Assembly: GCF_988242995.1 (NCBI RefSeq)
Contig: NZ_OZ547043.1
DNA: 64,000 bases
Reading direction: 5' to 3' (one strand)
The translations under genes and the position numbers were made by a program. Shown in pieces: positions 1-64,000 of the stretch. A model generated the notes under the pieces. The model saw only the letters and a program-made list of their open reading frames with translations. It did no database searches and had not been told where the DNA came from. How positions within the stretch are numbered: the stretch's first letter is position 1; every line of letters starts with the position of its first letter.

Positions 1-1962
1 GTAACCGAGCGCTGCCTGGGTGTTGCTATTATTCGGTTCCAGTTCCAGCGCGGCGCGCAAATCACTCACCGCCGCCGGGACATTATGACGTTGGCGATAA
101 ATTGTCGCCCGCGCAACGTAAGCGTTGGCAGAAGGCGCAATATTGATTGAGCGCGTGAGATCGTTCAGTGCGAGTTCCGGCTGACCAGGAATGTAACGTT
201 GCGCATGCAGCCACCAGTAGAGGGCATTGTTTCCCAGCCCACGTTGTTCTGCCTGCTGAAGCCAGCGATCGCGAGCCGCACCATTTCCTGCCGCCTGGGC
301 GGTATTGGCAGCAGCAAGCAGATCCTCATTGCTCATGTCGTGAAGACTGATTTTCTGCCAGGCCGCCAGTGCGGTGGCGTAATCCTCAACCTGATACGCC
401 TGATAGGCTACCGCACGATGTTGCCAGGCGTTCGGTTGTCGTTGTTCGGCCTGAAGCCATGCATACAACGCCACACCGGGTAGCGTGTCCCGATAACACT
501 TTGCCAGACGGTTCCAGGCGGCGGCATCGTAGGAAGGCGACATATCGCCCAGCAAGCGAACTATTGCCGGGCAATTATCTGCAATACCCGGCAACTGACT
601 TTGCCACTGACGTTGCTCCGCCAGCGGTAAGGGTTTCGATAAAATCGCCACCTTCGCCGGCGTTGCCAGGTAAGGATGACTTTCCAGCAGAGACGCCAGT
701 CGCGCCATTAAAGTCTGGCTGACACGCGCATCGCCCTGGAAAGGATAGCGTTGCAGCAATAAATCGGCAGCTTCGCGTGACTGCTCGTTCTGCATCAGTT
801 GCCAGGTCAGTTGATCCAGGCGGGTAAGATTTTCCGGTTCTTGCTGATACAGCAATCGTGCCAGACGCAGAGCTTCAGCCTTGTTATGGGTCGCTACGCT
901 AACGGTATAACGCTCCTCAAGCATTTCATTGGCGGGGAGGGTGGCGAGCAGTTTTTGCGCTGCGTCGTACTGACCTTCTTTTAACAGCACCGGTAGCGTC
1001 GCGCCAACAACATACTGGCGGTTGTCAGCAAACTGTACCGTATAATTCGCCAACGCCTGAACGGGGTTGCCGCTGTATTTAGATAACAGATAGAGCCAAC
1101 TTTTCTCTTGTGCGTCCGTGGTAAATAGCGGCGTATTTTCAATGAGATAACGCTGGAGGCGTGCTTTTTCGTCACGATAAGCCAGCGCGGTCGCGTAAGT
1201 AATATATGACTGCGGATCGGTGAAGATCCCCTGTGATTGCAGCGCCAGGATCCGATCGTCCAGCTGCCCGGCAAGAAGCACATCAAACCACTGGCGGCGT
1301 TCTGCCGCGCTTAATGTGTTCTGCTGGCGTGCTTCATTGTATAGCGTATCTGCCTGGGACCATTGCTTCAGGTAGATTGCCCGTTGCAGCAGATCGGTTC
1401 GCAGCGTTTTTCCTTCCGGCGATGCAGCAAACGTCGCATCGTTCAGTTGCGCTCTGGCGACAGGTAATTGTGCCAGCCGCAGGGCATTCTGCCCAACTTC
1501 ACTGCGACAACGCAGGGTCGGCGCAGCATCGCACGCTTTTTGCTGGGCAAGCAGTTCTTCAACAGTCGTAACGCTTTTCACTTCAACTGGAATAGCCGCC
1601 AGACTGCGCTCAAGTCGGGCATCTCCTGGGTGACGTTTCAGTTGATCCTCAAGCAACAGCCGCGCCCGGTCATCATGACCAAAATGGCGATAGGCTTCCG
1701 CAAGGTATAAAGTTAGCGGAATATTATCCGGCACCTGCTGGTGTATATATTCAAATTCGCGGATGGCGGTTGCTTCGTCGTTATTTTTCTGTGCCTTCAG
1801 CGCCTTGTCGAGACGGGGATAAATAACAAAATGGCGATAATCGCTCAGCCCCAGCTCTTCTGCGCTGGTGCCGATATTGTCTGCGAGTGCGCTGGTACTC
1901 AATAAAGACGTCAGCAGTAAACCAGACCATCCGATGACGCGATTAAGGTTATTCTCCTTCAT
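1..1962 (-). CDS. nfrA: Bacteriophage N4 adsorption protein A (NfrA), TPR outer-membrane protein; N-terminal ~654 codons only, 3' end lies beyond window start
   Basis: Minus-strand ATG at 1960-1962 preceded by AAGGAGAA-type RBS, translating MKENN...; overlaps nfrB stop by 14 bp as in K-12. Not in ORF track because no stop inside window. Confidence 0.85.
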   Translation of the reverse strand, partial: MKENNLNRVIGWSGLLLTSLLSTSALADNIGTSAEELGLSDYRHFVIYPRLDKALKAQKNNDEATAIREFEYIHQQVPDNIPLTLYLAEAYRHFGHDDRARLLLEDQLKRHPGDARLERSLAAIPVEVKSVTTVEELLAQQKACDAAPTLRCRSEVGQNALRLAQLPVARAQLNDATFAASPEGKTLRTDLLQRAIYLKQWSQADTLYNEARQQNTLSAAERRQWFDVLLAGQLDDRILALQSQGIFTDPQSYITYATALAYRDEKARLQRYLIENTPLFTTDAQEKSWLYLLSKYSGNPVQALANYTVQFADNRQYVVGATLPVLLKEGQYDAAQKLLATLPANEMLEERYTVSVATHNKAEALRLARLLYQQEPENLTRLDQLTWQLMQNEQSREAADLLLQRYPFQGDARVSQTLMARLASLLESHPYLATPAKVAILSKPLPLAEQRQWQSQLPGIADNCPAIVRLLGDMSPSYDAAAWNRLAKCYRDTLPGVALYAWLQAEQRQPNAWQHRAVAYQAYQVEDYATALAAWQKISLHDMSNEDLLAAANTAQAAGNGAARDRWLQQAEQRGLGNNALYWWLHAQRYIPGQPELALNDLTRSINIAPSANAYVARATIYRQRHNVPAAVSDLRAALELEPNNSNTQAALGY

Positions 1963-4186
1963 TTTCGGACTCCAGTTGCGCAACCTGTTCTGTGTTTAAA
2001 CCTGCTTTGAGTAATAGTGATTGCATCGAAACTTGTAATTCGCGTTGAATTGTCAGGACGCGATCCAACGTTTCCTGGCTGATAACGCCTTCGGTGACCA
2101 AAAACTTGCCGAGCGGCAGAGAACTACGTTCATGGCGCAATAACAACACGTTAATTGCTGAACGATTAATATGACCGAGTGTGGTCAGTATTTCGGCGAA
2201 CAGGAACTGATGCGGCACATATTGCCGCCAGATTTCACCGGCCTGCTGTTCCGTGAGCCACTGATGCTGAACCGCATTGTACAACATTGCCCGCGGATCG
2301 TGACCGCGTCGGCGCGCATACCAGTGGCGTAACCCCGTGACAATTTGTCCCCGCAGAACAATGACGTAACGCACTTTGCGTCCGACTTTACGCGTCAGGG
2401 CCGCCAGCGAAACCGGGTCAATACCATCTTCACTGCCGACAATTAACTCATCATTTTCCAGACGCAGCGGCAGTACTGCATAATGCAGCGCCACGGAGGC
2501 CGGCATTTCGGCAATCAGTGATGAAGGGATCTGCCAGGCGTCGATCGACTCCCACGCCACGCCGTTTTGCTCTGCCAGCGCCTGTGCCAGCTGTTCGGCG
2601 CTAATCAGCCCCTGCATCAGCATTGAACCGCCCAGGCGTAGACCTTCGACGCGATTACGCAGTGCTGTATCGAGTTGTTCTTCAGTGATGACCTGATTTT
2701 CCAGCAGGATTTGACCTAACGGACGCAACGAGCGGGTATCGCCAGTCACGCTGGGGAAGTCATGCGTTGTTTTATCCCACGCGACACGACGTGGATCGCC
2801 GTGTTGAAGTACCTGTTTTAACGCGCGCCAGTTGGCCATGAAGTTAATCAGGTTGCCCCAGAAAAGACGCAGGACAGATAGCAGCCCCTGCGTCAGGCCG
2901 TAGTAGCCAGTAACGAAAATCACCCGCTGCACGATGCGGTTAATCATCAAGCCAAAGTTTAGCCACAGCAGAGTCATTAACCATGCGCTGCCGCTGAAAA
3001 TAGAAAGGAAATGCCAGGCATCGGGCCACAAACTTTCATACGCCAGCAACAGCAAAAGCTGGATCATCACCAGCATCGCGAGGAAGCTGACAAAGTTACT
3101 GATTGCCCCTTTGCGGTCGCGCCAGAGAAAGTAGTTCAGCGTCAGGCTGGAGGTCCATTTGTGGGTTTTAAAGCCCTGGAAAACAATGCCGATGATCCAG
3201 CGAGATTTTTGTCGAACCGCAGTCGAAAAGGTATCGGGGAAATATTCGCGCACGCAGATCATGTTTGACGTCCGCGCGTGCTGTAAAAATTTACGCTGCT
3301 CGCGTTCTTTGGCTTCGTCCACCACCGGAAAACGGACAAAAATTTCCGTCATACCTTTTTCTTTCAGGCGGAAACCAATGTCGTAATCTTCAGTAAGACT
3401 CTGCACGTCGAAAGCAATACCGTCACCGTCAGCTAACAGTGCGGTCACGGCGCGGCGGCTGAAACAGGTGCCGACGCCTGCGCTGGGCACTTGTCCGGCG
3501 AGGGCTTCACGCACCGGAACATCTTTGCCATGCAGTTCTGAAAACTCATCAATGTAAGTCATGCTGGTGAAGTGCGTCCATTCGCGTTCGAACGGATACA
3601 CCGGGATCTGAATCAGATCTTTACGCTCGACCAGATAGTTGAACAGACGCAATTCCATCGGTGAAATTACGTCTTCGGCGTCATGCAGAATAAAACCAGC
3701 AAAAGCGAAATTGGCGCTACGCTCAAACTGGGTGATGGCGTCCAGCACGTTGTTCAGGCAGTCGGCTTTGCTGGTGGGGCCAGGACGCGCGCAGACTACC
3801 TTATGCACATTCGGGAAGCGAGCGCACACTTCGTCAACATCACGCTGAGTATCGGGGTCGTTGGGGTAGGTGCCAACAAAGATATGATAGTTTTCATAGT
3901 CGAGCGTGGTCGCCGCCAGCTCGGCCATATTGCCGATGACGCCCGTTTCATTCCACGCCGGAACCATAATCGCTAACGGTTTTTCATCTGGTTTATACAG
4001 TTCGCGGTAACTCATTCGCGGGTAGCGGCGATAAACACTCAACTTGCGTTTAATGCGGCGTACCCAGTAGACGACATCAATAAAAAAATCGTCCAGCCCG
4101 CTGATGAACATGATGACCGCTAACGTTATCGCGATTACTTTTAAGCCGTAGAGCCAGGTAGCAAAAACATCAAGAAGCCAGTCCAC
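1949..4186 (-). CDS. nfrB: Bacteriophage N4 adsorption protein B (NfrB), inner-membrane glycosyltransferase, 745 aa
   Basis: ORF track 745 aa, MDWLLDVFATWLYGLK..., full-length match to remembered NfrB; GTG start. Confidence 0.95.
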   Translation of the reverse strand: MDWLLDVFATWLYGLKVIAITLAVIMFISGLDDFFIDVVYWVRRIKRKLSVYRRYPRMSYRELYKPDEKPLAIMVPAWNETGVIGNMAELAATTLDYENYHIFVGTYPNDPDTQRDVDEVCARFPNVHKVVCARPGPTSKADCLNNVLDAITQFERSANFAFAGFILHDAEDVISPMELRLFNYLVERKDLIQIPVYPFEREWTHFTSMTYIDEFSELHGKDVPVREALAGQVPSAGVGTCFSRRAVTALLADGDGIAFDVQSLTEDYDIGFRLKEKGMTEIFVRFPVVDEAKEREQRKFLQHARTSNMICVREYFPDTFSTAVRQKSRWIIGIVFQGFKTHKWTSSLTLNYFLWRDRKGAISNFVSFLAMLVMIQLLLLLAYESLWPDAWHFLSIFSGSAWLMTLLWLNFGLMINRIVQRVIFVTGYYGLTQGLLSVLRLFWGNLINFMANWRALKQVLQHGDPRRVAWDKTTHDFPSVTGDTRSLRPLGQILLENQVITEEQLDTALRNRVEGLRLGGSMLMQGLISAEQLAQALAEQNGVAWESIDAWQIPSSLIAEMPASVALHYAVLPLRLENDELIVGSEDGIDPVSLAALTRKVGRKVRYVIVLRGQIVTGLRHWYARRRGHDPRAMLYNAVQHQWLTEQQAGEIWRQYVPHQFLFAEILTTLGHINRSAINVLLLRHERSSLPLGKFLVTEGVISQETLDRVLTIQRELQVSMQSLLLKAGLNTEQVAQLESENEGE

Positions 4187-4373
4187 ACAAAAACCTTACA
4201 TTAACGCTGGTTATGTTTAGGGTGGCGTATATTAAGGTTTTTTATGAATTGTGACAGCTTTTTACCATTAATAGGTATGACTATTGCGGCACGTTATTTT
4301 TACACTGGTTATAAAAGTTGCCGTTTGCGTAGAATGTAGACAAAAGCGTGGTGTCAAGGAGGGGAGGTTAACG

Positions 4374-5663
4374 CAGGGCAAGATTACGAAAGCCCGCTCC
4401 CCGCAAGGACTGACGCGAGATAGTTTCTGCCCATGGCTGCTTTTCGCATCTTACGTCTTAACCCTGCCTTGAATATCTTATCATTCGTTAAAATATTAAT
4501 AGCGATGTGCCGTATCCCTGAATATAATTCTGCGGCGTTTCCTCTTCTTATTTTGCAGTCGTCTTCATTCATTACCACGTCCAGACGCCAGTGCAGCTTA
4601 TTCTCCACGTGCCAGTGGTTTCGGATTGCTGTGGCGAACTTCTCTGCGGTTAAATCAGCAGAACTGATATAATATCTGACCGTCATTTCTGGCTCTTTCT
4701 TTTGTTCTGCTATTATTGACCGAAAGGAGACTGCCACACATAATTTCTTCAGTCCTTTCCATTCAAACGTGAAATCAATAAGTTCATCAGGGACATCGCA
4801 AACAATATGAAGACGGATTTCTTCTCTGCCGTGACTCTTTTCACTAATGGCGTAACTGTCATGCTCTGGATTATTTAATTCTTTCAGTGGAAATTTTTCC
4901 TCAAAGGCTTTATTAAGCCGCCCCTGGTTTCCTTTTACAGCGAATAAATAATCACCGCCCTGTTTTTGTATCTTCTCTGCAATATCTTTCTGGCAACCCA
5001 TCGCATCAGTTGTGATGATTTTTCCTTTAATATACAGCATGTTAAGAAGTTCTGGGATAGCTGTAATCTCATTAGATTTCTCATCCGTTCTGATCTGTCC
5101 GATGACCAGACTGTGCATTGTTGAGAACGCACTAATGACATGAATCGCTCCCCTGCGGCGACTCTTGTCATAAGAATGCCGGAGTGTTTTTCCATCGATT
5201 GCAATAACGTCTTTATCATCTGAAGTATGGCAATCTCGCATCCAGTTAATAAAGCACTCGTGAAATTTTGAAGGACTGATACAGGATACAACTCTGGCGA
5301 TGGTATCGTGAACAGGAATACCATTTTCAAAATCACCATATTGTTTTAAAAAATCGAGATGTGTTTCCCCAAAATCCTCTATATCTTCCCAACCTTCTGC
5401 ACCAGAAATAACGGCACAAATAGTCAACAGTAGAATATCCGATAATTTATGTTCCACTTTCCAGGCTTGTCTGTAATCGGGGATAATAGAAATATGCTCC
5501 ATCAATTTTTTAAGTTCCATTTTGTTCTCCTTAATTATGTAAGGAGTATTTGATCATGTATAAGCAATAAAAACAGCTTTAGGTAATGAGGAATATCTCA
5601 ATTTTTAAACATAAAATGCGAATTATTTAGTACAAAAAAGCAGCGTTACGTGATCTTTCCCTG
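4374..5663 (-). mobile_element. ISAs1-family insertion sequence (H-repeat / ISEc1-like), ~1.29 kb
   Basis: Contains H-repeat transposase ORF; imperfect terminal inverted repeats beginning CAGGG (left CAGGGCAAGATTACG near 4374, right ...ATCTTTCCCTG ending near 5663). Boundaries approximate. Confidence 0.6.
4384..5520 (-). CDS. ISAs1-family transposase (H-repeat-associated protein, YhhI-like), 378 aa
   Basis: ORF track [32 protein letters not shown]..., characteristic of Rhs-associated H-rpt proteins; strong AAGGAGA RBS upstream. Confidence 0.9.
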
Positions 5664-5743
5664 GTGTACTTCTGATGATCTTTCCCTGGGTTAAACAGGT
5701 GGTGAAGGGAATGAAGAATGGGATATCCGGCGTATTACGCGAG

Positions 5744-5780
5744 GTATAAAAATAAAAGCCGGGAGATTGTCACTCCCGGC
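5744..5780 (-). terminator. Rho-independent terminator downstream of the Rhs immunity gene (hairpin GCCGGGAGATTGTCACTCCCGGC flanked by T-runs on both strands)
   Basis: Perfect GC-rich inverted repeat at ~5758-5780 with T-run on the minus strand immediately after. Confidence 0.5.
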
Positions 5781-5786
5781 AACATA

Positions 5787-6068
5787 TTATTTTTTTATTT
5801 CATTATATCTGATAAAAAAAGTATTTAGTGCATCATGTTCATCTTGTGAGAACAATAAAATAATTTTATCCCATGAATGTCCTGTTACTCCATAATAGTC
5901 TTCAATATAAGATTGAAGCCTTATTAATATCTCAATATTGACGATTTCTTTTGGCTCTCTCATTTGCCATCCATCCAGGAAAGCTTTTAACGCCGATATG
6001 GTATGCCTGCTTAAATATAAAGCTGGTCTTTTTTCTATCATATCAATCAGTTTAACAATATCATTCAT
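5787..6068 (-). CDS. Putative Rhs immunity protein (RhsI-like), 93 aa, no recognised family
   Basis: Small ORF starting 2 bp after the rhs stop, AT-rich like the rhs 3' toxin-encoding end; this position is canonical for the cognate immunity gene. Function by position only. Confidence 0.55.
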   Translation of the reverse strand: MNDIVKLIDMIEKRPALYLSRHTISALKAFLDGWQMREPKEIVNIEILIRLQSYIEDYYGVTGHSWDKIILLFSQDEHDALNTFFIRYNEIKK

Positions 6069-6070
6069 AA

Positions 6071-9000
6071 TTAAAACCTTGATGGAGTAATGGTGTATTC
6101 GCCAGGAGAGTATATATCATTCAGCCAATCTTCATACTTTATACCAGAAGGATTCATATTATCAAAAACTGTATCACCTACTTTTATTGCTTCATGATGA
6201 CCATTAGTTGCTATATTTTTACCTATTCTATCACTCCATATATTGCCAAAGGCGCCTTGTTTATTTTTAGTTTCGAGTATGAGATGCTCACCATTTACCC
6301 CAGCTTGTTGCATTTTACTTTTTAACGCTGCGGCAAATTTATCGCATTGAAAAAGCTGTTTAAACTTATCACTTATTGTTGTTGCAAGATCCCTTGTTTT
6401 TGCGATATCGCAAATGGTTAATCCTAATGGATCAATATAACCAAGGGGATTATGAACATATGCATAATTGTTTATCCCGCCTCTCAGCCCTATCGGATCA
6501 CTCACCAGGTACATCCCGGTTTCCGGCTCGTAATACCGGAACCGGTTATAGCACAGCCCGGATTCCGCATCCTGCCACTGTCCTGCATACAGCAGGCCGG
6601 GGTCGGCTTCCGGGTCCAGCTCCCCACGCGGGTCCGGGTAGCCGGTGTCTGCGGGCAGGCTGAGTGCCAGCCCCCACAGGCTGGTCTGTCCCGGTCGCCA
6701 GACGGTTTTACCTTCACTGTTAAAGAGCATCAGCGGCCGGCCCGTCAGGTCGCTCACCGCATGATTCGTCCGCGTCACCCACTGCGGGGCCACGGACGGA
6801 TGCGCCTGCCGTACCCGGCTGCACTGCTGGCTTATCAGCTCAAAGCCGTTAAACACCAGGTGCCGCACACTGTACAGTTTATCATCGCGGTATTCCCGGA
6901 TTTCCGCAATACTGTCGCCATCCCACAGGTACGTAAAACGGATTTTCTTCCGGTCGCAGCGTTTCTCTGTTCGTCTGCCGCTGGCATCGTGGCGGTATTC
7001 CCACTGTTCACCCTGTGCGCTGCAATACCCGGTCAGCTGGTCCCGGCTGTCCCACCGGAACCGCTCTGTTTCCGGGCGGTAACCGTCACGGTGTCTGGTG
7101 CGGCTGACCATCCGGCCTGCGGCGTCATAGTCATACTGCGTGTTTCCGGCCTGTTTCAGCCGGTGGCCTCCGGCATACTGGTCAGTCTCTTCACTTATCC
7201 GGTGCCTGCCCGCAGACTGCGCCTTCAGGTAGCCGCAGCTGTCATAGCCATAAGTCTCATCGCCTTCGCCATAGCCCAGCCCGGTGCCTGAGGCTGTCAC
7301 CGCCGTGACCTGGCCGTTCCGGTCCAGCCGGTACTCCCGCCGTGTTTCCCGTCCGTAGTCTTCCCGGCTGGTGACAGCCGACACATTACCCGCGCTGTCG
7401 TAACGGTACTCCCGCACCAGTGAGGGGAGCAGCCCGCCCCATGTGGCTTCCGCCGGGAAAAATCCGGCGCGCTGGCTGACAGCCTGACCGGCTGCATTCC
7501 AGCCCTGCTCACAGGCAAAACCCCGGTTACTGTGCCGGAGCACTTCACGTCCTGCCTCATCACGGCTGAACGTCAGCGTCTCATCCCCCGGCAGGATAAC
7601 CTCCGTCAGTTCTCCGGCGGCGTTGTAGCGGTAGGTGGTTTTCAGCAGGGATTCACCGGGGTGTCTGTCGCGTTCATCTTCCGGTGGCAGGATACAGCGG
7701 ATGACGGTGTGTTCATCGGGGTGGTGGTATTCAATGGCCCGTCGGCCCTGAGTGGTGACATTCACCCGGCCGCGTTCGTCATAGCCGGTGCGCTGTGATG
7801 TGCCGTCCGGGCTGAAGATACCCGTCAGCCTGCCGGATTTGTCATACGCATACTGCGTTTTGCCTTCCGGCGTGATGACTTCTGCCAGGCGGCCTGCGGC
7901 GTCCCGGCTGTAGAGGATAGTTTCCTCCAGGCCGTTGACCCTGGCGGTACACAGGCCATCGGCGTCATAGCGGTAACGCCAGACCACGCCGCCCCAGTCA
8001 CGCTCTTCCGTCACCCGGCCGCAGTTATCCAGAACATAAAGATATGACTCACCCTGCGGATTGATGACTTCTGTCAGTTGCAGCGTGTCTTTATCGTAGC
8101 GGTACTGCCAGCGGTGGCCTTCACCGTCCGTTCGCGCCACCGGCAAATCAAACGGGCCGTACTCCATTGTCCAGACAACGCCATTGCCGTCCGTCCAGGC
8201 CAGCAGGTTGCCGTGGCGGTCGTTGCGGAATCCTTCCGCGCCGGTTCCAGTGCGCTCAAGGCCGCTCAGTTTATGGTGCTGCTGCCACTGCAACCGCACT
8301 GACTGACCGCCGGGGCCGCGCATCTTCACCGGCAGGTCGTGACCACTGTATTTGGTGTGGTGTTCGCGGCCCATCACGTCGGTGAGTGTTTCCGGCCGGT
8401 TGTGGCGGTCGTACTCTATGCCCAGACGCCGTTCATCCTGGCGGAATATCCCCGACAGCAGCCCCTGAGCGGTGTATGCCAGCCGGGTCTCTTCGCCCTG
8501 TGGCGACACCTGACTTACCGGCAGGCCGCGTTCATCACACTGCTGTGTCCACGTCTGCCCGGCAGGGTCGGTGATGTTGCTGAGCAGGCCGCGCTCATCA
8601 TAGCGGTACAGCCACTCCGCGCCGTCTGCCGCCGTGTAACGGCTTAACTGACCGAGTGCGGCGTTGTCTTCAAATTTCTCCACCCGCCCGGCAGGGGAGT
8701 GGCGGGCCAGCAGGTGATGGAATTCATCCCATTCATACGTGGTGGTACTGCCGTCCGGCGCGTCTTCCCGCAGGATATTGCCGTCAGGATCATAGTAATA
8801 ACGGTGAATGCCCTTGCCGTCCGTCACGGTGGTGCAGCCGTCCCCATAGTCCAGCGTGGCGTTGTAATAGCCCTCCGCCCCGGTGACGGTCACGCACCGG
8901 CCCTGTGTATCGTAGGTGAAACGGCTCCACGTCTGGTCGTTATCGGACCAGCGGATGATCCGGTCCGCATCGTCGTACTCATAAAACAGGTGGTAGTCCA

Positions 9001-10735
9001 GCCGCGCATCCGCTTCTGTCAGCCGCCCCCGCGCATCCTGTTCGTAGGTCGCCAGCGTCTGTATGCCGTTATCCGTGCGGTGAATGGCTTTCAGGTAGCC
9101 GCTGGCGTGGTACGTCAGTTTAAGCCGGATCCCGTCAGTGTGACTGACACCTGTGATCCGGTACTGGCTGTCGCGCTCAAACGTGATGCGGTTGCTGGCG
9201 GTGTCGCTCATCCCGCCCAGCATGTACATCCGGTCTGCGGGGCTGTGTGCCAGACGGTCATCGCTGGTATCGTCAGTCACCGGGTGGCGCAGACGCATTC
9301 CCGGAAAGGCGTCATAAAAGAAGCGGCTGCTCAGTGCATCCCTGTCGAACAGCTCCAGGTAATCATCGCGGCGGCGCAGAATGTACTGGGCGTGATACGG
9401 GTTAACCGCCGTATCACTGTCACCGTCGAAGGCAAATCTCAGCGTGGTTCCCTGGCTGATGATATCCACCCGGTTTCCCTGTTCACGCACCCAGGCGTAT
9501 TCGCTCCAGGAGTCGCTCCAGCCCACGCCCGTCAGGCCATGCAGTGGCAGTACAGAACTGTGGAAACGGGTGAAGGAGAGGGGGAGTGTCTGGCCCAGCG
9601 TAAAGTCGGTACGTTCGTCGCAGTATGCGCCGGTTACCGGATCGACAGGATCTGTTACCCATCTGATGACTTTATTGGCAATACTTTTTAACGACTTACC
9701 TGTTTTCCCCAGCAACGCGCCGAGCTTTGCCCCCAGCAGCTTCCCGCTTTTCCCCAGCAGGTTTCCCAGTTTGCCGAGTCTCGCCAGATTCTTCAGTTTT
9801 CCCAGCAGTCCCGCTGGCGGCAGAAGATAGCTGGCTATCGTTATTCCCCCCAGGATCATTCTCTGCCACGGCGGGAACTCCGGCTGGATATCCAGATAGG
9901 TGACCTGCTCACCCCCAATAAAGACGTCCGGCGAACCTTCCACGATTGCCGCACTGCACTCCAGTTTGTCCCCCTTGCGTGCAGCAGGCTGATTGTTGAT
10001 AAAGACGTTGCTGCTGCCCTGGGCTATCCTCGGCGGTTTGTTCTCCTTGTCGCAGAGCGCCGTGTCCTCACCGGCTTCCGGGAAATCCACGTCTTTTTTG
10101 ATTTCGCCACGCCCGCCCACCATGGTGGCAAACTCCATTAATACCGGACCGGCGGGAAACAGAAGCGATGCGCCGGCGCTGACGCGATCCATAATACCGG
10201 CATTGCTGTCCGTCAGGGTGATAACAGCGTTCCCCCAGGCCTTCGCCAGTGGTACTGCTTTTTCCGCTGCCGATTCAAGCAGGTCAGTGGCAATATCCCC
10301 CCATGAAGGTTCCCCCTGTGGTAGAGAGGGTATTGCTTCAGTCAGGGGAGGAGGGGGAAGGGTGACGGCGGCCCTGGCAGCGGGCTTTCCGTTAATTTTT
10401 ACATTTTTAGAACCAGTATTGATGGCCCCGTCCTTGTCACAAAAGCTGTTTATCCATGACTCAAGCTGGTTCTGTTTCTCCTCCACATAATCACTCGCCT
10501 TATAGCTGGCATACATCAGCGCAGGCACCAGAACCAGCGCATAAGGGCCGGTGGCGCAGGCGGCCATAATCAGGCAACCTTCTGCGATAGTTACTATCGC
10601 CCCCAGCACGGCCCCTGCCAGTGCCCCCAGAAAACTTTTATGCTGAATTTCATCGTCCAGTCTGGCGGCAGGTGGGCCGGACTTCTTTGCTGCCAGCATC
10701 TCTGCAATGGCTTTGTCGTTGGCTGCCCGTTTCAT
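6071..10735 (-). CDS. rhs: Rhs-family T6SS effector: N-terminal prePAAR motif ([10 protein letters not shown]) and transmembrane segment, PAAR domain, YD-repeat core, DPxGL cleavage motif, unrecognised 115-aa C-terminal toxin domain; 1554 aa
   Basis: ORF track 1554 aa; repeated YD/RYxYD motifs, PAAR motifs, ...[27 protein letters not shown] near C-terminus. Start could instead be Met13 (about 10699). Confidence 0.9.
   Translation of the reverse strand: [1554 protein letters not shown]
6074..6418 (-). other. Variable C-terminal toxin domain of the Rhs protein (residues after DPLGL), AT-rich, family not recognised
   Basis: Base composition shifts from the GC-rich rhs core to AT-rich downstream of the DPxGL motif, typical of displaceable Rhs-CT/immunity cassettes. 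Confidence 0.7.
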
Positions 10736-10800
10736 CTAGCTGGCGACCATCGCCCGCTGCGACTGCATTCGCATTGCCAGCGTACCGCCTGCGGTCGCTC

Positions 10801-10886
10801 CCTGTGGCCCGCTCTGTCCTTCGCTCATTGGTTTTATCCCTGTGGCCCGCTCTGTCCTTCGCTCATTGGTTTTATCCCTGTGTCTG
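10801..10886. repeat. Direct tandem repeat, 38-bp unit CCTGTGGCCCGCTCTGTCCTTCGCTCATTGGTTTTATC x2 plus partial third copy, in the eagR-rhs intergenic region
   Basis: Read directly from sequence at 10801-10838 and 10839-10876, then CCTGTG. Confidence 0.85.
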
Positions 10887-11348
10887 TCAGCGCGGCTGGT
10901 CCTGTTTGATATTCTTCTCCGGCGGTAATGGTGTGAAGCTCTTTATCACATCGAGCAGCATCGTCTTTTGACTGTTCTTAAGGGGTAAAGACGTACTGAA
11001 CGTGAAGGTCAGCAGCGTATCACCACGCCGCTGAAATACGGCTATCTGGCTAATCCGCCCCTGATTCCCTTCATCTTCCGGACCGTTCCAGGAATAATCC
11101 AGCAGCCAGGCCGGGGCCTCTGCCAGAGTGATTTCCCGGCAGGCATGTTCGGTGTAACCGTCCAGCTTGCCCTGGTACAGCGCCAGCGTTTCCTTGTACA
11201 GTTCTGGTGTCAGGGTTCCCTGTGGAACGGGTTCGCGGGTAATGACCAGGTTGATGCCACTGTTATCTGTGGACACCAGGACCTGCATTGACTGATCCTG
11301 CCATTGCGATGGCAGCTGAATATGACCTTCATTAAAAGTGAACTGCAT
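10887..11348 (-). CDS. DUF1795-family (EagR-like) effector-associated chaperone, 153 aa
   Basis: ORF MQFTFNEGHIQLPSQWQDQSMQVLVSTDNSGINLVITREP... lying between vgrG and a prePAAR Rhs effector; AGGGAG RBS. Confidence 0.75.
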   Translation of the reverse strand: MQFTFNEGHIQLPSQWQDQSMQVLVSTDNSGINLVITREPVPQGTLTPELYKETLALYQGKLDGYTEHACREITLAEAPAWLLDYSWNGPEDEGNQGRISQIAVFQRRGDTLLTFTFSTSLPLKNSQKTMLLDVIKSFTPLPPEKNIKQDQPR

Positions 11349-11375
11349 AAAATACTCCCTGATAATTTGAATGAA

Positions 11376-13277
11376 TCAGTTAATGAAAACAGAACCGCCC
11401 ACGATGGTGATGCCATCCTTCGACAGCCTGATTACCGTCGATTCCCCGACCTGTAGCTGAATGCCATCCGGCGTCAGCGCAATTTTGCTTTCCTCCACGG
11501 CCAGCATAATTTGCTTAATTGCCGTATAAGCCTGTATACCGTCGCCTTCGCCACCATTGTTTACAGCGTCAACATGCACTGAACCGGCAATCGTGCCTCT
11601 GTCCTGAAAAACATCCTCAGATAAAGACCCTTTTAGTACGCCTGTGATTTTGTGGCCTTTTTCCACCGTAAGAAGGCGGTTACCTTCCTGGATCGTGACC
11701 GTCTGGTCATTTTTTACGGTTTCGCGGTGATCGTGTTTTACGGTGGTGGTACGGTCGTTGAGTACCTCGGTATCCATGTTCTTCTGGGCGTGGATGTAGA
11801 CCTGTTCTTTCCCTGTCGCATCGTCAAACTTCAGCTCGTTAAACCCGCTGCCCATATATGTTTTGGAGCGGATGGTCATCTGCGTCTTCGTTCCCGGCAG
11901 GCTGCCCGGCGAGCGGTTATCTTCGTGGTAGGTGCGCCCCATAATGATCGGCTGGTCCGGATCGCCGTTGAGGAAGTCCACAATGACCTCCTGACCCACA
12001 CGCGGTATCGCCAGATTGCCGAACCCGGCTCCTGCCCACGCCTGTGCCACACGGATCCAGCACGAACTGTCCTGGTCTGCCGGGTTATAGCGGTCCCAGT
12101 TGAATTTCACCCGCACCCGGCCATGCTCGTCGCAGAAGATTTCCTCTCCCGCAGGCCCCGTCACGACGGCGCTCTGTGGACCGTCCACTGACGGCTTTGG
12201 CTTCGGCTGTGGCCGCCACGTCCGGTCTGCCGGGATTACCACAAACTGGTTCTCCAGCGCCGTCCCCGCGCCCCGCCGTCCCGGCACCGCCTGCGGCTGT
12301 TCGCCGTGCAGTTCGCTCGCCACCACCTGCCATTCCCGGTTCAGGTTCGCCTGCGGATGCTCCGTCAGCACAATTCGCCGTCCCGGCCATATCTCCGGCG
12401 AGCGGCTCATTCCCCGCGCGGTTTCTGCGTTGTTTCGCCAGCCGTCCATCTGCCAGCGGGCAAAGTTCTGCCCGTGGGCGCTCTTGAAACGCCCGGGGTA
12501 GTCATACACTTCATACTGCGTGCGCTGGTAGTCCTGGTGCTGGCCTTCCTGTTCAAAACGTCCGGCCCAGCCGGGGCGTTTAAAGGTGTAGTCTTTGGTC
12601 ACCACGGAAGAAGGGCGGATTTGTGCGCTGTAGCGGAACTGGCTGATGCAGAGGGTGCTCACCTCGGTACGGGTGTTCGGGTTCCATGGGATTTCAAAAG
12701 ATTCGGGCAGATGGCGGACTGTGTCGCACAGCACCAGGCTCTGGTCGGTACTTTTGTAAGCATGCTCCTCATAAAAGAAGATGCCTTCCTCCGCCGCCAT
12801 CCGGCACAGGAAATCGTAATCAGTCTCACCGTACTGGACACAAAACTCACGGGAAGGATGCGGCTCGCTGAACAGCGGACTCCATTCGGTCACCCCGTTT
12901 TCCTGCAACATCGTGCCGAGGATGCTTCTGATGTCCTCGTTCTGGAAGATACGGAAGTTCTGACGCAGTCCTGCCCGCCACAGCGGCGGGCGCACCTTCA
13001 TGCTGTACAGCATCTGGTTTTTGTCGTTCTCCCCGAGTTCAAACCAGGTCACCACGCCTTTCACCCGGCGCTGTACGTCATCGCCCTGCCATACCGTCAG
13101 GTAGGCCATTTTGTCCAGCACCTGCGCAAATTCAAGGTAGAGAAACTGCTGACTGACCAGAGAAAGGTCAAGGGAAAAAAGTGAAGAGAGTGACTGGGTG
13201 AGATGAAAGGAGACCACCGCAAAAGCGTCCGGTGGCAGGCCGTCCACTTCCAGTGTGAAACGTAATCCGGTTGACAT
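11376..13277 (-). CDS. vgrG: Type VI secretion system spike protein VgrG (Rhs-element Vgr protein), 633 aa
   Basis: ORF track translation contains MSTGLRFTLEVDGLPPDAF... ending ...KDGITIVGGSVFIN; start moved to Met13 (ATG at 13277 with GGAGG RBS). Confidence 0.9.
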   Translation of the reverse strand: MSTGLRFTLEVDGLPPDAFAVVSFHLTQSLSSLFSLDLSLVSQQFLYLEFAQVLDKMAYLTVWQGDDVQRRVKGVVTWFELGENDKNQMLYSMKVRPPLWRAGLRQNFRIFQNEDIRSILGTMLQENGVTEWSPLFSEPHPSREFCVQYGETDYDFLCRMAAEEGIFFYEEHAYKSTDQSLVLCDTVRHLPESFEIPWNPNTRTEVSTLCISQFRYSAQIRPSSVVTKDYTFKRPGWAGRFEQEGQHQDYQRTQYEVYDYPGRFKSAHGQNFARWQMDGWRNNAETARGMSRSPEIWPGRRIVLTEHPQANLNREWQVVASELHGEQPQAVPGRRGAGTALENQFVVIPADRTWRPQPKPKPSVDGPQSAVVTGPAGEEIFCDEHGRVRVKFNWDRYNPADQDSSCWIRVAQAWAGAGFGNLAIPRVGQEVIVDFLNGDPDQPIIMGRTYHEDNRSPGSLPGTKTQMTIRSKTYMGSGFNELKFDDATGKEQVYIHAQKNMDTEVLNDRTTTVKHDHRETVKNDQTVTIQEGNRLLTVEKGHKITGVLKGSLSEDVFQDRGTIAGSVHVDAVNNGGEGDGIQAYTAIKQIMLAVEESKIALTPDGIQLQVGESTVIRLSKDGITIVGGSVFIN

Positions 13278-14020
13278 AGCAACCTCCGTGAAAATGAATA
13301 ATAATCCGCACATATTGCATGTACAACATGTCGGGTAATGAGATAAGCGGGCCGGCTTCAGGTGTTACCGGGGAATATCAGAAAAGTGTCATGGTTATGT
13401 GAGAATTTTGTCCGGGATTTTACTTCAGAGAAACGGGGGTCTGTTGAGTCAACAAAATAATCACAAACTCAACTGACGGGTTCACGATGTTATTAAGGAC
13501 AGGCTCGTATATTACATCGAGTAACAAAAAAACACCTGATATGCAAAGTTAAACCAATATTCATAATGTCTTTTTATTCACAGTAATAAATAATTCAATA
13601 AACATCATTGAAATGAATGATGGTTTGTATAAGGAATATACGCTACCGCCCCACCCTGATAACATGATCTGCACATTGCCATCTTAACGTCGTTAGACGC
13701 TGGCTTAATAGTGAATATTTTAAATTAGGAATTTATCAAATCCACTTGATAAATAGATTGTGTGAATAATATAGAGATTAATGATGCCTGACTGCGCTTT
13801 ATATTATAGCCGATTCTTTTATAGTGATGAAAATTTAGTAATAGCATTGTGCTCTACAATTGGTAGAAACACGAATTTGATTAAATTGCATATCTAAATA
13901 TCTCGTAAATATCCGAAAATGAATAACCTTCGATTTCAGACGACCAATAAGGTCTTCCCTGTTTTATTGATAAATAATAACAGAAGGCGATACATCACTC
14001 TTTGAGTTTGAACTAACTAA

Positions 14021-15469
14021 TTAACCTTTCTCCGGTAGTTTGATCATAAACCTTGTTCCCCGCGCATCTGACGTTACCGCAACCGTGCCTTTATGCGCGA
14101 CAACAATTGATTTCACTATCGCCAGGCCAATGCCGCTACCTTCGCCTTTTCGCTGGCGGGAAGGATCAACGCGGTAGAAACGGTCAAACAATCGCGGTAA
14201 GTGTTCGGGCGCAATGGGCGTACCGGGGTTTTCGACGGAAACTTGCACCTGGTGATCGACCGTCTGGCAGCGCACAACAATTGCCTCTCCGGGTGGCGTA
14301 TAACGCAGGGCGTTCGAAAGCAGGTTGCTTAACGCCCGACGCAGCATCAGCGGATCGCCCGCAACCTGACACTCGTCACCAACAAACCGCAACTCCACGC
14401 CGCGATCTTCCGCTAACGCCTCGAAAAAATCGAACACTTTGCCGACTTCATCCGCCAGGTTGAGCATTTTCTTTTCGGGGATTAACTGGTTGTTATCGGC
14501 CTGGGCGAGAAACAACATATCGCTGACCATTTTCGCCATTCGCGTCAGCTCTTCGAGATTAGAGTAGAGCACATCTTCCAGCTCCTTCTGGCTGCGTGAC
14601 TGGCTGAGGGCGATTTCGGTTTGCGTTATGAGATTCGTAATTGGTGTACGAATTTCGTGAGCGATATCCGCTGAGAAATTGGACTGGCGAGTAAAGACAT
14701 CCTCAATACGCTCGATCATATGGTTGAACGACAGTACCAGCTGTTCCAGCTCAATCGGCACGGTCTGCGGGTCAAGGCGAACGTCGAGATCTTTCGAGGT
14801 GATATTCTGGATTTGACGGCTGACGCTGCGGATCGGCGCGTGACCTTTATGTACCGCCAATAGCACGATAAAGACGATCAGGATGCTGATGATCGATGCG
14901 GTCATAATAAGTTTATTCATCAAATCATTTATGTAATGAAGATGAAAATCGATCGAAAGCGCGATGTAGAGCGTATAAATCGGTTTGCCGTCCACCAACG
15001 GGCCAACCGGCAAGTTAATCATCCGCCAGTTGCTGTGTTCCATATGCCCGTGACCGTGGCCCGGCATCATCATTGTCGGGCCGGAAAGGAGATACACCTC
15101 GCCGCCCCGCGCGTCTTTATCGGGTATGGCATCACGTGCAAACTCGCGGATATCGGGCGCACCGGGGGAGTGATATACCGTTTTACCGTGGCTATCTGCC
15201 AGGGAGATCAACACATTGGAATAACCACTGACAATATCTTCCAGCGTCATTAAGCGTCGGGCTTGCGTTTCGTCAGGGTGATTAAGTACCCGTTCAAGTG
15301 TGGCGCTAATTTCTTTTAAATCATTAATATCCTGCTCGGCAAAATGCACTTTTACCGAGTGGATCATTATCCATGCAAAGGCGAAAAACGCCGCGATGGT
15401 GGCGAGGCTGATAAAAAAGGTCAGGCGGGTTGCCAGCGAAAACGGGCGCTGAAATGGCTTACTGACCAT
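14021..15469 (-). CDS. cusS: Copper/silver sensor histidine kinase CusS
   Basis: ORF track match to CusS; start set at [16 protein letters not shown] (ATG at 15469), overlapping cusR 3' end by 11 bp. Confidence 0.95.
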
Positions 15470-16142
15470 CCGGCACCTCAAGCATGTAACCCACGCCGCG
15501 CACGGTTTGAATCAGCTTCGGCTCAAAGTCGTTGTCGATTTTGCCACGCAGCCGCTTCACCGCCACATCAATGGCGTTAGTGTCGCTGTCGAAATTCATG
15601 TCCCACACCTGCGAGGCGATAAGCGAGCGGGGCAGCACTTCGCCCTGATGGCGAAGGAAAAACTCCAGCAGAGTAAACTCTTTACTGGTCAGAGTGATGC
15701 GCGTACCGCTGCGGGTGACTTTGCGGCTGACGAGATCGACCATCAAATCGGCAACCTGAAACTGACTTTCGATAATCACCGCCGCCCCGCGCCGCAGTAA
15801 TGTGCGCACCCGCGCCAGCAGTTCAGCAAAAGCGAATGGCTTCACCAGGTAGTCATCTGCCCCCAACTCCAGCCCCTTGACGCGATGTTCAATGGTGCCA
15901 AGCGCGGTAAGCAACAGAATCGGCATCCCTTTATTGGCGGAACGCAACATACGCACGATATCCCAGCCGTTCACGTCTGGCAGCATAATATCGAGGATTA
16001 TCAGGTCATAATCACCGGTCATCGCCAGATGGTAGCCATTCAGCCCGTTGTCGGCCAAATCGACCACAAAACCGGCTTCGGTTAACCCTTTGGTCAAGTA
16101 TTCTCCGGTTTTCTTTTCATCTTCGACAATCAACAGTTTCAT
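15459..16142 (-). CDS. cusR: Copper/silver response regulator CusR, 227 aa
   Basis: ORF track [20 protein letters not shown]..., OmpR-family; GGAGG RBS. Confidence 0.97.
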
Positions 16143-16207
16143 ATTTCCTCCGCATGTTGCCCGGGCAATTCTAGAGTAGCGGGATCAGATGGCAATCGCT
16201 TATTGGC

Positions 16208-16229
16208 AAAATGACAATTTTGTCATTTT
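16208..16229. promoter_or_regulatory. CusR box, perfect palindrome AAAATGACAATTTTGTCATTTT, in the divergent cusR/cusC promoter region
   Basis: Palindrome read from sequence; matches the known CusR-binding consensus. Confidence 0.8.
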
Positions 16230-16298
16230 CCTGTCACCGGAAAATCAGAGCCTGGCGGGTAAAGTTGGCGACATAAAATCACCAGAAATTATGTGCCT

Positions 16299-17681
16299 AT
16301 GTCTCCTTGTAAACTTCTGCCATTTTGTGTGGCCCTTGCGCTAACCGGTTGTTCACTGGCACCGGATTATCAGCGCCCGGCAATGCCCGTGCCGCAGCAG
16401 TTCTCACTCAACCAGAACGGCCTGGTTAACGCAGCAGATAACTACCAGAACGCGGGCTGGCGCACCTTTTTTGTTGATAATCAGGTGAAGACGCTGATTA
16501 GCGAGGCGCTGGTGAATAACCGGGATTTGCGCATGGCGACGCTGAAAGTGCAGGAAGCGCGGGCGCAATATCGTCTGACCGATGCCGACCGCTACCCACA
16601 GCTCAATGGCGAGGGCAGCGGCAGCTGGAGCGGCAATCTTAAAGGCGATTCAGCCACGACGCGGGAGTTCTCGACTGGCCTTAACGCCAGCTTTGATCTC
16701 GATTTTTTCGGTCGCTTAAAGAACATGAGCGAAGCCGAGCGACAAAATTATTTAGCCACTGAGGAAGCCCAGCGCGCGGTGCATATTCTGCTGGTTTCTA
16801 ATGTCGCGCAAAGCTATTTCAATCAGCAGCTGGCGTATGCGCAATTGCAAATCGCCGAAGAAACGCTGCGTAATTATCAGCAGTCATATGCGTTTGTCGA
16901 AAAACAACTGTTGACCGGTAGCAGCAATGTTCTGGCGCTGGAACAGGCTCGCGGGGTGATTGAAAGTACCCGCAGCGACATCGCTAAACGTCAGGGGGAA
17001 CTGGCGCAGGCGAATAATGCATTGCAACTGTTATTGGGAAGCTACGGCAAGCTGCCGCAAGCGCAGACAGTAAACAGCCACAGCCTGCAAAGCGTTAAAT
17101 TACCGGCGGGCTTGTCGTCGCAAATTTTATTGCAGCGCCCGGATATTATGGAAGCTGAACACGCGTTAATGGCGGCTAATGCCAATATTGGTGCTGCACG
17201 TGCAGCATTTTTCCCGTCTATCAGCCTGACCAGCGGAATATCGACCACCAGCAGCGATCTGTCGTCATTATTTAACGCCAGCAGCGGGATGTGGAATTTT
17301 ATTCCCAAAATTGAGATCCCCATTTTTAATGCCGGACGCAACCAGGCCAATCTGGATATCGCCGAAATTCGCCAGCAGCAGTCGGTGGTGAATTATGAAC
17401 AGAAAATCCAGAACGCCTTTAAAGAAGTGGCAGATGCGCTGGCATTACGTCAAAGCCTGAACGATCAAATTAGCGCCCAGCAGCGTTATCTGGTGTCGCT
17501 GCAAATTACTTTGCAACGGGCGCGGGCATTATATCAGCACGGCGCAGTAAGCTATCTGGAAGTGCTGGATGCTGAGCGTTCTTTATTTGCAACCCGACAA
17601 ACTTTACTTGACCTGAATTATGCCCGTCAGGTTAGCGAAATTTCTTTATATGCCGCCTTAGGCGGCGGTTGGCAGCAATAA
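16299..17681 (+). CDS. cusC: Copper/silver efflux outer membrane factor CusC
   Basis: ORF track; start set at ATG giving MSPCKLLPFCVALALTGCSLAPDY (lipoprotein signal); track ORF begins 6 bp upstream at GTG. Confidence 0.93.
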   Translation: MSPCKLLPFCVALALTGCSLAPDYQRPAMPVPQQFSLNQNGLVNAADNYQNAGWRTFFVDNQVKTLISEALVNNRDLRMATLKVQEARAQYRLTDADRYPQLNGEGSGSWSGNLKGDSATTREFSTGLNASFDLDFFGRLKNMSEAERQNYLATEEAQRAVHILLVSNVAQSYFNQQLAYAQLQIAEETLRNYQQSYAFVEKQLLTGSSNVLALEQARGVIESTRSDIAKRQGELAQANNALQLLLGSYGKLPQAQTVNSHSLQSVKLPAGLSSQILLQRPDIMEAEHALMAANANIGAARAAFFPSISLTSGISTTSSDLSSLFNASSGMWNFIPKIEIPIFNAGRNQANLDIAEIRQQQSVVNYEQKIQNAFKEVADALALRQSLNDQISAQQRYLVSLQITLQRARALYQHGAVSYLEVLDAERSLFATRQTLLDLNYARQVSEISLYAALGGGWQQ

Positions 17682-17704
17682 TTTTTAACTCCAGGAGAGA
17701 ATAA

Positions 17705-18037
17705 ATGAAAAAAGCACTGCAAGTCGCAATGTTCAGTCTGTTTACCGTTATTGGCTTTAATGCCCAGGCTAACGAACATCATCATGAAACCATGAGCGAA
17801 GCAAAACCACAGGTTATTAGCGCCACTGGCGTGGTAAAAGGTATTGATCTGGAAAGCAAAAAAATCACCATCCATCACGATCCGATTGCTGCCGTGAAAT
17901 GGCCGGAGATGACCATGCGCTTTACTATAACCCCGCAGACGAAAATGAGTGAAATTAAAACCGGCGACAAAGTGGCGTTTAATTTTGTCCAGCAGGGCAA
18001 CCTTTCTTTATTACAGGATATTAAAGTCAGCCAGTAA
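17705..18037 (+). CDS. cusF: Periplasmic copper chaperone CusF, 110 aa
   Basis: ORF track MKKALQVAMFSLFTVIGFNAQA... Confidence 0.97.
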   Translation: MKKALQVAMFSLFTVIGFNAQANEHHHETMSEAKPQVISATGVVKGIDLESKKITIHHDPIAAVKWPEMTMRFTITPQTKMSEIKTGDKVAFNFVQQGNLSLLQDIKVSQ

Positions 18038-18052
18038 CCCAGGTTTAATGAG

Positions 18053-19276
18053 ATGAAAAAAATCGCGCTTATTATCGGCAGCATGATCGCGGGCGGTATT
18101 ATTTCTGCGGCAGGTTTTACCTGGTTTGCAAAGGCGGAACCGCCCGCAGAAAAAACGTCGACCGCAGAACGTAAAATCTTATTCTGGTACGACCCGATGT
18201 ATCCCAATACGCGGTTCGATAAACCAGGTAAATCGCCGTTTATGGATATGGATCTGGTGCCGAAATATGCCGATGAAGAGAGTTCTGCGTCTGGTGTGCG
18301 CATTGACCCGACTCAGACGCAGAATCTGGGGGTGAAAACGGCTACCGTCACGCGCGGGCCGCTGACTTTTTCCCAGAGTTTCCCGGCGAATGTCAGTTAC
18401 AACGAGTATCAGTATGCCATTGTGCAGGCTCGCGCTGCCGGGTTTATCGACAAGGTGTATCCGCTTACCGTGGGCGATAAAGTGCAAAAGGGCACACCGC
18501 TTCTCGACCTGACCATTCCCGACTGGGTGGAAGCGCAGAGTGAGTATTTACTGCTGCGCGAAACCGGCGGTACGGCGACCCAGACTGAAGGCATTCTTGA
18601 GCGGCTGCGACTGGCGGGAATGCCGGAGGCGGATATTCGCCGCCTGATCGCTACGCAAAAAATCCAGACTCGCTTTACGCTCAAAGCGCCCATTGATGGC
18701 GTGATCACCGCGTTTGATCTGCGCGCGGGAATGAATATCGCCAAAGATAATGTGGTAGCGAAAATTCAGGGTATGGACCCGGTGTGGATCACTGCCGCGA
18801 TCCCGGAGTCCATCGCCTGGCTGGTGAAAGATGCCTCGCAGTTTACGCTCACCGTTCCGGCGCGACCTGATAAAACACTCACCATTCGCAAATGGACCCT
18901 GCTACCCGGCGTGGATGCCGCGACCCGCACGCTGCAGCTGCGTCTGGAAGTCGACAACGCCGACGAGTCGCTAAAACCGGGCATGAACGCCTGGTTGCAA
19001 CTCAATACCGCCAGCGAACCGATGCTGCTCATTCCGTCACAAGCGCTGATTGATACCGGCAGCGAACAGCGGGTGATTACCGTTGATGCCGACGGGCGCT
19101 TTGTACCGAAACGCGTTGCCGTTTTCCAGGCATCGCAAGGCGTCACCGCGTTACGCTCTGGTCTGGCGGAAGGTGAAAAGGTGGTTTCCAGCGGCCTGTT
19201 CCTGATTGATTCCGAAGCCAATATTTCTGGCGCACTGGAGCGGATTCGCTCTGAAAGTGCTACCCATGCGCATTGA
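18053..19276 (+). CDS. cusB: Copper/silver efflux membrane fusion protein CusB, 407 aa
   Basis: ORF track full-length match. Confidence 0.97.
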   Translation: MKKIALIIGSMIAGGIISAAGFTWFAKAEPPAEKTSTAERKILFWYDPMYPNTRFDKPGKSPFMDMDLVPKYADEESSASGVRIDPTQTQNLGVKTATVTRGPLTFSQSFPANVSYNEYQYAIVQARAAGFIDKVYPLTVGDKVQKGTPLLDLTIPDWVEAQSEYLLLRETGGTATQTEGILERLRLAGMPEADIRRLIATQKIQTRFTLKAPIDGVITAFDLRAGMNIAKDNVVAKIQGMDPVWITAAIPESIAWLVKDASQFTLTVPARPDKTLTIRKWTLLPGVDAATRTLQLRLEVDNADESLKPGMNAWLQLNTASEPMLLIPSQALIDTGSEQRVITVDADGRFVPKRVAVFQASQGVTALRSGLAEGEKVVSSGLFLIDSEANISGALERIRSESATHAH

Positions 19277-19287
19277 GGGAATAACCA

Positions 19288-22200
19288 ATGATTGAATGGA
19301 TTATTCGTCGCTCGGTGGCGAACCGTTTTCTGGTACTGATGGGCGCGTTGTTTCTGAGTATCTGGGGCACCTGGACCATCATTAACACGCCAGTGGATGC
19401 GCTGCCGGATCTCTCCGATGTGCAGGTGATTATTAAAACCAGCTATCCCGGTCAGGCACCGCAAATCGTTGAAAATCAGGTGACTTATCCGCTAACCACC
19501 ACCATGTTGTCGGTGCCTGGCGCGAAGACTGTGCGCGGTTTCTCGCAGTTTGGCGACTCTTATGTGTATGTCATTTTCGAAGATGGCACTGATCCGTACT
19601 GGGCGCGTTCGCGGGTGCTGGAGTACCTCAACCAGGTACAGGGTAAGCTCCCTGCGGGAGTCAGCGCCGAGCTGGGGCCAGATGCCACGGGTGTTGGCTG
19701 GATCTATGAATATGCACTGGTGGATCGCAGCGGTAAGCACGATCTTGCCGATTTACGCTCATTGCAGGACTGGTTTCTCAAATATGAGCTGAAAACCATT
19801 CCTGACGTTGCGGAAGTGGCGTCGGTAGGCGGTGTGGTGAAAGAGTATCAGGTGGTTATCGATCCTCAGCGTCTGGCGCAATATGGCATCAGTCTCGCCG
19901 AAGTAAAAAGCGCGCTGGATGCTTCAAACCAGGAAGCGGGCGGTTCGTCGATCGAATTGGCGGAAGCGGAATATATGGTGCGCGCCAGCGGCTATCTGCA
20001 AACGCTCGACGACTTTAATCACATCGTTTTAAAAGCCAGTGAAAATGGCGTGCCCGTTTATCTGCGCGATGTTGCGAAGGTCCAGATTGGCCCGGAGATG
20101 CGCCGGGGCATTGCCGAACTAAACGGCGAAGGCGAAGTGGCGGGCGGGGTGGTGATCCTGCGCTCCGGCAAAAACGCCCGAGAAGTAATCGCCGCCGTGA
20201 AGGACAAACTGGAAACGCTGAAAAGCAGTCTGCCGGAAGGCGTGGAGATAGTTACAACATACGATCGCAGCCAGCTCATTGACCGCGCCATCGACAACCT
20301 CAGCGGCAAGTTGCTGGAAGAGTTTATTGTGGTGGCGGTAGTCTGTGCGCTGTTTCTCTGGCATGTGCGCTCGGCGCTGGTGGCGATTATTTCGTTGCCG
20401 CTGGGGTTGTGTATTGCTTTTATTGTCATGCACTTTCAGGGACTGAACGCCAATATTATGTCGCTGGGCGGTATTGCTATTGCCGTCGGGGCGATGGTCG
20501 ATGCCGCTATCGTCATGATCGAGAATGCGCATAAACGGCTGGAAGAGTGGCAGCACCAGCATCCTGACGCCACGCTGGATAATAAAACGCGCTGGCAGGT
20601 GATCACCGATGCATCTGTTGAAGTGGGGCCGGCGCTGTTTATCAGTCTGCTGATTATCACGTTGTCGTTTATCCCGATCTTCACCCTGGAAGGGCAGGAA
20701 GGGCGTCTGTTTGGCCCGCTGGCGTTCACCAAAACGTATGCGATGGCGGGTGCGGCGCTGCTGGCGATCGTAGTGATCCCTATCCTGATGGGCTACTGGA
20801 TCCGTGGCAAAATTCCGCCGGAAAGCAGTAACCCGCTCAATCGCTTTTTGATTCGTGTTTATCATCCGCTGTTGCTGAAAGTACTGCACTGGCCGAAAAC
20901 CACGCTGCTGGTGGCGGCGCTTTCGGTGCTGACGGTTCTCTGGCCGCTCAATAAAGTTGGCGGGGAATTTTTACCGCAGATCAATGAAGGCGACTTGTTG
21001 TATATGCCATCGACGCTGCCGGGGATTTCCGCAGCAGAGGCGGCGAGTATGCTGCAAAAAACCGACAAGCTGATTATGAGCGTACCTGAAGTGGCGCGGG
21101 TATTTGGCAAAACCGGGAAAGCGGAAACCGCCACCGATTCTGCTCCGCTGGAGATGGTAGAAACGACCATCCAGCTTAAGCCGCAGGATCAGTGGCGGCC
21201 AGGCATGACGATGGACAAAATCATTGAGGAACTGGATAACACCGTGCGTCTGCCGGGGCTGGCGAATCTGTGGGTGCCGCCAATTCGTAACCGTATCGAT
21301 ATGCTCTCAACCGGCATTAAAAGCCCCATCGGCATTAAAGTTTCCGGCACTGTGCTGGCGGATATCGACGCGATGGCGGAGCAAATTGAAGAAGTGGCGC
21401 GAACGGTGCCAGGCGTAGCTTCTGCGCTTGCCGAGCGTCTGGAAGGTGGGCGCTATATCAACGTTGAGATTAACCGTGAAAAAGCCGCGCGTTACGGTAT
21501 GACGGTGGCGGATGTGCAATTGTTTGTGACATCTGCGGTGGGCGGGGCGATGGTTGGCGAAACGGTGGAAGGGATTGCCCGTTATCCAATTAATCTGCGT
21601 TATCCGCAAAGCTGGCGCGATAGTCCGCAGGCGCTGCGCCAGTTGCCGATTCTGACGCCGATGAAGCAGCAAATCACCCTGGCAGACGTGGCTGACGTTA
21701 AAGTCTCTACCGGACCGTCGATGCTGAAAACCGAGAATGCGCGCCCGACGAGCTGGATTTATATCGATGCCCGCGATCGTGACATGGTGTCGGTGGTTCA
21801 CGATTTGCAAAAAGCGATAGCTGAAAAAGTGCAGTTAAAACCGGGCACCAGCGTGACATTCTCCGGGCAGTTCGAGCTACTGGAGCGCGCCAACCATAAG
21901 CTGAAACTCATGGTGCCGATGACGCTGATGATCATCTTCGTGCTGTTGTATCTGGCGTTCCGTCGGGTGGGCGAAGCGTTGCTGATTATCAGCAGCGTAC
22001 CGTTTGCGCTGGTGGGCGGCATCTGGTTGCTGTGGTGGATGGGCTTTCATCTTTCCGTGGCGACGGGCACCGGTTTTATTGCCCTTGCCGGGGTCGCCGC
22101 CGAATTTGGCGTGGTGATGCTGATGTATTTACGTCACGCCATAGAGGCCGAGCCGTCGTTGAATAATCCGCAAACATTCAGCGAGCAGAAGCTGGATGAG

Positions 22201-22431
22201 GCGTTATATCACGGCGCGGTCCTGCGCGTGCGCCCGAAAGCGATGACGGTGGCAGTGATTATCGCCGGTCTGCTGCCGATTCTGTGGGGAACGGGGGCTG
22301 GTTCAGAGGTGATGAGCCGGATTGCCGCACCGATGATTGGCGGCATGATCACCGCACCTTTGCTGTCGCTGTTTATTATCCCGGCGGCGTATAAGCTGAT
22401 GTGGCTGCACCGACATCGGGTACGGAAATAA
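19288..22431 (+). CDS. cusA: Copper/silver efflux RND transporter CusA, 1047 aa
   Basis: ORF track full-length match, [27 protein letters not shown]... Confidence 0.98.
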
Positions 22432-22532
22432 AAGCAGGATACCCGGTTTAACCGTGTGGATTGTGTCTTGCGACGATGGGCACTAAATGTTAAAAGGTGC
22501 CCCTCAACAAAAAAGACACACAGGGGAAAGGC

Positions 22533-23909
22533 GTGAAAAACGCGTCAACCGTATCGGAAGATACTGCGTCGAATCAAGAGCCGACGCTTCATCGCGGATT
22601 ACATAACCGTCATATTCAACTGATTGCGCTGGGTGGCGCAATTGGTACTGGTCTGTTTCTTGGCATTGGCCCGGCGATTCAGATGGCGGGTCCGGCTGTA
22701 TTGCTGGGCTACGGCGTCGCCGGGATCATCGCTTTCCTGATTATGCGCCAGCTCGGCGAGATGGTGGTCGAAGAGCCGGTATCTGGTTCATTTGCCCACT
22801 TTGCCTATAAATACTGGGGACCGTTTGCGGGCTTCCTCTCTGGCTGGAACTACTGGGTGATGTTCGTGCTGGTGGGAATGGCAGAGCTGACCGCTGCGGG
22901 CATCTATATGCAGTACTGGTTCCCGGATGTTCCAACGTGGATTTGGGCTGCCGCCTTCTTTATTATCATCAACGCCGTTAACCTGGTGAACGTGCGCTTA
23001 TATGGCGAAACCGAGTTCTGGTTTGCGCTGATAAAAGTGCTGGCAATCATCGGTATGATCGGCTTTGGCCTGTGGCTGCTGTTTTCTGGTCACGGTGGCG
23101 AGAAAGCCAGTATCGACAACCTCTGGCGCTATGGCGGTTTCTTTGCCACCGGCTGGAATGGACTGATTTTGTCGCTGGCGGTAATTATGTTCTCTTTCGG
23201 CGGTCTGGAGTTGATTGGGATTACTGCCGCTGAAGCGCGCGATCCGGAAAAAAGCATCCCTAAAGCAGTGAATCAGGTGGTGTATCGCATCCTGCTGTTT
23301 TATATCGGTTCACTGGTGGTTTTACTGGCACTCTATCCGTGGGTGGAAGTGAAATCCAACAGTAGCCCGTTTGTGATGATTTTCCATAATCTCGACAGCA
23401 ACGTGGTAGCTTCTGCGCTGAACTTCGTCATTCTGGTGGCATCGTTATCGGTGTATAACAGCGGGGTTTATTCTAACAGTCGGATGCTGTTTGGCCTTTC
23501 TGTGCAGGGTAATGCGCCAAAGTTTTTGACTCGCGTCAGCCGTCGCGGTGTGCCGATTAACTCGCTGATGCTTTCCGGAGCGATCACTTCGCTGGTGGTG
23601 TTAATCAACTATCTGCTGCCGCAAAAAGCGTTTGGTCTGCTGATGGCGCTGGTGGTAGCAACGCTGCTGTTGAACTGGATTATGATCTGCCTGGCGCATC
23701 TGCGTTTTCGCGCGGCGATGCGACGTCAGGGACGTGAAACACAGTTTAAGGCGCTGCTCTATCCGTTCGGCAACTATCTCTGCATCGCCTTCCTCGGCAT
23801 GATTTTGCTGCTGATGTGCACGATGGATGATATGCGCTTGTCAGCGATTCTGCTGCCAGTGTGGATTGTATTCCTGTTTGTAGCGTTTAAAACGCTGCGT
23901 CGGAAATAA
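22533..23909 (+). CDS. pheP: Phenylalanine-specific permease PheP, 458 aa (GTG start)
   Basis: ORF track; start placed at GTG encoding (M)KNASTVSEDTASNQ, as remembered for PheP. Confidence 0.93.
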   Translation: MKNASTVSEDTASNQEPTLHRGLHNRHIQLIALGGAIGTGLFLGIGPAIQMAGPAVLLGYGVAGIIAFLIMRQLGEMVVEEPVSGSFAHFAYKYWGPFAGFLSGWNYWVMFVLVGMAELTAAGIYMQYWFPDVPTWIWAAAFFIIINAVNLVNVRLYGETEFWFALIKVLAIIGMIGFGLWLLFSGHGGEKASIDNLWRYGGFFATGWNGLILSLAVIMFSFGGLELIGITAAEARDPEKSIPKAVNQVVYRILLFYIGSLVVLLALYPWVEVKSNSSPFVMIFHNLDSNVVASALNFVILVASLSVYNSGVYSNSRMLFGLSVQGNAPKFLTRVSRRGVPINSLMLSGAITSLVVLINYLLPQKAFGLLMALVVATLLLNWIMICLAHLRFRAAMRRQGRETQFKALLYPFGNYLCIAFLGMILLLMCTMDDMRLSAILLPVWIVFLFVAFKTLRRK

Positions 23910-23950
23910 GGCATTCACGCCGTATCCGACAAAATGATGTCAACCATCCG

Positions 23951-23987
23951 AAACCGCTCTCATCCATTCGATAAGAGCGGTTTTTTT
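23951..23987 (+). terminator. Rho-independent terminator after pheP (hairpin CCGCTCT...AGAGCGG followed by TTTTTTT)
   Basis: Inverted repeat plus 7-T run read from sequence. Confidence 0.65.
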
Positions 23988-23989
23988 AA

Positions 23990-25285
<1,296 letters not shown>

Positions 25286-25344
25286 TTATGCAAATCAGGA
25301 GAATCTGAGGGGAAATAGCCGGGCAGATGCCCGGCAAGAGAGAA

Positions 25345-25998
25345 TTACACTTCGGTTAAGGTGATGTTTTGCGGCAGACGAGATTTCGGCAGCGTAGCGT
25401 TAAAATCTTCAACGCTGTGATGACCCACCGGAACAACTACCAGACTGGTGTAGCCTTTCTCTTTCAGACCAAATTCTCCATCGAGGATTGCGGCGTCAAA
25501 ACCTTCGATGGGTACCGCGTCCAGACCCAGCGCCGCCACGCCGAGCAGGAAGTTGCCGACGTTGAGATAAACCTGTTTTGCCATCCACTCTGCATCATCA
25601 TGCAGATCTTTACGGTGCATATCGGCGAAGAACTTGCGACCTTTATCGTTCGCGGCTTTCGCTTCCGGCGTGGCAAAGCGGCCATCGGCATCTTCCTGGT
25701 CAACAACCAGCTTCAGCCAGGCATCGTCCATCGCGGTTTTTGCACAGAACACCACAACGTGCGAGGCATCAAGCATTTTACGCTCGTTGAACACGTAATT
25801 ACCGGCAGCGGATTTGGCAACACGCGCTTTACCTTCTTCCGTGCTGGCAACAATAAAATGCCACGGCTGGGAGTTGGTGCTGGATGGGCTGTATTGCAGG
25901 AGAGTTTTGATCTGCTCGGCCTGTTCCGGGGTTAGTTTTTTGCTGGCATCAAATGCCTTAGTGGAATGACGCTTTAAGGCGACAGAAATGATATCCAT
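25345..25998 (-). CDS. nfsB: Oxygen-insensitive NAD(P)H nitroreductase NfsB, 217 aa
   Basis: ORF track [31 protein letters not shown]... Confidence 0.97.
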
Positions 25999-26076
25999 AA
26001 AGACTCCATGTGAAAGTAATTTTGCGTGCCAGCAGATTACAAGGATCGAGATGAAATGGTAAGCGAGAAAAATGCG

Positions 26077-26460
26077 CTATTGATTTACGGTTGAGTAAGG
26101 ACGCAGTCGTTTTTGATCGCGTTTAGCCAGACCATCAACCACCAGATTCCACGAATCGTTGATCAGATCGCGAAGTAACGCTTCGGAGATTTCCTCGCCG
26201 GGATACACCGAAATCCAGTGCTTTTTATTCATGTGATACCCTGGCTTGATGCTTGGGTATATTTGCTGATTTAGCAGGGATTTTTGTGGATCGGACTTCA
26301 GATTGATAAAGGGGACGCCGCGCAGCTCCGACGACAGCATAAAAATCTTGCCGCCAATTTTAAAAACATCGAACTCCGGGCCAAAAGGCCAGCAAAGCTC
26401 GACAAAGGGTAACTCAAGGGCCAGGCGTTTCGCCGTTTCGTGCAGTGATTGCTTATCCAT
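26077..26460 (-). CDS. ybdF: Uncharacterised protein YbdF (DUF419)
   Basis: ORF track; start moved to internal [13 protein letters not shown] (ATG 26460, AAGGAA RBS); track ORF is over-extended into ybdJ. Confidence 0.85.
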
Positions 26461-26524
26461 AAACGTTCCTTTAGGCGAAGGAGAATAAGCAAAGTATGCC
26501 GCGAAGTTCGGCGATAATCGACGT

Positions 26525-26773
26525 TTAATCCGCCAGCGAGAACCAGCGTCGCCAGATAAAGCGCAGAACAAAATACTCAATAGCGCCCAGCACTAAAAAC
26601 CACAGACAAAACAATAAAGTGTAAAGCTGGCTAAGATCCATCAGATGGAACGTGGTCACCAGTTTTTGTGCCAGCGTCAGCCCCAATGCGGGGGCGGGAA
26701 GCAGCAGGCAAGAGAGGAAAGCCATCAGCAAAATGCCTGCTGCGGTGGTCAAGGTTTCTAAAGGGTGTTTCAT
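26525..26773 (-). CDS. ybdJ: Small inner-membrane protein YbdJ, 82 aa
   Basis: ORF track [31 protein letters not shown]... Confidence 0.85.
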
Positions 26774-26838
26774 AACATTGTTAAATGTAAGTTAAAACAC
26801 CATTGTCAGGGATATTCTTCTGTAAGGCAATTCCCGAC

Positions 26839-27966
<1,128 letters not shown>

Positions 27967-28254
27967 TTATGTTGGCGTTTTCTATTCAGTATAGAAGTGG
28001 GAGCGACTGGGCGAGATGCGGAAGTTCTGGAATGTTTCTTTTTTTTGGTGATGGTGAACTGATTGTGACTGAAGAAGTTTGGCTACTTCTGCAATGTGAC
28101 AAGTTATGGCAGAGCTGGCTGGTGGCGAAGAATTTTGACGATTGAGGCATGCAGAAAAAAACGGGTTCAGCTTCAGTTGATCAAATGAGGAGTGAGAAGT
28201 CCGAAACAGGACTCGCTGTATAAATAAACAGCTATTTTGCTGAGGAAGGGTAAG

Positions 28255-28320
28255 ATAACGGCGGGTGCCTGAAGCTTTCCGGTTTCAGGTTTACTCTGAG
28301 GTCTGGAAAGATGAAGCCCC
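28255..28320 (-). ncRNA. Predicted Sok-like antisense RNA for hok copy 1 (position inferred from hok/sok architecture)
   Basis: Inference only: antisense to the hok leader / mok start region; no promoter verified. Confidence 0.25.
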
Positions 28321-28409
28321 AGGAGATATTTCTATCAACCCTGGGGCTGCCACTCCAAACCCAAACAATTTGGATGGTAGTCCCTTCTTCGCATGGAGGC
28401 AATATAAAC

Positions 28410-28562
28410 ATGCTGACGAAATATGCCCTTGCGGCAGTCATAGTGCTGTGTTTGACGGTGCTGGGATTTACGCTTCTGGTCGGAGACTCGCTGTGTGAGT
28501 TTACGGTGAAGGAACGTAATATTGAGTTTAAGGCTGTTCTCGCTTACGAACCGAAGAAGTAG
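28410..28562 (+). CDS. hokE: Hok-family toxin (HokE-like), 50 aa, copy 1
   Basis: [50 protein letters not shown]; GGAGG RBS; in-frame upstream mok-like extension in ORF track (28311). Confidence 0.8.
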
Positions 28563-28757
28563 CCGTTGTGCGGGGAGTAATCCCCGCATATCCGGTTGTC
28601 AGGTCAGGGTGGTAAGGCACCTGTTTTACACTTTCGCCCGCGGTCAGCAATGGCTGCGGGCGATTTCGTTTTACGAGCAATAACGAGTGTTGCCAACAGA
28701 AGTCCGAAACAGGATTTACTGTATAAATAAACAGTTATTTTGCTAAGGAAGGGTAAG

Positions 28758-28823
28758 ATAACAGCGGGTGCCTGAAGCTTTCCGGTTTCAGGTTAACTCT
28801 GAGGTCTGGAAAGATGAAGCCCC
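28758..28823 (-). ncRNA. Predicted Sok-like antisense RNA for hok copy 2 (position inferred)
   Basis: Inference only, by symmetry with copy 1. Confidence 0.2.
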
Positions 28824-28912
28824 AGGAGATATTTCTATCAATCCTGGGGCTGCCACTCCGAACCTCAACAACTCGGATGGTAGTCCCTTCTTCGCATGGA
28901 GGCAATATAAAC

Positions 28913-29065
28913 ATGCTGACGAAATATGCCCTTGTGGCAGTCATAGTGCTGTGTTTAACGGTGCTGGGATTTACGCTTCTGGTCCGCGACTCGCTGTGTG
29001 AGTTTACGGTAAAGGAACGTAATATTGAGTTTAAGGCTGTTCTCGCTTACGAACCGAAGAAGTAG
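28913..29065 (+). CDS. Hok-family toxin (HokE-like), 50 aa, copy 2
   Basis: [50 protein letters not shown]; differs from copy 1 at two residues. Confidence 0.8.
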
Positions 29066-29186
29066 CCGTTGTGCGGGGAGTAATCCCCGCATATCCGGTT
29101 GTCAGGTCAGGATGGTAAGGCACCTGCTTTACACTTTCGCCCGCGGTCAGCATTGGCTGCGGGCGAATCGCTCCGGGTATTGTCAA

Positions 29187-29816
29187 TTAATCGTGTTGGT
29201 ACAGCGTTATGACTATCTTTTCTTTTATCTGCCAGTGCACAGCAAACTGCTCATCCTCTAGTCGAATGATGATCTGCTGTTTATTCCAGCTAATTATCTG
29301 ATAATCCAGAAAACCTTGAGCGGCCTGTATCTTGCTTGCCTTAAATGCGCTCTCTTTGGCGGAAAATGCCAGTGTCAGCGCCAGAGAAAAGGTTAAACCG
29401 CATTCTGCGAGTCGCTCGTGTTCTGCTAGTGTAATAATGTTGTCTGTCAATTCTCTTGCGGTTTGTACAGAGAAAATCTCTTCGATATCAATGCCAATCG
29501 GTTGACGAGATACCACGGCTAATGCCGTAGTCCCACAGTGACTAATGCTGCCGTATACCCCCGCAGGCCACACAGGTTGGCGTAGCTCGCCGATTGCGGG
29601 CACACATTTATAGCCATATTCCCGCAGCGCATAAACTGCAGCGATCCGTCCGGCTAAATGCTCTGTTTTACGTTTACGTCCAGCGTGTTGCAGTTGCGCG
29701 TAGTGTGGCAGCCAGAGTAAATCCTGCTCACAAAAACTCGCCGGATCAAACTCAACAAAATGCAGCGTATGTCCTGCAAAGGGGAGGGAGGTATGCGTAG
29801 TTTTCATGTCGACCAT
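29187..29816 (-). CDS. entD: Enterobactin synthase phosphopantetheinyl transferase EntD, 209 aa
   Basis: ORF track; start moved to MVDMKTTHTSLPFAGHTLHF (alternative ATG 9 bp downstream); track ORF over-extended across a REP element. Confidence 0.9.
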   Translation of the reverse strand: MVDMKTTHTSLPFAGHTLHFVEFDPASFCEQDLLWLPHYAQLQHAGRKRKTEHLAGRIAAVYALREYGYKCVPAIGELRQPVWPAGVYGSISHCGTTALAVVSRQPIGIDIEEIFSVQTARELTDNIITLAEHERLAECGLTFSLALTLAFSAKESAFKASKIQAAQGFLDYQIISWNKQQIIIRLEDEQFAVHWQIKEKIVITLYQHD

Positions 29817-29907
29817 ATTAGAGAATGATGACAAACGCAAAACTGCCTGATGCGCTACGCTTATCAGGCCTACGTGGTCCTGCAATGTATTGAATTGGCA
29901 AGATTTT

Positions 29908-29945
29908 TGTAGGCCGGATAAGGCATTCACGCCACATCCGGCATG
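29908..29945. repeat. REP (repetitive extragenic palindromic) element between fepA and entD
   Basis: GTAGGCCGGATAAGGCATTCACGCCACATCCGGCATG matches the REP consensus. Confidence 0.55.
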
Positions 29946-29981
29946 AATTACGCGCACTTTGTCAACAATCTGACGTTAGCA

Positions 29982-32222
29982 TCAGAAGTGAGTATTAATG
30001 CTCATATACCACGTACGTCCCGGCTCGTTATAGGTATACGCCCCGGCACCGGCGATATAGTTGGCTCCTGCCAGATCGCCCGTGGTCTGGGCATTACCCG
30101 CACGCCACAAACGTTTGTCGAACAGGTTGTCCACGCCGCCGGTCAGACTGACATTCTTCGTCACATCCCACGTCGCGCTCAGGCCTACAATGCTGTACGG
30201 GCTGATTTCTTTGGTTTCCGGTCCAACCGCTGGCTGACCTTTATAGTTGTACTTCTTCGGCTGCTGCTTGCCGTACCAGGTGAAGGTTGTTTGCATCGAC
30301 AAATCTTCCCGTGCCTGCCAGCTCAGCGTTGAGTTCAACGTATACTCCGGGATGATCGACAAACGGTCGCCCGTGGTTTTGTTTTCACTCTTCAGCATAT
30401 AAGTGATGTTATTGGTCCACATCACCGTTTCGCTAACCGGTACGTTTAACGATCCTTCCAGACCTTCAACCACCGCTTTCGGTACGTTATCCCACTGATA
30501 GAGATCGGTGCCGACTGCGTTTTGCCCTACAGCCACATAGCCCGCTTCAATCTTATTGCGATAATCGTTGCGGAACCAGGTGACGCCCGCCAGCCAGCCG
30601 TCGCGTTTGAACTCCAGGCCAATCTCCTTGTTGATACTGGTTTCCGCTTTCAGGTCATCATTACCTTGCAGATAGCAGCCGCCCGCGCTGGCATAGCAGC
30701 CCTGACCTTTACTGTAGAGAATGTAGTTTGGGTTAGTCTGGTACAGACTCGGCGCTTTATAAGCACGGGCAATGCCCATTTTCAGCGTGAAGTCATCGCC
30801 TAAACCTTGCGATATGTTTAGAGCCGGACTCCAGTTATTGCCAACAATGCTGTGATGATCGAAACGCAGCCCCGGCGTTACGATGGTGCTGTCAGTCAGC
30901 TCCATATTGTTTTCGGCAAACAGCGAGAAAATTTCTGCTTTTGAATACGGGCTACGGTCTGTCGCACTCACGCCATCAATAGCACCGCCGGTATTCGTCC
31001 CGGTGAGCGCCTGGGTGTTGGAACTTAAATCCTTCATCCGCTGCTGATTCCACTCCGTACCCAGCGTCAGCGTCTGGTTAACGAGGAAATCAATCGGCAG
31101 GTTAACTTCGCTGTGCAGCATCACGTCATCGAGATCGATATCGACGAAATCCTGTGTCGCTTTTTCGTTAAATTTCCCTTCGGTACCGCCCGCCAGACCT
31201 TCCGGAATACGCGAGTTACGGGTGTGTTCGTACTGCACCCAGTTGCTGGTGGTCACGCCGTTATCCCAGCCGCCGTTCCATGTCAGCGAGTAGTTCTGGC
31301 GATACAGACGGTTGGTTTCATCGCCATATTTCGAGCGGGTATAGGAGTCAGAGTTGGTGTTCTGGGTGTCGCCCGCATACAGGTTACCCTGGCGGCTGTA
31401 GCCCGCTTCCAGTTCGAGTGATTGCAGAGGCGCGAAGTCCCAGCGCACCACGCCATTAATATCTTTGTTAATTACCCCTTCGCGCCCGGCTGGTAACGTC
31501 GTGGCATACGTTCCGGCACGCGCGGACTGATGGCCCTGGTTGATATCCCACGCGTCAGCCTGGGTTTTGTCGAGGTTGCCATACAAGCGGAAGCTGAATT
31601 CGTCGCCCAGCGGACCGGTCAGGCTGAAGTTGGTGCGTTTAGTGGCACCTTCCTCTTTATGTTCTGGCGCATTGAAATAAGCGTCCCAGGAGCCGTGCCA
31701 CTCACCACTGCCTTTTTTGGTAATGATGTTAACCACGCCGCCCGCCGCGCCGTTGCCATAACGCGCAGCTGCCGGACCACGCAGAACTTCAATACGTTCA
31801 ATCATTTCAGGTGGCACCCAGGAAGTATCACCACGGGTATCGCGCTCGCCACGCCAGCCCTGACGCACCGAGTTACGGCTGCTTACCGGTTTGCCGTCAA
31901 TCAAAATCAGCGTGTTTTCCGGACCCATGCCGCGAATATCAATCTGGCGGTTATTACCACGCTGACCACTGGTGGAGTTGCCGGTCAGGTTAACGCCTGG
32001 CATGGTACGGATGATCTCCGACACATCGCGGGCAACCGGGTTTTTGCGGATTTCATCTGCGGTGATGGTCGAAACGCCAGGCGCCTGCAAGTTCTGCTCG
32101 GCGGCGGTAACGACAATGGTATCGTCATGTGAAACAGGAGTATCGGTCGGCTCTTGTGCCTGCGCTACCCCATAAATCCCCAGATTGACCAACAAGGCCA
32201 GGGAATGAATCTTCTTGTTCAT
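29982..32222 (-). CDS. fepA: Ferric enterobactin TonB-dependent outer membrane receptor FepA, 746 aa
   Basis: ORF track; start moved to MNKKIHSLALLVNLGIYGVAQA (signal peptide), codon 21 of the track ORF. Confidence 0.95.
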   Translation of the reverse strand: MNKKIHSLALLVNLGIYGVAQAQEPTDTPVSHDDTIVVTAAEQNLQAPGVSTITADEIRKNPVARDVSEIIRTMPGVNLTGNSTSGQRGNNRQIDIRGMGPENTLILIDGKPVSSRNSVRQGWRGERDTRGDTSWVPPEMIERIEVLRGPAAARYGNGAAGGVVNIITKKGSGEWHGSWDAYFNAPEHKEEGATKRTNFSLTGPLGDEFSFRLYGNLDKTQADAWDINQGHQSARAGTYATTLPAGREGVINKDINGVVRWDFAPLQSLELEAGYSRQGNLYAGDTQNTNSDSYTRSKYGDETNRLYRQNYSLTWNGGWDNGVTTSNWVQYEHTRNSRIPEGLAGGTEGKFNEKATQDFVDIDLDDVMLHSEVNLPIDFLVNQTLTLGTEWNQQRMKDLSSNTQALTGTNTGGAIDGVSATDRSPYSKAEIFSLFAENNMELTDSTIVTPGLRFDHHSIVGNNWSPALNISQGLGDDFTLKMGIARAYKAPSLYQTNPNYILYSKGQGCYASAGGCYLQGNDDLKAETSINKEIGLEFKRDGWLAGVTWFRNDYRNKIEAGYVAVGQNAVGTDLYQWDNVPKAVVEGLEGSLNVPVSETVMWTNNITYMLKSENKTTGDRLSIIPEYTLNSTLSWQAREDLSMQTTFTWYGKQQPKKYNYKGQPAVGPETKEISPYSIVGLSATWDVTKNVSLTGGVDNLFDKRLWRAGNAQTTGDLAGANYIAGAGAYTYNEPGRTWYMSINTHF

Positions 32223-32379
32223 TGTTTTATTCCTGCATTTTTGCCACGAATTGCAACTGTCGGGCATGGTCGTCATCAACACGACGCATCCCGCTACCGC
32301 GAAAACCTTTGATCCTGAAAGACACGCAGTGCAGTTGGTTAATTAATGTCCGCGCTTCCCACGGCGCGCCATTACGCTA

Positions 32380-32425
32380 TTGCAAATGCAAATAGTTATC
32401 AATAATATTATCAATATATTTCTGC
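32380..32425. promoter_or_regulatory. Fur-box region in the divergent fepA/fes promoter (AATAGTTATCAATAATATTATCAATA)
   Basis: AT-rich near-palindromic hexamer repeats resembling GATAATGATAATCATTATC. Confidence 0.5.
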
Positions 32426-32464
32426 AATCAATGAAAAATTGCACAGTAAACATGGGGTTATGGT

Positions 32465-33667
32465 GTGACGGCGTTAAAAGTAGGAAGTGAGAGCTGGTGG
32501 CAGTCGAAACATGGCCCGGAATGGCAGCGTCTGAATGACGAAATGTTTGAGGTCACTTTCTGGTGGCGTGATCCCCAAGGTTCTGAAGAATACTCGACGA
32601 TAAAGCGGGTATGGGTCTACATCACTGGTGTGACCGATCACCATCAGAACAGCCAGCCCCAGTCGATGCAGCGAATTGCAGGCACCAACGTCTGGCAGTG
32701 GACGACACAGCTCAATGCCTACTGGCGCGGCAGCTACTGCTTTATTCCCACCGAACGCGATGACATTTTTTCTGCACCATCCCCCGATCGCCTCGAATTA
32801 CGTGAAGGCTGGCGAAAACTATTACCCCAGGCGATAGCCGATCCGCTGAATCCACAAAGCTGGAAAGGCGGGCGAGGGCACGCTGTTTCTGCACTCGAAA
32901 TGCCGCAAGCGCCTCTGCAACCGGGTTGGGATTGTCCGCAAGCGCCAGAAACACCTGCCAAAGAAATTATCTGGAAAAGTGAACGGTTGAAGAATTCACG
33001 CCGTGTATGGATTTTTACCACCGGCGATGCAACAGCAGAAGAACGCCCGCTGGCAGTTTTGCTCGATGGCGAATTTTGGGCGCAAAGTATGCCCGTCTGG
33101 CCTGTGCTGACTTCGCTGACCCATCGTCAGCAACTTCCTCCCGCCGTGTATGTGTTGATCGACGCTATCGACACCACGCACCGTGCCCACGAACTGCCGT
33201 GTAATACGGATTTCTGGCTGGCAGTACAGCAAGAGTTATTACCCCTGGTGAAAGCTATTGCCCCTTTTAGCGATCGCGCCGATCGCACCGTGGTCGCCGG
33301 GCAGAGTTTTGGTGGGCTTTCTGCGCTGTATGCCGGACTGCACTGGCCTGAACGCTTTGGCTGTGTATTAAGCCAGTCAGGATCGTACTGGTGGCCGCAT
33401 CGGGGCGGGCACCAAGAGGGCGTGTTACTTGAACAGCTAAAAACTGGTGAAGTTAGCGCCGAAGGTCTGCGCATTGTGCTGGAAGCGGGTGTTCGCGAGC
33501 CGATGATCATGCGGGCCAATCAGGTGCTGTATGCGCAATTACACCCCATAAAAGAATCCATTTTCTGGCGTCAGGTTGACGGCGGACATGATGCGCTTTG
33601 TTGGCGCGGTGGCTTGATGCAGGGGCTAATCGACCTCTGGCAACCACTTTTCCATGACAGGAGTTGA
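32465..33667 (+). CDS. fes: Enterobactin esterase Fes (GTG start, 400 aa; alternative ATG start at 32543 gives 374 aa)
   Basis: ORF track MTALKVGSESWWQSKHGPEWQRLNDEMFEV... Confidence 0.9.
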   Translation: MTALKVGSESWWQSKHGPEWQRLNDEMFEVTFWWRDPQGSEEYSTIKRVWVYITGVTDHHQNSQPQSMQRIAGTNVWQWTTQLNAYWRGSYCFIPTERDDIFSAPSPDRLELREGWRKLLPQAIADPLNPQSWKGGRGHAVSALEMPQAPLQPGWDCPQAPETPAKEIIWKSERLKNSRRVWIFTTGDATAEERPLAVLLDGEFWAQSMPVWPVLTSLTHRQQLPPAVYVLIDAIDTTHRAHELPCNTDFWLAVQQELLPLVKAIAPFSDRADRTVVAGQSFGGLSALYAGLHWPERFGCVLSQSGSYWWPHRGGHQEGVLLEQLKTGEVSAEGLRIVLEAGVREPMIMRANQVLYAQLHPIKESIFWRQVDGGHDALCWRGGLMQGLIDLWQPLFHDRS

Positions 33668-33669
33668 AT

Positions 33670-33888
33670 ATGGCATTCAGTAATCCCTTCGATGATCCGC
33701 AGGGAGCGTTTTACATTTTGCGCAATGCGCAGGGGCAATTCAGTCTGTGGCCGCAACAATGCGCCTTACCGGCAGGCTGGGACGTTGTGTGTCAGCCGCA
33801 GTCACAGGCGTCCTGCCAGCAGTGGCTGGAAGCCCACTGGCGTACTCTGACACCGACGAATTTCACCCAGTTGCAGGAGGTGCAATGA
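33670..33888 (+). CDS. ybdZ: MbtH-like protein YbdZ, 72 aa
   Basis: ORF track; start set at MAFSNPFDDPQGAFYILRN; stop overlaps entF start (ATGA). Confidence 0.9.
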   Translation: MAFSNPFDDPQGAFYILRNAQGQFSLWPQQCALPAGWDVVCQPQSQASCQQWLEAHWRTLTPTNFTQLQEVQ

Positions 33889-36800
33889 GCCAGCATTTAC
33901 CTTTGGTCGCCGCACAGCCTGGCATCTGGATGGCAGAAAAACTGTCGGATTTACCCTCCACCTGGAGCGTGGCGCATTACGTTGAGTTAACCGGAGAGGT
34001 TGATGCGCCATTACTGGCCCGCGCGGTGGTTGCCGGATTAGCGCAAGCAGATACGCTGCGGATGCGTTTTACGGAAGATAACGGCGAAGTCTGGCAGTGG
34101 GTCGATGATGCGCTGACGTTCGAACTGCCAGAAATTATCGATCTGCGTACCAACATTGATCCGCACGGTACTGCGCAGGCATTAATGCAGGCGGATTTAC
34201 AGCAAAATCTACGTGCCGACAGCGGCAAACCGCTGGTCTTTCATCAGCTCATTCAGGTGGCAGATAACCGCTGGTATTGGTATCAGCGTTATCACCATTT
34301 GCTGGTCGATGGCTTCAGTTTCCCGGCCATTACCCGCCAGATCGCCAATATTTACTGCGCATGGCTGCGTGGCGAACCAACGCCTGCTTCGCCGTTTACG
34401 CCTTTCGCTGATGTCGTGGAAGAGTACCAGCAATACCGCGAAAGCGAAGCTTGGCAGCGTGATGCGGCATTCTGGGCGGAACAGCGTCGTCAACTGCCAC
34501 CGCCCGCGTCACTTTCTCCGGCACCTTTACCGGGGCGCAGCGCTTCGGCAGATATTTTGCGCCTGAAACTGGAATTTACAGACGGGGAATTCCGCCAGCT
34601 GGCTACGCAACTTTCAGGTGTGCAGCGTACCGATTTAGCACTTGCGTTGGCGGCTTTGTGGCTGGGGCGATTGTGCAACCGCATGGACTACGCTGCCGGA
34701 TTTATCTTTATGCGTCGACTGGGCTCGGCGGCGCTGACGGCTACCGGACCCGTGCTCAACGTTTTACCGTTGGGTATTCACATTGCGGCGCAAGAAACGC
34801 TACCAGAACTGGCAACCCGACTGGCGGCTCAACTGAAAAAAATGCGTCGCCATCAACGTTACGATGCCGAACAAATTGTCCGTGACAGCGGGCGAGTGGC
34901 AGGAGAGGAGCCTCTGTTCGGTCCGGTACTCAATATCAAGGTATTTGATTACCAACTGGATATTCCTGGTGTTCAGGCGCAAACCCATACCCTGGCAACC
35001 GGTCCGGTTAATGACCTTGAGCTGGCCCTGTTCCCGGATGAACACGGTGATTTGAGTATTGAGATCCTCGCCAATAAACAGCGTTACGATGAGCCAACGT
35101 TAATTCAACACGCTGAACGCCTGAAAATGCTGATTGCCCAGTTCGCCGCGGATCCGGCGCTGTTGTGCGGCGATGTCGATATTATGCTGCCAGGTGAATA
35201 TGTGCAGCTGGCGCAGATCAACGCCACTCAGGTTGAGATTCCAGAAACCACGCTGAGCGCGCTGGTGGCGGAACAGGCGGCAAAAACACCGCATGCTCCG
35301 GCGCTGGTTGATGCGAGTTACCAGTTTAGCTATCGGGAAATGCGCGAGCAGGTGGTGGCGCTGGCGAATCTGCTGCGTGAGCGCGGCGTTAAACCAGGCG
35401 ACAGCGTGGCGGTGGCGCTACCGCGCTCGGTCTTTTTGACTCTGGCGCTACATGCAATTGTTGAGGCTGGTGCGGCCTGGTTACCGCTGGATACCGGCTA
35501 TCCGGACGATCGCCTGAAAATGATGCTGGAAGATGCGCGTCCGTCGCTGTTAATCACCACCGACGATCAACTGCCGCGCTTTGCCGATGTTCCAGATTTA
35601 ACCAGCCTTTGCTATAACGCCCCGCTTACACCGCAGGGCAGTGCGCCGCTGAAACTTTCACAACCGCACCACACGGCTTATATCATCTTTACCTCTGGCT
35701 CCACCGGCAGGCCGAAAGGGGTAATGGTCGGGCAGACGGCTATCGTTAACCGCCTGCTTTGGATGCAAAACCACTACCCGCTTACAGGCGAAGATGTCGT
35801 TGCCCAAAAAACGCCGTGCAGTTTTGATGTCTCGGTGTGGGAGTTTTTCTGGCCGTTTATTGCCGGGGCTAAACTGGTGATGGCTGAACCGGAAGCGCAC
35901 CGCGATCCGCTCGCTATGCAGCAATTCTTTGCCGAATATGGCGTAACGACCACGCACTTTGTGCCGTCGATGCTGGCGGCATTTGTTGCATCGCTGACTC
36001 CGCAAACCGCTCGCCAGAATTGCGCGACGTTGAAACAGGTTTTCTGTAGTGGTGAGGCCTTACCCGCTGATTTATGCCGCGAATGGCAACAGTTAACCAG
36101 CGTGCCGTTGCATAATCTATATGGCCCGACGGAAGCGGCGGTAGATGTCAGCTGGTATCCGGCTTTTGGCGAGGAACTGGCAGAGGTGCGCGGCAGTAGT
36201 GTGCCGATTGGTTATCCGGTGTGGAATACGGGCCTGCGTATTCTTGATGCGATGATGCATCCGGTGCCGCCAGGTGTGGCGGGTGATCTCTATCTCACTG
36301 GCATACAACTGGCGCAGGGCTATCTCGGACGCCCCGATCTGACCGCCAGCCGCTTTATTGCCGATCCTTTTGCCCCAGGTGAACGGATGTACCGTACCGG
36401 AGACGTTGCCCGCTGGCTGGATAACGGCGCGGTGGAGTACCTCGGGCGCAGTGACGATCAGCTAAAAATTCGCGGGCAGCGTATCGAACTGGGCGAAATC
36501 GACCGCGTGATGCAGGCGCTGCCGGACGTTGAACAGGCCGTGACCCACGCCTGCGTTATTAACCAGGCTGCCGCAACGGGAGGCGATGCGCGTCAGTTGG
36601 TTGGGTATCTGGTGTCGCAATCAGGCCTGCCGTTGGATACCACTGCATTGCAGGCGCAGTTGCGCGAAACATTGCCACCGCATATGGTGCCCGTGGTTCT
36701 GCTGCAACTTCCGCAGTTGCCGCTTAGCGCCAACGGCAAGCTGGATCGCAAAGCCTTACCGTTGCCTGAACTGAAGGCACAAGCGCCGGGGCGTGCGCCG

Positions 36801-37766
36801 AAAGCGGGCAGTGAAACGATTATCGCCGCGGCATTCTCGTCGTTGCTGGGTTGTGACGTGCAGGATGCCGATGCTGATTTCTTCGCGCTTGGTGGTCATT
36901 CGCTACTGGCAATGAAATTGGCAGCGCAGTTAAGTCGGCAGTTTTCCCGTCAGGTGACGCCGGGGCAGGTGATGGTCGCATCAACCGTCGCCAAACTGGC
37001 AACGATTATTGATGGTGAAGAAGACAGCTCCCGGCGCATGGGATTCGAAACCATTCTGCCGTTGCGTGAAGGTAATGGCCCGACGCTGTTTTGTTTCCAT
37101 CCGGCCTCCGGTTTTGCCTGGCAGTTTAGCGTGCTTTCGCGTTATCTCGATCCACAATGGTCGATTATTGGCATTCAGTCGCCGCGCCCTCATGGCCCCA
37201 TGCAGACGGCGGCAAACCTGGATGAAGTCTGCGAAGCGCATCTGGCAACGTTACTTGAACAACAACCGCACGGCCCTTATTACCTGCTGGGGTATTCGCT
37301 GGGCGGTACGCTGGCGCAGGGCATTGCGGCGCGACTGCGTGCCCGTGGCGAACAGGTGGCATTTCTTGGCTTGCTGGATACCTGGCCGCCAGAAACGCAA
37401 AACTGGCAGGAAAAAGAGGCTAATGGTCTGGACCCGGAAGTGCTGGCGGAGATTAACCGCGAGCGCGAGGCCTTCCTGGCGGCACAACAGGGAAGTACTT
37501 CAACGGATTTGTTTACCACCATTGAAGGCAACTACGCTGATGCTGTGCGCCTGCTGACGACTGCTCATAGCGTACCGTTTGAAGGTAAAGCGACGCTGTT
37601 TGTTGCTGAACGCACACTTCAGGAAGGTATGAATCCCGAACGCGCCTGGTCGCCGTGGATTGCGGAGCTGGATATCTATCGTCAGGATTGTGCGCATGTG
37701 GATATTATCTCTCCAGGGGCGTTTGAAAAAATTGGGCCGATTATTCGCGCTACGCTAAACAGGTAA
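33885..37766 (+). CDS. entF: Enterobactin non-ribosomal peptide synthetase EntF (C-A-PCP-TE), 1293 aa
   Basis: ORF track; start moved to MSQHLPLVAAQPGIWMAEKL (ATG 33885, GGAGG RBS); track ORF over-extended. Confidence 0.97.
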   Translation: MSQHLPLVAAQPGIWMAEKLSDLPSTWSVAHYVELTGEVDAPLLARAVVAGLAQADTLRMRFTEDNGEVWQWVDDALTFELPEIIDLRTNIDPHGTAQALMQADLQQNLRADSGKPLVFHQLIQVADNRWYWYQRYHHLLVDGFSFPAITRQIANIYCAWLRGEPTPASPFTPFADVVEEYQQYRESEAWQRDAAFWAEQRRQLPPPASLSPAPLPGRSASADILRLKLEFTDGEFRQLATQLSGVQRTDLALALAALWLGRLCNRMDYAAGFIFMRRLGSAALTATGPVLNVLPLGIHIAAQETLPELATRLAAQLKKMRRHQRYDAEQIVRDSGRVAGEEPLFGPVLNIKVFDYQLDIPGVQAQTHTLATGPVNDLELALFPDEHGDLSIEILANKQRYDEPTLIQHAERLKMLIAQFAADPALLCGDVDIMLPGEYVQLAQINATQVEIPETTLSALVAEQAAKTPHAPALVDASYQFSYREMREQVVALANLLRERGVKPGDSVAVALPRSVFLTLALHAIVEAGAAWLPLDTGYPDDRLKMMLEDARPSLLITTDDQLPRFADVPDLTSLCYNAPLTPQGSAPLKLSQPHHTAYIIFTSGSTGRPKGVMVGQTAIVNRLLWMQNHYPLTGEDVVAQKTPCSFDVSVWEFFWPFIAGAKLVMAEPEAHRDPLAMQQFFAEYGVTTTHFVPSMLAAFVASLTPQTARQNCATLKQVFCSGEALPADLCREWQQLTSVPLHNLYGPTEAAVDVSWYPAFGEELAEVRGSSVPIGYPVWNTGLRILDAMMHPVPPGVAGDLYLTGIQLAQGYLGRPDLTASRFIADPFAPGERMYRTGDVARWLDNGAVEYLGRSDDQLKIRGQRIELGEIDRVMQALPDVEQAVTHACVINQAAATGGDARQLVGYLVSQSGLPLDTTALQAQLRETLPPHMVPVVLLQLPQLPLSANGKLDRKALPLPELKAQAPGRAPKAGSETIIAAAFSSLLGCDVQDADADFFALGGHSLLAMKLAAQLSRQFSRQVTPGQVMVASTVAKLATIIDGEEDSSRRMGFETILPLREGNGPTLFCFHPASGFAWQFSVLSRYLDPQWSIIGIQSPRPHGPMQTAANLDEVCEAHLATLLEQQPHGPYYLLGYSLGGTLAQGIAARLRARGEQVAFLGLLDTWPPETQNWQEKEANGLDPEVLAEINREREAFLAAQQGSTSTDLFTTIEGNYADAVRLLTTAHSVPFEGKATLFVAERTLQEGMNPERAWSPWIAELDIYRQDCAHVDIISPGAFEKIGPIIRATLNR

Positions 37767-37781
37767 ATTAATATTATCTAT

Positions 37782-37826
37782 AAACCCATAATTACAGGAA
37801 ATAATTATGGGTTTATCATTTATTTA
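37782..37826 (+). terminator. Rho-independent terminator after entF (AAACCCATAATTA...TAATTATGGGTTT followed by T-rich tract)
   Basis: Perfect 13-bp inverted repeat read from sequence. Confidence 0.65.
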
Positions 37827-37981
37827 ATTTATAAGTTTGGTGGATATTTCTCTTAAATAGAGTGAATGTTGCATTCAGTGGAAGGAATTTACAAACTTCA
37901 GCTTCGGATAATTCTCACCAACTGGTAAAGTGAGCGCCGTGGAGATTTCCCCCTATTGGACTCATTTTCAGGTTATACCCC

Positions 37982-39115
37982 ATGTCATCACTGAATATTA
38001 AACAGGGAAGTGACGCTCATTTTCCCGAGTATCCTCTGGCGTCGCCCAGTAATAATGAAATTGATTTACTTAATCTAATCGCAGTTTTATGGCGGGCCAA
38101 AAAAACGGTCATGGCGGTCATTTTTGCATTTGCCTGCGCAGGTTTACTGATCTCTTTCATCCTGCCGCAAAAATGGACCAGCGCGGCGGTTGTCACGCCT
38201 CCAGAACCTGTTCAGTGGCAGGCGCTTGAGAAAACATTCACTAAGCTTCGTGTGCTGGATCTGGATATCAAAATTGATCGTACAGAAGCATTTAACCTGT
38301 TTATCAAGAAGTTTCAGTCGGTTAGCTTGCTGGAAGAGTACCTGCGCTCAACACCTTATGTGATGGACCAATTAAAAGAGGCGAAAATCGACGAACTGGA
38401 TTTGCATCGCGCAATTGTCGCATTGAGCGAAAAAATGAAAGCGGTTGATGACAATGCCAGTAAGAAAAAAGATGAACCGTCACTGTATACCTCCTGGACG
38501 CTAAGTTTTACCGCGCCAACCAGCGAAGAGGCGCAGACCGTTTTGAGCGGGTATATCGATTATATCTCTGCGTTGGTGGTGAAAGAGTCGATAGAAAACG
38601 TCCGTAATAAACTGGAGATCAAAACCCAGTTTGAAAAAGAAAAACTGGCTCAGGATCGCATTAAAACGAAAAATCAACTTGATGCAAACATTCAGCGCCT
38701 CAATTATTCACTCGACATTGCCAACGCGGCAGGAATTAAAAAGCCCGTTTACAGTAATGGTCAGGCCGTTAAAGATGACCCCGATTTCTCTATTTCTCTC
38801 GGCGCAGACGGTATTGAACGCAAACTGGAAATTGAAAAAGCGGTTACTGACGTTGCGGAACTGAACGGTGAATTACGTAATCGTCAGTATCTTGTCGAGC
38901 AATTAACAAAAGCAAATATCAACGATGTGAATTTTACGCCGTTTAAATATCAGTTAAGCCCGTCATTGCCAGTGAAAAAAGACGGTCCGGGTAAGGCGAT
39001 TATTGTGATCCTTTCTGCGATGATCGGCGGGATGGTGGCTTGTGGTGGCGTGCTGTTGCGCTATGCGATGGCATCCAGAAAACAGGATGCCGTGATGGAA
39101 GAGCACTTAGTTTAA
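37982..39115 (+). CDS. fepE: Polysaccharide co-polymerase (O-antigen chain-length regulator family) FepE, 377 aa
   Basis: ORF track MSSLNIKQGSDAHFPEYPLASPSNNEIDLL... Confidence 0.95.
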   Translation: MSSLNIKQGSDAHFPEYPLASPSNNEIDLLNLIAVLWRAKKTVMAVIFAFACAGLLISFILPQKWTSAAVVTPPEPVQWQALEKTFTKLRVLDLDIKIDRTEAFNLFIKKFQSVSLLEEYLRSTPYVMDQLKEAKIDELDLHRAIVALSEKMKAVDDNASKKKDEPSLYTSWTLSFTAPTSEEAQTVLSGYIDYISALVVKESIENVRNKLEIKTQFEKEKLAQDRIKTKNQLDANIQRLNYSLDIANAAGIKKPVYSNGQAVKDDPDFSISLGADGIERKLEIEKAVTDVAELNGELRNRQYLVEQLTKANINDVNFTPFKYQLSPSLPVKKDGPGKAIIVILSAMIGGMVACGGVLLRYAMASRKQDAVMEEHLV

Positions 39116-39927
39116 ATCTTGGCAGTTGAAGGTGCCGTTCGTCCGAGCGGCACCACGAGCGGCGTTCCGGCTACCGGATCGTCAATAATCATGCAGCGCA
39201 GACCATAAATGCGCTCGATCAATTCAGCAGTGACAATCTCCTTCGGCGCTCCCTGAGCAACAATTTTCCCTTCCCGCAATGCAATCAAATGGCTGGCGTA
39301 ACGACAGGCCTGATTAAGATCGTGCAGCACCGCCGCCAGGGTATAGCCTTTCTCGCGGTTCAGTTCGCTTAACAGTTCCAGCAAATCAATCTGATGACTG
39401 ATATCCAGCCAGGTCGTGGGTTCGTCGAGCAGCATAATTGCCGTTTCCTGGGCCAGCACCATCGCGATCCACGCTCGCTGGCGTTGTCCGCCAGAAAGGG
39501 TATCCACGCTTTGATCCGCCAGATGAGTTATTCCCGTGGCCTGCATCGCTTTTGTGACTGCCTCTTCATCTTCTTTCCGCCAGCGGGTAAACAGCGGTTG
39601 ATGTGGGTAACGTCCACGCGCCACCAGCTCCTGCACGGTGATATCGCCCGGCGTGGTGGCATTTTGCGCCAACAGGCCAATCCGGCGTGCAACCTCTTTA
39701 CTGGCGTAATGTTGAATGTGCTCACCATCCAGCCAGACATGCCCGTGAGCAGGCGTCATCAGGCGGCTTAAGGTACGCAGTAACGTGGATTTACCGCAGC
39801 CATTTGGCCCGATAATTGCCGTGAAGTGACCATCAGGAATTTCTACAGTCAGATTTTCCGCAACGGTATATTTGCCATATCCGAGGGTTAACTGTTCGCC
39901 ACGCAAACGGGCTACTGATTCGGTCAT
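39112..39927 (-). CDS. fepC: Ferric enterobactin ABC transporter ATPase FepC, 271 aa
   Basis: ORF track; start moved to MTESVARLRGEQLTLGYGKY; Walker A GPNGCGKST. Confidence 0.95.
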   Translation of the reverse strand: MTESVARLRGEQLTLGYGKYTVAENLTVEIPDGHFTAIIGPNGCGKSTLLRTLSRLMTPAHGHVWLDGEHIQHYASKEVARRIGLLAQNATTPGDITVQELVARGRYPHQPLFTRWRKEDEEAVTKAMQATGITHLADQSVDTLSGGQRQRAWIAMVLAQETAIMLLDEPTTWLDISHQIDLLELLSELNREKGYTLAAVLHDLNQACRYASHLIALREGKIVAQGAPKEIVTAELIERIYGLRCMIIDDPVAGTPLVVPLGRTAPSTAKI

Positions 39928-40916
39928 TTTTTGCGAGACTCCTGAATTAACAAGACGATAAGGTAAATACCGCCAAGGCTGACGGTAACGACGCCAACCG
40001 GAAGTTGATACGGCATAAACAGTTGTTGGGCGCAGAGATCGGCCACCAGCAGTAACAGCGCTCCGCACAGCGCCGCCTGGGTTAGCCCCCAGCGAGCGGT
40101 GCCGCTAATGCGTCGGGCAATGTGCGGCGCGACTAAAGCAATAAAGGAAATCGGCCCGGCAAGCGCCGTTGCCGCAGCGGTAAGCACCACTGCAACCAGC
40201 ATCATTAACAGCCGCGAACGTTCGACGCTGACGCCCAGCGCACACGCGGTGTCATCGCCCATTTCCAGCAAGCGCATTCGCCGCACCAGCAAGGCGGCGG
40301 CAATGAGCATCAATATAATGATGGGTGCGGAAGGCGAGGTTTTTGCCCACGTCAGGCCGTTGAGCGATCCGGCATTCCACAAACCCGCTGTTAGCGCCGT
40401 TTCTAAAGACGCTTTCAGCAACAGCCAGGTATTAAAGGCCACCAGCATGGCGCGAACGCCGATACCAATAATAATCAACCGAAAGGTGTCGATGCCGTTA
40501 CGCCAGGCGAGCAGCCAGACCAGCAGCGAGGTGACAATGCCGCCCACCATTGCTGCCAGGGCAATAGCCGTCAGGTCCTGACCAAATAGCACCATCGCCA
40601 CCAGCACGCCGCTCCACGCCCCGGTGTTAAAGCCCATTACGTCAGGGCTGCCGAGCGGGTTACGCATCAGCGACTGAAAAATCGCGCCGCTGACGCCCAG
40701 TGACGCGCCAATCAACAGCGCCATCAGTACGCGTGGTAAACGCCATTCGGTGACTACCATCGTCATACTGCGCGGTGCATCGCCCATCAGCGCGGCGAAT
40801 ACCTGCGAGGTTTCCAGCGTGACGGCACCGCTGCGTAATCCCCAGATACCTGCAACCACACAGGCGGAAACCAGCAGCAAACAGGTGATAATTAATCGGC
40901 GAGAGACGTAAATCAT
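39924..40916 (-). CDS. fepG: Ferric enterobactin ABC transporter permease FepG, 330 aa
   Basis: ORF track; ATGA overlaps with fepD and fepC. Confidence 0.95.
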   Translation of the reverse strand: MIYVSRRLIITCLLLVSACVVAGIWGLRSGAVTLETSQVFAALMGDAPRSMTMVVTEWRLPRVLMALLIGASLGVSGAIFQSLMRNPLGSPDVMGFNTGAWSGVLVAMVLFGQDLTAIALAAMVGGIVTSLLVWLLAWRNGIDTFRLIIIGIGVRAMLVAFNTWLLLKASLETALTAGLWNAGSLNGLTWAKTSPSAPIIILMLIAAALLVRRMRLLEMGDDTACALGVSVERSRLLMMLVAVVLTAAATALAGPISFIALVAPHIARRISGTARWGLTQAALCGALLLLVADLCAQQLFMPYQLPVGVVTVSLGGIYLIVLLIQESRKK

Positions 40917-41917
40917 GCGCCACCTCGCGTTTTACGTCGCACGAGGAAGATCAGCACCGGTGCGCCAATAAAGGCACTGACTACAGAAACGCGCAGTTCG
41001 CCGGGCACAATCACCCGCCCGATGATATCGGCAAACAGCAGCAGGGCAGGGGTAGCAAGTAGCGTGACGGGCAGCGACCAGCGATGATCGGCACCCACCA
41101 GCCAACGCGCCATATGCGGCATCATCAGGCCAATAAAGGCAATCGGGCCAACTACCGCCGTCGCACTACCACAAAGCACGGTAATCGCCAGCAGACCAAT
41201 CAACTGTGTGCGCGCCACGCGACTGCCCAGCGCCGTCGCGGTGTCACTGCCGAGGCTTAAACTGTTCAGCGCGCGGCTCAGTAATAGCGCGGTTGCTCCG
41301 GCGGTAAGCACCGGGATCAGCACCACTTTTAAGGTATGTAGATTGCGAATATCCAGCGAACCGGCTTGCCAGAAACGCAACTGATCGTAGACGTCAGGAT
41401 TAAGCAGGGCGATGCCGCTGGTCAGCCCTTCCAGCACCGCCGCCAGCGCCACGCCCGCCAGGGTTAAACGCACCGGACTTAACTGCCCGCCGCCCTGGCT
41501 GCCGGTAAAGGCAACAATCAACGAGGCCACCAGCGCCCCGGCGAAGGCCATCGCCAGTTGTTCCTGTGCGGAAGAGTAACCAAACAGCGCCGCACCCAGC
41601 ACAATGGCAAAGCTGGCTCCGGCGTTCACGCCAAGCAAGCCGGGGTCGGCAAGTGGGTTTCGGGTGAGGGTTTGCATTAACGCCCCGGCAAGCCCAAGCG
41701 CGCCGCCTGCCAGTAAACCGGCAAGGGTGCGCGGCAGCCGCGCGTCGAGCACGATGGTGCAGTCGGCGCTCTGGCAGGTGCCGGAGAGGGCCTCCAGCAC
41801 TACGGAAGCGGGGAGTGATTTTGCCCCAATGAGCAGGCTTAATGCCGTCGCGATAATCAGTAATAACAGCAATCCGGGCACGGCAATGGCGCGTGTCACG
41901 GCAACAGAACCAGACAT
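40913..41917 (-). CDS. fepD: Ferric enterobactin ABC transporter permease FepD, 334 aa
   Basis: ORF track; start moved to MSGSVAVTRAIAVPGLLLLL. Confidence 0.95.
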   Translation of the reverse strand: MSGSVAVTRAIAVPGLLLLLIIATALSLLIGAKSLPASVVLEALSGTCQSADCTIVLDARLPRTLAGLLAGGALGLAGALMQTLTRNPLADPGLLGVNAGASFAIVLGAALFGYSSAQEQLAMAFAGALVASLIVAFTGSQGGGQLSPVRLTLAGVALAAVLEGLTSGIALLNPDVYDQLRFWQAGSLDIRNLHTLKVVLIPVLTAGATALLLSRALNSLSLGSDTATALGSRVARTQLIGLLAITVLCGSATAVVGPIAFIGLMMPHMARWLVGADHRWSLPVTLLATPALLLFADIIGRVIVPGELRVSVVSAFIGAPVLIFLVRRKTRGGA

Positions 41918-41932
41918 ACGAACTTCCATGAT

Positions 41933-41957
41933 AATGAAATTAATTATCGTTATCGAT
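41933..41957. promoter_or_regulatory. Fur box in the divergent fepD/entS promoter (GATAATGAAATTAATTATCGTTATC)
   Basis: Close match to the Fur consensus, read from sequence. Confidence 0.6.
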
Positions 41958-42027
41958 CTTATTTGGATATGTTAGCATGTGCAGCCTAAGAATAGGTATT
42001 TAAAATATTTGATGGCAAGGCATTGTA

Positions 42028-43278
42028 ATGAATAAACAATCCTGGCTGCTTAACCTCAGCCTGTTGAAAACGCACCCGGCGTTTCGCGCAGTATTCCTCG
42101 CTCGTTTTATCTCAATTGTGTCTCTGGGTTTGCTCGGCGTCGCGGTGCCGGTGCAGATCCAGATGATGACGCATTCTACCTGGCAGGTGGGGCTTTCGGT
42201 AACGCTGACCGGCGGGGCGATGTTTGTTGGCCTGATGGTCGGCGGTGTGCTGGCGGATCGGTATGAGCGCAAAAAAGTGATTTTGCTGGCGCGCGGCACC
42301 TGTGGCATTGGCTTCATTGGACTGTGCCTGAACGCGTTGCTGCCGGAGCCATCTTTGCTGGCAATCTATTTACTCGGATTATGGGATGGTTTTTTCGCAT
42401 CGCTTGGCGTTACGGCGCTACTGGCGGCGACACCTGCACTGGTAGGGCGTGAAAACTTAATGCAGGCCGGGGCGATCACCATGTTGACCGTGCGTCTGGG
42501 GTCGGTGATTTCGCCTATGATTGGCGGTTTATTGCTGGCGACCGGCGGCGTAGCCTGGAACTACGGGCTGGCGGCGGCGGGCACGTTTATTACCTTGCTA
42601 CCGTTGTTAAGCCTTCCGGCGTTGCCACCGCCACCGCAGCCGCGTGAGCATCCGTTGAAATCATTACTGGCAGGATTTCGTTTTCTGCTCGCCAGCCCGC
42701 TGGTGGGAGGGATTGCGCTGCTGGGTGGTTTATTGACGATGGCGAGCGCGGTGCGGGTACTGTATCCGGCGCTGGCTGACAACTGGCAGATGTCGGCGGC
42801 ACAGATTGGTTTTCTCTATGCGGCGATCCCGCTCGGCGCGGCTATTGGCGCGTTAACCAGCGGTAAGCTGGCACATAGCGCGCGACCAGGGTTATTGATG
42901 CTGCTTTCCACGCTGGGATCGTTCCTCGCCATTGGTCTGTTTGGCCTGATGCCGATGTGGATTTTAGGCGTGGTTTGTCTGGCGCTGTTCGGCTGGCTGA
43001 GCGCGGTTAGTTCGTTGCTGCAATACACAATGCTGCAAACGCAAACCCCGGAAGCGATGTTAGGGCGGATTAACGGTTTGTGGACGGCGCAAAACGTGAC
43101 GGGCGATGCCATAGGCGCGGCGCTGCTGGGCGGTTTGGGCGCGATGATGACACCGGTTGCTTCCGCAAGCGCGAGCGGTTTTGGTTTGTTGATTATCGGC
43201 GTGTTGTTGTTGCTGGTGCTGGTGGAGTTGCGACGTTTTCGCCAGACGCCGCCGCAGGTGGCAGCGTCCGACAGTTAA
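42028..43278 (+). CDS. entS: Enterobactin exporter EntS (MFS), 416 aa
   Basis: ORF track [29 protein letters not shown]... Confidence 0.95.
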
Positions 43279-43281
43279 TGC

Positions 43282-44238
43282 TTAAAACAGCGCCTTAAGT
43301 CGTTCCAGCACTTGCATGGCGCTGTAGTAATCCAGTCGGAACGTCTCGGTTCCCAGCGCATAAACCTGCTTGTTTTGTACTGCGGGCAGGTGCGCGAGCA
43401 GTGGATTGGCATAAATAGCATCGGCATCTTTCTGATCACCGGCGAACAGGAATAGTGACTCGCCATTTAACCCTGCAGCCAGATTTTCACCACCAAGCTG
43501 AATGATGTCATGGCGTTTGCCCTGGCTTTGGCTGGCGTTTAACCCTGCGGGCAATTTCGCCAACGTAAAGCCGAGTTGTTCCAGCATCTGCCCTTGTGCT
43601 GATTCCGGCGTCCAGAGATTGGCACTGTGTGCAGCGGCGGTATAGACAATGGCAGTGACCGGCTGCGGCGGTAATTTGATTTGCTCTTTCGCCGCTGCCA
43701 GTTGCTTATCAAACTGTGCAATCCGCTCTGCCGCTTGTTTCTCATGCCCGGTAATTTCGCCAAGTTGCGTTAACAGCGACTGCCAGCTTTTGTCGTCGTA
43801 ATTGATGATTAATGTCGGGGCGATGGTGGAAAGCTGATCATACAGCGCCAGCGCCGAATCCCCGCCGGTTGCGCTAATTAAAATCAAATCCGGCATTTGC
43901 GCGGCAACGGCTTCGGCGCTCGGTTCGCCGATATAGAGCCGTTGCAGTTTGCGTTCTTTCGCCACCTTGCTCCACTGGCGTAAAAAGCCCTGGTCATCCG
44001 CGACGCGGTTATTCGGCGTGGTCGCGCCGCTGGCAATCACCGGAGCATCAATCGCCAGCAGTGAGCCAGTCAGGGTGACGCTGGTGGAAACAATACGCTG
44101 CGGCTGGCTTTCCAGGGTATGAGTGCCCCGGCTGTCAGTAATCTGACGCGGCCAGTCGGCGGCCTGAACTGCGACTATTCCTGAAAGCAAAAGTCCTGTT
44201 AATAGAAGGGCGTTGCGGTAGAGCGAGGCGAGTCTCAC
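43282..44238 (-). CDS. fepB: Ferric enterobactin periplasmic binding protein FepB, 318 aa (GTG start)
   Basis: ORF track [26 protein letters not shown]... Confidence 0.95.
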
Positions 44239-44375
44239 AAATCAGCTTCCTGTTATTAATGAAGTTAATGCTTCTCATTTTCATTGTAACCACAACCAGA
44301 TGCAACCCCGAGTTGCAGATTGCGTTACCTCAAGAGTTGACATAGTGCGCGTTTGCTTTTAGGTTAGCGACCGAA

Positions 44376-44398
44376 AATATAAATGATAATCATTATTA
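44376..44398. promoter_or_regulatory. Fur box in the divergent fepB/entC promoter (ATAAATGATAATCATTATTAAAG)
   Basis: GATAATCATTAT core matches the Fur consensus almost exactly. Confidence 0.7.
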
Positions 44399-44426
44399 AA
44401 GCCTTTATCATTTTGTGGAGGATGAT

Positions 44427-45602
<1,176 letters not shown>

Positions 45603-45611
45603 GGAGTGAGG

Positions 45612-47222
45612 ATGAGCATTCCATTCACCCGCTGGCCGGAAGAGTTTGCCCGTCGCTATCGGGAAAAAGGCTACTGGCAGGATTTGCCGCTGACCGACAT
45701 TCTGACCCGTCATGCCGCAAGCGATAGCATCGCGGTCATCGACGGCGAGCGGCAGTTGAGTTACCGGGAGCTGAATCAGGCGGCGGATAACCTCGCGTGT
45801 AGTTTGCGCCGTCAGGGCATTAAACCTGGTGAAACTGCGCTGGTACAACTGGGTAACGTCGCTGAACTTTACATTACTTTTTTCGCGCTGCTGAAACTGG
45901 GCGTTGCGCCGGTGCTGGCGCTGTTCAGCCATCAGCGTAGTGAACTGAACGCCTATGCCAGCCAGATTGAACCGGCGTTACTGATTGCCGATCGCCAGCA
46001 TGCGCTGTTTAGCGGAGATGATTTCCTCAATACATTTGTTGCAGAGCATTCCTCCATTCGCGTGGTGCAACTGCACAACGACAGCGGTGAGCATAATTTG
46101 CAGGATGCGATTAACCATCCGGCTGAGGATTTTACTGCCACGCCGTCACCTGCTGATGAAGTTGCCTATTTCCAGCTTTCCGGCGGCACCACCGGCACAC
46201 CGAAACTGATCCCGCGCACTCATAACGACTACTACTACAGCGTGCGTCGTAGCGTCGAGATTTGTCAGTTCACACAACAGACACGCTACCTGTGCGCGAT
46301 CCCGGCGGCTCATAACTACGCCATGAGTTCGCCAGGATCGCTGGGCGTATTTCTCGCTGGCGGCACTGTCGTTCTGGCTGCCGACCCCAGCGCCACGCTC
46401 TGCTTCCCATTGATTGAAAAACATCAGGTGAACGTCACCGCGCTGGTGCCACCCGCAGTCAGCCTGTGGTTACAGGCGCTGACCGAAGGCGAAAGCCGGG
46501 CGCAGCTTGCCTCGCTGAAACTGTTACAGGTCGGTGGTGCACGTCTTTCTGCCACGCTTGCGGCGCGTATTCCCGCAGAGATTGGCTGCCAGTTGCAGCA
46601 GGTGTTTGGCATGGCGGAAGGGCTGGTGAACTACACCCGTCTTGATGATAGCGCGGAGAAAATTATCCATACCCAGGGTTACCCAATGTGCCCGGACGAT
46701 GAAGTGTGGGTTGCCGATGCCGAAGGAAATCCACTGCCGCAAGGAGAAGTCGGACGCCTGATGACGCGCGGGCCGTACACCTTCCGCGGTTATTACAAAA
46801 GCCCGCAGCACAATGCCAGCGCCTTTGATGCCAACGGTTTTTACTGTTCCGGCGATCTGATCTCTATTGATCCAGAGGGTTACATCACCGTGCAGGGGCG
46901 CGAGAAAGATCAGATTAACCGTGGCGGCGAGAAGATCGCTGCCGAAGAGATCGAAAACCTGCTGCTGCGCCATCCGGCGGTGATCTACGCCGCACTGGTG
47001 AGCATGGAAGATGAGCTGATGGGCGAAAAAAGCTGCGCTTATCTGGTGGTAAAAGAACCGCTGCGCGCGGTGCAGGTGCGTCGTTTCCTGCGTGAACAGG
47101 GTATTGCCGAATTTAAATTACCGGATCGCGTGGAGTGTGTGGATTCACTTCCGCTGACGGCGGTCGGGAAAGTCGATAAAAAACAATTACGTCAGTGGCT
47201 GGCGTCACGCGCATCAGCCTGA
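45612..47222 (+). CDS. entE: 2,3-dihydroxybenzoate-AMP ligase EntE, 536 aa
   Basis: ORF track; start set at [23 protein letters not shown] (AAGGAG RBS). Confidence 0.96.
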
Positions 47223-47235
47223 AGGAGAGAACACG

Positions 47236-48092
47236 ATGGCTATTCCAAAATTACAGGCTTACGCACTGCCGGAGTCTCACGATATTCCGCAGAATAAAGT
47301 TGACTGGGCCTTTGAACCGCAACGTGCCGCGTTGTTAATCCATGATATGCAGGACTATTTTGTCAGCTTCTGGGGCGAGAACTGCCCAATGATGGAGCAG
47401 GTGATCGCGAATATTGCGGCACTACGCGACTACTGCAAACAGCACAATATCCCGGTTTATTACACCGCCCAGCCGAAAGAGCAGAGCGATGAAGATCGGG
47501 CGCTGTTGAATGATATGTGGGGGCCTGGCCTGACCCGTTCGCCGGAACAGCAAAAGGTGGTGGATCGCCTGACGCCAGATGCCGACGACACGGTGCTGGT
47601 GAAGTGGCGCTACAGCGCGTTTCATCGTTCTCCGCTGGAGCAAATGCTCAAAGAGAGTGGACGTAACCAGCTGATTATTACCGGGGTATATGCCCACATT
47701 GGCTGTATGACCACCGCAACCGACGCATTTATGCGCGATATTAAACCGTTTATGGTGGCGGATGCGCTGGCCGATTTCAGCCGTGACGAGCATTTGATGT
47801 CGCTGAAATATGTGGCCGGACGGTCTGGCCGGGTGGTGATGACTGAGGAATTACTGCCAGCACCTGTCCCCGCCAGCAAAGCGGCGCTGCGTGAGGTTAT
47901 CCTGCCGTTGCTGGACGAGTCCGATGAACCGTTCGATGACGACAACCTGATCGACTACGGTCTGGATTCGGTGCGCATGATGGCGCTGGCAGCGCGTTGG
48001 CGCAAAGTGCATGGCGATATCGACTTTGTCATGCTGGCGAAAAACCCGACCATCGACGCCTGGTGGAAGCTACTTTCCCGCGAGGTGAAATA

Positions 48093-48093
<1 letters not shown>
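47236..48093 (+). CDS. entB: Isochorismatase / aryl carrier protein EntB, 285 aa
   Basis: ORF track MAIPKLQAYALPESHDIPQNKVDWAFEPQ... Confidence 0.97.
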
Positions 48094-49255
<1,162 letters not shown>

Positions 49256-49296
49256 GCCCGACAGAATTAAATGAGATTGCAGGAAAACTCGGTTAA

Positions 49297-49318
49297 CGGA
49301 GTGATCGAGTTAACATTG
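49297..49318. promoter_or_regulatory. Candidate CRP-binding site upstream of cstA (GTGATCGAGTTAACA)
   Basis: Partial match to TGTGA-N6-TCACA; cstA is known to be CRP-dependent. Assigning this exact site is inference. Confidence 0.3.
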
Positions 49319-49435
49319 TTAAGTTAAATATTGGTTTCAACTCCGATTTACATGGTTGCTGTGTTGTTAAATTGCACAAAGATGTTATAGAAACAAAATG
49401 TAACATCTCTATGGACACGCACACGGATAACAACT

Positions 49436-51541
49436 ATGAACAAATCAGGGAAATACCTCGTCTGGACAGTGCTCTCTGTAATGGGAGCATTTGCTCTGGG
49501 ATATATTGCTTTAAATCGTGGGGAACAGATCAATGCGCTGTGGATTGTGGTGGCGTCGGTCTGTATCTATCTGATCGCTTACCGTTTTTATGGTCTGTAT
49601 ATCGCCAAAAATGTGCTGGCGGTTGACCCGACGCGTATGACGCCCGCGGTGCGCCATAACGACGGGCTGGACTATGTGCCGACGGACAAGAAAGTGCTGT
49701 TCGGTCACCATTTTGCGGCCATCGCCGGAGCAGGTCCATTGGTGGGGCCGGTGCTGGCAGCGCAAATGGGTTACCTGCCAGGGATGATCTGGCTGCTCGC
49801 TGGGGTGGTTCTCGCCGGTGCGGTGCAGGATTTCATGGTGCTGTTTGTTTCTACGCGCCGTGACGGTCGCTCGCTGGGTGAGCTGGTCAAAGAAGAGATG
49901 GGGCCAACCGCCGGGGTGATAGCGCTGGTGGCCTGCTTTATGATCATGGTCATTATCCTTGCAGTACTGGCGATGATCGTGGTGAAAGCCCTGACTCATA
50001 GCCCGTGGGGAACGTATACCGTTGCGTTCACCATTCCGCTGGCGCTGTTTATGGGGATCTACCTGCGCTATCTGCGTCCGGGGCGTATTGGCGAAGTGTC
50101 GGTCATCGGCCTGGTGTTCCTGATTTTCGCCATTATCTCTGGCGGCTGGGTGGCAGAAAGTCCGACCTGGGCACCGTACTTTGACTTTACCGGCGTGCAG
50201 CTGACCTGGATGCTGGTGGGTTACGGCTTCGTGGCGGCGGTGCTGCCGGTGTGGTTGCTGCTGGCTCCGCGTGACTACCTCTCTACCTTCCTGAAAATCG
50301 GGACTATCGTCGGTCTGGCGGTAGGCATTTTGATTATGCGCCCGACGCTGACCATGCCTGCGCTAACTAAATTTGTCGATGGCACAGGCCCGGTATGGAC
50401 CGGTAACCTGTTCCCGTTCCTGTTTATCACCATCGCTTGTGGCGCGGTGTCTGGCTTCCATGCGCTGATCTCTTCCGGTACCACGCCGAAGATGCTGGCG
50501 AACGAAGGGCAGGCGTGTTTTATCGGCTACGGCGGGATGTTAATGGAATCCTTCGTAGCGATTATGGCGCTGGTTTCCGCCTGTATCATCGATCCGGGTG
50601 TGTACTTCGCTATGAACAGCCCGATGGCGGTGCTGGCTCCGGCAGGTACGGCGGATGTGGTCGCTTCTGCAGCGCAAGTGGTGAGTAGCTGGGGATTTAG
50701 CATTACACCAGATACGCTCAACCAGATTGCCAGCGAAGTGGGTGAACAGTCGATCATTTCCCGTGCGGGCGGTGCGCCGACGTTGGCGGTGGGGATGGCC
50801 TACATTCTGCACGGCGCGCTGGGCGGCATGATGGATGTGGCGTTCTGGTATCACTTCGCCATTCTGTTTGAAGCACTGTTTATTCTGACGGCGGTGGATG
50901 CGGGTACGCGTGCTGCGCGCTTTATGTTGCAGGATCTGCTGGGCGTAGTGTCTCCGGGCCTGAAACGGACCGATTCACTGCCTGCTAACCTGCTGGCAAC
51001 GGCGCTGTGCGTACTGGCGTGGGGCTACTTCCTGCATCAGGGGGTGGTCGATCCGCTGGGCGGTATTAACACTCTGTGGCCGCTGTTTGGTATTGCCAAC
51101 CAGATGCTGGCAGGGATGGCGTTGATGCTCTGTGCTGTGGTGCTGTTCAAAATGAAACGTCAACGTTACGCCTGGGTGGCGCTGGTACCAACGGCCTGGC
51201 TGCTGATTTGTACCCTGACCGCAGGCTGGCAGAAAGCGTTTAGCCCGGATGCGAAAGTCGGCTTCCTGGCCATTGCTAATAAGTTCCAGGCAATGATCGA
51301 CAGCGGCAATATTCCGTCGCAGTATACTGAGTCACAGCTGGCGCAACTCGTGTTCAACAACCGTCTGGATGCCGGGTTAACCATCTTCTTTATGGTGGTC
51401 GTGGTGGTTCTGGCACTGTTCTCGATTAAGACGGCACTTGCGGCATTGAAAGAGCCGAAGCCAACGGCGAAAGAAACGCCGTATGAGCCAATGCCGGAAA
51501 ATGTCGAGGAGATCGTGGCGCAGGCGAAAGGCGCGCACTAA
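49436..51541 (+). CDS. cstA: Carbon starvation protein A (peptide/pyruvate transporter) CstA, 701 aa
   Basis: ORF track full-length match. Confidence 0.97.
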   Translation: MNKSGKYLVWTVLSVMGAFALGYIALNRGEQINALWIVVASVCIYLIAYRFYGLYIAKNVLAVDPTRMTPAVRHNDGLDYVPTDKKVLFGHHFAAIAGAGPLVGPVLAAQMGYLPGMIWLLAGVVLAGAVQDFMVLFVSTRRDGRSLGELVKEEMGPTAGVIALVACFMIMVIILAVLAMIVVKALTHSPWGTYTVAFTIPLALFMGIYLRYLRPGRIGEVSVIGLVFLIFAIISGGWVAESPTWAPYFDFTGVQLTWMLVGYGFVAAVLPVWLLLAPRDYLSTFLKIGTIVGLAVGILIMRPTLTMPALTKFVDGTGPVWTGNLFPFLFITIACGAVSGFHALISSGTTPKMLANEGQACFIGYGGMLMESFVAIMALVSACIIDPGVYFAMNSPMAVLAPAGTADVVASAAQVVSSWGFSITPDTLNQIASEVGEQSIISRAGGAPTLAVGMAYILHGALGGMMDVAFWYHFAILFEALFILTAVDAGTRAARFMLQDLLGVVSPGLKRTDSLPANLLATALCVLAWGYFLHQGVVDPLGGINTLWPLFGIANQMLAGMALMLCAVVLFKMKRQRYAWVALVPTAWLLICTLTAGWQKAFSPDAKVGFLAIANKFQAMIDSGNIPSQYTESQLAQLVFNNRLDAGLTIFFMVVVVVLALFSIKTALAALKEPKPTAKETPYEPMPENVEEIVAQAKGAH

Positions 51542-51653
51542 AGTCAGAGTGAGGGGGGATGTGCTGAGCGTTCCCATTACTCTCAGCCCGAGCGTGTTGA
51601 TAGCAATTAAGCCCTCTTAATTCAGGAGGGCATTTGTATTACCGGAGGTTTAG

Positions 51654-51851
51654 ATGTTTGATTCACTGGCAAAAGCCGGAAAATATTTAGGTCAGGCGGC
51701 GAAACTGATGATTGGTATGCCTGATTACGACAACTATGTCGAACATATGCGGGTTAACCATCCCGATCAAACGCCGATGACCTACGAAGAGTTTTTCCGT
51801 GAGCGGCAGGACGCGCGCTACGGTGGAAAAGGCGGCGCGCGCTGCTGCTAA
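51654..51851 (+). CDS. ybdD: Small protein YbdD (DUF466), 65 aa, partner of CstA
   Basis: ORF track [33 protein letters not shown]... Confidence 0.9.
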
Positions 51852-51860
51852 ATGTGTACG

Positions 51861-52949
51861 TCAGGCTTTAAACGATTCCACTTTTTCGAACGCTGCACGC
51901 AACGTATCCGGTGTCAGCGTGACCGGCAGGTAATGAATGGATTCCACCGGACGCAAGGTGTGGGCAATCACTTTGTCGATCTCCGCCTGATTATTGATAT
52001 CCACTTCCAGCTCCGCCAGCGTAGTCGGCAGATGAAAACGCTGATACGCTCCAGTTAATTGCGCCAGCACATCATCCTGACCCAGCAAGGCGCTTTGCAC
52101 CAGAATTCCGTAGGCGACTTTGGTGCCGTGGAGAAACTTCTCGGTTTGCGGCAGCACGGTCAGACCGTTATGCACGGCATGAGCTGCTGCCACACGCGTA
52201 AAACGATCGCCCAGACCACCGACCATTCCACCTCCGGCGATAATCGCATCCACCACATCGCAAAATGATTGCGTTAACTGGTGATTTTGCTGATCGCTCA
52301 GCGCCTGTTCGCTACTGTTTAACAAGACGTCGCGAATGGCCTGTGCATTATTGATCCCCAGTCGCACGGTTAGCGGCAACGTTTCTGGTTGCGGGGCCAG
52401 CACCACCGCTTCATACCATTTCGCCAGCGTGTCACCGATCCCCGCCAGCAGATATTGTTGCGGCGCGTTGAGGATAATCTCCGGTTCCACCAGCACCATA
52501 AAATTGGCGTCGTCGAAAATCTCATAATGCAGCGCCTGTCCGGCATCGTTATACCAGACGGAGAGCGGTGTCCAGGCGGCGCAGGTGGCGGCGATCGTCG
52601 GAACGGCAACAAACGGCAGACCGAGACGGCGGGCGAGGGCTTTCGCGGTGTCGAGCAGTGCGCCGCCGCCGACGCCAATCACCACGCTGCGATCGTCACC
52701 GGACTCAGCCGCCAGTTGTTGTACATCGCTTTCGCTGCAATGGCCGCGAAACAAAATATGCTTTGCCCCTGGCAGTTCAAACGCTGGCGGAAGTTTTGTT
52801 TGCGCCGCAGCAATGGCGCGTTCGCCGTAGATCCACACCGCGCGAGAAAGTTGTTCATCAGTGAAAAAATCGTGCAGGTGATTGAAACTTCCTGGATGTG
52901 AAAAGTAGTTAGCCGGGCCGACGACCACGCGGATAGGATTGTGAGGCAT
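51861..52949 (-). CDS. ybdH: Iron-containing alcohol dehydrogenase-family oxidoreductase YbdH (HcxA), 362 aa
   Basis: ORF track MPHNPIRVVVGPANYFSHPGSFNHLHDFF... Confidence 0.93.
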   Translation of the reverse strand: MPHNPIRVVVGPANYFSHPGSFNHLHDFFTDEQLSRAVWIYGERAIAAAQTKLPPAFELPGAKHILFRGHCSESDVQQLAAESGDDRSVVIGVGGGALLDTAKALARRLGLPFVAVPTIAATCAAWTPLSVWYNDAGQALHYEIFDDANFMVLVEPEIILNAPQQYLLAGIGDTLAKWYEAVVLAPQPETLPLTVRLGINNAQAIRDVLLNSSEQALSDQQNHQLTQSFCDVVDAIIAGGGMVGGLGDRFTRVAAAHAVHNGLTVLPQTEKFLHGTKVAYGILVQSALLGQDDVLAQLTGAYQRFHLPTTLAELEVDINNQAEIDKVIAHTLRPVESIHYLPVTLTPDTLRAAFEKVESFKA

Positions 52950-53057
52950 GTTGTGTTGTCCTTATTGTTTTATTTAGACATCTAAACGTCTTGATTGCCA
53001 AATACTAGCATCGTGTTATAGTGCCTTCAACACGCAACTTCGTCAGGTACAATAAAA

Positions 53058-54218
53058 ATGACAAATAACCCTCTGATTCCACAAAGCAAACTTCCACAAC
53101 TTGGCACCACTATTTTCACCCAGATGAGCGCGTTGGCGCAGCAACACCAGGCGATTAACCTGTCGCAAGGCTTTCCTGATTTTGATGGTCCGCGCTATTT
53201 GCAGGAGCGGCTGGCGTACCACGTTGCTCAGGGGGCAAACCAATACGCGCCTATGACTGGCGTGCAGGCCTTGCGCGAGGCGATTGCTCAGAAAACGGAA
53301 CGTCTGTATGGCTATCAACCGGATGCCGATAGTGATATCACCGTAACGGCAGGGGCGACGGAAGCGTTATATGCAGCGATTACCGCATTGGTGCGCAATG
53401 GTGATGAAGTGATCTGCTTTGATCCCAGCTATGACAGTTACGCGCCCGCCATCGCGCTTTCGGGGGGAATAGTGAAACGTATTGCACTGCAACCACCGCA
53501 TTTTCGCGTGGACTGGCAGGAATTTGCCGCATTGTTAAGCGAGCGCACCCGACTGGTGATCCTCAACACCCCGCATAACCCCAGTGCAACTGTCTGGCAG
53601 CAGGCTGATTTCGCCGCTTTGTGGCAGGCAATTGCCGGGCACGAGATTTTTGTCATTAGCGATGAAGTCTACGAGCACATCAACTTTTCACAACAGGGCC
53701 ATGCCAGCGTGCTGGCGCATCCGCAGCTGCGTGAGCGGGCGGTGGCAGTTTCTTCATTTGGCAAGACCTATCATATGACCGGCTGGAAAGTGGGTTATTG
53801 CGTTGCGCCAGCGCCCATCAGTGCCGAAATTCGCAAGGTACACCAGTATCTGACCTTTTCGGTGAATACCCCGGCACAGCTGGCACTTGCGGATATGCTA
53901 CGTGCAGAACCTGAGCATTATCTTGCGTTACCGGACTTTTATCGCCAGAAACGCGATATTCTGGTGAATGCCTTAAGTGAGAGTCGGCTGGAGATTTTAC
54001 CGTGCGAAGGTACATACTTTTTGCTGGTGGATTACAGCGCCGTGTCTACGTTGGATGATGTTGAGTTTTGCCAGTGGCTGACGCGGGAGCACGGTGTAGC
54101 GGCGATTCCGCTGTCGGTGTTTTGCGCCGATCCCTTCCCCCATAAACTGATTCGTCTCTGTTTTGCCAAGAAGGAATCGACGTTGCTGGCAGCAGCTGAA
54201 CGCCTGCGCCAGCTGTAG
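53058..54218 (+). CDS. ybdL: PLP-dependent methionine aminotransferase YbdL, 386 aa
   Basis: ORF track MTNNPLIPQSKLPQLGTTIFTQMSALAQQH... Confidence 0.95.
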   Translation: MTNNPLIPQSKLPQLGTTIFTQMSALAQQHQAINLSQGFPDFDGPRYLQERLAYHVAQGANQYAPMTGVQALREAIAQKTERLYGYQPDADSDITVTAGATEALYAAITALVRNGDEVICFDPSYDSYAPAIALSGGIVKRIALQPPHFRVDWQEFAALLSERTRLVILNTPHNPSATVWQQADFAALWQAIAGHEIFVISDEVYEHINFSQQGHASVLAHPQLRERAVAVSSFGKTYHMTGWKVGYCVAPAPISAEIRKVHQYLTFSVNTPAQLALADMLRAEPEHYLALPDFYRQKRDILVNALSESRLEILPCEGTYFLLVDYSAVSTLDDVEFCQWLTREHGVAAIPLSVFCADPFPHKLIRLCFAKKESTLLAAAERLRQL

Positions 54219-54848
54219 TTATTTAACCGTCCAGGCACGGGAATATTGACGGTCGGCAAACAACTCTTGCAGGCCATTAATTTGTTTCAGGCGCAGCACC
54301 TCGTCGCTGTCCATTCCCAGCTCTTTGCCAATTTTATTATCGTCCCATCCCAACTGGCTGAGTTCACGGACGATTTCTGACATGGCAGTGATTTGGTGAC
54401 GTCCACGGGCGCGATTATGACGAATAGTCGCGGCGATGCGTTGATTACGCGTACCTTCCAGACAGGTCACCGGCAAATAACCTTTTAAGCGTAATTTTAA
54501 CGATGATGAGCCTTTACCAATTTCATGGCGGTGAAAACCATCCACGATTTCCAGGGCATTTTTATCCGTATGCGTGACCACAATGGGTTGGGTAAAACCA
54601 TCTATTTCAATGGATTTTTTCAGCAGTTTTTTTTCGGGTGGTGCCACGTTGTTTGGGTTGTAATCATTAGGCATAAGTTGGCTGTTTTTAACCCACAGAA
54701 CGCAATCCACTGGCTCTTCTCGAAAGGGGCTAACCTGATGGATCGCCATGCGGATTTCATTAATCGCTTTGATGCGATCGTCTTCCGGCAAGCTGGCGAG
54801 AAATTGGGTTAAATCCTGCGTTAATCGTTGTTGCATAGTATCCCCCAT
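54219..54848 (-). CDS. ybdM: ParB-like nuclease-domain protein YbdM, 209 aa
   Basis: ORF track; 5' end overlaps ybdN 3' end by 28 bp. Confidence 0.85.
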   Translation of the reverse strand: MGDTMQQRLTQDLTQFLASLPEDDRIKAINEIRMAIHQVSPFREEPVDCVLWVKNSQLMPNDYNPNNVAPPEKKLLKKSIEIDGFTQPIVVTHTDKNALEIVDGFHRHEIGKGSSSLKLRLKGYLPVTCLEGTRNQRIAATIRHNRARGRHQITAMSEIVRELSQLGWDDNKIGKELGMDSDEVLRLKQINGLQELFADRQYSRAWTVK

Positions 54849-56041
54849 TCCTGACGTTTTCCTTTTATTCGTTCGTTATAACGCTGATAGTTCTTCGCTT
54901 TGGTCGGGCTAAATGATAATGCCCGACACCAGTAATCGTTATTGAGTAAAACTTTGCATATTCGCCGCCAGGAGGGGATATCTTTCGCGCCAATGTCCCC
55001 TTGCTGGGTTTGTGGAACCTCGATGCCTTTTTTCTGATACCAGTGCAAATAAATGGCGATTTTATTGCGATAATGCTCAGCTGTTTTCTCCGGCATGCTG
55101 TTGAGTAGCAATAATGCATACTCCTGCCAGTCTAAATGTTCGGGCTTGAGGATTTTCCGATGACCATAAAAATGGTTGTCATGTCCGGCGTAAATGCCGC
55201 CACTTTTTACCCCGCTGACTCGTGCGCACATAGCAGCCCAGCGATCCGGTTCGATAACGTGATAGAGCCATAATCCTTGCCGTTGTTCCGGACCAAAAGG
55301 TTCGCAAATTCGCATATGACGTAGAGGAACGCCTGCCTGATACATTATATTATACAGTGGGTTACAGAGGCGTTGATGGCTAGCATACCAGGTCCAGATA
55401 TCAGCGACTTTCCAGTCGTAGATGGGGTAAATGTACCAGCTATGACCGCCTGGTGCGGCAGTGGTCCAGGGCTTATCATCGGCAAAACGTTGTTTATTTA
55501 AACTGGCGATGGCGACAAAACGGTTGTAGGACTCATCCGCACGGATGCCGATCATCATCGCCGCCGGACGTTTTTGTGAAAACCATTCGGCAAACTCACG
55601 CACAAATTGTTCGAAGGTCATGCCTGGCTGGTAAAAGGAGAAAAAGTCAGGATCGGTTATCGCATCTTGCGGAGGCTGACGTACCCATTCGACATCAGGT
55701 TCCCAGCACTGCCATTCGGGTTGGTATTGTGATAGGGAATTTTGCGTTGTAAGCGGGAGCGCAACCCAGTAAAACTCTTCGATGACATCGGTGTACAACT
55801 CGCGCAGAGACTGAACATAGTTAATGGTGCAAGAGAACTGAGCTTCCCAGTCGATAAATAAAACACAAATTTTTTTGCCCATTTGTCGGGCAAGTTCGGC
55901 GGTCAGATGCAGCATTAATCCGGAATCTTTACCACCCGAAAAAGAAACGCAGACGCGGGGTAGGGTGTTAAGTGTCCAGGTAATACGTTCTTTTGCAGCT
56001 TCCAGAATATTCAGTGGAAGCGGGATTTTATAAATAGACAT
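54821..56041 (-). CDS. ybdN: PAPS-reductase-like (phosphoadenosine phosphosulfate reductase family, SGGKDS P-loop) protein YbdN, 406 aa
   Basis: ORF track MSIYKIPLPLNILEAAKERITWTLNTLPRVCVSFSGGKDSGLMLHL... Confidence 0.85.
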   Translation of the reverse strand: MSIYKIPLPLNILEAAKERITWTLNTLPRVCVSFSGGKDSGLMLHLTAELARQMGKKICVLFIDWEAQFSCTINYVQSLRELYTDVIEEFYWVALPLTTQNSLSQYQPEWQCWEPDVEWVRQPPQDAITDPDFFSFYQPGMTFEQFVREFAEWFSQKRPAAMMIGIRADESYNRFVAIASLNKQRFADDKPWTTAAPGGHSWYIYPIYDWKVADIWTWYASHQRLCNPLYNIMYQAGVPLRHMRICEPFGPEQRQGLWLYHVIEPDRWAAMCARVSGVKSGGIYAGHDNHFYGHRKILKPEHLDWQEYALLLLNSMPEKTAEHYRNKIAIYLHWYQKKGIEVPQTQQGDIGAKDIPSWRRICKVLLNNDYWCRALSFSPTKAKNYQRYNERIKGKRQEWGILCNND

Positions 56042-56187
56042 CTGAAAACGCTCTCTGAACGTTACGGGGTGACTCGTGAGATGAATCCGTTAATTATAGG
56101 GTAAACGAAGCAAGATAGAGCACATTATTTTATATTCACACAATGAATCAATTGATGCGTAATATAACATTTATCCGTGGTAATAAA

Positions 56188-57090
56188 TCAGAAGCTATCA
56201 TTTAAACGATCTATGAATCGTGAGAAGACAAGGTTGTTCAACGAAGCCTTGTTATAGGAAATATAAAGTTTAACCGCAGGAAGTGGTCGTTCCAGTTTTA
56301 TCTCTTGTAACTTCAAAAAATCACGATGTAAATCGTACAGTTCGGTGGGCACAATGCCCAATAAGTCAGTAACAGAAATACTATTAATTATCGTCAACAA
56401 AGAAGAACTGCGAAATGAAATTTTACGGTTCATAAAACGTTCATCTATGTCCATTTGAATTTCGTCAATCCCTGCTGATTTAGATATCAACAAGGTGAAT
56501 TCTTCGGCGATAATTTGTTCATAGTTACTGGTATCGGTAATACGAGGATGTTTATTGCTACATATAAGAGAATTGCGAATAGTATGTAACGGCATGCAGA
56601 TGACAGAGCGGCTAATTACTGGTTGTAGTGTAATTGCCAGGTCAGTTTTGCGTTGAACCAACAGTTCTTCGGCATTTTCAGCTGAAAGCAGTATGTCATG
56701 GCATTCTATATCGATTGAAGTATCTTGTCTAAGACAGCGGATTAGCATGTTGTTATTAGTACAAGAAATAAGCTGAGGACCGTAGATAATAAAATTTTTC
56801 TTTAGCTCAGACTTATTAACAATATTGATCGTTTGTTCAAGGCCTCTGAGATTTTTCTCAAGATGATGATGCAGATTTAACCCTGTCGTAGTCGGCGCGA
56901 TACCTTTCCCTGAGCGAATGAATAACGGGTCATTAAATTGCGCACGTAAACGTTGTAACGACTGACTAACAGCAGAGGGCGTTATATATAATGATTCTGC
57001 TGCTTTGCTAATGCTGAGGTGTTGATAAATGCACTCAAATATGACCAGTAAATTCAGATCAAATTTTTTTAGGTCATAAAGATTCGCCAT
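56188..57090 (-). CDS. ybdO: LysR-family transcriptional regulator YbdO, 300 aa
   Basis: ORF track; start moved to MANLYDLKKFDLNLLVIFECIY; markedly AT-rich gene. Confidence 0.85.
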   Translation of the reverse strand: MANLYDLKKFDLNLLVIFECIYQHLSISKAAESLYITPSAVSQSLQRLRAQFNDPLFIRSGKGIAPTTTGLNLHHHLEKNLRGLEQTINIVNKSELKKNFIIYGPQLISCTNNNMLIRCLRQDTSIDIECHDILLSAENAEELLVQRKTDLAITLQPVISRSVICMPLHTIRNSLICSNKHPRITDTSNYEQIIAEEFTLLISKSAGIDEIQMDIDERFMNRKISFRSSSLLTIINSISVTDLLGIVPTELYDLHRDFLKLQEIKLERPLPAVKLYISYNKASLNNLVFSRFIDRLNDSF

Positions 57091-57297
57091 AACATACTCC
57101 GTTATATTATCTCTTCTATAAATCATTCATTTGTTCAATAATGTTGCTGTTGTATTTATTTGTATTATGTTTTTTTGCTTAACTCAGAATTAAGTTTTTC
57201 TAAAATAGCACAGCCACTTAGGGCAGAGCGAGCAATTCATGCTTTTTTAGGATGGTTGAAAAACAGGGATATATTTCAACCATCCATGAATTATCTT

Positions 57298-58044
57298 TTA
57301 TTTATTCCCCATAATGATATTAAGCGTTTTCTGATCGGGCAACCCCACGGCCTGTTGCAGCGTATTTTCCTTACTCATGTAGTAGATAGCTGGTGTGACA
57401 TTTGCCCCCAGATCGTCCATGAGTTTTTCGTTGTCGCTTAACACTTTCATTTGCTCTGTACTTACGTTTGCAGGCACGTTTAGCTTAAGCTTGCCACCAG
57501 AGGCTTCATATTCTTGCCAGGTTTTTGCGGGATCTTTGGAGGCAAGAATTGCCGCTGCTGTCGCCGGGCTTTCTGGCTTGATAACGCCAACCAACAATGT
57601 TCTTAATTGCACTTTGCCAGAATCTACCCACGGGCGAGCCTGCTGCCAGAACTGTTTACAATATGGGCAGAACGGATCGGCGAAGACGTAGACAATGACC
57701 GGCGCGTCTTTTTTACCGTCGAGGAGCCAGTGGGATTGTTCCATCCGTTGCCACATTTCGCGTCCGGCTGGTGCGTAAATTTCTTTTTCGATAAGTGTGT
57801 TACTCAGGTTTTCACCTTTCTCGTTGTACATGTAACCGGAGATAGCGTGCTTACCATCTGGAGTCAGGTAGATGGTGACGCCCATATCCTGATACTTTCC
57901 GAGATAACCTTTCATTCCTCCGGGAGCATCGAATGTTTTGATGATCGTAATACCCTGTTTTTCAATCGCTTTTACTGGATCAGGAAGTTCCTCTGCGAAG
58001 GCGATTGCAGGAAGCAGAGCCAGTAAAAGTATCTTTTTTAACAT
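57298..58044 (-). CDS. dsbG: Periplasmic thiol:disulfide oxidoreductase DsbG, 248 aa
   Basis: ORF track; start moved to [17 protein letters not shown] (signal peptide); CPYC active site. Confidence 0.93.
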
Positions 58045-58329
58045 TAATTTGTCCTTTTCAGTCAGTGCAAAAGTCGGGTAAAAGGCATAACCTATCACTG
58101 TCATAGGTAAGAGCTTAGATCAGGTGATTGCCCTTTGTTTATGAGGGTGTTGTAATCCATGTCGTTGTTGCATTTGTAAGGGCAACACCTCAGCCTGCAG
58201 GCAGGCGCTGAAGATACCAAAGGGTAGTTCAGATTACACGGTCACCTGGAAAGGGGGCCATTTTACTTTTTATCGCCGCTGGCGGTGCAAAGTTCACAAA
58301 GTTGTCTTACGAAGGTTGTAAGGTAAAAC

Positions 58330-58385
58330 TTATCGATTTGATAATGGAAACGCATTAGCCGAATCGGCAAAAATTGGTTACCTTA
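58330..58385. promoter_or_regulatory. Probable OxyR-binding region of the ahpC promoter
   Basis: Position relative to the ahpC start and established OxyR control of ahpCF; motif not rigorously matched. Confidence 0.35.
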
Positions 58386-58415
58386 CATCTCATCGAAAAC
58401 ACGGAGGAAGTATAG

Positions 58416-58979
58416 ATGTCCTTGATTAACACCAAAATTAAACCTTTTAAAAACCAGGCATTCAAAAACGGCGAATTCATCGAAATCACCGAAAAAGATA
58501 CCGAAGGCCGCTGGAGCGTCTTCTTCTTCTACCCGGCTGACTTTACTTTCGTATGCCCGACCGAACTGGGTGACGTTGCTGACCACTACGAAGAACTGCA
58601 GAAACTGGGCGTAGACGTATACGCAGTATCTACCGATACTCACTTCACCCACAAAGCATGGCACAGCAGCTCTGAAACCATCGCTAAAATCAAATATGCG
58701 ATGATCGGCGACCCGACTGGCGCCCTGACCCGTAACTTCGACAACATGCGTGAAGATGAAGGTCTGGCTGACCGTGCGACCTTCGTTGTTGACCCGCAGG
58801 GTATCATCCAGGCAATCGAAGTTACCGCTGAAGGCATTGGCCGTGACGCGTCTGACCTGCTGCGTAAAATCAAAGCAGCACAGTACGTAGCTTCTCACCC
58901 AGGTGAAGTTTGCCCGGCTAAATGGAAAGAAGGTGAAGCAACTCTGGCTCCGTCTCTGGACCTGGTTGGTAAAATCTAA
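58416..58979 (+). CDS. ahpC: Alkyl hydroperoxide reductase peroxiredoxin subunit AhpC, 187 aa
   Basis: ORF track [33 protein letters not shown]... Confidence 0.98.
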
Positions 58980-59149
58980 ATTTCCTTCGTCTTTCGCGCT
59001 ACCAACTCCGGCGCGAAATACTTCGGAAATTCACCTAATTCTTCGGGTGCTGCGGCACCCGATTTTCTTCCCCGCACCATGATGCAAGCTGCATCCAGGT
59101 AGCCGCAGAGGCCGCTTGCATGATGATGTTTAAAGCCCAGGAGATAAAC

Positions 59150-60715
59150 ATGCTCGACACAAATATGAAAACTCAACTCAAGGCTTACCTTGAGAAATTG
59201 ACCAAGCCTGTTGAGTTAATTGCCACGTTGGATGACAGCGCTAAATCGGCAGAAATCAAGGAACTGTTGGCTGAAATCGCAGAACTGTCAGACAAAGTCA
59301 CCTTTAAAGAAGATAACAGCTTGCCGGTGCGTAAGCCGTCTTTCCTGATCACTAACCCAGGTTCCAACCAGGGGCCACGTTTTGCAGGTTCCCCGCTGGG
59401 CCACGAGTTTACCTCGCTGGTACTGGCGTTGTTGTGGACCGGTGGTCATCCGTCGAAAGAAGCGCAGTCTCTGCTGGAGCAGATTCGCCATATTGACGGT
59501 GATTTTGAATTCGAAACCTATTACTCGCTCTCTTGCCACAACTGCCCGGATGTGGTGCAGGCGCTGAACCTGATGAGCGTACTGAACCCGCGCATCAAGC
59601 ACACTGCAATTGACGGCGGCACCTTCCAGAACGAAATCACCGATCGCAACGTGATGGGCGTTCCGGCAGTGTTCGTAAACGGGAAAGAGTTTGGTCAGGG
59701 TCGCATGACGTTGACTGAAATCGTCGCCAAAATTGATACTGGCGCGGAAAAACGTGCGGCAGAAGAGCTGAACAAGCGTGATGCTTATGACGTATTAATC
59801 GTCGGTTCCGGCCCGGCGGGTGCAGCGGCAGCAATTTACTCCGCACGTAAAGGTATCCGTACTGGTTTGATGGGCGAACGTTTTGGTGGTCAGATCCTCG
59901 ATACCGTTGATATCGAAAACTACATTTCTGTACCGAAGACCGAAGGCCAGAAACTGGCAGGTGCGCTGAAAGTTCACGTTGATGAATACGACGTTGATGT
60001 GATCGACAGCCAGAGCGCCAGCAAACTGATCCCGGCAGCGGTTGAAGGTGGCCTGCATCAGATTGAAACAGCTTCTGGCGCGGTACTGAAAGCACGCAGC
60101 ATTATTGTGGCGACCGGTGCAAAATGGCGCAACATGAACGTTCCGGGCGAAGATCAGTATCGCACCAAAGGCGTGACCTACTGCCCGCACTGCGACGGCC
60201 CGCTGTTTAAAGGTAAACGCGTAGCGGTTATCGGCGGCGGTAACTCCGGCGTGGAAGCGGCAATTGACCTGGCGGGTATCGTTGAGCACGTAACGCTGCT
60301 GGAATTTGCGCCAGAAATGAAAGCCGACCAGGTTCTGCAGGACAAACTGCGCAGCCTGAAAAACGTCGACATTATTCTGAATGCGCAAACCACGGAAGTG
60401 AAAGGCGACGGTAGCAAAGTCGTAGGTCTGGAATATCGAGATCGTGTCAGCGGCGATATTCACAACATCGAACTGGCCGGTATTTTCGTGCAGATTGGTC
60501 TGCTGCCGAACACCAACTGGCTCGAAGGCGCAGTCGAACGTAACCGCATGGGCGAGATTATCATTGATGCGAAATGCGAAACCAACGTGAAAGGCGTGTT
60601 CGCAGCGGGTGACTGTACAACGGTTCCGTACAAGCAGATCATCATCGCCACTGGCGAAGGTGCGAAAGCCTCTCTGAGTGCTTTTGACTACCTGATTCGC
60701 ACCAAAACAGCATAA
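59150..60715 (+). CDS. ahpF: Alkyl hydroperoxide reductase flavoprotein subunit AhpF, 521 aa
   Basis: ORF track; start moved to [23 protein letters not shown] (ATG 59150, CAGGAG RBS). Confidence 0.97.
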
Positions 60716-60743
60716 GAAGAAGTAAGATTCACCTGCAATTGCT

Positions 60744-60777
60744 TAGCCGCCGGGGTCAAACCTGGCGGCTTTTTTAT
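60744..60777 (+). terminator. Rho-independent terminator after ahpF (AGCCGCCGGGGTCAAACCTGGCGGCT followed by TTTTTTATT)
   Basis: Inverted repeat plus T-run read from sequence. Confidence 0.6.
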
Positions 60778-60835
60778 TGCATTAAAAAGCCCTGCAGGGA
60801 TGGCTCCGGGCAGGGCGGGATACTTATTCTGGCAA

Positions 60836-61264
60836 TTAACGCACAACCAGCACCGGCAAATTGGCGTGGCGGATCACGCTCGAGGCGTTAGAACCCAACA
60901 GATGAGTTGAAATTGATGGGTTACGCGAACCAATCACTACTACATCTGCATCAAGTTCTTTCGCTAACTCGTTAACTTCATCCCGCACACTACCAAAACG
61001 GACATGTTGCTTAATGCGGGAAGGATCGATGGTGAAGTGGCTGACCATCGTTTGCAAACGTTCTTCTGCTTCATGTTGCAGATGCTCTTCAAAACGACGT
61101 ACATCAGCGGCAAAACGGTGCAGGCTCAGGCTGGCTGACCCCGGTAGTACGTGAAGTAGATGAATAACTCCGTCATCCTGGGCGAGGAATTCAGCGTGGC
61201 GAACCGCTTTGTCGCTCAATTCCATTTCGAAAACATCCACTGGCATGATGATTGTTTTGTACAT
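60836..61264 (-). CDS. uspG: Universal stress protein UspG (YbdQ), 142 aa
   Basis: ORF track; start moved to [21 protein letters not shown] (ATG 61264, AAGGAGAGA RBS). Confidence 0.93.
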
Positions 61265-61387
61265 AAGCATTCTCTCCTTGTTTTTGCATGTATACATAAC
61301 AGCACATTATTGGTTATGAATCTATGATTTGCGAGGCTGATTTGATCTGAATTTGCTATTGAGCTGGAAAATAAATAAAACCAGGCG

Positions 61388-61477
61388 CTACCAGCGTTGT
61401 TCAAGGTATAGCACTGCAGCAACAATAATTGCGGCTATGAATATATAAAATGCAGTGATACCGAGAGCTTCGCTCAT
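61388..61477 (-). CDS. Hypothetical small hydrophobic protein, 29 aa (MSEALGITAFYIFIAAIIVAAVLYLEQRW)
   Basis: Short ORF below the track threshold, found by reading the uspG-rnk intergenic region; single predicted transmembrane helix; weak RBS. Speculative. Confidence 0.25.
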   Translation of the reverse strand: MSEALGITAFYIFIAAIIVAAVLYLEQRW

Positions 61478-61619
61478 ATGAGGTTCCGCAGATGAATAAC
61501 CAGTTCAGATTAGAATGCTGCGCTTAAGAGCAAAATGATAAATCTGGTTGATATTTGAGCGGAAAGAGGATGCGAGTGCATCCTCTGGGCAAAGCGAGTT
61601 ATCGCTTGTGCAGATGGGA

Positions 61620-62030
61620 TTAAAGCAGGTAGTCGCCAGCAGCTTCTGGCTGGTATTCGAGTTCCAGCACTTCAAGGTGGGTTGCAACGCCGCCCGGAAG
61701 TTCCCAGTGAATGGAATCGCCAACGCGCAGCCCCAGCAGTGCGGCACCTACCGGAGCCATAACGGAAAGCTGAGTATTGCTGTCGGTCATTTTTGCCGGA
61801 TACACCAGCGTGCGCACACGCACTTCGCCATCGCTAAGATTGCGGAATTTAACCCGGCTGTTCATTGTCACCACGTCGTGTGGCATCTCTTCTGGCGAAC
61901 ACATTTGGGCGCGATCCAACTCTGCGTTTAACGCGTCGGCGATTGGCAAACCAGCATAGGCTGGTTGCTCCAGCAGAATATCGATGCGTTCGGCATCCAG
62001 GTCGTTAATGATGATAGTTGGTCTGGACAT
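61620..62030 (-). CDS. rnk: Regulator of nucleoside diphosphate kinase Rnk (GreA/GreB-like), 136 aa
   Basis: ORF track [34 protein letters not shown]... Confidence 0.95.
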
Positions 62031-62259
62031 TTTTACTCCATGTCGTCGGTACTGCGAGTGTCGCAGATAAACATACCCAAAAGAAAACCCTCACCGTCAG
62101 GCGGCGAGGGTTTAACTCACATGATGATACTGACTGTTGCTCACTCTTTGAAGTGATTTGCGTCACATTCAGGGAATTCCTCAATGTAGCGCATTATGTA
62201 TAAATCTTAATCGTCATGGTTTATGGAAGACGAATTAGCGTGTTTTGTAAATCAGAGGA

Positions 62260-63066
62260 TTAATAACCTGCTTTATCAATCACAAAGGTTTTGCCACAGT
62301 TGCCTGGGTGTGGTTGTGGCAAGAATGAGTTGGCAGAAAGCGGAGCGTTGATGGCGTCAGCTTTGATCGAGATCTGAATTTCAGTCAAATACGCAGGGTT
62401 ACCCTGGCACGTTAGCTTAACTGCTTTCACGTTCTCTTTTCCCCAGCTTTTGGCAAAGGCGGCATCAAAGTCACGGCGGCTCACTGTTTTACCGTAGTTA
62501 TCCGCAAGGAATTTTCCGGCTTCGCTCTCTTTAATTTCTTGATTCAGGCGTACCATCGTGCCGAAGTATGCGTCTGGATCAAAACCAAAGCAGGCACCGT
62601 GTTTGGCATATTCGTAGCGTTCCAGGCAGGAACGTACGCCAGCTCCTGGCATGACTTCACTTAGTTTAGCTGCCGTTTCCAGTGATAACCCGGTTTCCGG
62701 CGATGAACACATCCGGCTGGCGCGTGCTTCTGGCAGATTCGGGATTGGGCGAGTAGCGCAACCGAAGCGCATCCAGCGGCGTTCATCAACACCACGGGCA
62801 GCAACCGATTTAGGCAATCCTGGCCATAGACCATGTACGGTCAGAAAATCAGCTTTGTTGGTCGTTTCGGTTTGCAGGCGACATTCATCTCGTTCGTTAC
62901 GATTTCGATCGTGTTGACTCTGGCAAAATCCGGTTTGCCAGGAGAGGGCCAGGACATAGCGATCAAAATCGCCATACTGTTTTGCCTGCAACGCCACGGC
63001 GTTGGCAGAAGAGAAGGGAAGCAGAGAAACCGCGAGCAACGCGGCGTTACGCCAGAATGCTTTCAT
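62260..63066 (-). CDS. rna: Periplasmic ribonuclease I (RNase I), 268 aa
   Basis: ORF track; start moved to MKAFWRNAALLAVSLLPFSSANA (signal peptide). Confidence 0.95.
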   Translation of the reverse strand: MKAFWRNAALLAVSLLPFSSANAVALQAKQYGDFDRYVLALSWQTGFCQSQHDRNRNERDECRLQTETTNKADFLTVHGLWPGLPKSVAARGVDERRWMRFGCATRPIPNLPEARASRMCSSPETGLSLETAAKLSEVMPGAGVRSCLERYEYAKHGACFGFDPDAYFGTMVRLNQEIKESEAGKFLADNYGKTVSRRDFDAAFAKSWGKENVKAVKLTCQGNPAYLTEIQISIKADAINAPLSANSFLPQPHPGNCGKTFVIDKAGY

Positions 63067-63113
63067 AATGGGTGTGGAACTCATACATACACTGAATACT
63101 ATCTATTAAATCA

Positions 63114-63150
63114 TAAAAAAGCCCGCCAGGTGGGCTTACCTGGCGGGCGT
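63114..63150 (-). terminator. Rho-independent terminator downstream of citT (GCCCGCCAGGT...ACCTGGCGGGC with T-run on the minus strand)
   Basis: Inverted repeat read from sequence, preceded on the plus strand by an A-run. Confidence 0.55.
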
Positions 63151-63179
63151 GATGATTTATTCAGCGTTTGGCGAACGTA

Positions 63180-64000
63180 TTAGTTCCACATGGCGAGAAT
63201 CGGCCAGCCAACCAACAGCAACATAGAGATGTAAATCACCCCGAAGATTGCGCCAAGACGCCAGTAATCTTTTGATTTCACATAGCCACAGCCGTAAATA
63301 ATCACCCCAGGACCGGTTGCATACGGCGTCAGACAGCCCATGATACCGATAGACAGCACCAGCAGGATACACAGTTGTTCCATTGGTACGCCCGGAATAC
63401 CTTTACCGACGGCCAGAATAACCGGCAGCATGGTTGCGGTGTGCGCAGACAGGCTGGCAAACAGGTAGTGCGCAAAGTAGAACACCAGAACCAGTACAAT
63501 CACCGTTGCGTTTGGTGAGAATCCTTCCAGGTGCGTACTCATGGTACCGGCAAACCAGTCAATAAAGCCAGAACGAGTCAGGCCATTCGCCATCACAACC
63601 AGCGTTGCCAGGTTGACCAGCGTGTTCCATGCGCTGTTATAGCGGGTAATGTCTTTCCACGGCACAACGTGCAGGGCCAGCATTAGTGAAACTGCCAGCA
63701 GACCTACCGCAGTAGCATTAATGACTTCACTGCCAAATACCCACAAACCTAAGCTGAGCAATACAAGGCCAATCAGCGTCCACTCTCTGCGTGTCAGCGC
63801 ACCCATGGTTTTTAGTTCATCACCCGCCCAGGTTGCCACTTCTTCACTGTGTGTGATTTCCGGTTTGTACAGCACGTAGGAAAGCCACGGCGCAATGATA
63901 AGTAAGATAACGCCAACCGGCAGGAAGCAGAGGAACCACTGCAACCAGCTAATCTGGATACCGGCAATTTTGCTGACGAACTCCAGACCCAGCACGTTTG
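63180..64000 (-). CDS. citT: Citrate:succinate antiporter CitT, C-terminal ~273 codons; 5' end beyond window end
   Basis: ORF track translation ...LLVGWPILAMWN matches the CitT C-terminus; reading frame stays open to the window edge. Confidence 0.9.
   Translation of the reverse strand, partial: NVLGLEFVSKIAGIQISWLQWFLCFLPVGVILLIIAPWLSYVLYKPEITHSEEVATWAGDELKTMGALTRREWTLIGLVLLSLGLWVFGSEVINATAVGLLAVSLMLALHVVPWKDITRYNSAWNTLVNLATLVVMANGLTRSGFIDWFAGTMSTHLEGFSPNATVIVLVLVFYFAHYLFASLSAHTATMLPVILAVGKGIPGVPMEQLCILLVLSIGIMGCLTPYATGPGVIIYGCGYVKSKDYWRLGAIFGVIYISMLLLVGWPILAMWN

What the first reader, a model, noticed from the sequence alone, without database searches (positions are those of the whole stretch)
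32283..32543. fepA/fes divergent control region and ambiguous fes start
The fepA-fes spacer carries overlapping Fur-box-like hexamer repeats. fes can begin at GTG (32465, 400 aa) or at an internal ATG (about 32543, 374 aa); both have been annotated historically. The choice changes the 5' UTR length and whether the Fur sites sit in the leader.
Basis: partly seen in the sequence, partly recalled or inferred. Interest (0 to 1): 0.2.

Follow-up and report, generated by a model that had tools for sequence, protein, structure and literature searches.

The report
Known fepA–fes iron-regulated control region
This is the textbook E. coli fepA–fes divergent promoter, shut off by the iron sensor Fur, and comparison with other bacteria shows that fes starts at the upstream GTG (400 aa), so the finding is real but ordinary.

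Summary
The window is E. coli. Bases 32119-32607 are identical to K-12. The true fepA–fes spacer is 32223-32464: fepA starts at ATG 32222, not at the end of the extended ORF at 32282.

A phased array of Fur-box-like hexamers lies at 32382-32412. It sits inside the published Fur footprint, which maps to 32373-32420. This is the most conserved stretch of the spacer across genera (93-97% identity). No dinucleotide shuffle reached its score (0 of 1000).

The array covers the overlapping fepA and fes core promoters. It is not in the fes leader, whichever start codon is used.

Both fes starts exist in public annotation: 400 aa in current RefSeq and UniProt, 374 aa in NC_000913.2 and some GenBank records. 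The ambiguity is largely resolved in favour of GTG 32465:
- Residues inside the 26-aa extension (G7, W11, W12, P18) are conserved from Escherichia to Pseudomonas, Iodobacter and Aeromonas.
- Met27 is not conserved, even within Escherichia.
- GTG 32465 is the only start codon upstream of that conserved motif.
- A conserved Shine-Dalgarno-like sequence lies 7 nt upstream of the GTG.
- The reading frame breaks with a 1-nt indel immediately 5' of the GTG.

No direct N-terminal protein data could be retrieved. The region is already known and of low interest.

The parts
29982..32222 (-). fepA coding sequence (ferric enterobactin outer-membrane receptor). The start is ATG 32222 (MNKKIHSLALLVNLGIYGVAQA...). 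The in-frame extension to GTG 32282 is not coding.
   Evidence: ORF list. RefSeq K-12 annotation at L001 883-3123 maps to 32222. The stretch 32223-32282 carries non-triplet indels between genera.
32223..32395 (-). fepA 5' leader, about 173 nt. The transcription start site near 32395 is inferred, 7 nt downstream of the -10 hexamer.
   Evidence: The published fepA promoter TTGCAG-14-TATTAT matches the window exactly at 32427..32402 on the - strand. Folding is not exceptional, z = -0.35. No Rfam match.
32351..32368 (.). GC-rich palindrome CGCGC-N8-GCGCG within the fepA leader. It could be an RNA hairpin or a DNA site. Function unknown.
   Evidence: The arms are kept in Escherichia, Citrobacter, Leclercia, Enterobacter and Erwinia sp. 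The loop differs in E. albertii and Erwinia sp. The right arm is lost in Kluyvera. The pattern alone is not rare by chance: 32 of 100 shuffles have at least one.
32373..32420 (.). Fur operator. This is the DNase I footprint of Hunt 1994 as tabulated by Chen 2007 (NC_000913 611868-611915), mapped onto the window.
   Evidence: One search gives the coordinates. The offset is fixed by fepA -172 / fes -149. The window is identical to K-12 over 32119-32607. It is the most conserved block of the spacer, 0.93-0.97 identity over 32375-32414 in 12 taxa.
32382..32412 (.). Phased Fur-box hexamer array GCAAAT GCAAAT a GTTATC AATAAT ATTATC. It forms overlapping 19-bp boxes at 6-bp steps.
   Evidence: mismatches 6, 7, 7, 7, and 0 of 1000 shuffles reach the score. 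Approximate dyad 32387-32407 / 32406-32426, 71% complementary.
32402..32407 (-). fepA -10 hexamer TATTAT.
   Evidence: Promoter scan. Published promoter.
32422..32431 (-). fepA -35 candidates: TTGCAG at 32427..32422 (published, 14-nt spacer) and TTGATT at 32431..32426 (18-nt spacer).
32380..32385 (+). Candidate fes -35 hexamer TTGCAA (inferred).
   Evidence: It lies 17 bp upstream of TAATAT 32403-32408, read directly. It is invariant in the enterobacterial alignment apart from Mangrovibacter, which has TTGAAA. It was not called by the consensus scan, scoring 8 of 12.
32403..32408 (+). Candidate fes -10 hexamer TAATAT (inferred). It overlaps the fepA -10 on the opposite strand and predicts a fes transcription start near 32414-32415.
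   Evidence: This geometry agrees with the statement that the two transcription start sites are 19 bp apart (citing Pettis 1988). Sequence.
32454..32458 (+). Shine-Dalgarno-like GGGGU, 7 nt upstream of the fes GTG.
   Evidence: Duplex with the 16S 3' end is -5.4 kcal/mol, against -2.4 for the ATG 32543 context. The motif CATGRGGTTAT is conserved across genera.
32465..33667 (+). fes coding sequence (enterochelin esterase, 400 aa), initiating at GTG 32465.
32543..32545 (+). ATG for Met27. This is an internal codon and the former (374-aa) annotated start.
   Evidence: Not conserved. Weak Shine-Dalgarno context. The 374-aa form loses 29 positions of the NCBIfam profile and 21 bits of score.

Best explanation
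The segment is the compact bidirectional control region of the E. coli enterobactin genes fepA(-entD) and fes(-ybdZ-entF).

Two sigma-70 promoters lie back to back. Their -10 hexamers overlap on opposite strands around 32402-32408, and their start sites are about 19 bp apart, near 32395 for fepA and near 32414 for fes.

An array of overlapping Fur hexamers (32382-32412, within the footprint 32373-32420) covers both -10 elements, the fes -35 and both start sites. When iron is plentiful, Fe2+-Fur dimers occupy the array and exclude RNA polymerase from both promoters at once. When iron is scarce, both operons are derepressed together.

fes mRNA has a leader of about 50 nt. Translation starts at GTG 32465, served by a conserved GGGG(U) Shine-Dalgarno sequence 7 nt upstream, and gives the 400-aa esterase. 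ATG 32543 is simply Met27.

Shown here: the sequence anatomy, conservation, coding signal, and statistics of the Fur array. Taken from the literature: the Fur footprint and Fur-dependent fepA expression. Inferred: the exact fes -35/-10 and transcription start, and exclusive use of the GTG in vivo.
For: **Identity of the region**
- E. coli fepA|fes, with 32119-32607 identical to K-12.

**Fur operator**
- The Chen 2007 table of footprinted sites gives fepA-fes 611868-611915, with 4 overlapping sites and a strongest site of 18.7 bits at -172/-149. This maps to 32373-32420.
- The phased hexamer cluster is unmatched in 1000 shuffles of the spacer. It is third best in the window, behind two spacers of the same gene cluster.
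- Cross-genus identity peaks at 0.93-0.97 exactly over 32375-32414.
- The published fepA promoter TTGCAG-14-TATTAT lies inside it. The fepA transcription start was not detectable in wild type but was seen in a fur knockout and in vitro.
- The fepA and fes start sites are 19 bp apart.
- The operator has dyad symmetry centred on the overlapping -10 hexamers.

**Start codon**
- Homology to Fes relatives begins at residues 1-7 in all 36 full-length loci, including Pseudomonas, Iodobacter and Aeromonas.
- The GS[ED]xWW motif lies in the extension. W11, W12 and P18 are invariant.
- Met27 is absent in most relatives.
- Only 5 codons are open upstream of the GTG, and none is a start codon.
- A 1-nt indel lies immediately 5' of the GTG, but only triplet indels occur downstream.
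- Shine-Dalgarno pairing is -5.4 against -2.4 kcal/mol.
- The NCBIfam equivalog profile is matched from position 14 by the 400-aa form but only from position 43 by the 374-aa form, a difference of 21 bits.
- In the AlphaFold2 model, residues 1-30 have pLDDT 86-94. A helix at 9-13 and a strand at 19-22 sit beside strand 27-35.
- Crystal chains of the 400-aa constructs have 391 of 403 and 397 of 407 residues ordered, so at least 14 of the 26 N-terminal residues are ordered.
- Current RefSeq annotates the GTG.
Against: - No direct N-terminal sequencing, N-terminomics or initiation-profiling datum for Fes was retrieved. It is absent from the TetRP tables.
- The primary papers (Pettis 1988, Hunt 1994, Escolar 1998) are not held. 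The fes transcription start and hexamers are therefore inferred from secondary statements and geometry.
- The PDB constructs and the AlphaFold2 alignment follow the annotation or the in-frame translation. They show that the extension folds, not that it is made in vivo.
- GTG is a weaker initiator than ATG, and the Shine-Dalgarno sequence is only moderate.
- The best single Fur box matches only 13 of 19 positions.
- Pfam Enterochelin_N starts at residue 29.
- Codon-position periodicity within codons 1-26 is weak (0.28/0.22/0.35).
Confidence: 0.9

Rival explanations
1. Both starts are used. GTG 32465 gives the 400-aa enzyme, and ATG 32543 gives a minor 374-aa isoform in E. coli strains that carry Met27.
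For: - ATG is an intrinsically strong initiator, and Met27 is present in E. coli and some other Escherichia.
- Dual initiation sites are reported for many E. coli genes.
- Nothing retrieved here excludes low-level internal initiation.
Against: - There is no Shine-Dalgarno sequence worth the name before ATG 32543: -2.4 kcal/mol with interrupted pairing.
- Met27 is not conserved, even within the genus.
- The short form would lack the invariant W11, W12 and P18, together with helix 9-13 and strand 19-22 of the N-terminal domain.
Confidence: 0.07
2. The older annotation is right. Fes starts at ATG 32543 (374 aa), and 32465-32542 is untranslated leader.
For: - NC_000913.2 and several GenBank records annotate 374 aa.
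- The Pfam N-terminal domain model begins at residue 29.
- From my own recollection, unverified: the original estimate for Fes was about 43 kDa, which is closer to the 374-aa form.
Against: - The 'leader' would then hold an in-frame, indel-free, protein-level conserved segment shared with Pseudomonas, Iodobacter and Aeromonas.
- Most relatives have no Met at position 27.
- The family profile gains 21 bits from the extension.
Confidence: 0.02
3. The AT-rich hexamer repeats are just promoter-region AT-richness. Fur control is exerted elsewhere, or as a roadblock within a transcribed leader.
For: - The best 19-mer matches only 13 of 19 positions.
- AT-rich promoter DNA resembles Fur boxes.
- The footprint extends about 22 nt into the fepA leader.
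Against: - A DNase I footprint on the identical K-12 sequence coincides with the array.
- 1 of 1000 shuffles reaches the score even when only the 71% AT core is shuffled.
- The block is nearly invariant across genera while the flanking AT-rich spacer varies.
- fepA transcription is seen only without Fur.
Confidence: 0.02

Closest known systems
E. coli K-12 fepA-fes bidirectional Fur-regulated promoter (Pettis 1988; Hunt 1994; Escolar 1998; information-theory analysis by Chen 2007, PMC2189734)
   Same: This is the same locus. The sequence is identical over 32119-32607. The single Fur footprint, overlapping divergent promoters and gene order entD-fepA | fes-ybdZ-entF all match.
   Different: Nothing within the control region. 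The window strain differs from K-12 only by scattered substitutions outside it: 5 in the 661 bp compared.
fepD-entS and fepB-entC divergent Fur-controlled spacers of the same enterobactin cluster
   Same: Divergent iron-transport and biosynthesis operons share a short spacer with clustered, 6-bp-phased Fur boxes. They are present in this window near 41924-41960, 44252-44290 and 44373-44410.
   Different: Those sites match the consensus better, with 3-4 mismatches. Chen 2007 reports two separately protected regions for fepB-entC, whereas fepA-fes has one footprint serving both directions.
Enterochelin esterase Fes of Shigella flexneri (PDB 2B20, 3C87, 3C8D, 3C8H) and Salmonella Typhimurium (PDB 3MGA)
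   Same: The alignment runs full-length from residue 1 for Shigella (E = 8e-277) and from residue 3 for Salmonella. The architecture is the same: Enterochelin_N plus an alpha/beta-hydrolase esterase domain.
   Different: The Salmonella protein has Asn where E. coli has Met27, so it has no internal ATG at that position. Its construct begins one residue further upstream.

Membership tests
Fur operator (Fur-box array at a Fur-repressed sigma-70 promoter) | Similarity to the 19-bp Fur consensus GATAATGATAATCATTATC, or to arrays of GATAAT-like hexamers in 6-bp register | tested here: met
   The best 19-mer matches 13 of 19 positions at 32382. Four phased sites have 6, 7, 7 and 7 mismatches. The cluster ranks third in the 64-kb window, and 0 of 1000 spacer shuffles reach it.
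Fur operator (Fur-box array at a Fur-repressed sigma-70 promoter) | Overlap with core promoter elements, so that bound Fur occludes RNA polymerase | tested here: met
   The array covers the fepA -10 (32402-32407). It also covers the inferred fes -35 and -10 (32380-32385 and 32403-32408). The fes elements are inferred, not read from primary data.
Fur operator (Fur-box array at a Fur-repressed sigma-70 promoter) | Physical binding by Fe2+/Mn2+-Fur (footprint) | not testable with these tools
   Literature: the footprint 611868-611915 in K-12 (Chen 2007 citing Hunt 1994) lies on sequence identical to the window.
Fur operator (Fur-box array at a Fur-repressed sigma-70 promoter) | Fur- and iron-dependent expression of the flanking genes | not testable with these tools
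   Literature: the fepA transcription start was not detectable in wild type, but was seen in a fur knockout and in vitro.
Fur operator (Fur-box array at a Fur-repressed sigma-70 promoter) | Conservation of the site in orthologous control regions | tested here: met
   Identity is 0.93-0.97 over 32375-32414 in 12 taxa, against 0.34-0.7 in the flanking spacer.
Enterochelin esterase Fes (NCBIfam NF007758 equivalog; Pfam PF11806 + PF00756) | Score above the curated cut-offs, with both domains present | tested here: met
   NF007758 scores 702 bits against a cut-off of 222. PF11806 scores 141.9 and PF00756 scores 76. Foldseek identity to solved Shigella Fes chains is 93-96%.
Enterochelin esterase Fes (NCBIfam NF007758 equivalog; Pfam PF11806 + PF00756) | Serine-hydrolase nucleophile motif and catalytic His conserved | tested here: met
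   G279, Q280, S281, G283, G284 and H375, D376 are invariant in 37 sequences. Assigning catalytic roles to these residues rests on general knowledge of alpha/beta-hydrolases.
Enterochelin esterase Fes (NCBIfam NF007758 equivalog; Pfam PF11806 + PF00756) | The N-terminal segment (E. coli residues 1-26) belongs to the family | tested here: met
   The profile is matched from position 14 by the 400-aa form and from position 43 by the 374-aa form. W11, W12 and P18 are invariant. pLDDT is 86-94.
Gene with a genuine alternative internal start (dual isoforms) | Internal start codon conserved among orthologues | tested here: not met
   Met27 is replaced by N, T, Y, C and other residues in most loci, including two Escherichia species.
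Gene with a genuine alternative internal start (dual isoforms) | Ribosome-binding signal before the internal start | tested here: not met
   -2.4 kcal/mol with interrupted pairing, against -5.4 for the GTG.
Gene with a genuine alternative internal start (dual isoforms) | Both protein N-termini, or both initiation peaks, observed experimentally | not tested
   fes is absent from the TetRP supplementary tables. No other dataset was reachable.

The most novel reading that the evidence does not exclude
In Escherichia, a lineage-specific 1-nt deletion just 5' of the fes start threw out of frame the ATG that lies in frame two codons upstream in Citrobacter. The result is ATG32460-GTG-TGA, and a GTG32463-TGA 'start-stop', both overlapping the real GTG 32465 and sharing its Shine-Dalgarno sequence. 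Ribosomes captured on these abortive starts could throttle or tune Fes translation. Met27 could add a minor short isoform. This would be an Escherichia-specific translational layer on top of Fur control.
Probability: 0.04. Interest if true: 0.3.

Novelty: already known. Interest (0 to 1): 0.07.

Why it matters
It matters little beyond annotation hygiene. The region is a classic model of coordinated Fur repression of divergent promoters.

The one practical point is that the 374-aa Fes still present in some GenBank records is an N-terminal truncation. It removes conserved, structured residues. The Pfam N-terminal domain boundary at residue 29 also excludes those residues. Constructs, domain boundaries and UTR or sRNA analyses should use GTG 32465.

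Tried and rejected
- **Primary papers.** Pettis 1988, Hunt 1994 (PMC205592), Escolar 1998 (PMC107206) and the dRNA-seq paper I recalled as PMC4288677 (Thomason 2015; id given from memory) are not held. Exact transcription start coordinates could not be read directly.
- **Literature searches.** Searches for a statement on the Fes start codon or N-terminus found nothing useful.
- **TetRP start-site tables.** Nakahigashi 2016 does not list fes or fepA. The likely reasons are Fur repression in the medium used and a 60-nt search range.
- **ROSE supplement.** It gives no coordinates.
- **Rfam.** A permissive E-value scan of 32000-32800 gave no RNA family.
- **RNA folding.** The fepA leader (z = -0.35) and the fes leader with early coding sequence (z = +0.66) show no unusual stability. 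A riboswitch- or attenuator-like reading was dropped.
- **Strict consensus search.** A search allowing up to 3 mismatches misses the fepA-fes site altogether. A phased-array statistic was needed.
- **GC palindrome as terminator.** No terminator-like site was found, and no U-run follows the palindrome. This reading was rejected.
- **Codon-position variability.** The signal within codons 1-26 is only weakly periodic. I rely on residue conservation and indel phase instead.

Full report
**What the window is**

The 661 bases around the finding match 5414 of 5426 complete E. coli genomes at 90-99.5% identity. Every hit is annotated fepA | fes. Against K-12 MG1655 there are only five substitutions, all outside 32119-32607, and no indels. 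Published K-12 data therefore transfer base for base.

RefSeq annotates fepA on the minus strand, ending at window 32222 (ATG, MNKKIHSL...). It annotates fes on the plus strand from window 32465, 1203 nt or 400 aa, followed by ybdZ and entF.

The finding's left edge, 32283, is the end of the maximal fepA ORF (GTG 32282), not the gene start. The stretch 32223-32282 shows non-triplet indels between genera. The real spacer is 32223-32464.

**The observation**

GTG 32465 opens a 400-codon frame, and ATG 32543 is codon 27 of that frame.

Both lengths have been annotated. An exact-sequence look-up finds the K-12 400-aa protein (FES_ECOLI, RefSeq, at least 1000 contigs). It also finds the 374-aa protein (ACB01707.1, ACR63037.1, AFG39449.1 and others, 36 contigs). 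Chen et al. 2007 place their strongest Fur site 172 bp from fepA and 149 bp from fes in NC_000913. That is only consistent with the ATG 32543 start.

The Fur-like hexamers are present: GCAAAT GCAAAT a GTTATC AATAAT ATTATC from 32382 to 32412.
- A strict consensus search allowing up to 3 mismatches misses them.
- The best 19-mer matches 13 of 19 positions. Four overlapping boxes at 6-bp steps have 6, 7, 7 and 7 mismatches.
- As a phased cluster this ranks third in the 64-kb window. The two better ones lie in the fepD-entS and fepB-entC spacers of the same gene cluster.
- 0 of 1000 dinucleotide-preserving shuffles of the spacer reach the score, and 1 of 1000 shuffles of the 71% AT core alone.

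**What the hexamers are**

Chen 2007 lists the DNase I footprint of Hunt et al. 1994 as 611868-611915, with four overlapping predicted sites spanning 37 bp. The offset is fixed by the two gene starts, so this maps to 32373-32420.

I fetched 37 loci encoding Fes relatives and aligned the enterobacterial ones. The block ACGCTATTGCAAATGCAAATAGTTATCAATAATATTATCAATAT is almost invariant across Escherichia, Citrobacter, Leclercia, Kluyvera, Enterobacter and an Erwinia sp.. Binned identity over 12 taxa is 0.93-0.97 for 32375-32414, against 0.34-0.7 for most of the rest of the spacer.

The block has approximate dyad symmetry, with arms 32387-32407 and 32406-32426 at 71% complementarity.

**Promoter geometry**

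The published fepA promoter, TTGCAG-14-TATTAT, matches the minus strand exactly at 32427..32422 and 32407..32402. The consensus scan picks the same -10 hexamer with TTGATT (32431..32426) as the -35. This puts the fepA transcription start near 32395 and gives a leader of about 173 nt.

A secondary source citing Pettis 1988 states that the fepA and fes transcription starts are 19 bp apart. On the plus strand, TTGCAA (32380-32385), a 17-bp spacer and TAATAT (32403-32408) predict a start near 32414-32415, which fits. This fes assignment is my inference, because the primary papers were not available.

Either way, the footprint covers both -10 hexamers, the fes -35 and both start sites. Fur acts here by promoter occlusion of both transcription units at once. 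As I recall it (not re-read here), Hunt 1994 and Escolar 1998 reached the same conclusion. Consistent with this, the fepA transcription start was not detectable in wild type but was seen in a fur knockout and in vitro.

That does not hold. The footprint ends 45 nt upstream of the GTG and lies at or upstream of the fes start site. Only the nominal UTR length changes, from about 50 nt to about 128 nt.

**The fes start**

Comparative evidence settles this as far as sequence can.
- tblastn homology to the E. coli protein begins at residues 1-7 in all 36 full-length loci. These include Pseudomonas oryzihabitans-group species, Rahnella, Iodobacter and Aeromonas at 44-53% identity.
- In-frame translation shows the motif GS[ED]xWW (E. 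coli residues 7-12) in essentially all of them. In the 37-sequence alignment W11, W12 and P18 are invariant, and G7 is present in at least 90%.
- Met27 is not conserved. It is N in Escherichia sp. MOD1-EC7003, T in E. albertii, N or D in Citrobacter, and other residues elsewhere. Salmonella Fes (PDB 3MGA) has N at that position.
- In E. coli only five codons are open upstream of GTG 32465 (TWGYG), and none is a start codon. The GTG is therefore the only possible initiator upstream of the conserved motif.
- Escherichia differs from Citrobacter and others by a 1-nt gap immediately 5' of the GTG. Downstream, only a 3-nt indel occurs. This marks the coding boundary.
- A conserved CATGRGGTTAT places GGGG(U) 7 nt before the GTG. 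Its pairing with the 16S 3' end is -5.4 kcal/mol, against -2.4 with interrupted pairing before ATG 32543.
- The NCBIfam equivalog NF007758 is matched from profile position 14 by the 400-aa form (702 bits). The 374-aa form matches only from position 43 (681 bits).
- An AlphaFold2 model built on the 37-sequence alignment gives pLDDT 86-94 for residues 1-30. It has a short helix at 9-13 and a strand at 19-22 next to strand 27-35.
- Crystal chains of the full-length constructs have 391 of 403 residues ordered (2B20) and 397 of 407 (3MGA). At least 14 of the 26 N-terminal residues must therefore be ordered.

Several caveats apply. The constructs and alignments follow the annotation, so they show that the extension folds, not that it is made in vivo. 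Codon-position periodicity in codons 1-26 is weak. Pfam's Enterochelin_N model starts at residue 29. I found no direct N-terminal or initiation-profiling evidence, and fes is absent from the TetRP tables.

A minor contribution from ATG 32543 in strains that have it cannot be excluded. I put that at about 7%.

**Other checks**

No Rfam family matches 32000-32800. Neither leader folds better than shuffled controls. No terminator-like site is present.

**Verdict**

The 'ambiguous start' is a legacy annotation difference, now resolved in current RefSeq and UniProt in the direction the comparative data support. It is already known and of low interest.

Two small items are worth a note. One is a GC palindrome in the fepA leader that is conserved across genera. 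The other is the Escherichia-specific 1-nt deletion, which leaves abortive ATG-GTG-TGA and GTG-TGA mini-frames overlapping the fes start codon.

Noticed in passing
window 32351-32368: GC-rich palindrome CGCGC-TTCCCACG-GCGCG in the fepA leader, roughly +27 to +44 of the fepA mRNA and -46 to -63 from the fes transcription start. The arms are invariant in Escherichia, Citrobacter, Leclercia and Enterobacter. The loop differs but the arms are kept in E. albertii and an Erwinia sp. The right arm is lost in Kluyvera. The pattern is not statistically rare on its own. There is no covariation, so an RNA hairpin and a DNA site cannot be told apart. Hunt 1994 reported mutations outside the promoters that lowered both fepA and fes expression (recalled, not re-read). 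This element might be that region.
   Followed up: partly
window 32452-32468: Escherichia has a 1-nt deletion just 5' of the fes GTG relative to Citrobacter, Leclercia and Enterobacter. Citrobacter has an in-frame ATG two codons upstream (M-x-V-T). In E. coli that ATG (32460) is out of frame. It gives ATG-GTG-TGA, and GTG32463-TGA forms a start-stop. Both overlap the GTG 32465 start and share its Shine-Dalgarno sequence. A 12-codon ORF from ATG 32452 also overlaps the start but has no Shine-Dalgarno sequence.
   Followed up: partly
window 41924-41960, 44252-44290 and 44373-44410: Better Fur-box clusters than the fepA-fes one, with 3-4 mismatches to the 19-bp consensus. They lie in spacers between divergent ORFs at 40913-41929(-)/42028-43278(+) and 43282-44238(-)/44415-45602(+). 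By position in the ent cluster these are fepD-entS and fepB-entC. The gene names were assigned from gene order and ORF size, not verified by search.
   Followed up: partly
window 32387-32426: The Fur operator is an imperfect 21-nt-arm palindrome (71%) centred at 32406/32407. That is exactly where the fepA and inferred fes -10 hexamers overlap on opposite strands. The whole bidirectional unit is roughly two-fold symmetric.
   Followed up: partly
Fes residues 1-28 (window 32465-32548): Pfam PF11806 (Enterochelin_N) begins at Fes residue 29. It therefore omits the conserved W11, W12 and P18 segment, which is confidently modelled as helix 9-13 and strand 19-22. The domain boundary may be a legacy of the old 374-aa annotation.
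   Followed up: no
loci L023-L036: Clear Fes homologues at 44-53% identity, with the N-terminal motif included, occur outside Enterobacterales. They are found in the Pseudomonas oryzihabitans, rhizoryzae, japonica and massiliensis group, in Iodobacter and in an Aeromonas sp.. Their genomic context was not examined.
   Followed up: no
locus L038: A 274-bp, very low-coverage contig labelled Oceanobacillus sp. HTM 045 encodes a fragment 72% identical to Fes residues 193-277. It is probably enterobacterial contamination of that assembly.
   Followed up: no
window 32223-32282: The fepA reading frame stays open 20 codons upstream of the true ATG, up to GTG 32282, with two further in-frame ATGs. The stretch is not conserved as coding, because it carries non-triplet indels between genera.
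   Followed up: yes

Follow-up and report, generated by a model that had tools for sequence, protein, structure and literature searches.

Genes and features of the cstA-ybdD locus

The window, a stretch of 64,000 nucleotides of contig NZ_OZ547043.1 (NCBI RefSeq assembly GCF_988242995.1), is a segment of an Escherichia coli chromosome carrying entA-entH-cstA-ybdD, the convergent hcxA (ybdH), and ybdL. The cstA gene encodes the pyruvate/proton symporter CstA (701 aa) and ends in a TAA stop codon whose last base is position 51541. The product of ybdD is a 65-aa protein of the YbdD/YjiX family (PF04328), 100% identical to the YbdD of E. albertii and E. coli. Hwang et al. (2018; PMC5847655) have reported that constitutive pyruvate uptake requires both cstA and ybdD and that YbdD is required in CstA-dependent pyruvate uptake; that paper contains nothing on cstA-ybdD transcription, terminators or promoters. 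The two genes are separated by a spacer of 112 nt (51542-51653), and the features of the locus are as follows.

49436-51541, + strand: cstA coding sequence (ORF list; RefSeq annotation of matching E. coli records)
51546-51583, + strand: upstream hairpin of the spacer, 7 + 8 pairs, about -18.6 kcal/mol (spacer fold, best-hairpin search)
51592, + strand: equivalent of the K-12 Term-seq end 632098(+) (PMC7815308, supplementary files 1 and 3), placed by alignment to K-12, whose allele differs
51611-51618, + strand: 5' arm of the hairpin, GCCCTCTT
51619-51623, + strand: loop, AATTC
51624-51631, + strand: 3' arm, AGGAGGGC
51625-51629, + strand: GGAGG within the 3' arm, 24 nt from the ATG at 51654; not a Shine-Dalgarno sequence
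51632-51641, + strand: T-rich tail ATTTGTATTA, a weak, interrupted U-tract with 5 T in its first 8 bases
51644-51648, + strand: GGAGG, the ybdD Shine-Dalgarno sequence as judged from its position, with a 5-nt spacer (TTTAG) to the ATG; outside the hairpin
51654-51851, + strand: ybdD coding sequence (ORF list; RefSeq annotation of matching records)
51861-52949, - strand: hcxA (ybdH), convergent with ybdD (ORF list, RefSeq annotation)

A simple consensus scan found no sigma-70-like promoter driving ybdD in the spacer or in the 3' end of cstA, a result that does not prove absence. The nearest promoter-like sites by consensus scan lie at 50589-50561 (-), 49916-49944 (+) and 52995-53022 (+). Scanning 49000-53200 against Rfam 15 at E-values up to 10 gave zero matches in the spacer and three elsewhere, all to eukaryotic miRNA or lncRNA families and at chance level. 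An ORF of 45 aa at 51483-51620 was rejected, as it lies in another frame, overlaps the end of cstA and is unsupported. There is also an 18-codon ORF from a TTG at 51634 (51634-51690), 4 nt past the GGAGGG of the stem, that overlaps the start of ybdD out of frame. As an upstream ORF it was rejected as coincidental, being out of the ybdD frame and having its Shine-Dalgarno sequence locked in the stem; its equivalent in Citrobacter has only 4 codons, and the ORF is not conserved there.

Anatomy and fold of the hairpin

The hairpin GCCCTCTTAATTCAGGAGGGC occupies 51611-51631 on the + strand, beginning 70 nt past the cstA stop, and its base lies 22 nt from the ybdD ATG. Eight pairs (5 G-C, 2 A-U and 1 G-U) close a loop of 5 nt, AAUUC, and the stem is directly followed on its 3' side by AUUUGUAUUA. 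In a 40-nt context the folding energy is -13.3 kcal/mol (z = -3.32), and none of 200 dinucleotide-shuffled sequences folds equally well. The pairing probability is 0.997 in the context of the spacer (partition-function model). These values confirm the description in the earlier note of a stem-loop followed by a T-rich stretch between cstA and ybdD. The GC-rich stem within the range of 5-14 bp, the short loop and the location downstream of a gene agree with an intrinsic terminator, and a simple consensus scan labels the site terminator-like. The same scan found 5 such sites in the region against 5.4 expected, which is the chance frequency; the pattern match is therefore no evidence by itself, and the evidence consists of the fold statistics and the conservation. 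The hairpin sequence is single-copy in the window and in each of the 1188 genomes that have it.

A second hairpin, absent from the earlier note, lies upstream at 51546-51583, just past the cstA stop, and is the larger of the two. It is specific to Escherichia and is expanded in K-12 by a multicopy Box C-like repeat. At 51576 the window has an A (CCCATT), and the hairpin alleles of ETEC1738, CFT073 and HB37 have CCCCTT at this place. The A weakens the upstream stem (-18.6 versus about -22 kcal/mol).

Termination strength and mapped 3' ends

The T-rich tail has a score nT of 1.9-3.2, and its U-tract is preceded by A and broken by G and A. The d'Aubenton-Carafa d values of the window hairpin and of the hairpins compared with it are given below.

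Window hairpin: -27.3, or +1.2 with the leading A counted in the hairpin
btsT terminator: +20.6 to +31.9
Homologous hairpins of Citrobacter and Salmonella: -11 to -45
K-12 REP: -40
Hairpins of Atlantibacter, C. freundii L028 and Kosakonia: +15 to +26, the scores of canonical terminators

With its terminator-like anatomy and borderline score, the window hairpin may plausibly terminate the cstA transcript in part, as the earlier note had proposed, and by its sequence it would be a weak terminator at best. The closest homologues have strongly negative values, so termination is not the conserved property of this hairpin lineage; what the family has in common is a stable stem-loop in this position. 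Since YbdD is needed for pyruvate uptake and no promoter-like site was found in the spacer or the cstA 3' end, any termination here must be leaky.

In the K-12 spacer, Adams et al. (2021; PMC7815308) have listed a single 3' end, 632098(+), which has few reads and is classed as 'orphan'. This end lies 84 nt upstream of ybdD (PMC7815308). The sequence column of that data set gives 50 nt upstream, the 3' end and 10 nt downstream, as was checked on the sgrS entry. Read in this way, the end lies between the Box C-like hairpin, from which it is 10 nt away on the 3' side, and the REP; it has no U-tract and looks like a trimmed or processed end. The only 3' end in the K-12 spacer thus lies upstream of the position equivalent to the window hairpin, where K-12 has the REP. 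Neither cstA nor ybdD occurs in the TERMITe supplements, and none of cstA, ybdD and yjiX occurs in those of SMRT-Cappable-seq.

On the opposite strand, ybdD-hcxA has been listed as a convergent excludon in K-12 (PMC12288877), and at 631994(-) a Rho termination region has been reported on the strand antisense to the 3' end of cstA (PMC7815308, supplementary file 2). Both reports on K-12 point to antisense transcription that comes from the direction of hcxA over ybdD and the spacer, so that the antisense RNA would traverse ybdD and both spacer hairpins. The hairpin was considered as a minus-strand terminator for hcxA antisense transcripts, with the tail UUAAUUGCUAU, and was rejected in this role at a d of about -22 (hand-calculated with the same formula).

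The paralogous btsT-yjiX pair

E. coli K-12 has a paralogous pair of transporter and small partner genes, btsT (yjiY) and yjiX. Its spacer of 49 nt (- strand; positions 481-529 of the extracted locus L086) reads AGCCCCGC-UUCG-GCGGGGCU followed by UUGUUCUUAU, and its hairpin has a folding energy of -19.8 kcal/mol (z = -3.55). Term-seq has placed a strong 'primary' 3' end of yjiY at 4589097(-) (PMC7815308, supplementary file 1), which falls in the U-tract of this hairpin (...GGGGCUUUGU|). The sister pair therefore has an experimentally supported intrinsic terminator between its transporter and partner genes.

In both pairs a hairpin stands between the gene of a CstA-family transporter and that of a small PF04328 partner, with a GC-rich stem of 8 bp, a tail of the UUUGU type and the start codon about 20 nt further on. 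The window hairpin is the weaker of the two (-13.3 versus -19.8 kcal/mol), its U run is preceded by an A, and its d of -27 to +1 compares with +21 to +32 for btsT. The two hairpins are not alignable, and the likeness is one of architecture and not of demonstrable homology.

Alleles of the spacer in E. coli

The segment 51596-51653 is present in 1188 of 5426 complete E. coli genomes, including CFT073 and Nissle 1917, in each case as a single copy; about 78% of E. coli genomes are without the window hairpin. Identity of 99% or more over 58 nt spanning the hairpin is found in 1046 of the 1188. The stem is intact in the three hairpin-allele sequences inspected (window, CFT073 and HB37), with the differences lying outside it. 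The short upstream hairpin also matches 1188 genomes, the same number, and the two hairpins presumably form one haplotype if both sets of 1188 are the same genomes. Over the upstream segment, 0 of the 1188 haplotype genomes are 100% identical to the window, the best being 98.2% identical.

About 4043 of the 5426 genomes cover at least 80% of a spacer of the K-12 type. The K-12 spacer has 182 nt against 112; its upstream hairpin contains an inserted Box C-like repeat, and the position of the native hairpin is taken by a REP (positions 545-600 and 611-650 of the extracted locus L001; window equivalent 51560-51631). We take the K-12 insert to be 'Box C'-like from the family consensus; the property tested was its copy number only, and it is multicopy, with a median of 14 places per genome. 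A hairpin/G-quadruplex ('HPGQ') element has been listed between cstA and ybdD at the place of the K-12 insert (PMC5100583). NC101 (positions 131-272 of the extracted locus L087) has a third allele with the Box C-like insert and neither the REP nor the native hairpin (GATAGCTATTAATGCACTCTCTCAGCAACCTGATTACCGGAGG). This allele may be the empty site of the REP alleles, retaining a decayed native 5' arm. The stretch GCACTCTCTCAG in the REP and NC101 alleles may be that decayed arm as judged by eye, a reading that a MAFFT alignment did not settle. The allele at locus L004 has no full-length match among the E. coli genomes and belongs to a divergent lineage. At least one strong hairpin is present in the spacer of each E. 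coli allele examined. As the hairpin allele matches Citrobacter and Salmonella, it would most simply be the ancestral state.

REP elements are classical mRNA stabilizers. The REP that occupies the hairpin position in K-12 and in the genomes with a K-12-like allele is, like the window hairpin, a stable stem-loop, and it is without a U-tract. The window hairpin differs from it in being much shorter and in lacking the REP consensus (GCCGGATAAGGCG...CGCCGCATCCGGC), which does not occur in 51596-51653. It also differs in copy number, and with one place per genome in 1188 of 1188 genomes it is not a member of the REP/BIME family. The arms CCCTCT...AGGAGGG, with a pyrimidine-rich 5' side and a purine-rich 3' side, resemble the Box C-like core CCCTCTCCCC...GGGGAGAGGG, and Box C-like repeats occupy the cstA-ybdD spacer in K-12 and in many species of the Enterobacter group. 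The window hairpin is single-copy, unlike the K-12 insert, and has only a shortened core-like stem without the Box C-like outer arms CCCTCACCC/GGGTGAGGG, so it does not belong to that repeat family either.

Spacers of the Enterobacteriaceae and homology of the hairpin

A scan for YbdD with one genome per species gave 80 loci of Enterobacteriaceae, from which the spacers were extracted, folded and searched for the best single hairpin. The spacers are 14-182 nt long, mostly 47-63 nt, and nearly all have one strong stem-loop, of different and unrelated kinds. Citrobacter and Salmonella have the hairpin GCCCTCTCC...GGAGAGGGC. REP-type palindromes occur in Enterobacter, Lelliottia, Leclercia and other Escherichia species (including E. 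albertii and E. whittamii), and several genera have long double palindromes of the Box C-like type. The hairpins of Atlantibacter, one C. freundii genome and Buttiauxella are canonical terminators with a UUUUU tail. No convincing hairpin was found in the 14-20-nt spacers of three species (loci L011, L012 and L060). In short spacers the base of the hairpin usually lies 16-25 nt from the ATG, a range that includes the window. Among 73 species with spacers of 30-200 nt the median folding z was -3.34, and 85% were below -2; length-matched controls from the cstA coding sequence had a median z of -0.35, with 1.4% below -2.

The window hairpin shares its flanks, TTAAGCCCTCT on the left and GAGGGCRTTTGYA on the right, with the Citrobacter and Salmonella hairpins. 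In the alignment with those hairpins, 92.9% of the cells are paired, as against 51-76% with the 3' partner slid, and two stem pairs show compensatory changes (GC/CG and CG/UA). The comparison thus identifies the hairpins as homologous. The E. coli stem lacks the top two pairs of the Citrobacter and Salmonella version, and the homologues have almost no U-tract and a weak, different Shine-Dalgarno sequence (AGG).

Some loci of the scan stand apart. An enterobacterial ybdD (88-98% identity) was found in Streptomyces sp. DH24 (L007), in a 'Bacillota' MAG (L033) and in two 'Proteobacteria' MAGs (L047 and L065). The Streptomyces contig, of 465 bp and low coverage, and the 'Bacillota' contig look like contamination or mis-binning. 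In Tenebrionibacter intestinalis (L037) a script detected no long ORF with its end in the roughly 1.3 kb preceding ybdD; either cstA is not the neighbour of ybdD there or an insertion separates the two.

The Shine-Dalgarno sequence of ybdD

The earlier note had suggested that the GGAGG in the stem could serve as the ybdD Shine-Dalgarno sequence, so that folding might gate translation. It had overlooked the second GGAGG at 51644-51648. Neither suggestion is supported. The stem copy is too far from the ATG to be the natural candidate beside a second copy with a 5-nt spacer outside the hairpin, and neither the Shine-Dalgarno sequence nor the start codon is paired in the stem. The proximal GGAGG is kept in all Escherichia alleles, whether they have the hairpin, a REP or neither, and is conserved in K-12, E. 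albertii, E. whittamii, NC101 and CFT073. Its place and spacing identify it as the real Shine-Dalgarno sequence of ybdD.

In partition-function models, breaking the 3' arm lowers the accessibility of this Shine-Dalgarno sequence and does not raise it, because the freed CCCUCU of the 5' arm pairs with it. In three contexts, freeing the 5' arm changed the accessibility from 0.023 to 0.003, from 0.367 to <0.001 and from 0.014 to 0.008, and a double mutant with compensatory changes returned to the wild-type value. The absolute accessibility ranged from 0.002 to 0.37 depending on the flanking sequence, so only the direction of the mutant effects was used, as a model. Since the hairpin is predicted to form with a probability of 0.997, nothing in the models suggests a switch between pairings.

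Possible roles of the hairpin

The structure of the hairpin, its homology to the hairpins of Citrobacter and Salmonella, the structural conservation of its position in the Enterobacteriaceae and the place of the real Shine-Dalgarno sequence are observations. We read the hairpin as the native intercistronic stem-loop of the cstA-ybdD operon, which would act on the 3' end of cstA RNA and not on the translation of ybdD. Most likely it would serve as an intrinsic terminator, though a weak and leaky one, or block 3'-to-5' exonucleases, or do both. Part of the transcripts would end and be stabilized just past cstA, and read-through transcripts would carry ybdD, which would be translated from its own unstructured Shine-Dalgarno sequence starting 13 nt downstream of the stem. 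We infer in particular that 3' ends form at the hairpin or are protected by it and that ybdD is expressed by read-through. We put the probability of this reading, a native stem-loop acting on the cstA RNA 3' end as leaky terminator and/or exonuclease barrier, at about 0.55. The hairpin is dispensable, because it is absent from about 78% of E. coli genomes, because NC101 has neither hairpin nor REP and because three species have no convincing hairpin.

The hairpin might protect an RNA end without any termination, the ends being made elsewhere by Rho or by RNase E and trimmed back to the stem-loop; RNase E would cut the single-stranded, AU-rich RNA that separates the two hairpins. Protection after trimming is the known mode of action of REP elements, which fill the same position in most E. 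coli and in other Escherichia, Enterobacter, Lelliottia and Leclercia. The homologous hairpins of Citrobacter and Salmonella, which are without U-tracts (d = -11 to -45), and the K-12 end at 632098, 10 nt 3' of a hairpin without a U-tract and like a trimmed end, also point this way. The window tail is, however, more U-rich than those of its homologues, and the 3' end of the paralogous btsT hairpin falls exactly in its U-tract. Pure protection, which overlaps the preferred reading and differs from it solely in whether RNA polymerase stops here, seems to us rather unlikely although worth keeping in view. It is also unlikely that the hairpin is a neutral relic, such as a decayed Box C-like core or an old hairpin adrift in a spacer that is a permissive landing site for palindromic repeats. 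The close resemblance of the Citrobacter arms GCCCTCTCC...GGAGAGGGC to the Box C-like core CCCTCTCCCC...GGGGAGAGGG found in the same spacer of Enterobacter and others would suit such an origin, as would the loss of the top two pairs from the E. coli stem and the absence of the hairpin from most E. coli genomes and of any convincing hairpin from three species. A drifting remnant would fit poorly, however, with a stem intact in the window, CFT073 and HB37, with the near-identity of 1046 of 1188 genomes over the 58 nt, with pairing maintained across genera by compensatory changes, and with structure in the spacers far above the coding control. Each E. coli allele examined has at least one strong spacer hairpin, and the paralogous pair has one too, which also speaks against a relic.

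Two readings place the effect on ybdD translation instead. A gate, in which the hairpin sequesters the Shine-Dalgarno sequence or switches between alternative pairings, could draw on the GGAGG of the 3' arm, on the likeness of the 5'-arm CCCUCU to an anti-Shine-Dalgarno sequence and on the pairing of the freed 5' arm with the real Shine-Dalgarno sequence in the models. It is very improbable given the 24 nt between the stem GGAGG and the ATG, the real Shine-Dalgarno sequence outside a hairpin that is formed almost always, and the strong dependence of the modelled accessibility on context. Moreover, REP alleles keep the same Shine-Dalgarno sequence without the hairpin, and that of Citrobacter and Salmonella is weak and different. 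The cstA gene is a known target of CsrA, and in parallel the GGA of the hairpin (51626-51628) and the GGA of the Shine-Dalgarno sequence (51645-51647) could together serve to repress ybdD; they are 19 nt apart, a spacing within the range bridged by a CsrA dimer. Here the upstream GGA lies in a stem and not in a loop, and conservation of the second GGA does not extend to Citrobacter or Salmonella. CLIP-seq in K-12, which lacks the hairpin, has a peak at the cstA 5' UTR only and none at ybdD (PMC5694010, supplements). Control by CsrA at these two sites thus appears scarcely credible.

Significance for CstA-family transporter operons

Both paralogous pairs of E. coli have a stem-loop, as do about 95% of the 80 spacers of Enterobacteriaceae surveyed here. 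CstA-family/PF04328 pairs could have a selected, sequence-independent requirement for a stable stem-loop some 20 nt ahead of the partner gene, an idea that we offer tentatively and consider doubtful. If it holds, the stem-loop would set the ratio of transporter to partner or yield separately stable cstA and ybdD RNAs. The position would have been refilled over evolution by native hairpins, REPs, Box C-like repeats and canonical terminators, and E. coli would be polymorphic at this position, with fillers of equivalent function.

We found no earlier account of the hairpin itself, and its kind, the intra-operon terminator or stabilizer stem-loop, is well known. Intra-operon terminators and REP stabilizers are long-established principles, and the finding matters little in that respect. 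It is mildly interesting that one position is filled time and again by palindromes of different types, mobile REP and Box C-like repeats among them. The allelic series in E. coli (native hairpin; Box C-like repeat with REP; Box C-like repeat alone) offers a ready-made test of the functional substitution of native intercistronic hairpins by REP elements. Overall, if the hairpin is a leaky terminator or a stabilizer, it would have a part in determining how much CstA is made relative to YbdD, the partner that CstA requires and with which it imports pyruvate.

Follow-up and report, generated by a model that had tools for sequence, protein, structure and literature searches.

We identified the E. 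coli genes ybdN and ybdM as a two-gene unit that is almost certainly the chromosomal E. coli member of the IbrA/IbrB family. Pairs of the ybdN-ybdM type were shown to be co-inherited and usually translationally coupled, and in E. coli both genes are functional and under strong purifying selection. YbdN was shown to be a canonical ATP-type SGGKDS PP-loop enzyme of the PAPS-reductase/CysD/FAD-synthase structural branch. A nucleic-acid-directed role for the pair is plausible, given the HTH of YbdM and the association of homologous pairs with SNF2-type helicase genes, phage replication and recombination modules and DNA methyltransferase genes. The pair is not new; it has a name and has been studied in part, and its original description as uncharacterised is only half true: it belongs to a named family, and its repression by CitR has been published (PMC9068703).

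The ybdN-ybdM locus

The window, a stretch of 64,000 nucleotides, comes from E. coli, and both genes lie on its minus strand. ybdN occupies positions 54821..56041 (-) and encodes a predicted IbrA-family PP-loop ATP pyrophosphatase of 406 amino acids. The IbrB-family gene ybdM lies at 54219..54848 (-) and encodes 209 amino acids, or 205 if translation begins at the ATG at 54836. These reading frames and the 28-nt overlap between them (54821..54848, (-)) were borne out as originally predicted. The second in-frame ybdM ATG, at 54836, has a better placed Shine-Dalgarno-like sequence (GGGGGA) and would shorten the overlap to 16 nt, the value found in plasmid homologues. The overlap implies translational coupling; in homologous loci the spacing of the two genes typically runs from about -28 nt (overlap) to +15 nt (gap).

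Upstream of the pair lies citR (ybdO), an open reading frame at 56188..57126 (-) with an annotated start, MANLYDL, at 57090, which encodes the LysR-type repressor of ybdNM. Its identity is given by NCBIfam model NF047710 (453 bits against a cut-off of 400), and the RefSeq annotation agrees. The gene has a GC content of 0.34-0.39 (35-39 % for the upstream open reading frame), and it is the adjacent AT-rich LysR gene ybdO of the original prediction. The ybdN promoter is likely to be in the citR-ybdN intergenic region (56042..56187, (-)), where promoter-like hexamers are no more frequent than expected by chance; scans for promoters and terminators gave no excess of sites over shuffled sequence. 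This segment is 70.5 % identical to K-12. A bimodal distribution of identity within E. coli was traced to citR and the promoter region rather than to ybdNM. A search around the operon for a parS-like palindrome found none: the single inverted repeat in 3.4 kb lies just 3' of dsbG, where a terminator is the more likely explanation.

The locus was found in 5420 of 5426 complete E. coli genomes, with ybdL, citR and dsbG as neighbors. It is a core locus flanked by housekeeping genes, and its synteny is kept across the Enterobacteriaceae. The dN/dS ratios of ybdN and ybdM (0.024 and 0.035) stand beside a value of 0.026 for the neighboring ybdL.

YbdN, the IbrA-type PP-loop enzyme

YbdN contains the Pfam domains PF01507 (PAPS_reduct, E 2.4e-13) and, after it, PF11922 (DUF3440, E 5e-23), and it matches phrog_2302 with an E value of 1e-76. 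Its layout is that of a PAPS-reductase-like N-terminal domain followed by a helical, family-specific C-terminal DUF3440, for which no recognizable DNA-binding relative was found. The PP-loop motif SGGKDS (residues 35-40; 55922..55939, (-)) is the predicted binding site for the alpha and beta phosphates of ATP. Among 51 diverse homologues Gly 37, Lys 38, and Ser 40 are invariant, and Ser 35, Gly 36, and Asp 39 are conserved in at least 90 %; in a non-redundant set of 120 sequences, Ser 35, Gly 37, Lys 38, Asp 39, and Ser 40 are each about 97 % conserved. In single-chain structure predictions, made for the YbdN and YbdM monomers, the top structural neighbors of YbdN were FAD synthase, APS/PAPS reductases and CysD, enzymes whose substrates are all small molecules. 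The PAPS-reductase-like PP-loop fold that had been predicted for YbdN was thus recovered; "ATPase" is imprecise, and predicted ATP pyrophosphatase/adenylyltransferase is the better label.

Cysteine patterns in the family are highly variable. No cysteine is invariant or nearly so among the 51 diverse homologues, and certain phage members have no candidate cysteine at all. The highest cysteine conservation in the diverse set is at column 94 (86 %), which is alanine in YbdN. A cysteine pair in DUF3440 (Cys 362/364 and Cys 372) is frequent, with Cys 372 conserved in 91 % of the closer 120-sequence set and in 57 % of the diverse set.

YbdM, the IbrB-type ParB/Srx protein

From its N to its C terminus, YbdM has a helical hairpin, a ParB/Srx NTP-binding fold and an HTH that resembles sigma-70 region 4; the sequence terminates after the HTH, with no C-terminal dimerization domain. 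The motif DGFHR (residues 103-107; 54528..54542, (-)) is in the position of the phosphate-binding GxxR motif of ParB Box II. Asp 103, Gly 104, and Arg 107 are invariant in 45 YbdM homologues, and His 106 is conserved in at least 90 %. Both the DGxHR and the RHNRARG motifs are intact in YbdM, and the ParB N-terminal fold with its conserved GxxR-type phosphate-binding motif places the protein in the superfamily. The fold is nearest to those of PadC and KorB, and the HTH matches VirB, KorB and sigma region 4.

The ParB/Srx fold of the original prediction was thus found, whereas its nuclease was not supported: no feature marks YbdM as a nuclease, and the word in its domain name is a historical label. 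Searches with YbdM returned only Noc and ParB_part in NCBIfam, both weak, and in PADLOC only a type II methyltransferase match that falls in the ParB-like N-terminal region. Across the PADLOC, NCBIfam and PDB sequence searches, neither protein was assigned to a family beyond the generic PP-loop and ParB folds. A partition ParB of a ParABS system was rejected, with TIGR00180 scoring 15.8 bits against a cut-off of 58.45, no adjacent ParA-like gene and no dimerization domain. Membership in DndB was likewise rejected; no DndB model matched, and the resemblance of DGFHR to DGQHR is insufficient. ParB folds can bind ATP, CTP or GTP and certain of them are enzymes, and the nucleotide specificity of ParB-like proteins is not predictable from sequence (bioRxiv 10.1101/2025.10.10.680097).

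Pairing and membership in the IbrA/IbrB family

Among 170 loci encoding a YbdN homologue, 167 have a YbdM-like gene within 1.6 kb on the same strand, and contig ends account for two of the three exceptions. These loci span many phyla, phages, plasmids and one archaeal genome, and the majority are translationally coupled. The distance matrices of YbdN and YbdM are correlated (r = 0.64), a value reached in none of 500 permutations. The proposal that the pair forms one unit is thereby upheld, and the two genes occur together well outside Escherichia. The linkage of the genes suggests that the two proteins interact physically. No IbrA-IbrB fusion proteins were found among the long homologues; a Shigella UniProt entry of 505 amino acids may be a fusion or an artefact.

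YbdN has the IbrA-type architecture, in which a PAPS_reduct PP-loop domain precedes DUF3440, and the adjacent, co-oriented IbrB-type gene for a ParB-like protein with an HTH is present as ybdM. A plasmid ibrAB-like pair is 58 % identical to YbdN and 56 % identical to YbdM. In UniProt, proteins that are 57-99 % identical bear the name "Immunoglobulin-binding regulator" or "Co-activator of prophage gene expression IbrA", and RefSeq names YbdM "IbrB-like domain-containing protein". IbrA and IbrB are cited as co-activators of prophage eib genes in PMC6008420, and PMC8813620 cites the same co-activation as the family phenotype.

Genomic neighborhoods

We clustered all neighbors in 171 loci. The only direct recurrent neighbors of the pair are an SNF2-type helicase, which is encoded directly upstream in 34 loci, and two small proteins, c3 and c4; in the viral loci, genes of replication and recombination are recurrent as well. 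Neither c3 nor c4 could be assigned to a family with Pfam, PHROGs or PDB profiles, and hints of a GNAT domain in c4 were below significance. Clustering revealed no recurrent cysteine desulfurase, DndD/DndE, SspB/SspC or PglZ/BrxC, and no recurrent metabolic genes, effector nuclease or toxin. The chromosomal E. coli copy has no SNF2 helicase.

The main reservoir of the family is phages, prophages, plasmids and genomic islands, and not defense islands. The family is matched by 224 phage records, and 340 of 600 pattern matches in viral contigs are relatives. In viral contigs the pair lies between Sak4/SSB/RecE-like exonuclease genes and helicase/primase genes, and in Arthrobacter, Bacillus and Mycobacterium phages it adjoins DNA methyltransferases and terminase. 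An ibrAB-like pair on an IncF plasmid has YadA-like (Eib-type) adhesin genes beside it, Klebsiella plasmids carry such a pair with fec on one side and iro on the other, and on an O157 island the pair adjoins a PerC-family regulator. These placements link the family to silent acquired genes.

Regulation and expression

Repression of ybdNM by CitR was reported in 2022, with a ChIP-exo peak upstream of citR-ybdNM (PMC9068703). In a citR deletion, ybdN rises by 5.5 log2 units, a 45-fold derepression, and 86 genes change, among which CitR bound only its own promoter; the whole cys regulon is up while ybdN is derepressed, and flagellar and cit changes are reported as well (PMC9068703). We treat the rise of the cys regulon as a lead, and only as a lead, to a metabolite role. 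The citR gene is itself regulated by H-NS (PMC9068703). Carriage of the plasmid pUUH239.2 raises the YbdM protein 29-fold, and deletion of ybdM increases the fitness cost of this plasmid (PMC8764527).

Proposed mechanism and alternatives

The mechanism that we favor is a DNA-targeted enzyme complex. The HTH of YbdM would bind DNA under the control of a bound NTP, as in KorB, VirB, ParB and DndB, and YbdM would recruit or license YbdN there. YbdN would then use ATP, releasing AMP and PPi, and would adenylate an oxyanion carried either by the nucleic acid or by a substrate bound to DNA, by chemistry common to CysD, FAD synthase and the DndC/TdpC class. The outcome would be a covalent mark or a remodeling other than a DndC-type insertion of sulfur, after which the target DNA would be read differently. 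In enterobacteria, silent acquired genes would be activated, as eib is by IbrAB; phages would encode the pair with their replication or packaging genes. The E. coli module is normally held off by CitR. That the pair forms a complex of a DNA-targeted enzyme and its targeting protein we regard as a toss-up; the mechanism as a whole is put forward tentatively, with slightly less than even confidence, and actual covalent modification of DNA by the pair is possible but doubtful. E. coli DNA is not known to have a modified base attributable to ybdNM, and the operon is repressed in laboratory conditions. Several observations go against the mechanism. A pure transcription-factor model could account for activation of eib, the sole published phenotype; in E. 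coli the pair lacks the helicase and is surrounded by housekeeping genes, DUF3440 lacks a DNA-binding relative, and there is no parS-like palindrome.

The pair could instead be a transcription regulator or counter-silencer, in which YbdM/IbrB is an NTP switch like VirB or KorB that relieves silencing (by H-NS, for example) at acquired genes, and YbdN/IbrA plays an accessory part, supplying or sensing a nucleotide or cofactor without modifying DNA. We consider this unlikely. In its favor, eib co-activation is the sole phenotype reported for the family (cited in PMC6008420 and PMC8813620), the fold and HTH of YbdM have the affinities described above, genes for virulence factors or adhesins and for a PerC-family regulator flank enterobacterial copies, and the citR deletion that derepresses ybdN 45-fold alters 86 genes (PMC9068703). 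It leaves unexplained, however, why a catalytically intact PP-loop enzyme has been conserved at 167 of 170 loci together with the ParB-like gene, and why SNF2-type helicases, the replication modules of lytic phages and DNA methyltransferases are such frequent neighbors; YbdM also lacks the C-terminal dimerization domain of the clamp-forming ParB and KorB proteins. The structural neighbors of YbdN could also be taken to mean that it adenylates a metabolite, a nucleotide or a tRNA, as do FAD synthase, CysD, TilS and QueC, with YbdM as a kinase-like or ATP-binding partner comparable to sulfiredoxin, SerK or SbnI and a cofactor or signal as the product. The enzymatic, nucleotide-binding ParB folds (bioRxiv 10.1101/2025.10.10.680097) would suit such a small-molecule or RNA enzyme pair, as would the cys regulon lead (PMC9068703). 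The conserved HTH of YbdM makes it improbable, as does the recurrence of the SNF2-type DNA translocase and DNA methyltransferases, but not of metabolic genes, around the pair.

The remaining alternatives start from the PAPS-reductase-like fold or from the possibility of host defense. The combination of a ParB-like and a PAPS-reductase-like protein parallels DndB with DndC, and the original prediction had drawn on this analogy with DNA sulfur modification. A phosphorothioate-type module, comparable to DndB-DndC, SspD or BrxP of BREX type 4, would be consistent with the weak local PADLOC matches of YbdN to DndC (E 2e-5) and BrxP (E 1e-4), with the match to TIGR03183 in NCBIfam, with the frequent DUF3440 cysteines (91 % for Cys 372 in the 120-sequence set) and with induction of the cys regulon in the citR deletion (PMC9068703). 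The analogy proved weak, though, and we find such a module quite improbable. The DndC model TIGR03183 reaches 21.7 bits against a cut-off of 290.4, over residues 145-222 only, the BrxP match is similarly local and far below cut-off, the best conserved cysteine column is alanine in YbdN, and Cys 372 falls to 57 % in the diverse set. With no invariant cysteine and no cysteine desulfurase or DndD/E partner, neither the sulfur modification of DNA nor genuine reduction of PAPS is likely; SspB/C and PglZ are likewise not recurrent neighbors. A genuine CysH-like PAPS reductase of sulfate assimilation, the function given by database product names and by a count of organosulfur auxiliary metabolic genes that took in a DUF3440-bearing viral "CysH" clade (bioRxiv 10.1101/2021.01.05.425418), is extremely improbable. 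TIGR02057 scores 34.1 bits against 254.2 and NF002537 33.3 against 154, the conserved C-terminal catalytic cysteine (ECGLH type) and the CC...CxxC cluster are missing, the PP-loop is of the ATP type SGGKDS, an obligate ParB-like partner in a DNA-metabolism setting does not fit sulfate assimilation, and E. coli has its own cysH. As for an anti-phage or anti-plasmid system, the nucleic-acid-directed part of the original prediction is plausible, but its defense part is not supported. The 29-fold rise of YbdM with pUUH239.2, and the greater plasmid cost when ybdM is deleted (PMC8764527), could be read as defense. This too is highly improbable: there is no PADLOC-DB 2.0 system match for the pair beyond the weak local ones and none for CitR, homologues abound in phage genomes, many of them in replication modules, the E. 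coli locus is core and syntenic across the Enterobacteriaceae with housekeeping flanks, and no effector nuclease or toxin recurs nearby.

Extended from E. coli to the whole family, the DNA-targeted enzyme complex would make IbrAB-type pairs a means of marking DNA, widespread among phages, plasmids and their hosts and not previously described in its mechanism, in which a ParB-like protein targets an adenylation-dependent mark that is not sulfur. We think this broader reading somewhat unlikely. An SNF2-type translocase or c3/c4 would often be added to such a system, the mark would protect or license the DNA of mobile elements, and its domestication in enterobacteria would have turned it to switching on silent acquired genes.

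Significance

Phages that infect gut, soil and aquatic bacteria commonly carry members of the family of ybdN and ybdM, as do pathogenicity-type islands and plasmids of Klebsiella, E. coli and Salmonella. One of these plasmids also carries fec and the salmochelin iro genes, and about 40 % of complete E. coli genomes have an extra ibrAB-like copy. DNA marking or remodeling by the pair, if true, would be a new enzymatic route to the epigenetic control of acquired genes, and perhaps also a means by which phages evade host restriction. If the DNA-marking reading is right, the many phage "cysH/PAPS reductase" auxiliary metabolic genes that bear DUF3440 are not sulfur-metabolism genes. Even without a mechanism, a practical consequence is that, since these proteins lack what defines a PAPS reductase, surveys in viral ecology that include the DUF3440 clade in their counts of sulfur-assimilation "cysH" genes probably over-count. 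The E. coli copy is a handy test bed, being silent and under one dedicated repressor, so that clean derepression is possible.

Comparison with known systems

The pair resembles DndB-DndC in combining a ParB/Srx-superfamily protein of the DGxHR type with a PAPS-reductase-like PP-loop ATP pyrophosphatase, both plausibly DNA-directed, and adenylation chemistry is expected in common with DndC and its relatives SspD, BrxP of BREX type 4 and TdpC. The DGFHR of YbdM resembles the DGQHR of DndB and the GCHR of sulfiredoxin. DndC has three cysteines for a 4Fe-4S cluster and a cysteine dyad (PMC10853773). Both are absent from YbdN, in which DUF3440 replaces the C-terminal region of DndC; ybdNM also lacks DndA, DndD and DndE partners, and YbdM matches no DndB model. 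The likeness of YbdN to CysH, CysD and FAD synthase covers only about 40 % of the protein, which differs from them in having no catalytic cysteine, an extra insertion and DUF3440, scores far under the cut-offs and another genomic context. Compared with KorB, VirB and PadC, YbdM is shorter, has a sigma-region-4-like HTH and no C-terminal dimerization domain, and is always coupled to an enzyme gene.

In the Dpd system of 7-deazaguanine DNA modification, DpdA and the ParB-like DpdB are clustered with SNF2/DEAD helicases, and the PP-loop enzyme QueC acts upstream in the pathway. By analogy, the pair and its loci may resemble Dpd in joining a ParB-like protein and a PP-loop enzyme with SF2 helicases, in what is, for Dpd, a DNA-modification setting.

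The closest counterparts are IbrA and IbrB of E. coli ECOR-9, which Sandt, Hopper and Hill are said to have described in 2002 (J Bacteriol 184:3640) as "immunoglobulin-binding regulators". There, as in ybdNM, a gene for a PAPS_reduct and DUF3440 protein is followed by an overlapping gene for a ParB-like protein with an HTH. The ibrAB-like pairs are accessory, present in 2148 of 5426 genomes in up to four copies, and carried on islands and plasmids, whereas ybdNM is core, syntenic and chromosomal and has its own LysR repressor, CitR.

The ybdNM locus

The pair ybdN-ybdM lies on the minus strand of the window, which is Escherichia coli DNA, with ybdN at 54821..56041 (406 aa) and ybdM at 54219..54848 (209 aa). 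The two open reading frames have 28 nt in common, as the original prediction had it. An alternative in-frame ATG for ybdM at 54836, preceded at good spacing by a Shine-Dalgarno-like GGGGGA, would give an overlap of 16 nt, the same value as in plasmid homologues. The local gene order is cstA-ybdD-hcxA-ybdL, ybdM-ybdN-citR, dsbG-ahpCF; the adjacent AT-rich LysR gene ybdO noted in that prediction is the repressor gene citR, upstream of ybdN and co-oriented with it. The locus occurs in 5420 of 5426 complete E. coli genomes, and its synteny (citR upstream, ybdL downstream) is kept in Escherichia, Citrobacter, Pseudocitrobacter and Superficieibacter. Purifying selection on ybdN and ybdM (dN/dS 0.024 and 0.035) is as strong as on the neighbouring aminotransferase gene ybdL (0.026).

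At 54218/54219 the convergent ybdL (plus strand) and ybdM (minus strand) have stop codons that abut directly, which leaves no space for an intervening terminator; in E. coli RNA-seq data (PMC12288877) ybdL-ybdM appears among the convergent "excludons". Shortly after the dsbG stop, and upstream of citR, two 12-nt arms separated by 12 nt form a perfect inverted repeat (GGATGGTTGAAA / TTTCAACCATCC, 57250-57285), which may serve as a terminator for dsbG or as a site for a regulator.

Identity to a K-12-like chromosome is 94-100 % in the flanking genes, against 79.6 % in citR and 70.5 % in the citR-ybdN intergenic region (both within 56042-57126). For citR, dS is 2.16 and dN/dS 0.029. The divergence of citR and the intergenic region accounts for the identity of only 80-90 % that 3336 of 5420 E. 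coli genomes show to a 2.9-kb locus query. The repressor and the promoter it targets exist as two ancient haplotypes within one species.

Names and regulation

The pair belongs to a known and named family and is not a discovery, given its database names and earlier papers. RefSeq calls YbdM an "IbrB-like domain-containing protein", and UniProt names on 57-99 % identical proteins include "Immunoglobulin-binding regulator" and "Co-activator of prophage gene expression IbrA". According to later papers (PMC6008420, PMC8813620, PMC4490671), a 2002 description presented IbrA and IbrB as activators of prophage eib genes. Membership of ybdNM in the IbrA/IbrB family is nearly certain. YbdM has also been called "completely uncharacterized" (PMC8764527).

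In 2022, ChIP-exo of CitR was reported to give a peak upstream of citR-ybdNM, and no gene was induced more strongly than ybdN when citR was deleted (+5.5 log2; ybdM +2.5) (PMC9068703). The description of both genes as uncharacterised therefore does not hold for family and control, but it does for mechanism, on which our literature search found no study. Deletion of citR in E. coli BW25113 also raised the full cys regulon (cysDNC, cysJIH, cysPUWA, tcyP, yeeE), the flagellar regulon and citCEF, and lowered lrhA (PMC9068703 Table 1), although among the changed genes CitR bound only its own promoter (PMC9068703). The cys, flagellar and citCEF increases may be indirect effects of YbdNM or strain artefacts, the latter because an unrelated ybeF mutant has the same lrhA and flagellar shift (PMC9068703); we treat them as a lead. 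In E. coli carrying the multiresistance plasmid pUUH239.2, YbdM protein was 29-fold up, a rise linked to blaCTX-M-15, and ybdM deletion made the fitness cost of the plasmid slightly higher (PMC8764527).

YbdN and YbdM proteins

YbdN matches Pfam PAPS_reduct and DUF3440, with SGGKDS at residues 35-40. There is no invariant cysteine among the YbdN homologues compared, and the best-conserved cysteine column (86 %) is alanine in YbdN itself. C246, C362 and C372 each occur in 53-57 % of a diverse homologue set; a share of 91 % for C372 is seen only among closer relatives, and some phage homologues have none of these candidate cysteines. YbdM matches Pfam ParB_N weakly and phrog_2159 strongly (PHROGs, E 3.9e-69). 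Its family is unusually well conserved, with homologues across phyla 34-81 % identical to YbdM; YNPN, E72, IVDGFHR (at the GxxR position of ParB Box II) and TIRHNRARGxH are invariant among 45 homologues. The Shigella flexneri "ParB-like nuclease domain protein" A0A6N3R9C3 (UniProt, 505 aa) is 95 % identical over 334 YbdN residues, and may be a ybdN-ybdM fusion by frameshift or an annotation artefact.

Pairing, distribution and gene neighbours

Family-alignment scans gave at least 80 loci from species-representative genomes and at least 80 from viral contigs. With profile HMMs, 167 of 170 loci with a YbdN homologue had a YbdM-like open reading frame within 1.6 kb on the same strand; two of the remaining three are at contig ends and one (L088) genuinely lacks the partner. 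The order in genomes is almost always ybdN then ybdM, and the two genes overlap by, or are separated by, a few bases; among the viral matches listed, 42 have this order and 37 the reverse. Distance matrices of the two proteins correlate (r = 0.64, a value reached in 0 of 500 permutations). The genome matches listed include Proteobacteria, Verrucomicrobia, Bacteroidota, Firmicutes, Lentisphaeria, Helicobacter, Acidobacteria and one Heimdallarchaeote, and homologues are carried by 224 GenBank phage and 855 plasmid records. The two genes form an obligate unit, found mostly on mobile elements; their status as one unit is upheld, and confinement to Escherichia, which would have spoken against it, is contradicted by this spread.

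An accessory ibrAB-like pair, 58 % identical in amino acids to ybdNM, is present on islands and plasmids in 2148 of 5426 complete E. coli genomes, in up to four copies. Such pairs (L001 11989-13844, L172 8936-10791, L173 8949-10801, L002 9705-11566, in coordinates of the homologous loci) occur beside YadA-like (Eib-type) adhesins and an OmpA-family gene on an IncF plasmid, between fec and iro on Klebsiella plasmids, and, on an O157:H7 island, immediately upstream of a PerC-family regulator.

In 34 genomic and viral loci, including those of Lactobacillus and Streptococcus phages, a minimal SNF2-type helicase of ~415 aa (Pfam SNF2-rel_dom and Helicase_C; phrog_62) is encoded directly upstream of the IbrA homologue and co-oriented with it (L003 6824-8002, L007 3755-4993, L027 5739-6983 and 31 others); no such helicase gene is present at E. 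coli ybdNM. Many viral contigs flank the pair with Sak4-like annealase, SSB and RecE-like exonuclease genes to one side and with helicase or primase genes to the other, and phages of Mycobacterium, Arthrobacter and Bacillus carry it just before terminase or among DNA methyltransferases. Two small, unassigned proteins of ~140 aa recur. One (c3, motif SCEHNL...NRxAWxGQAACC) is free-standing in some loci (L126 7564-7989, L009 7219-7635), in viral contigs between the ParB-like and IbrA-like genes, and in 23 loci forms a C-terminal fusion with the ParB-like protein, as in the C-terminal half of that at L131 3223-4380; it has no match in Pfam, PHROG or PDB. The other (c4; L038 6569-6997 and 13 other, mostly Bacteroidota, loci; residues 448-551 of protein P0176; L155 6218-8014) is directly upstream of the IbrA homologue, with one fusion to an IbrA homologue and one to the SNF2-type helicase. 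Its only matches, to GNAT acetyltransferases, are not significant (E 0.2-0.5). Recurrent neighbours include no cysteine desulfurase, DndD/E, PglZ, ParA or nuclease effector.

Proposed function

An ATP-type PP-loop enzyme and an NTP-fold/HTH protein are inherited together, often alongside a DNA translocase and inside DNA-metabolism modules. YbdM may bind DNA under nucleotide control and bring YbdN to it, where YbdN would use ATP (to AMP and PPi) to adenylate an oxyanion, either of the DNA or of a substrate bound to it. The product would be a mark or remodelling rather than DndC-type sulfur insertion, and the target DNA would be read differently. In enterobacteria this might be seen as silent acquired genes being switched on, while in phages the function would be tied to replication or packaging; E. 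coli ybdNM is held off by CitR. A DNA-targeted complex of YbdN and YbdM is, in our estimation, evenly balanced between right and wrong, and covalent DNA modification by it is proposed tentatively. The clean CitR switch makes the chemistry directly testable in E. coli. From the original interpretation a real functional unit, probably nucleic-acid-directed, survives, but sulfur-based, nuclease and defence roles are not borne out.

Comparison with known systems

A VirB/KorB-like counter-silencer with an accessory enzyme is a rather unlikely alternative. YbdM has the superfamily fold of canonical ParB but falls outside that family on score, ParA partner and dimerisation domain. We think it unlikely that the pair is directed at a small molecule or RNA, with the ParB/Srx protein as an enzyme. 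Host defence, suggested originally, is highly improbable: the pair matched no PADLOC defence system. A true PAPS reductase is next to impossible, YbdN differing from CysH in score and catalytic cysteine. Phage homologues are nevertheless annotated "phosphoadenosine phosphosulfate reductase" (PHROGs category "moron, auxiliary metabolic gene and host takeover"), and a viral sulfur-gene survey counted a CysH clade with DUF3440 among sulfur auxiliary metabolic genes (bioRxiv 10.1101/2021.01.05.425418). This metabolic label is doubtful because the genes fail as CysH and have a near-constant ParB-like partner, and the "PAPS reductase/cysH" annotation of DUF3440 phage genes is probably wrong.

By parts list, the closest likeness to ybdNM is DndB-DndC. 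Phosphorothioate-type sulfur modification, also part of the original prediction, is however very unlikely, as YbdN departs from DndC in score, cysteines and partners. IbrA/IbrB is the only family with which the pair agrees in all testable features.

Follow-up and report, generated by a model that had tools for sequence, protein, structure and literature searches.

The LysR-type regulator gene ybdO of Escherichia coli and the DNA upstream of it are markedly poorer in G and C than the genes around them, which raises the question whether this composition is the mark of a foreign gene or a property of an old resident of the chromosome. The locus was studied in a stretch of 64,000 nucleotides from contig NZ_OZ547043.1 (the window), which was matched by 5422 of 5426 complete E. 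coli genomes (best match 99.3%) and thus represents an E. coli chromosome. At window positions 1-14000 the content differs from that of strain AF39. In near-identical genomes the gene is annotated in RefSeq under the name citR, and it is flanked by ordinary core genes. The product of 300 amino acids was recognized by the CitR equivalog model NCBIfam NF047710 (453.5 bits, cut-off 400; residues 1-294 of the 295-position model). It consists of an N-terminal winged helix-turn-helix of the LysR type (Pfam HTH_1, residues 12-70, 67.8 bits, cut-off 26.6) and a C-terminal co-inducer-binding domain (Pfam LysR_substrate, residues 137-298, 39.9 bits, cut-off 28), and this effector domain is the hypervariable part of the protein. 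Among the LysR-type proteins of E. coli, YbeF and LeuO are its closest relatives and share the domain architecture, but their models were the next best NCBIfam matches with scores far below the cut-offs (167.8 bits against 277 and 99.1 bits against 262, respectively), which makes ybdO a paralogue outside these families. The gene leuO is likewise AT-rich and silenced by H-NS.

Translation of ybdO starts at the ATG at position 57090, which is preceded by a GGAG Shine-Dalgarno sequence, is the annotated start and is identical in 22 aligned genera. Therefore, the spacer between dsbG and ybdO comprises 207 bp. A preceding sequence-only reading had described about 170 bp of AT-rich DNA upstream of the gene; the AT-richness of this DNA was confirmed, but the length was too short, since it rested on the start of the longest open reading frame at position 57126 (312 amino acids). 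The features of the locus are compiled in the table.

Features of the ybdO (citR) locus; positions refer to the window
Feature	Position	Strand	Basis
ybdN (PAPS-reductase/DUF3440) and ybdM (ParB_N/IbrB-like), reported CitR-repressed pair	54219..56041	-	annotation, Pfam, RNA-seq of PMC9068703
Polymorphic allele block: ybdN codons 1-41, spacer, whole ybdO, 5' UTR to +34	55919..57163	.	fixed differences
ybdO-ybdN spacer, GC 0.356, 146 bp	56042..56187	-	composition, alignment
citR (ybdO) CDS, LysR-type regulator of 300 amino acids, alpha-type allele	56188..57090	-	RefSeq annotation, NCBIfam, Pfam, composition
Downstream H-NS-dependent silencing element (DRE, +27..+164), within the CDS	56927..57064	-	coordinates transferred from PMC4720273
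dsbG-ybdO spacer with ybdO promoter and 106-nt 5' UTR, GC 0.30	57091..57297	-	composition, published TSS
LysR-type dyad CTTAA-N7-TTAAG (contains T-N11-A), +3..+19, candidate CitR auto-operator	57178..57194	-	inferred
Likely extended -10 element TGcTATTTT of the ybdO promoter	57202..57210	-	inferred: position fits published TSS, cross-genus conservation
Stable hairpin immediately behind the stop codon of dsbG; stem of 12 bp, lacking a U-tract	57250..57285	-	folding
Upstream H-NS-dependent silencing element (URE, -250..-176), overlaps the dsbG 3' end	57266..57340	-	coordinates transferred from PMC4720273

The interval from 56188 to 57297 has a GC content of 0.359 in comparison to a window mean of 0.524 (z = -3.07 among all 1110-bp sliding windows), and just 1.1% of the sliding windows of this size are as poor in GC. 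The trough, defined by values below 0.42 in 300-bp windows, spans about 55850 to 57350 and thus reaches downstream beyond the left edge that the sequence-only reading had assigned to it; over these 1.5 kb the GC content is 0.37, clearly below the host average (z = -3.1 to -3.7). With a GC content of 0.373 in the coding sequence and a GC3 of 0.355 (0.580 in the 38 other mapped genes of the window; next lowest 0.459), ybdO ranked at the bottom of all 39 genes for GC (z = -3.74), GC1 (z = -3.40) and GC3 (z = -3.46). The codon usage is also outside the normal range (Karlin distance to the other genes 0.493 versus 0.257 in the sampling null, z = 6.6), rare codons are more frequent (6.7% versus 3.2%), and residues with AT-rich codons (FYMINK) are enriched in the protein (0.323 versus 0.224). 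The neighbors are only mildly low in GC (ybdN 0.472, ybdM 0.468, dsbG 0.469). The sole other equally AT-rich stretch of the window comprises the tips of an Rhs/VgrG island at about 4.3-6.7 kb. The AT-richness and the deviating codon usage, which had been proposed and named as a check in the sequence-only reading, respectively, were therefore both found.

The proposal of an older horizontal acquisition, which had been derived from this composition, is the weak point of the sequence-only reading. A common slot, ahpCF-[dsbG]-ybdO-[ybdNM]-ybdL, was found in 78 species of Enterobacteriaceae from more than 15 genera, so the distribution of ybdO is not patchy, and its absences within E. coli are due to IS-mediated deletions or frameshifts. 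In each of the 78 species the GC content of ybdO is below that of the flanks (median difference 0.106, minimum 0.04), and therefore any acquisition must predate the radiation of these genera. No tRNA gene is present in the whole window, and neither an integrase nor a transposase or IS element nor flanking direct or inverted repeats occur around ybdO, where only chance-like short two-copy repeats were detected; a genomic island was rejected for this reason. Synonymous differences amount to 58-73% between the allele lineages of Escherichia and about 76-92% between genera. Despite this turnover, GC3 remains at about 0.29-0.43 in Escherichia, Citrobacter and Salmonella and at about 0.36 in all Escherichia alleles, and therefore the AT-richness is maintained and does not stem from a recent import. 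What maintains it might be selection that favors silencing or a mutational equilibrium at this locus. In genera richer in GC, the gene follows its host from below (Enterobacter 0.459 versus 0.551; Klebsiella 0.447 versus 0.553). Taken as a whole, the interval very probably represents citR together with its regulatory DNA, an ancient resident AT-rich LysR-type gene which is nearly silenced by H-NS.

Silencing by H-NS, likewise suggested from the sequence, had already been published for other strains. H-NS covers ybdO in strains K-12, SE11 and SE15 according to ChAP-seq, and a mutation in hns derepresses it; silencing was mapped to elements at -250..-176 and +27..+164, both of which are required (PMC4720273). 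In E. coli K1, binding of H-NS was demonstrated by EMSA, the derepression amounted to 2.2-2.4-fold, and acid relieved the silencing (PMC9141747). Early stationary phase, mutation of hns and acidic pH are thus the published conditions under which repression is lifted. A further H-NS-independent negative element exists, whose position varies by strain (PMC4720273). Transferred to the window, the upstream element has an AT content of 0.667 and contains 160 A/T hexamer runs per kb (window 21 per kb), and the downstream element has an AT content of 0.616. Near-matches to the high-affinity motif of H-NS occurred 3.5 times per kb in the region and 0.94 times per kb in the window, but this is explained by composition, as the 5 matches observed are no enrichment over shuffled sequences of the region (3.2 +/- 1.9); a specific enrichment was therefore discarded. 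Bound to the AT-rich stretches that flank the promoter on either side, H-NS would keep ybdO nearly silent.

Beside its composition, the locus is conspicuous by its variation between strains. The ybdO gene of the window shares only 79.8% identical nucleotides with that of K-12, whereas the flanking genes diverge by 0-5.5%, and the 1.25-kb allele block as a whole differs by about 20%. Among 5344 genomes, 1771 showed at least 95% identity, 3568 about 79-80% and only 5 a value of 90-95%, so the population is bimodal. When five strains of the window's class (alpha) were compared with five of the other (beta) over positions 54800-58100, 238 fixed differences were counted, the great majority within the allele block; none was found from 57164 to 58100, which gives a sharp edge at 57163, and a sparse tail extends leftward. 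Between the classes, pS is 0.69-0.73 in ybdO and 0.13-0.16 in the flanks, with between-class values near saturation in these simple Nei-Gojobori counts on 11 E. coli and a few outgroup loci. Within classes, ybdO and the flanks hardly differ (pS 0.117/0.124, 0.142/0.146, 0.056/0.034 and 0.427/0.400, respectively). In comparison to K-12, pS is 0.71 and dN/dS about 0.03; over the ybdO comparisons dN/dS is about 0.03 to 0.09 and resembles that of the neighbors.

Alpha alleles are present in the divergent strain SCPM-O-B-8794, too, and beta alleles in Escherichia sp. MOD1-EC7003 (neighbor-joining bootstrap 300/300 and 297/300), and a rarer third lineage was found in an E. coli-like contig. Peaks of ybdO divergence recur in Enterobacter, Citrobacter, Klebsiella and Salmonella. 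The window itself carries the alpha lineage joined to a promoter of the K-12 type. The 1.25-kb allele block is thus exchanged horizontally at a resident locus. Beyond this, we are somewhat inclined to regard ybdO as a hypervariable allele cassette in a fixed slot of the Enterobacteriaceae, whose lineages persist across species or are swapped by homologous recombination. Several lineages of ancient divergence would exist, at least three of them in E. coli. Their extent would be chiefly the effector-binding domain, the 5' UTR, the spacer behind ybdO and the start of the ybdN coding sequence, and recombination would act via the conserved flanks. The DNA-binding domain and the operator would be fixed, while the sensing half would be exchanged. 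In the literature that was searched, no paper described an exchange of ybdO allele cassettes.

The part upstream of the block contains the promoter. In K-12, transcription of ybdO starts 107 bp upstream of the ATG (PMC4720273), which corresponds to position 57196 of the window after an indel of one nucleotide in the alignment. The likely extended -10 element lies in a gTGnT-AT(T/A)TTAG block that is kept across genera; it was not listed in a generic promoter scan, which gave no -35 match for it and in which promoter-like sites were no more common than in shuffled sequences (6 versus 5.6) and no terminator was detected. TTAA-N7-TTAA occurs 4 times in the window (0.8 expected), and its sole copy near ybdO is the dyad CTTAA-N7-TTAAG. 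Both half-sites are invariant across all E. coli alleles, with variation in the spacer alone, and the right half TTAAG is kept across genera. Binding of CitR to its own promoter has been reported from a ChIP-exo peak upstream of citR (PMC9068703). The conserved dyad is a candidate CitR operator, as judged from its form and position, so bound CitR would block its own promoter. The hairpin behind dsbG has a minimum free energy of -19.3 kcal/mol (z = -5.0), and in Escherichia sp. E1V33 and Citrobacter a hairpin occurs in the same place with another stem sequence.

The suggestion that ybdO regulates the adjacent ybdNM pair had also been reported before: the renaming of ybdO to citR was based on RNA-seq of a deletion strain and on the ChIP-exo peak, and the deletion raised ybdN by log2 5.5 and ybdM by log2 2.5 (PMC9068703). 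The spacer between ybdO and ybdN, which differs by 29.5% from that of K-12, contains a sigma-70-like match (56151-56124); no terminator-like site was found in it by a generic scan, nor a second CitR-type dyad, and no FNR site (TTGAT-N4-ATCAA) was seen by eye in the window allele. Because this spacer lacks both a terminator-like hairpin and a second dyad, ybdNM are probably controlled through the promoter and operator of ybdO by read-through transcription. Of 77 informative species, 61 carry the pair downstream of ybdO and 16 have ybdO without it, so ybdNM cannot be the only purpose of CitR. Other reported effects of YbdO are the activation of kpsM in K1 (PMC9141747) and, in an avian strain, the repression of ahpC, oxyR, katG and others. 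An assignment of YbdN and YbdM to a defence system was dropped, since PADLOC gave marginal matches only (YbdN: DndC 2e-5, BrxP 1e-4; YbdM: a methyltransferase model 7e-4); no NCBIfam model passed for either protein.

The composition would also be explained if ybdO were an acquired foreign gene, which is silenced by H-NS because it still bears the unameliorated signature of its donor. Its low GC content, its deviating codon usage, the bias towards AT-coded amino acids and the binding of H-NS are all consistent with this origin, and the gene was handled as horizontally transferred in a previous study (PMC4720273). However, the constant slot with GC below the flanks in every species and the lack of mobility genes and repeats argue against it, and a relic signature would have decayed over the synonymous turnover observed, so that we consider a foreign origin quite improbable. 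There is some chance, albeit a limited one, that the AT-richness is passive, i.e. that a silent, weakly codon-selected and rarely recombining gene has drifted to an AT-biased equilibrium and that binding of H-NS is the consequence. Bacterial mutation is generally AT-biased; the uniform GC3 of the Escherichia alleles, the tracking of host GC from below and the lack of H-NS motifs beyond composition would fit as well. Against passive drift, other genes of the window with low expression do not reach such low values of GC3, GC1 and GC2 are depressed too, even in the amino-terminal domain that is invariant throughout the family, and the strong purifying selection indicates that the gene is in use.

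Similarly, the differences between strains can be read, as by Higashi et al., as accelerated substitution in H-NS-bound DNA due to relaxed constraint or a higher local rate. It is true that ybdO is among the top 50 substitution rates of E. coli orthologues and that dN is somewhat higher in H-NS-bound regions (PMC4720273), and in each genus compared no other protein of the locus has diverged as far as YbdO. Nevertheless, ybdO and the flanks have equal pS and pN within an allele class and the excess is confined to comparisons between classes, while the neighbor-like dN/dS shows that constraint is undiminished. Both classes lie at about the same distance from the outgroup alleles (74-76% for alpha, 77-79% for beta), so no single fast branch exists, and neither the bimodal distribution nor the sharp edge of the block is expected from a locus-wide acceleration. 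This was therefore rejected, and the reading as a whole appears highly improbable. The recombination control in PMC4720273 relied on the tree topology within E. coli and would not reveal an allele that had been replaced in a clade's ancestor. With regard to ybdNM, the increase in the citR deletion of BW25113 could be a polar effect, because both genes follow immediately behind the deleted one and are read in the same direction; CitR would then exert no real control, the increase would reflect read-through from the construct, and the adjacency would be inherited synteny. The short distance on the same strand without a terminator-like site, the fact that both the single ChIP-exo peak and the single dyad lie upstream of ybdO instead of ybdN, and the species with ybdO that lack the pair all speak for this. 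However, the pair follows ybdO in most species, the polymorphic block includes the spacer and the 5' end of ybdN as if they were one evolving unit, and the architecture fits a true autorepressed citR-ybdNM transcription unit equally well. An absence of control thus seems rather unlikely.

The closest known system is CitR/YbdO (b0603) of K-12 itself, with the same slot, a length of 300 amino acids, identical first 110 residues and the same promoter, TSS region and dyad. The window represents the other major allele lineage (79.8% identity at the DNA and 89% at the protein level), and the differences concentrate in the effector-binding domain, the 5' UTR from +34 on and the ybdO-ybdN spacer. Deeply divergent, recombining allele classes of E. 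coli core loci are known from fimA, fliC and gnd, the latter beside the O-antigen cluster. In these, too, a short, sharply bounded block with very high synonymous divergence lies between ordinary flanks, and the lineages cross species boundaries under purifying selection within lineages. However, those loci concern surface structures exposed to hosts or phages, whereas ybdO encodes a cytoplasmic, mostly silent transcription factor. As in bgl and proU, paired AT-rich H-NS elements, both needed and the downstream one intragenic, flank the promoter (PMC4720273), but the ybdO locus is a single regulator gene and not an operon of structural genes.

The AT-richness of ybdO, its silencing by H-NS and its link to ybdNM are already known in print. 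AT-richness by itself is a poor proxy for recent acquisition. The strain differences of ybdO represent old alleles and not fast substitution, which changes the use of this gene as an example, so the notion that H-NS speeds sequence change needs a re-test that takes recombination into account. If the interpretation as an exchanged allele cassette is true, a textbook case of H-NS-facilitated sequence diversification would be an allele replacement that silencing merely makes tolerable, and diversifying or niche-dependent selection on what CitR senses would be suggested. Strains compared across laboratories may carry effector domains that are about 16% apart, and the allele classes may explain the differing YbdO regulons and the opposite effects on virulence in K-12, K1 and the avian strain.

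The window is part of an E. coli chromosome, and a 4.4-kb query around the ybdO interval matched 5422 of 5426 complete genomes (top match 99.3%). According to the RefSeq annotation of near-identical genomes, the gene order is ybdL(+), ybdM(-), ybdN(-), citR(-), dsbG(-), ahpC(+), ahpF(+), and the interval comprises citR (formerly ybdO) and the spacer reaching the dsbG stop codon. At 453.5 bits the protein clears the cut-off of the NCBIfam CitR equivalog (400), and it also passes both LysR domains of Pfam. The longest ybdO ORF starts at 57126, but the annotated start is an ATG at 57090, which is preceded by GGAG and conserved across 22 genera. This makes the upstream spacer 207 bp long, not about 170 bp as the sequence-only reading had stated. 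The mechanical ORF start likewise overshoots the real start in dsbG (268 aa from 58104; annotated protein 248 aa from 58044).

The AT-richness of ybdO and its upstream region was confirmed and is unusual in statistical terms (z = -3.07 relative to every window of equal length; 1.1% of these are as low). Of the 39 window genes that were mapped, ybdO shows the lowest GC (z = -3.7), the lowest GC1 and the lowest GC3 (0.355 versus 0.580). Its codon usage departs from that of the other mapped genes well beyond sampling (z = 6.6), and residues with AT-rich codons are abundant in the protein. The genes ybdN, ybdM and dsbG (GC about 0.47) are only mildly low. The sole other stretch as AT-rich as ybdO (GC minimum 0.336) belongs to a type VI VgrG-Rhs island, which comes after nfrA and nfrB and lies between nfrB and cusS; it is associated with orphan tips of Rhs toxins and, in related genomes, with remnants of ISAs1/SymE.

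Features of the ybdO locus and of other loci in the window
Feature	Coordinates	GC	Remark
Whole window		0.524	
ybdO with upstream spacer	56188-57297	0.359	
ybdO CDS	56188-57090	0.373	minus strand
Upstream spacer	57091-57297	0.30	
ybdO-ybdN spacer		0.356	146 bp
GC trough	~55850-57350		
Dense fixed alpha/beta differences	55919-57163		ybdN codon 41 to +34 of the 5' UTR
Promoter-spacer patch	57212-57228		17 bp
ybdO TSS	57196		published, mapped to window
Extended -10	57210-57202		TGcTATTTT
Dyad CTTAA-N7-TTAAG	57194-57178		+3..+19; contains T-N11-A spacing typical of LysR sites
Upstream silencing element	57266-57340		published, mapped to window
Downstream silencing element	56927-57064		published, mapped to window
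Hairpin 3' of dsbG stop	57250-57285		-19.3 kcal/mol, z = -5
dsbG, longest ORF	57298-58104		
Region differing from AF39	1-14000		lowest GC near 5331-6440
hokE/sok modules, two in tandem	28263-28418, 28766-28921		toxin-antitoxin; Rfam sok, 85 and 82 bits
ES036 sRNA match	29866-29907		
cstA-ybdD spacer	51542-51653		112 bp; 182 bp in K-12
STnc70 sRNA, dsbG-ahpC spacer	58178-58271		Rfam, 44 bits, barely over threshold
ahpC-ahpF spacer	58980-59149		170 bp; 244 bp in K-12 and AF39; 128 bp in O104:H21 and O157:H7
uspG	60836-61264		7.2% from K-12, 17.7% from AF39
Site lacking ybdR	61265-61619		in K-12 and ET120, ybdR separates uspG from rnk
rnk leader	62076-62184		Rfam, 125 bits

Between the window and K-12, ybdO shows a DNA identity of 79.8%, whereas the flanking genes diverge by 0-5.5%. 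Nei-Gojobori estimates gave pS 0.71 (corrected about 2.2), dN 0.064 and dN/dS about 0.03 for ybdO, and dS 0.07-0.28 for the neighbouring genes. Residues 1-110 are the same in both proteins, and most synonymous sites of this part differ. In 5344 E. coli genomes, identity to the window allele had a bimodal distribution, with 1771 genomes at or above 95%, 3568 near 79-80% and 5 at 90-95%. The alpha class comprises the window, AF39, 980-2, K56-43, E371, SE15 (judged by primer sequence) and SCPM-O-B-8794, whose flanks fall far outside ordinary E. coli. To the beta class belong K-12, HS-01, O104:H21, strain 53, O157:H7 and Escherichia sp. MOD1-EC7003; the latter has flanks at equal distance from the two E. 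coli groups, but in ybdO its pS is 0.18 against K-12 and 0.69 against the window. Both groupings were recovered in a neighbour-joining protein tree (alpha with SCPM-O-B-8794, 300/300 bootstraps; beta with MOD1-EC7003, 297/300). By the phylogroups of the named strains, alpha would fall in B2-like and related groups, and beta in A, B1 and E. On a contig whose flanks resemble E. coli there is a third lineage (protein P0012), which is 22% away from alpha and 14.8% away from beta; ybdN is broken into two ORFs on this contig.

Higashi et al. explained the many differences in ybdO by a higher substitution rate of DNA bound by H-NS (PMC4720273). In all pairs of a small sample of 11 strains, compared by simple distance methods close to saturation, the pS of ybdO matched that of the flanks (ybdL, ybdM, distal ybdN, dsbG) within an allele class (ybdO/flanks: window with 980-2, 0.117/0.124; with K56-43, 0.142/0.146; with SCPM-O-B-8794, 0.427/0.400; K-12 with O104:H21, 0.056/0.034; with O157:H7, 0.036/0.062). 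An excess was seen between classes only (0.69-0.73/0.13-0.16 for all such pairs), and pN followed the same pattern. Furthermore, the alleles of E. albertii, E. whittamii and E1V33 are roughly equidistant (74-76% from alpha, 77-79% from beta), so that neither class lies on a single accelerated branch. These distances argue that the locus is not evolving faster and that two old lineages are held, and they favour allele replacement or long-lived polymorphism over faster substitution. The recombination control of Higashi et al., a comparison of tree topologies within E. coli, would miss an allele replacement in the ancestor of a clade.

The fixed differences end abruptly, with none between 57164 and 58100, and both classes share the promoter, the dyad and the upstream silencing element. 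In the promoter-spacer patch the window and AF39 have the sequence of K-12-type strains, whereas 13 of the 17 bases are replaced in three other sampled alpha strains. The window thus combines, as a natural hybrid, an alpha gene body with a promoter of the K-12 type.

A similar pattern was found in other Enterobacteriaceae. Species pairs with AhpF and YbdL proteins less than 4% apart differ by up to 39% in YbdO and 53% in its C-terminal domain (Enterobacter cloacae complex, Citrobacter freundii complex, Kluyvera). In DNA divergence profiles, the distal two-thirds of ybdO together with the spacer and the beginning of ybdN form a peak of 30-50%, compared with 2-8% for the flanks; in the Klebsiella oxytoca complex and Salmonella subspecies the peaks are weaker. 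The first about 100 residues are nearly invariant family-wide, and in one Enterobacter-Lelliottia pair divergence switches from low to high inside ybdO, near the boundary of the two protein domains.

With one genome scanned per species, ybdO orthologues were found in 78 Enterobacteriaceae species, including Escherichia, Citrobacter, Salmonella, Enterobacter, Klebsiella, Raoultella, Kluyvera, Leclercia, Lelliottia, Trabulsiella, Franconibacter and Atlantibacter. The slot is constant, with ahpCF (with or without dsbG) on one side and ybdL (with or without ybdNM) on the other, and the GC of ybdO is below that of the flanks in every species (median difference 0.106, minimum 0.04). No tRNA was found in the whole window and no meaningful repeat around ybdO. 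Any acquisition is therefore older than the radiation of these genera. Synonymous sites of ybdO differ by 58-73% between allele lineages and by about 76-92% between genera, and GC3 is still 0.29-0.43 in Escherichia, Citrobacter and Salmonella. Since a decaying foreign signature would not outlast such turnover, the AT-richness is being maintained, either by selection for silencing or by local mutation bias, and this reading should replace the older horizontal acquisition proposed from the sequence.

In some E. coli ybdO is dispensable, as seen from IS5- and IS1-mediated deletions, one IS1 insertion and one frameshift. Members of the gene cluster are decaying in some genomes (compared loci L095, 6049-7270; L090, 3491-4394; L093; L094): besides the split ybdN of the third-allele contig, ybdO is frameshifted in an ST536 strain, truncated by IS1 in JNQH498 and cut by an IS5-like element in ET120, which lost fepE to ybdN. 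A K-12-type E. coli ybdO is present on two short contigs (L004, L005) assigned to metagenome-assembled genomes of Lachnospiraceae and Bacteroides; protein identity to the window is 88-89% for ybdO and 99% for ybdN, and the contigs are almost certainly binning contamination.

The suspected H-NS silencing is correct and already published for other strains. Higashi et al. (2016) used ybdO as a test case for H-NS-bound horizontally transferred genes; it is covered by H-NS in K-12, SE11 and SE15, an hns mutant transcribes it more strongly, transcription starts 107 bp upstream of the ATG, and repression requires an upstream (-250..-176) and a downstream element (+27..+164) (PMC4720273). Direct binding was demonstrated by EMSA, and in E. 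coli K1 ybdO is derepressed 2.2-2.4-fold and acidic pH relieves repression (Fan et al. 2022, PMC9141747). Sequences close to the high-affinity motif of H-NS showed no excess over the prediction from composition. In or beside the upstream element, directly behind dsbG, lies a very stable hairpin without a U-tract; in Escherichia sp. E1V33 and in Citrobacter this position is taken by a hairpin with another stem sequence.

The presumed regulation of ybdNM has likewise been reported. Rodionova et al. (2022) found a ChIP-exo peak upstream of ybdO and, upon its deletion, increased expression of ybdN (log2 5.5) and ybdM (log2 2.5), and YbdO was renamed CitR and described as ybdNM repressor (PMC9068703). 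Reported CitR targets are in conflict between studies, and ybdNM is absent from 16 of 77 species retaining ybdO. Alignment across 22 genera revealed two conserved upstream blocks, the -10 region and the dyad. The half-sites of the dyad are unchanged in all E. coli alleles examined, with variation confined to its spacer, and no other TTAA-N7-TTAA occurs in the ybdO neighbourhood; this dyad is a candidate CitR auto-operator. Because neither a terminator-like hairpin nor a second dyad was found in the ybdO-ybdN spacer, the simplest model would be read-through into ybdNM, with repression acting through the ybdO promoter. The same gene layout also fits a polar effect of the ybdO deletion, which could account for the reported up-regulation.

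Beside ybdO, uspG is unusually polymorphic and may be another locus with divergent alleles; AF39 is nearly identical to the window elsewhere. The differing lengths of the ahpC-ahpF and cstA-ybdD spacers probably reflect a small repeat element that some strains have and others lack.

Taken together, the AT-rich character of ybdO is confirmed, and its first interpretation was largely right yet already published; the allele lineages are a moderate, testable addition. A softened form of the idea of Higashi et al. may hold, in which imported alleles persist because silencing renders them sufficiently harmless.

Follow-up and report, generated by a model that had tools for sequence, protein, structure and literature searches.

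The 170-nt spacer between ahpC and ahpF (58980-59149) most probably works as a three-module post-transcriptional junction through which one OxyR-driven promoter yields much more ahpC than ahpF message, a reading to which we assign a probability of about 0.8. Three stem-loops, termed SL1, SL2, and SL3, were found in the spacer. The two hairpins reported in an initial annotation of this DNA are both already known, one as a leaky terminator (SL2) and the other as an RNase III hairpin (SL3).

In Escherichia coli, endogenous hydrogen peroxide is removed mainly by AhpCF. The ahpCF promoter is under the control of OxyR, and cells contain about tenfold more AhpC than AhpF. AhpC functions as a decamer together with a dimer of AhpF (as cited in PMC5371410), so the operon has to deliver its two products in unequal amounts.

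Layout of the ahpC-ahpF Junction

The window analyzed here is the whole stretch of 64,000 nt, which is E. coli DNA. Positions 58900-59230 were matched in 5422 of 5426 complete E. coli genomes (≥95% identity), and the genes beneath are annotated as ahpC and ahpF. The ahpF start was also placed by tblastn with the AhpF N-terminus in 22 species. The features of the junction, all on the plus strand, are the following.

58416..58979 (+), ahpC coding sequence, 187 aa, stop codon TAA at 58977-58979 (open reading frame list and annotation of the matching E. coli genomes)
58979..59031 (+), SL1, internally deleted ERIC/IRU repeat of 53 nt, arms TTTCCTTCGTCTTTCGCGC / GCGCGAAATACTTCGGAAATT kept and a centre of ~74 nt missing
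59043..59062 (+), SL2, predicted terminator hairpin, 8-bp stem 59043-59050 / 59055-59062 (UCGGGUGC / GCACCCGA) with a UGCG loop
59063..59069 (+), interrupted U-tract UUUUCUU, with published Term-seq 3' ends at 59065 and 59067
59075..59128 (+), SL3, long imperfect hairpin and RNase III processing site, published cut at about 59092
59139..59152 (+), ahpF Shine-Dalgarno AGGAG (59139-59143) and start codon ATG (59150-59152), from the sequence and the RefSeq K-12 start
59150..60715 (+), ahpF coding sequence, 521 aa (open reading frame list and RefSeq)
60745..60770 (+), operon-end terminator, 10-bp stem followed by UUUUUAUU, -22.4 kcal/mol, called by the terminator scan and given here beside SL2

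The spacer as a whole folds with a z-score of -4.1, and none of 200 shuffled sequences folded as well. A promoter scan found no promoter-like site for ahpF inside the spacer, and cmscan over positions 57000-62000 returned no Rfam family in the spacer at E ≤ 10. In the alignment, K-12 and the window are identical from SL2 through the ahpF start, and the two strains diverge here solely in the ERIC module further upstream, which is 53 nt long in the window and 127 nt long in K-12. K-12 coordinates were transferred to the window via the ahpF ATG (639753 = 59150). For the comparative analysis, ahpC loci were collected from one genome per species and the ahpC-ahpF spacer was extracted from 22 Enterobacterales; the full spacer set (n = 109) comprised these 22 spacers sampled through AhpC, the window, and 86 distinct metagenomic spacers.

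The initial annotation had described two stem-loops in the spacer, a GC hairpin followed by a T-rich tract and a long inverted repeat ending just before the ahpF ribosome binding site. Both exist, the former as SL2 and the latter as SL3, although the count was one short, SL1 having been overlooked. The inverted repeat stops 10 nt short of the Shine-Dalgarno sequence, and its 12-nt repeat is imperfect, being interrupted by a G-G mismatch (59081 x 59122).

An in-frame ATGATGATG at 59120, within the 3' arm of SL3, extends the mechanically called ahpF open reading frame to 531 aa. We rejected an N-terminal extension of AhpF from this position, as just 9 of 99 spacers have it open and in frame, namely the window, the E. 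coli spacer L009, E. albertii, and Escherichia-type metagenomic spacers. No Shine-Dalgarno sequence was found upstream of the ATGs at 59120.

Several observations were made around the junction. Positions 58178-58271 (+) in the dsbG-ahpC intergenic region match the enterobacterial small RNA STnc70 in Rfam (44.1 bits, gathering threshold 40), and a Term-seq 3' end published by Adams et al. (2021, PMC7815308) at K-12 position 638796, which corresponds to 58267 in the window, falls at the end of this match, 149 nt before the start of ahpC. The ahpF 3' UTR together with the operon terminator, at 60684-60776 (+), shows a weak match to ncS54 (19.6 bits, far below gathering), and the ahpF 3' UTR has been characterized as an Hfq-associated small RNA, according to a 2023 iRIL-seq paper (PMC10703908). 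In the DH5alpha assembly NZ_CP045741.1 (L003, positions 530-560 of the locus), SL3, the ahpF ribosome binding site, and the first ahpF codons are missing, with the junction reading ...GGGTGCTGCGGCA directly followed by GCGATTTTCATTCGACACAAATATGATGCTTACC; this gap could be a genuine laboratory deletion or an assembly error.

SL2 Is a Predicted Rho-Independent Terminator Conserved Across Enterobacterales

The SL2 stem contains six G-C pairs out of eight, closes a 4-nt loop, and is followed by the tail UUUUCUUCC. Its fold (-16.6 kcal/mol) has a z-score of -5.2, with 0 of 200 shuffles as good, and the terminator scan calls SL2 too, in agreement with the initial annotation. A GC-rich hairpin with a T-tract upstream of the ahpF ribosome binding site was found in all 22 Enterobacterales species sampled through AhpC. 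Across these species, 94.9% of the cells of the stem alignment were paired and four of the eight pairs showed compensatory changes (for example GGGTGC:GCACCC, GGCTGC:GCAGCC, and GGATGC:GCATCC), while none of 500 shuffles did as well and slid controls reached at most 44% pairing. The 109 spacers contained 39 distinct SL2 stems, among them GGGCGC:GCGCCC and AGGCGC:GCGCCT, and the T-rich tail 3' of the hairpin was kept in all 22 species and in all 109 spacers. These comparisons identify SL2, by sequence, as a conserved Rho-independent terminator that is ancestral to Enterobacterales.

The initial annotation had named 3' ends within the spacer as the evidence by which termination could be checked, and such ends have been published. 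Term-seq of MG1655 lists 17,950 reads at 639668(+) in LB at an OD of 0.4, 8,697 reads at 639668(+) in M63, and 7,690 reads at 639670(+) in LB at an OD of 2.0, with ...GGGTGCTGCGGCACCCGATT[T] given as the flanking sequence (Adams et al., 2021, PMC7815308, Supplementary file 1). Because K-12 and the window are identical from SL2 to ahpF and the ATG at 639753 equals 59150, these ends correspond to 59065 and 59067 in the window, inside the U-tract. They lie just 3-5 nt beyond the SL2 stem, which is compatible with termination or with trimming. For SL2 itself, neither an in vitro termination assay nor Term-seq in an rnc mutant was found in the literature, and the TERMITe and SMRT-Cappable-seq supplements contain no mention of ahpC.

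SL3 Is an RNase III Hairpin Confined to Part of the Order

The inverted-repeat search delimited SL3 as two arms of 21 nt (59075-59095 / 59108-59128) that are 81% complementary. They include a perfect 8-bp core ATGCAAGC (as AUGCAAGC) / GCUUGCAU at 59082-59089 / 59114-59121, flanked by CAU/AUG. In E. coli, 17 standard pairs form over the 21 arm positions and two more apically, amounting to the roughly two helical turns of mostly double-stranded RNA that characterize RNase III substrates. The fold (-23.0 kcal/mol) has a z-score of -2.2, with 4 of 200 shuffles as good, and all 62 distinct SL3 variants fold as long hairpins.

RNase III cleavage at this place has been documented. A new RNase III site at 639695, described as 'Intergenic (ahpC-ahpF)', was mapped with reads aligned to NC_000913.3 and verified by in vitro cleavage, 5' RACE, and an rnc-dependent change in coverage (Gordon, Cameron, and Pfleger, 2017, PMC5371410). 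Transferred to the window, the site falls at about 59092 in the upper stem of SL3, which bears out the suggestion of the initial annotation that the second hairpin processes the ahpF leader. Cleavage in SL3 stabilizes the ahpC mRNA, whose half-life is ~14 min in the wild type and ~6 min in the rnc mutant, with no change in the stability of ahpF (PMC5371410).

The hairpin is present in 12 of the 22 sampled species (Escherichia, Citrobacter, Enterobacter, Leclercia, Superficieibacter, and relatives) and absent from the other 10 (Pantoea, Erwinia, Providencia, Brenneria, Arsenophonus, Mangrovibacter, and others), in which the T-tract is followed by the ahpF Shine-Dalgarno sequence within about 10-20 nt. 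SL3 is a later, clade-specific insertion. A dispersed or mobile repeat was considered for SL3 and rejected, as there is one copy per genome; 5421 of 5426 E. coli genomes carry it in near-identical form, 4,330 of them with exactly the sequence of the window.

Scanning metagenomes with an SL3 pattern gave 120 matches, 109 of them between ahpC and ahpF, a set unfit to test the main stem because the search pattern fixed that stem. Covariation in SL3 is essentially absent: the stems are nearly invariant, only one compensatory pair was seen, and single substitutions break pairs. For a role of SL3 at the RNA level, the support therefore comes from published biochemistry rather than from sequence comparison. 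In both arms the sequence itself is conserved, the apical motif GCAUUCAGGC recurs across genera, and the 13 sequences sampled without bias all carry a G-G and an A-G mismatch. This conservation, together with the occurrence of SL3 only in the Escherichia-Citrobacter-Enterobacter-Leclercia group with its shorter T-runs, could reflect a candidate site for a sequence-specific protein or small RNA, or a shift of the clade from termination-based to processing-based control. Among spacers L009-L050 and L089-L207, the longest run of T following the SL2 stem averaged 3.4 with SL3 and 5.1 without it (Mann-Whitney p 0.005, not corrected for phylogeny); this trend, and it is only a trend, fits a shift of the SL3 clade to weaker termination plus processing.

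A perfect 7-nt complementarity exists between the loop and 3' arm of SL2 and the apex of SL3 (CUGCGGC / GCCGCAG, 59050-59056 / 59102-59108). It is probably due to chance, as it is lost in the E. coli spacer L009 (GCCGAUG).

SL1 Is an ERIC Remnant With Three Alleles in E. coli

ERIC elements, also called IRU or RU-1, are reportedly 127-bp imperfect palindromes of Enterobacteriaceae, the descriptions being ascribed to Sharples and Lloyd in 1990, Hulton et al. in 1991, and Wilson and Sharp in 2006. SL1 overlaps ahpC by one base, starting on the final base of its stop codon, and its 21-nt arms fold with -19.1 kcal/mol (z = -5.2). In the alignment, the additional 74 nt of K-12 sit within the SL1 loop, where K-12 carries a full 127-nt ERIC. 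This K-12 element agrees with the published E. coli consensus at 95 of 125 positions (76%, ungapped), the consensus being the 127-nt sequence of Wilson and Sharp (2006) as reproduced in Table 1a of Delihas (2007, PMC2759123). The ERIC copies at rpsB-tsf, ybiT, and ardC-mobH align along the whole K-12 element, including the outer arms retained in the window. SL1 thus shows homology of its terminal arms to ERIC ends at the orthologous insertion site, whereas the 127-bp palindrome with its central core is found in the K-12 allele and not in the coreless, 53-nt SL1 of the window. Compared with the ERIC1R and ERIC2 primer sequences, the K-12 allele matched at 20/22 and 21/22 positions, and the best match of the window copy was 11/22. 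The 61-nt segment of the window occurs at one place per genome, while the 127-nt K-12 allele has a median of 9 places per E. coli genome. As the core is absent and the element is single-copy, we did not count SL1 as a full family member but classified it as an ERIC remnant; judged by its sequence, the SL1 of the window is an ERIC minus its centre.

Three spacer alleles were found in E. coli: 170 nt with the 53-nt remnant, as in the window (about 2,511 genomes), 244 nt with the full 127-nt ERIC, as in K-12 MG1655 (about 1,797 genomes), and 128 nt without SL1, as in O157:H7 (about 1,118 genomes). SL2 and SL3 are the same across all three (L001, L002, L004). At the same site, other genera and metagenomes have full ERICs, tandem ERICs, other short forms, REP sequences, or nothing. 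Four spacers carry short ERICs with different symmetric internal deletions, each of which still forms a hairpin (L100, L101, L129, L140); tandem ERIC pairs were seen in L105, L164, and L178, and REP-like sequences in L016, L019, and L090. The variety of ERIC and REP forms suggests repeated palindrome-centred deletion together with an insertion hot spot. SL1 is thus an interchangeable module, a variable accessory hairpin outside the conserved core of the junction.

The three ERIC alleles could vary ahpC mRNA stability and peroxide tolerance among natural E. coli lineages. In Yersinia, ERIC acts in an orientation-dependent manner and can be destabilizing (De Gregorio, 2005, as summarized in PMC2229807 and PMC3184786). 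A full-text literature search returned nothing relevant on ahpC together with ERIC.

Proposed Mechanism and Alternative Explanations

In the mechanism that we propose, SL2 and its interrupted U-tract would act as a constitutive, leaky Rho-independent terminator. Part of the RNA polymerases would stop at SL2 and release a monocistronic ahpC mRNA ending ...GCACCCGAUUU, while those reading through would transcribe SL3, whose imperfect duplex of ~21 bp would be cut by RNase III, parting the ahpC half from the ahpF half. Trimming of the upstream fragment back to SL2 would give the same stable ahpC mRNA, so that both routes would converge, and the ahpF message would be the scarcer one, its leader short (about 35 nt) and unstructured and its Shine-Dalgarno sequence exposed. 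Since the rnc mutation alters ahpC stability, a sizeable share of the ahpC message is presumably made as SL3-bearing read-through transcript, which implies that the terminator is leaky. In the species lacking SL3, the T-tract nearly adjoins the ahpF Shine-Dalgarno sequence and the spacer has no room for a promoter; ahpF would be expressed there solely via read-through. It is plausible that the spacer elements set the AhpC:AhpF ratio; our literature search found no AhpC:AhpF protein or mRNA ratios for mutants of the SL elements.

The 3' ends at SL2 probably arise at least in part by true termination. Alternatively, SL2 might not terminate at all, in which case read-through would be complete, RNase III would cut SL3, and exonucleases would trim the product to a protective SL2 hairpin, the Term-seq ends being products of processing. 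The cut only 30 nt downstream, the halving of the ahpC mRNA half-life upon loss of RNase III, the position of the mapped 3' end very near the base of the SL2 stem, and the interruption of the U-tract (UUUUCUU) all agree with such trimming. We nevertheless consider it unlikely, as a purely protective hairpin has no need of the T-rich tail that is conserved in the 22 species and 109 spacers, and the species without SL3 keep the hairpin with even longer T-runs of 6-7. Slightly less credit is due to the proposal that SL3 is chiefly translational and hinders ribosome access to the ahpF ribosome binding site until it is removed or melted. SL3 does end merely 10 nt upstream of the Shine-Dalgarno sequence, and PMC5371410 cites adhE as a known case in which RNase III removes an occluding structure. 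However, the minimum-energy and centroid folds both leave AGGAG and AUG outside SL3, a weak AUGUUUA/UAAACAU pairing near the ribosome binding site is absent from the centroid and missing in other genera, and the processed ahpF leader folds no better than shuffled sequences (z = -0.3). The initial annotation had also offered occlusion of the ahpF ribosome binding site by the second hairpin, which these folds do not support.

That the spacer is a regulated attenuator or a riboswitch-like sensor, with read-through responding to a signal such as peroxide stress, appears very improbable. The operon does belong to the oxidative stress response and the spacer is highly structured, yet it matched no Rfam family at the threshold given above, and no conserved pairing competes with SL2: the sole candidate, the 7-nt complementarity between SL2 and SL3, is located 3' of the terminator and is not kept in L009. 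Moreover, the sequence upstream of SL2 is freely swapped for ERIC, REP, or nothing, and the 3' end at SL2 is present in all three growth conditions tested. Where the initial annotation spoke of partial termination or attenuation, termination is thus upheld by the Term-seq ends at SL2, but with neither an antiterminator structure nor an Rfam family, nothing points to regulated attenuation. Hardly any probability attaches to the notion that the hairpins are functionless, neutral debris of palindromic repeat insertions. SL1 is indeed a decayed ERIC, and ERIC and REP have a hot spot of insertion just past the end of ahpC; for SL2 and SL3 this notion is already contradicted, as both are single-copy and near-identical in the same 5421 E. 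coli genomes, SL2 is kept, with compensatory changes, throughout a bacterial order, and both have published molecular activities. It remains for SL1 only.

Taken together, the three-module junction illustrates the stacking of a terminator, a processing hairpin, and a hairpin derived from a repeat toward unequal output. As SL2 and SL3 already have published molecular evidence, our analysis confirms known biology and opens no new question about them; it adds that the terminator is ancestral to Enterobacterales, that the RNase III hairpin came later in one clade, and that the ERIC module exists in three E. coli alleles. We regard it as doubtful that SL3 is anything beyond a generic RNase III duplex and, as a separate matter, that the ERIC alleles alter ahpC mRNA stability or peroxide tolerance.

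Comparison With Known Systems

SL2 resembles the leaky intra-operon Rho-independent terminators in having a GC hairpin and a U-tract between co-transcribed genes, with 3' ends in the U-tract, and, as the spacer holds no promoter of its own for ahpF, ahpF depends on read-through as in those systems. It differs from them in its interrupted U-tract and in the processing hairpin directly downstream, owing to which termination and processing yield the same product and are indistinguishable from existing data.

With ERIC elements, SL1 shares the terminal arms, the transcribed intergenic location, and the hairpin fold, and full-length copies occupy the SL1 site in K-12, Citrobacter werkmanii, Superficieibacter, and others. 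In contrast to these, SL1 has 53 nt only, lacks the central core bearing the ERIC-PCR primer sites, and is not detectable as a dispersed repeat. REP/BIME sequences act as 3' stabilizer hairpins, for example at malE-malF. Like them, SL1 is a repeat-derived hairpin downstream of a highly expressed promoter-proximal gene, and REP sequences are found at exactly the SL1 position in RIT691 and Leclercia. SL3, finally, is the same ahpC-ahpF element that stands among the intercistronic RNase III sites of Gordon et al. (2017), together with pflB-pflA and yajQ, where cleavage stabilizes the upstream message.
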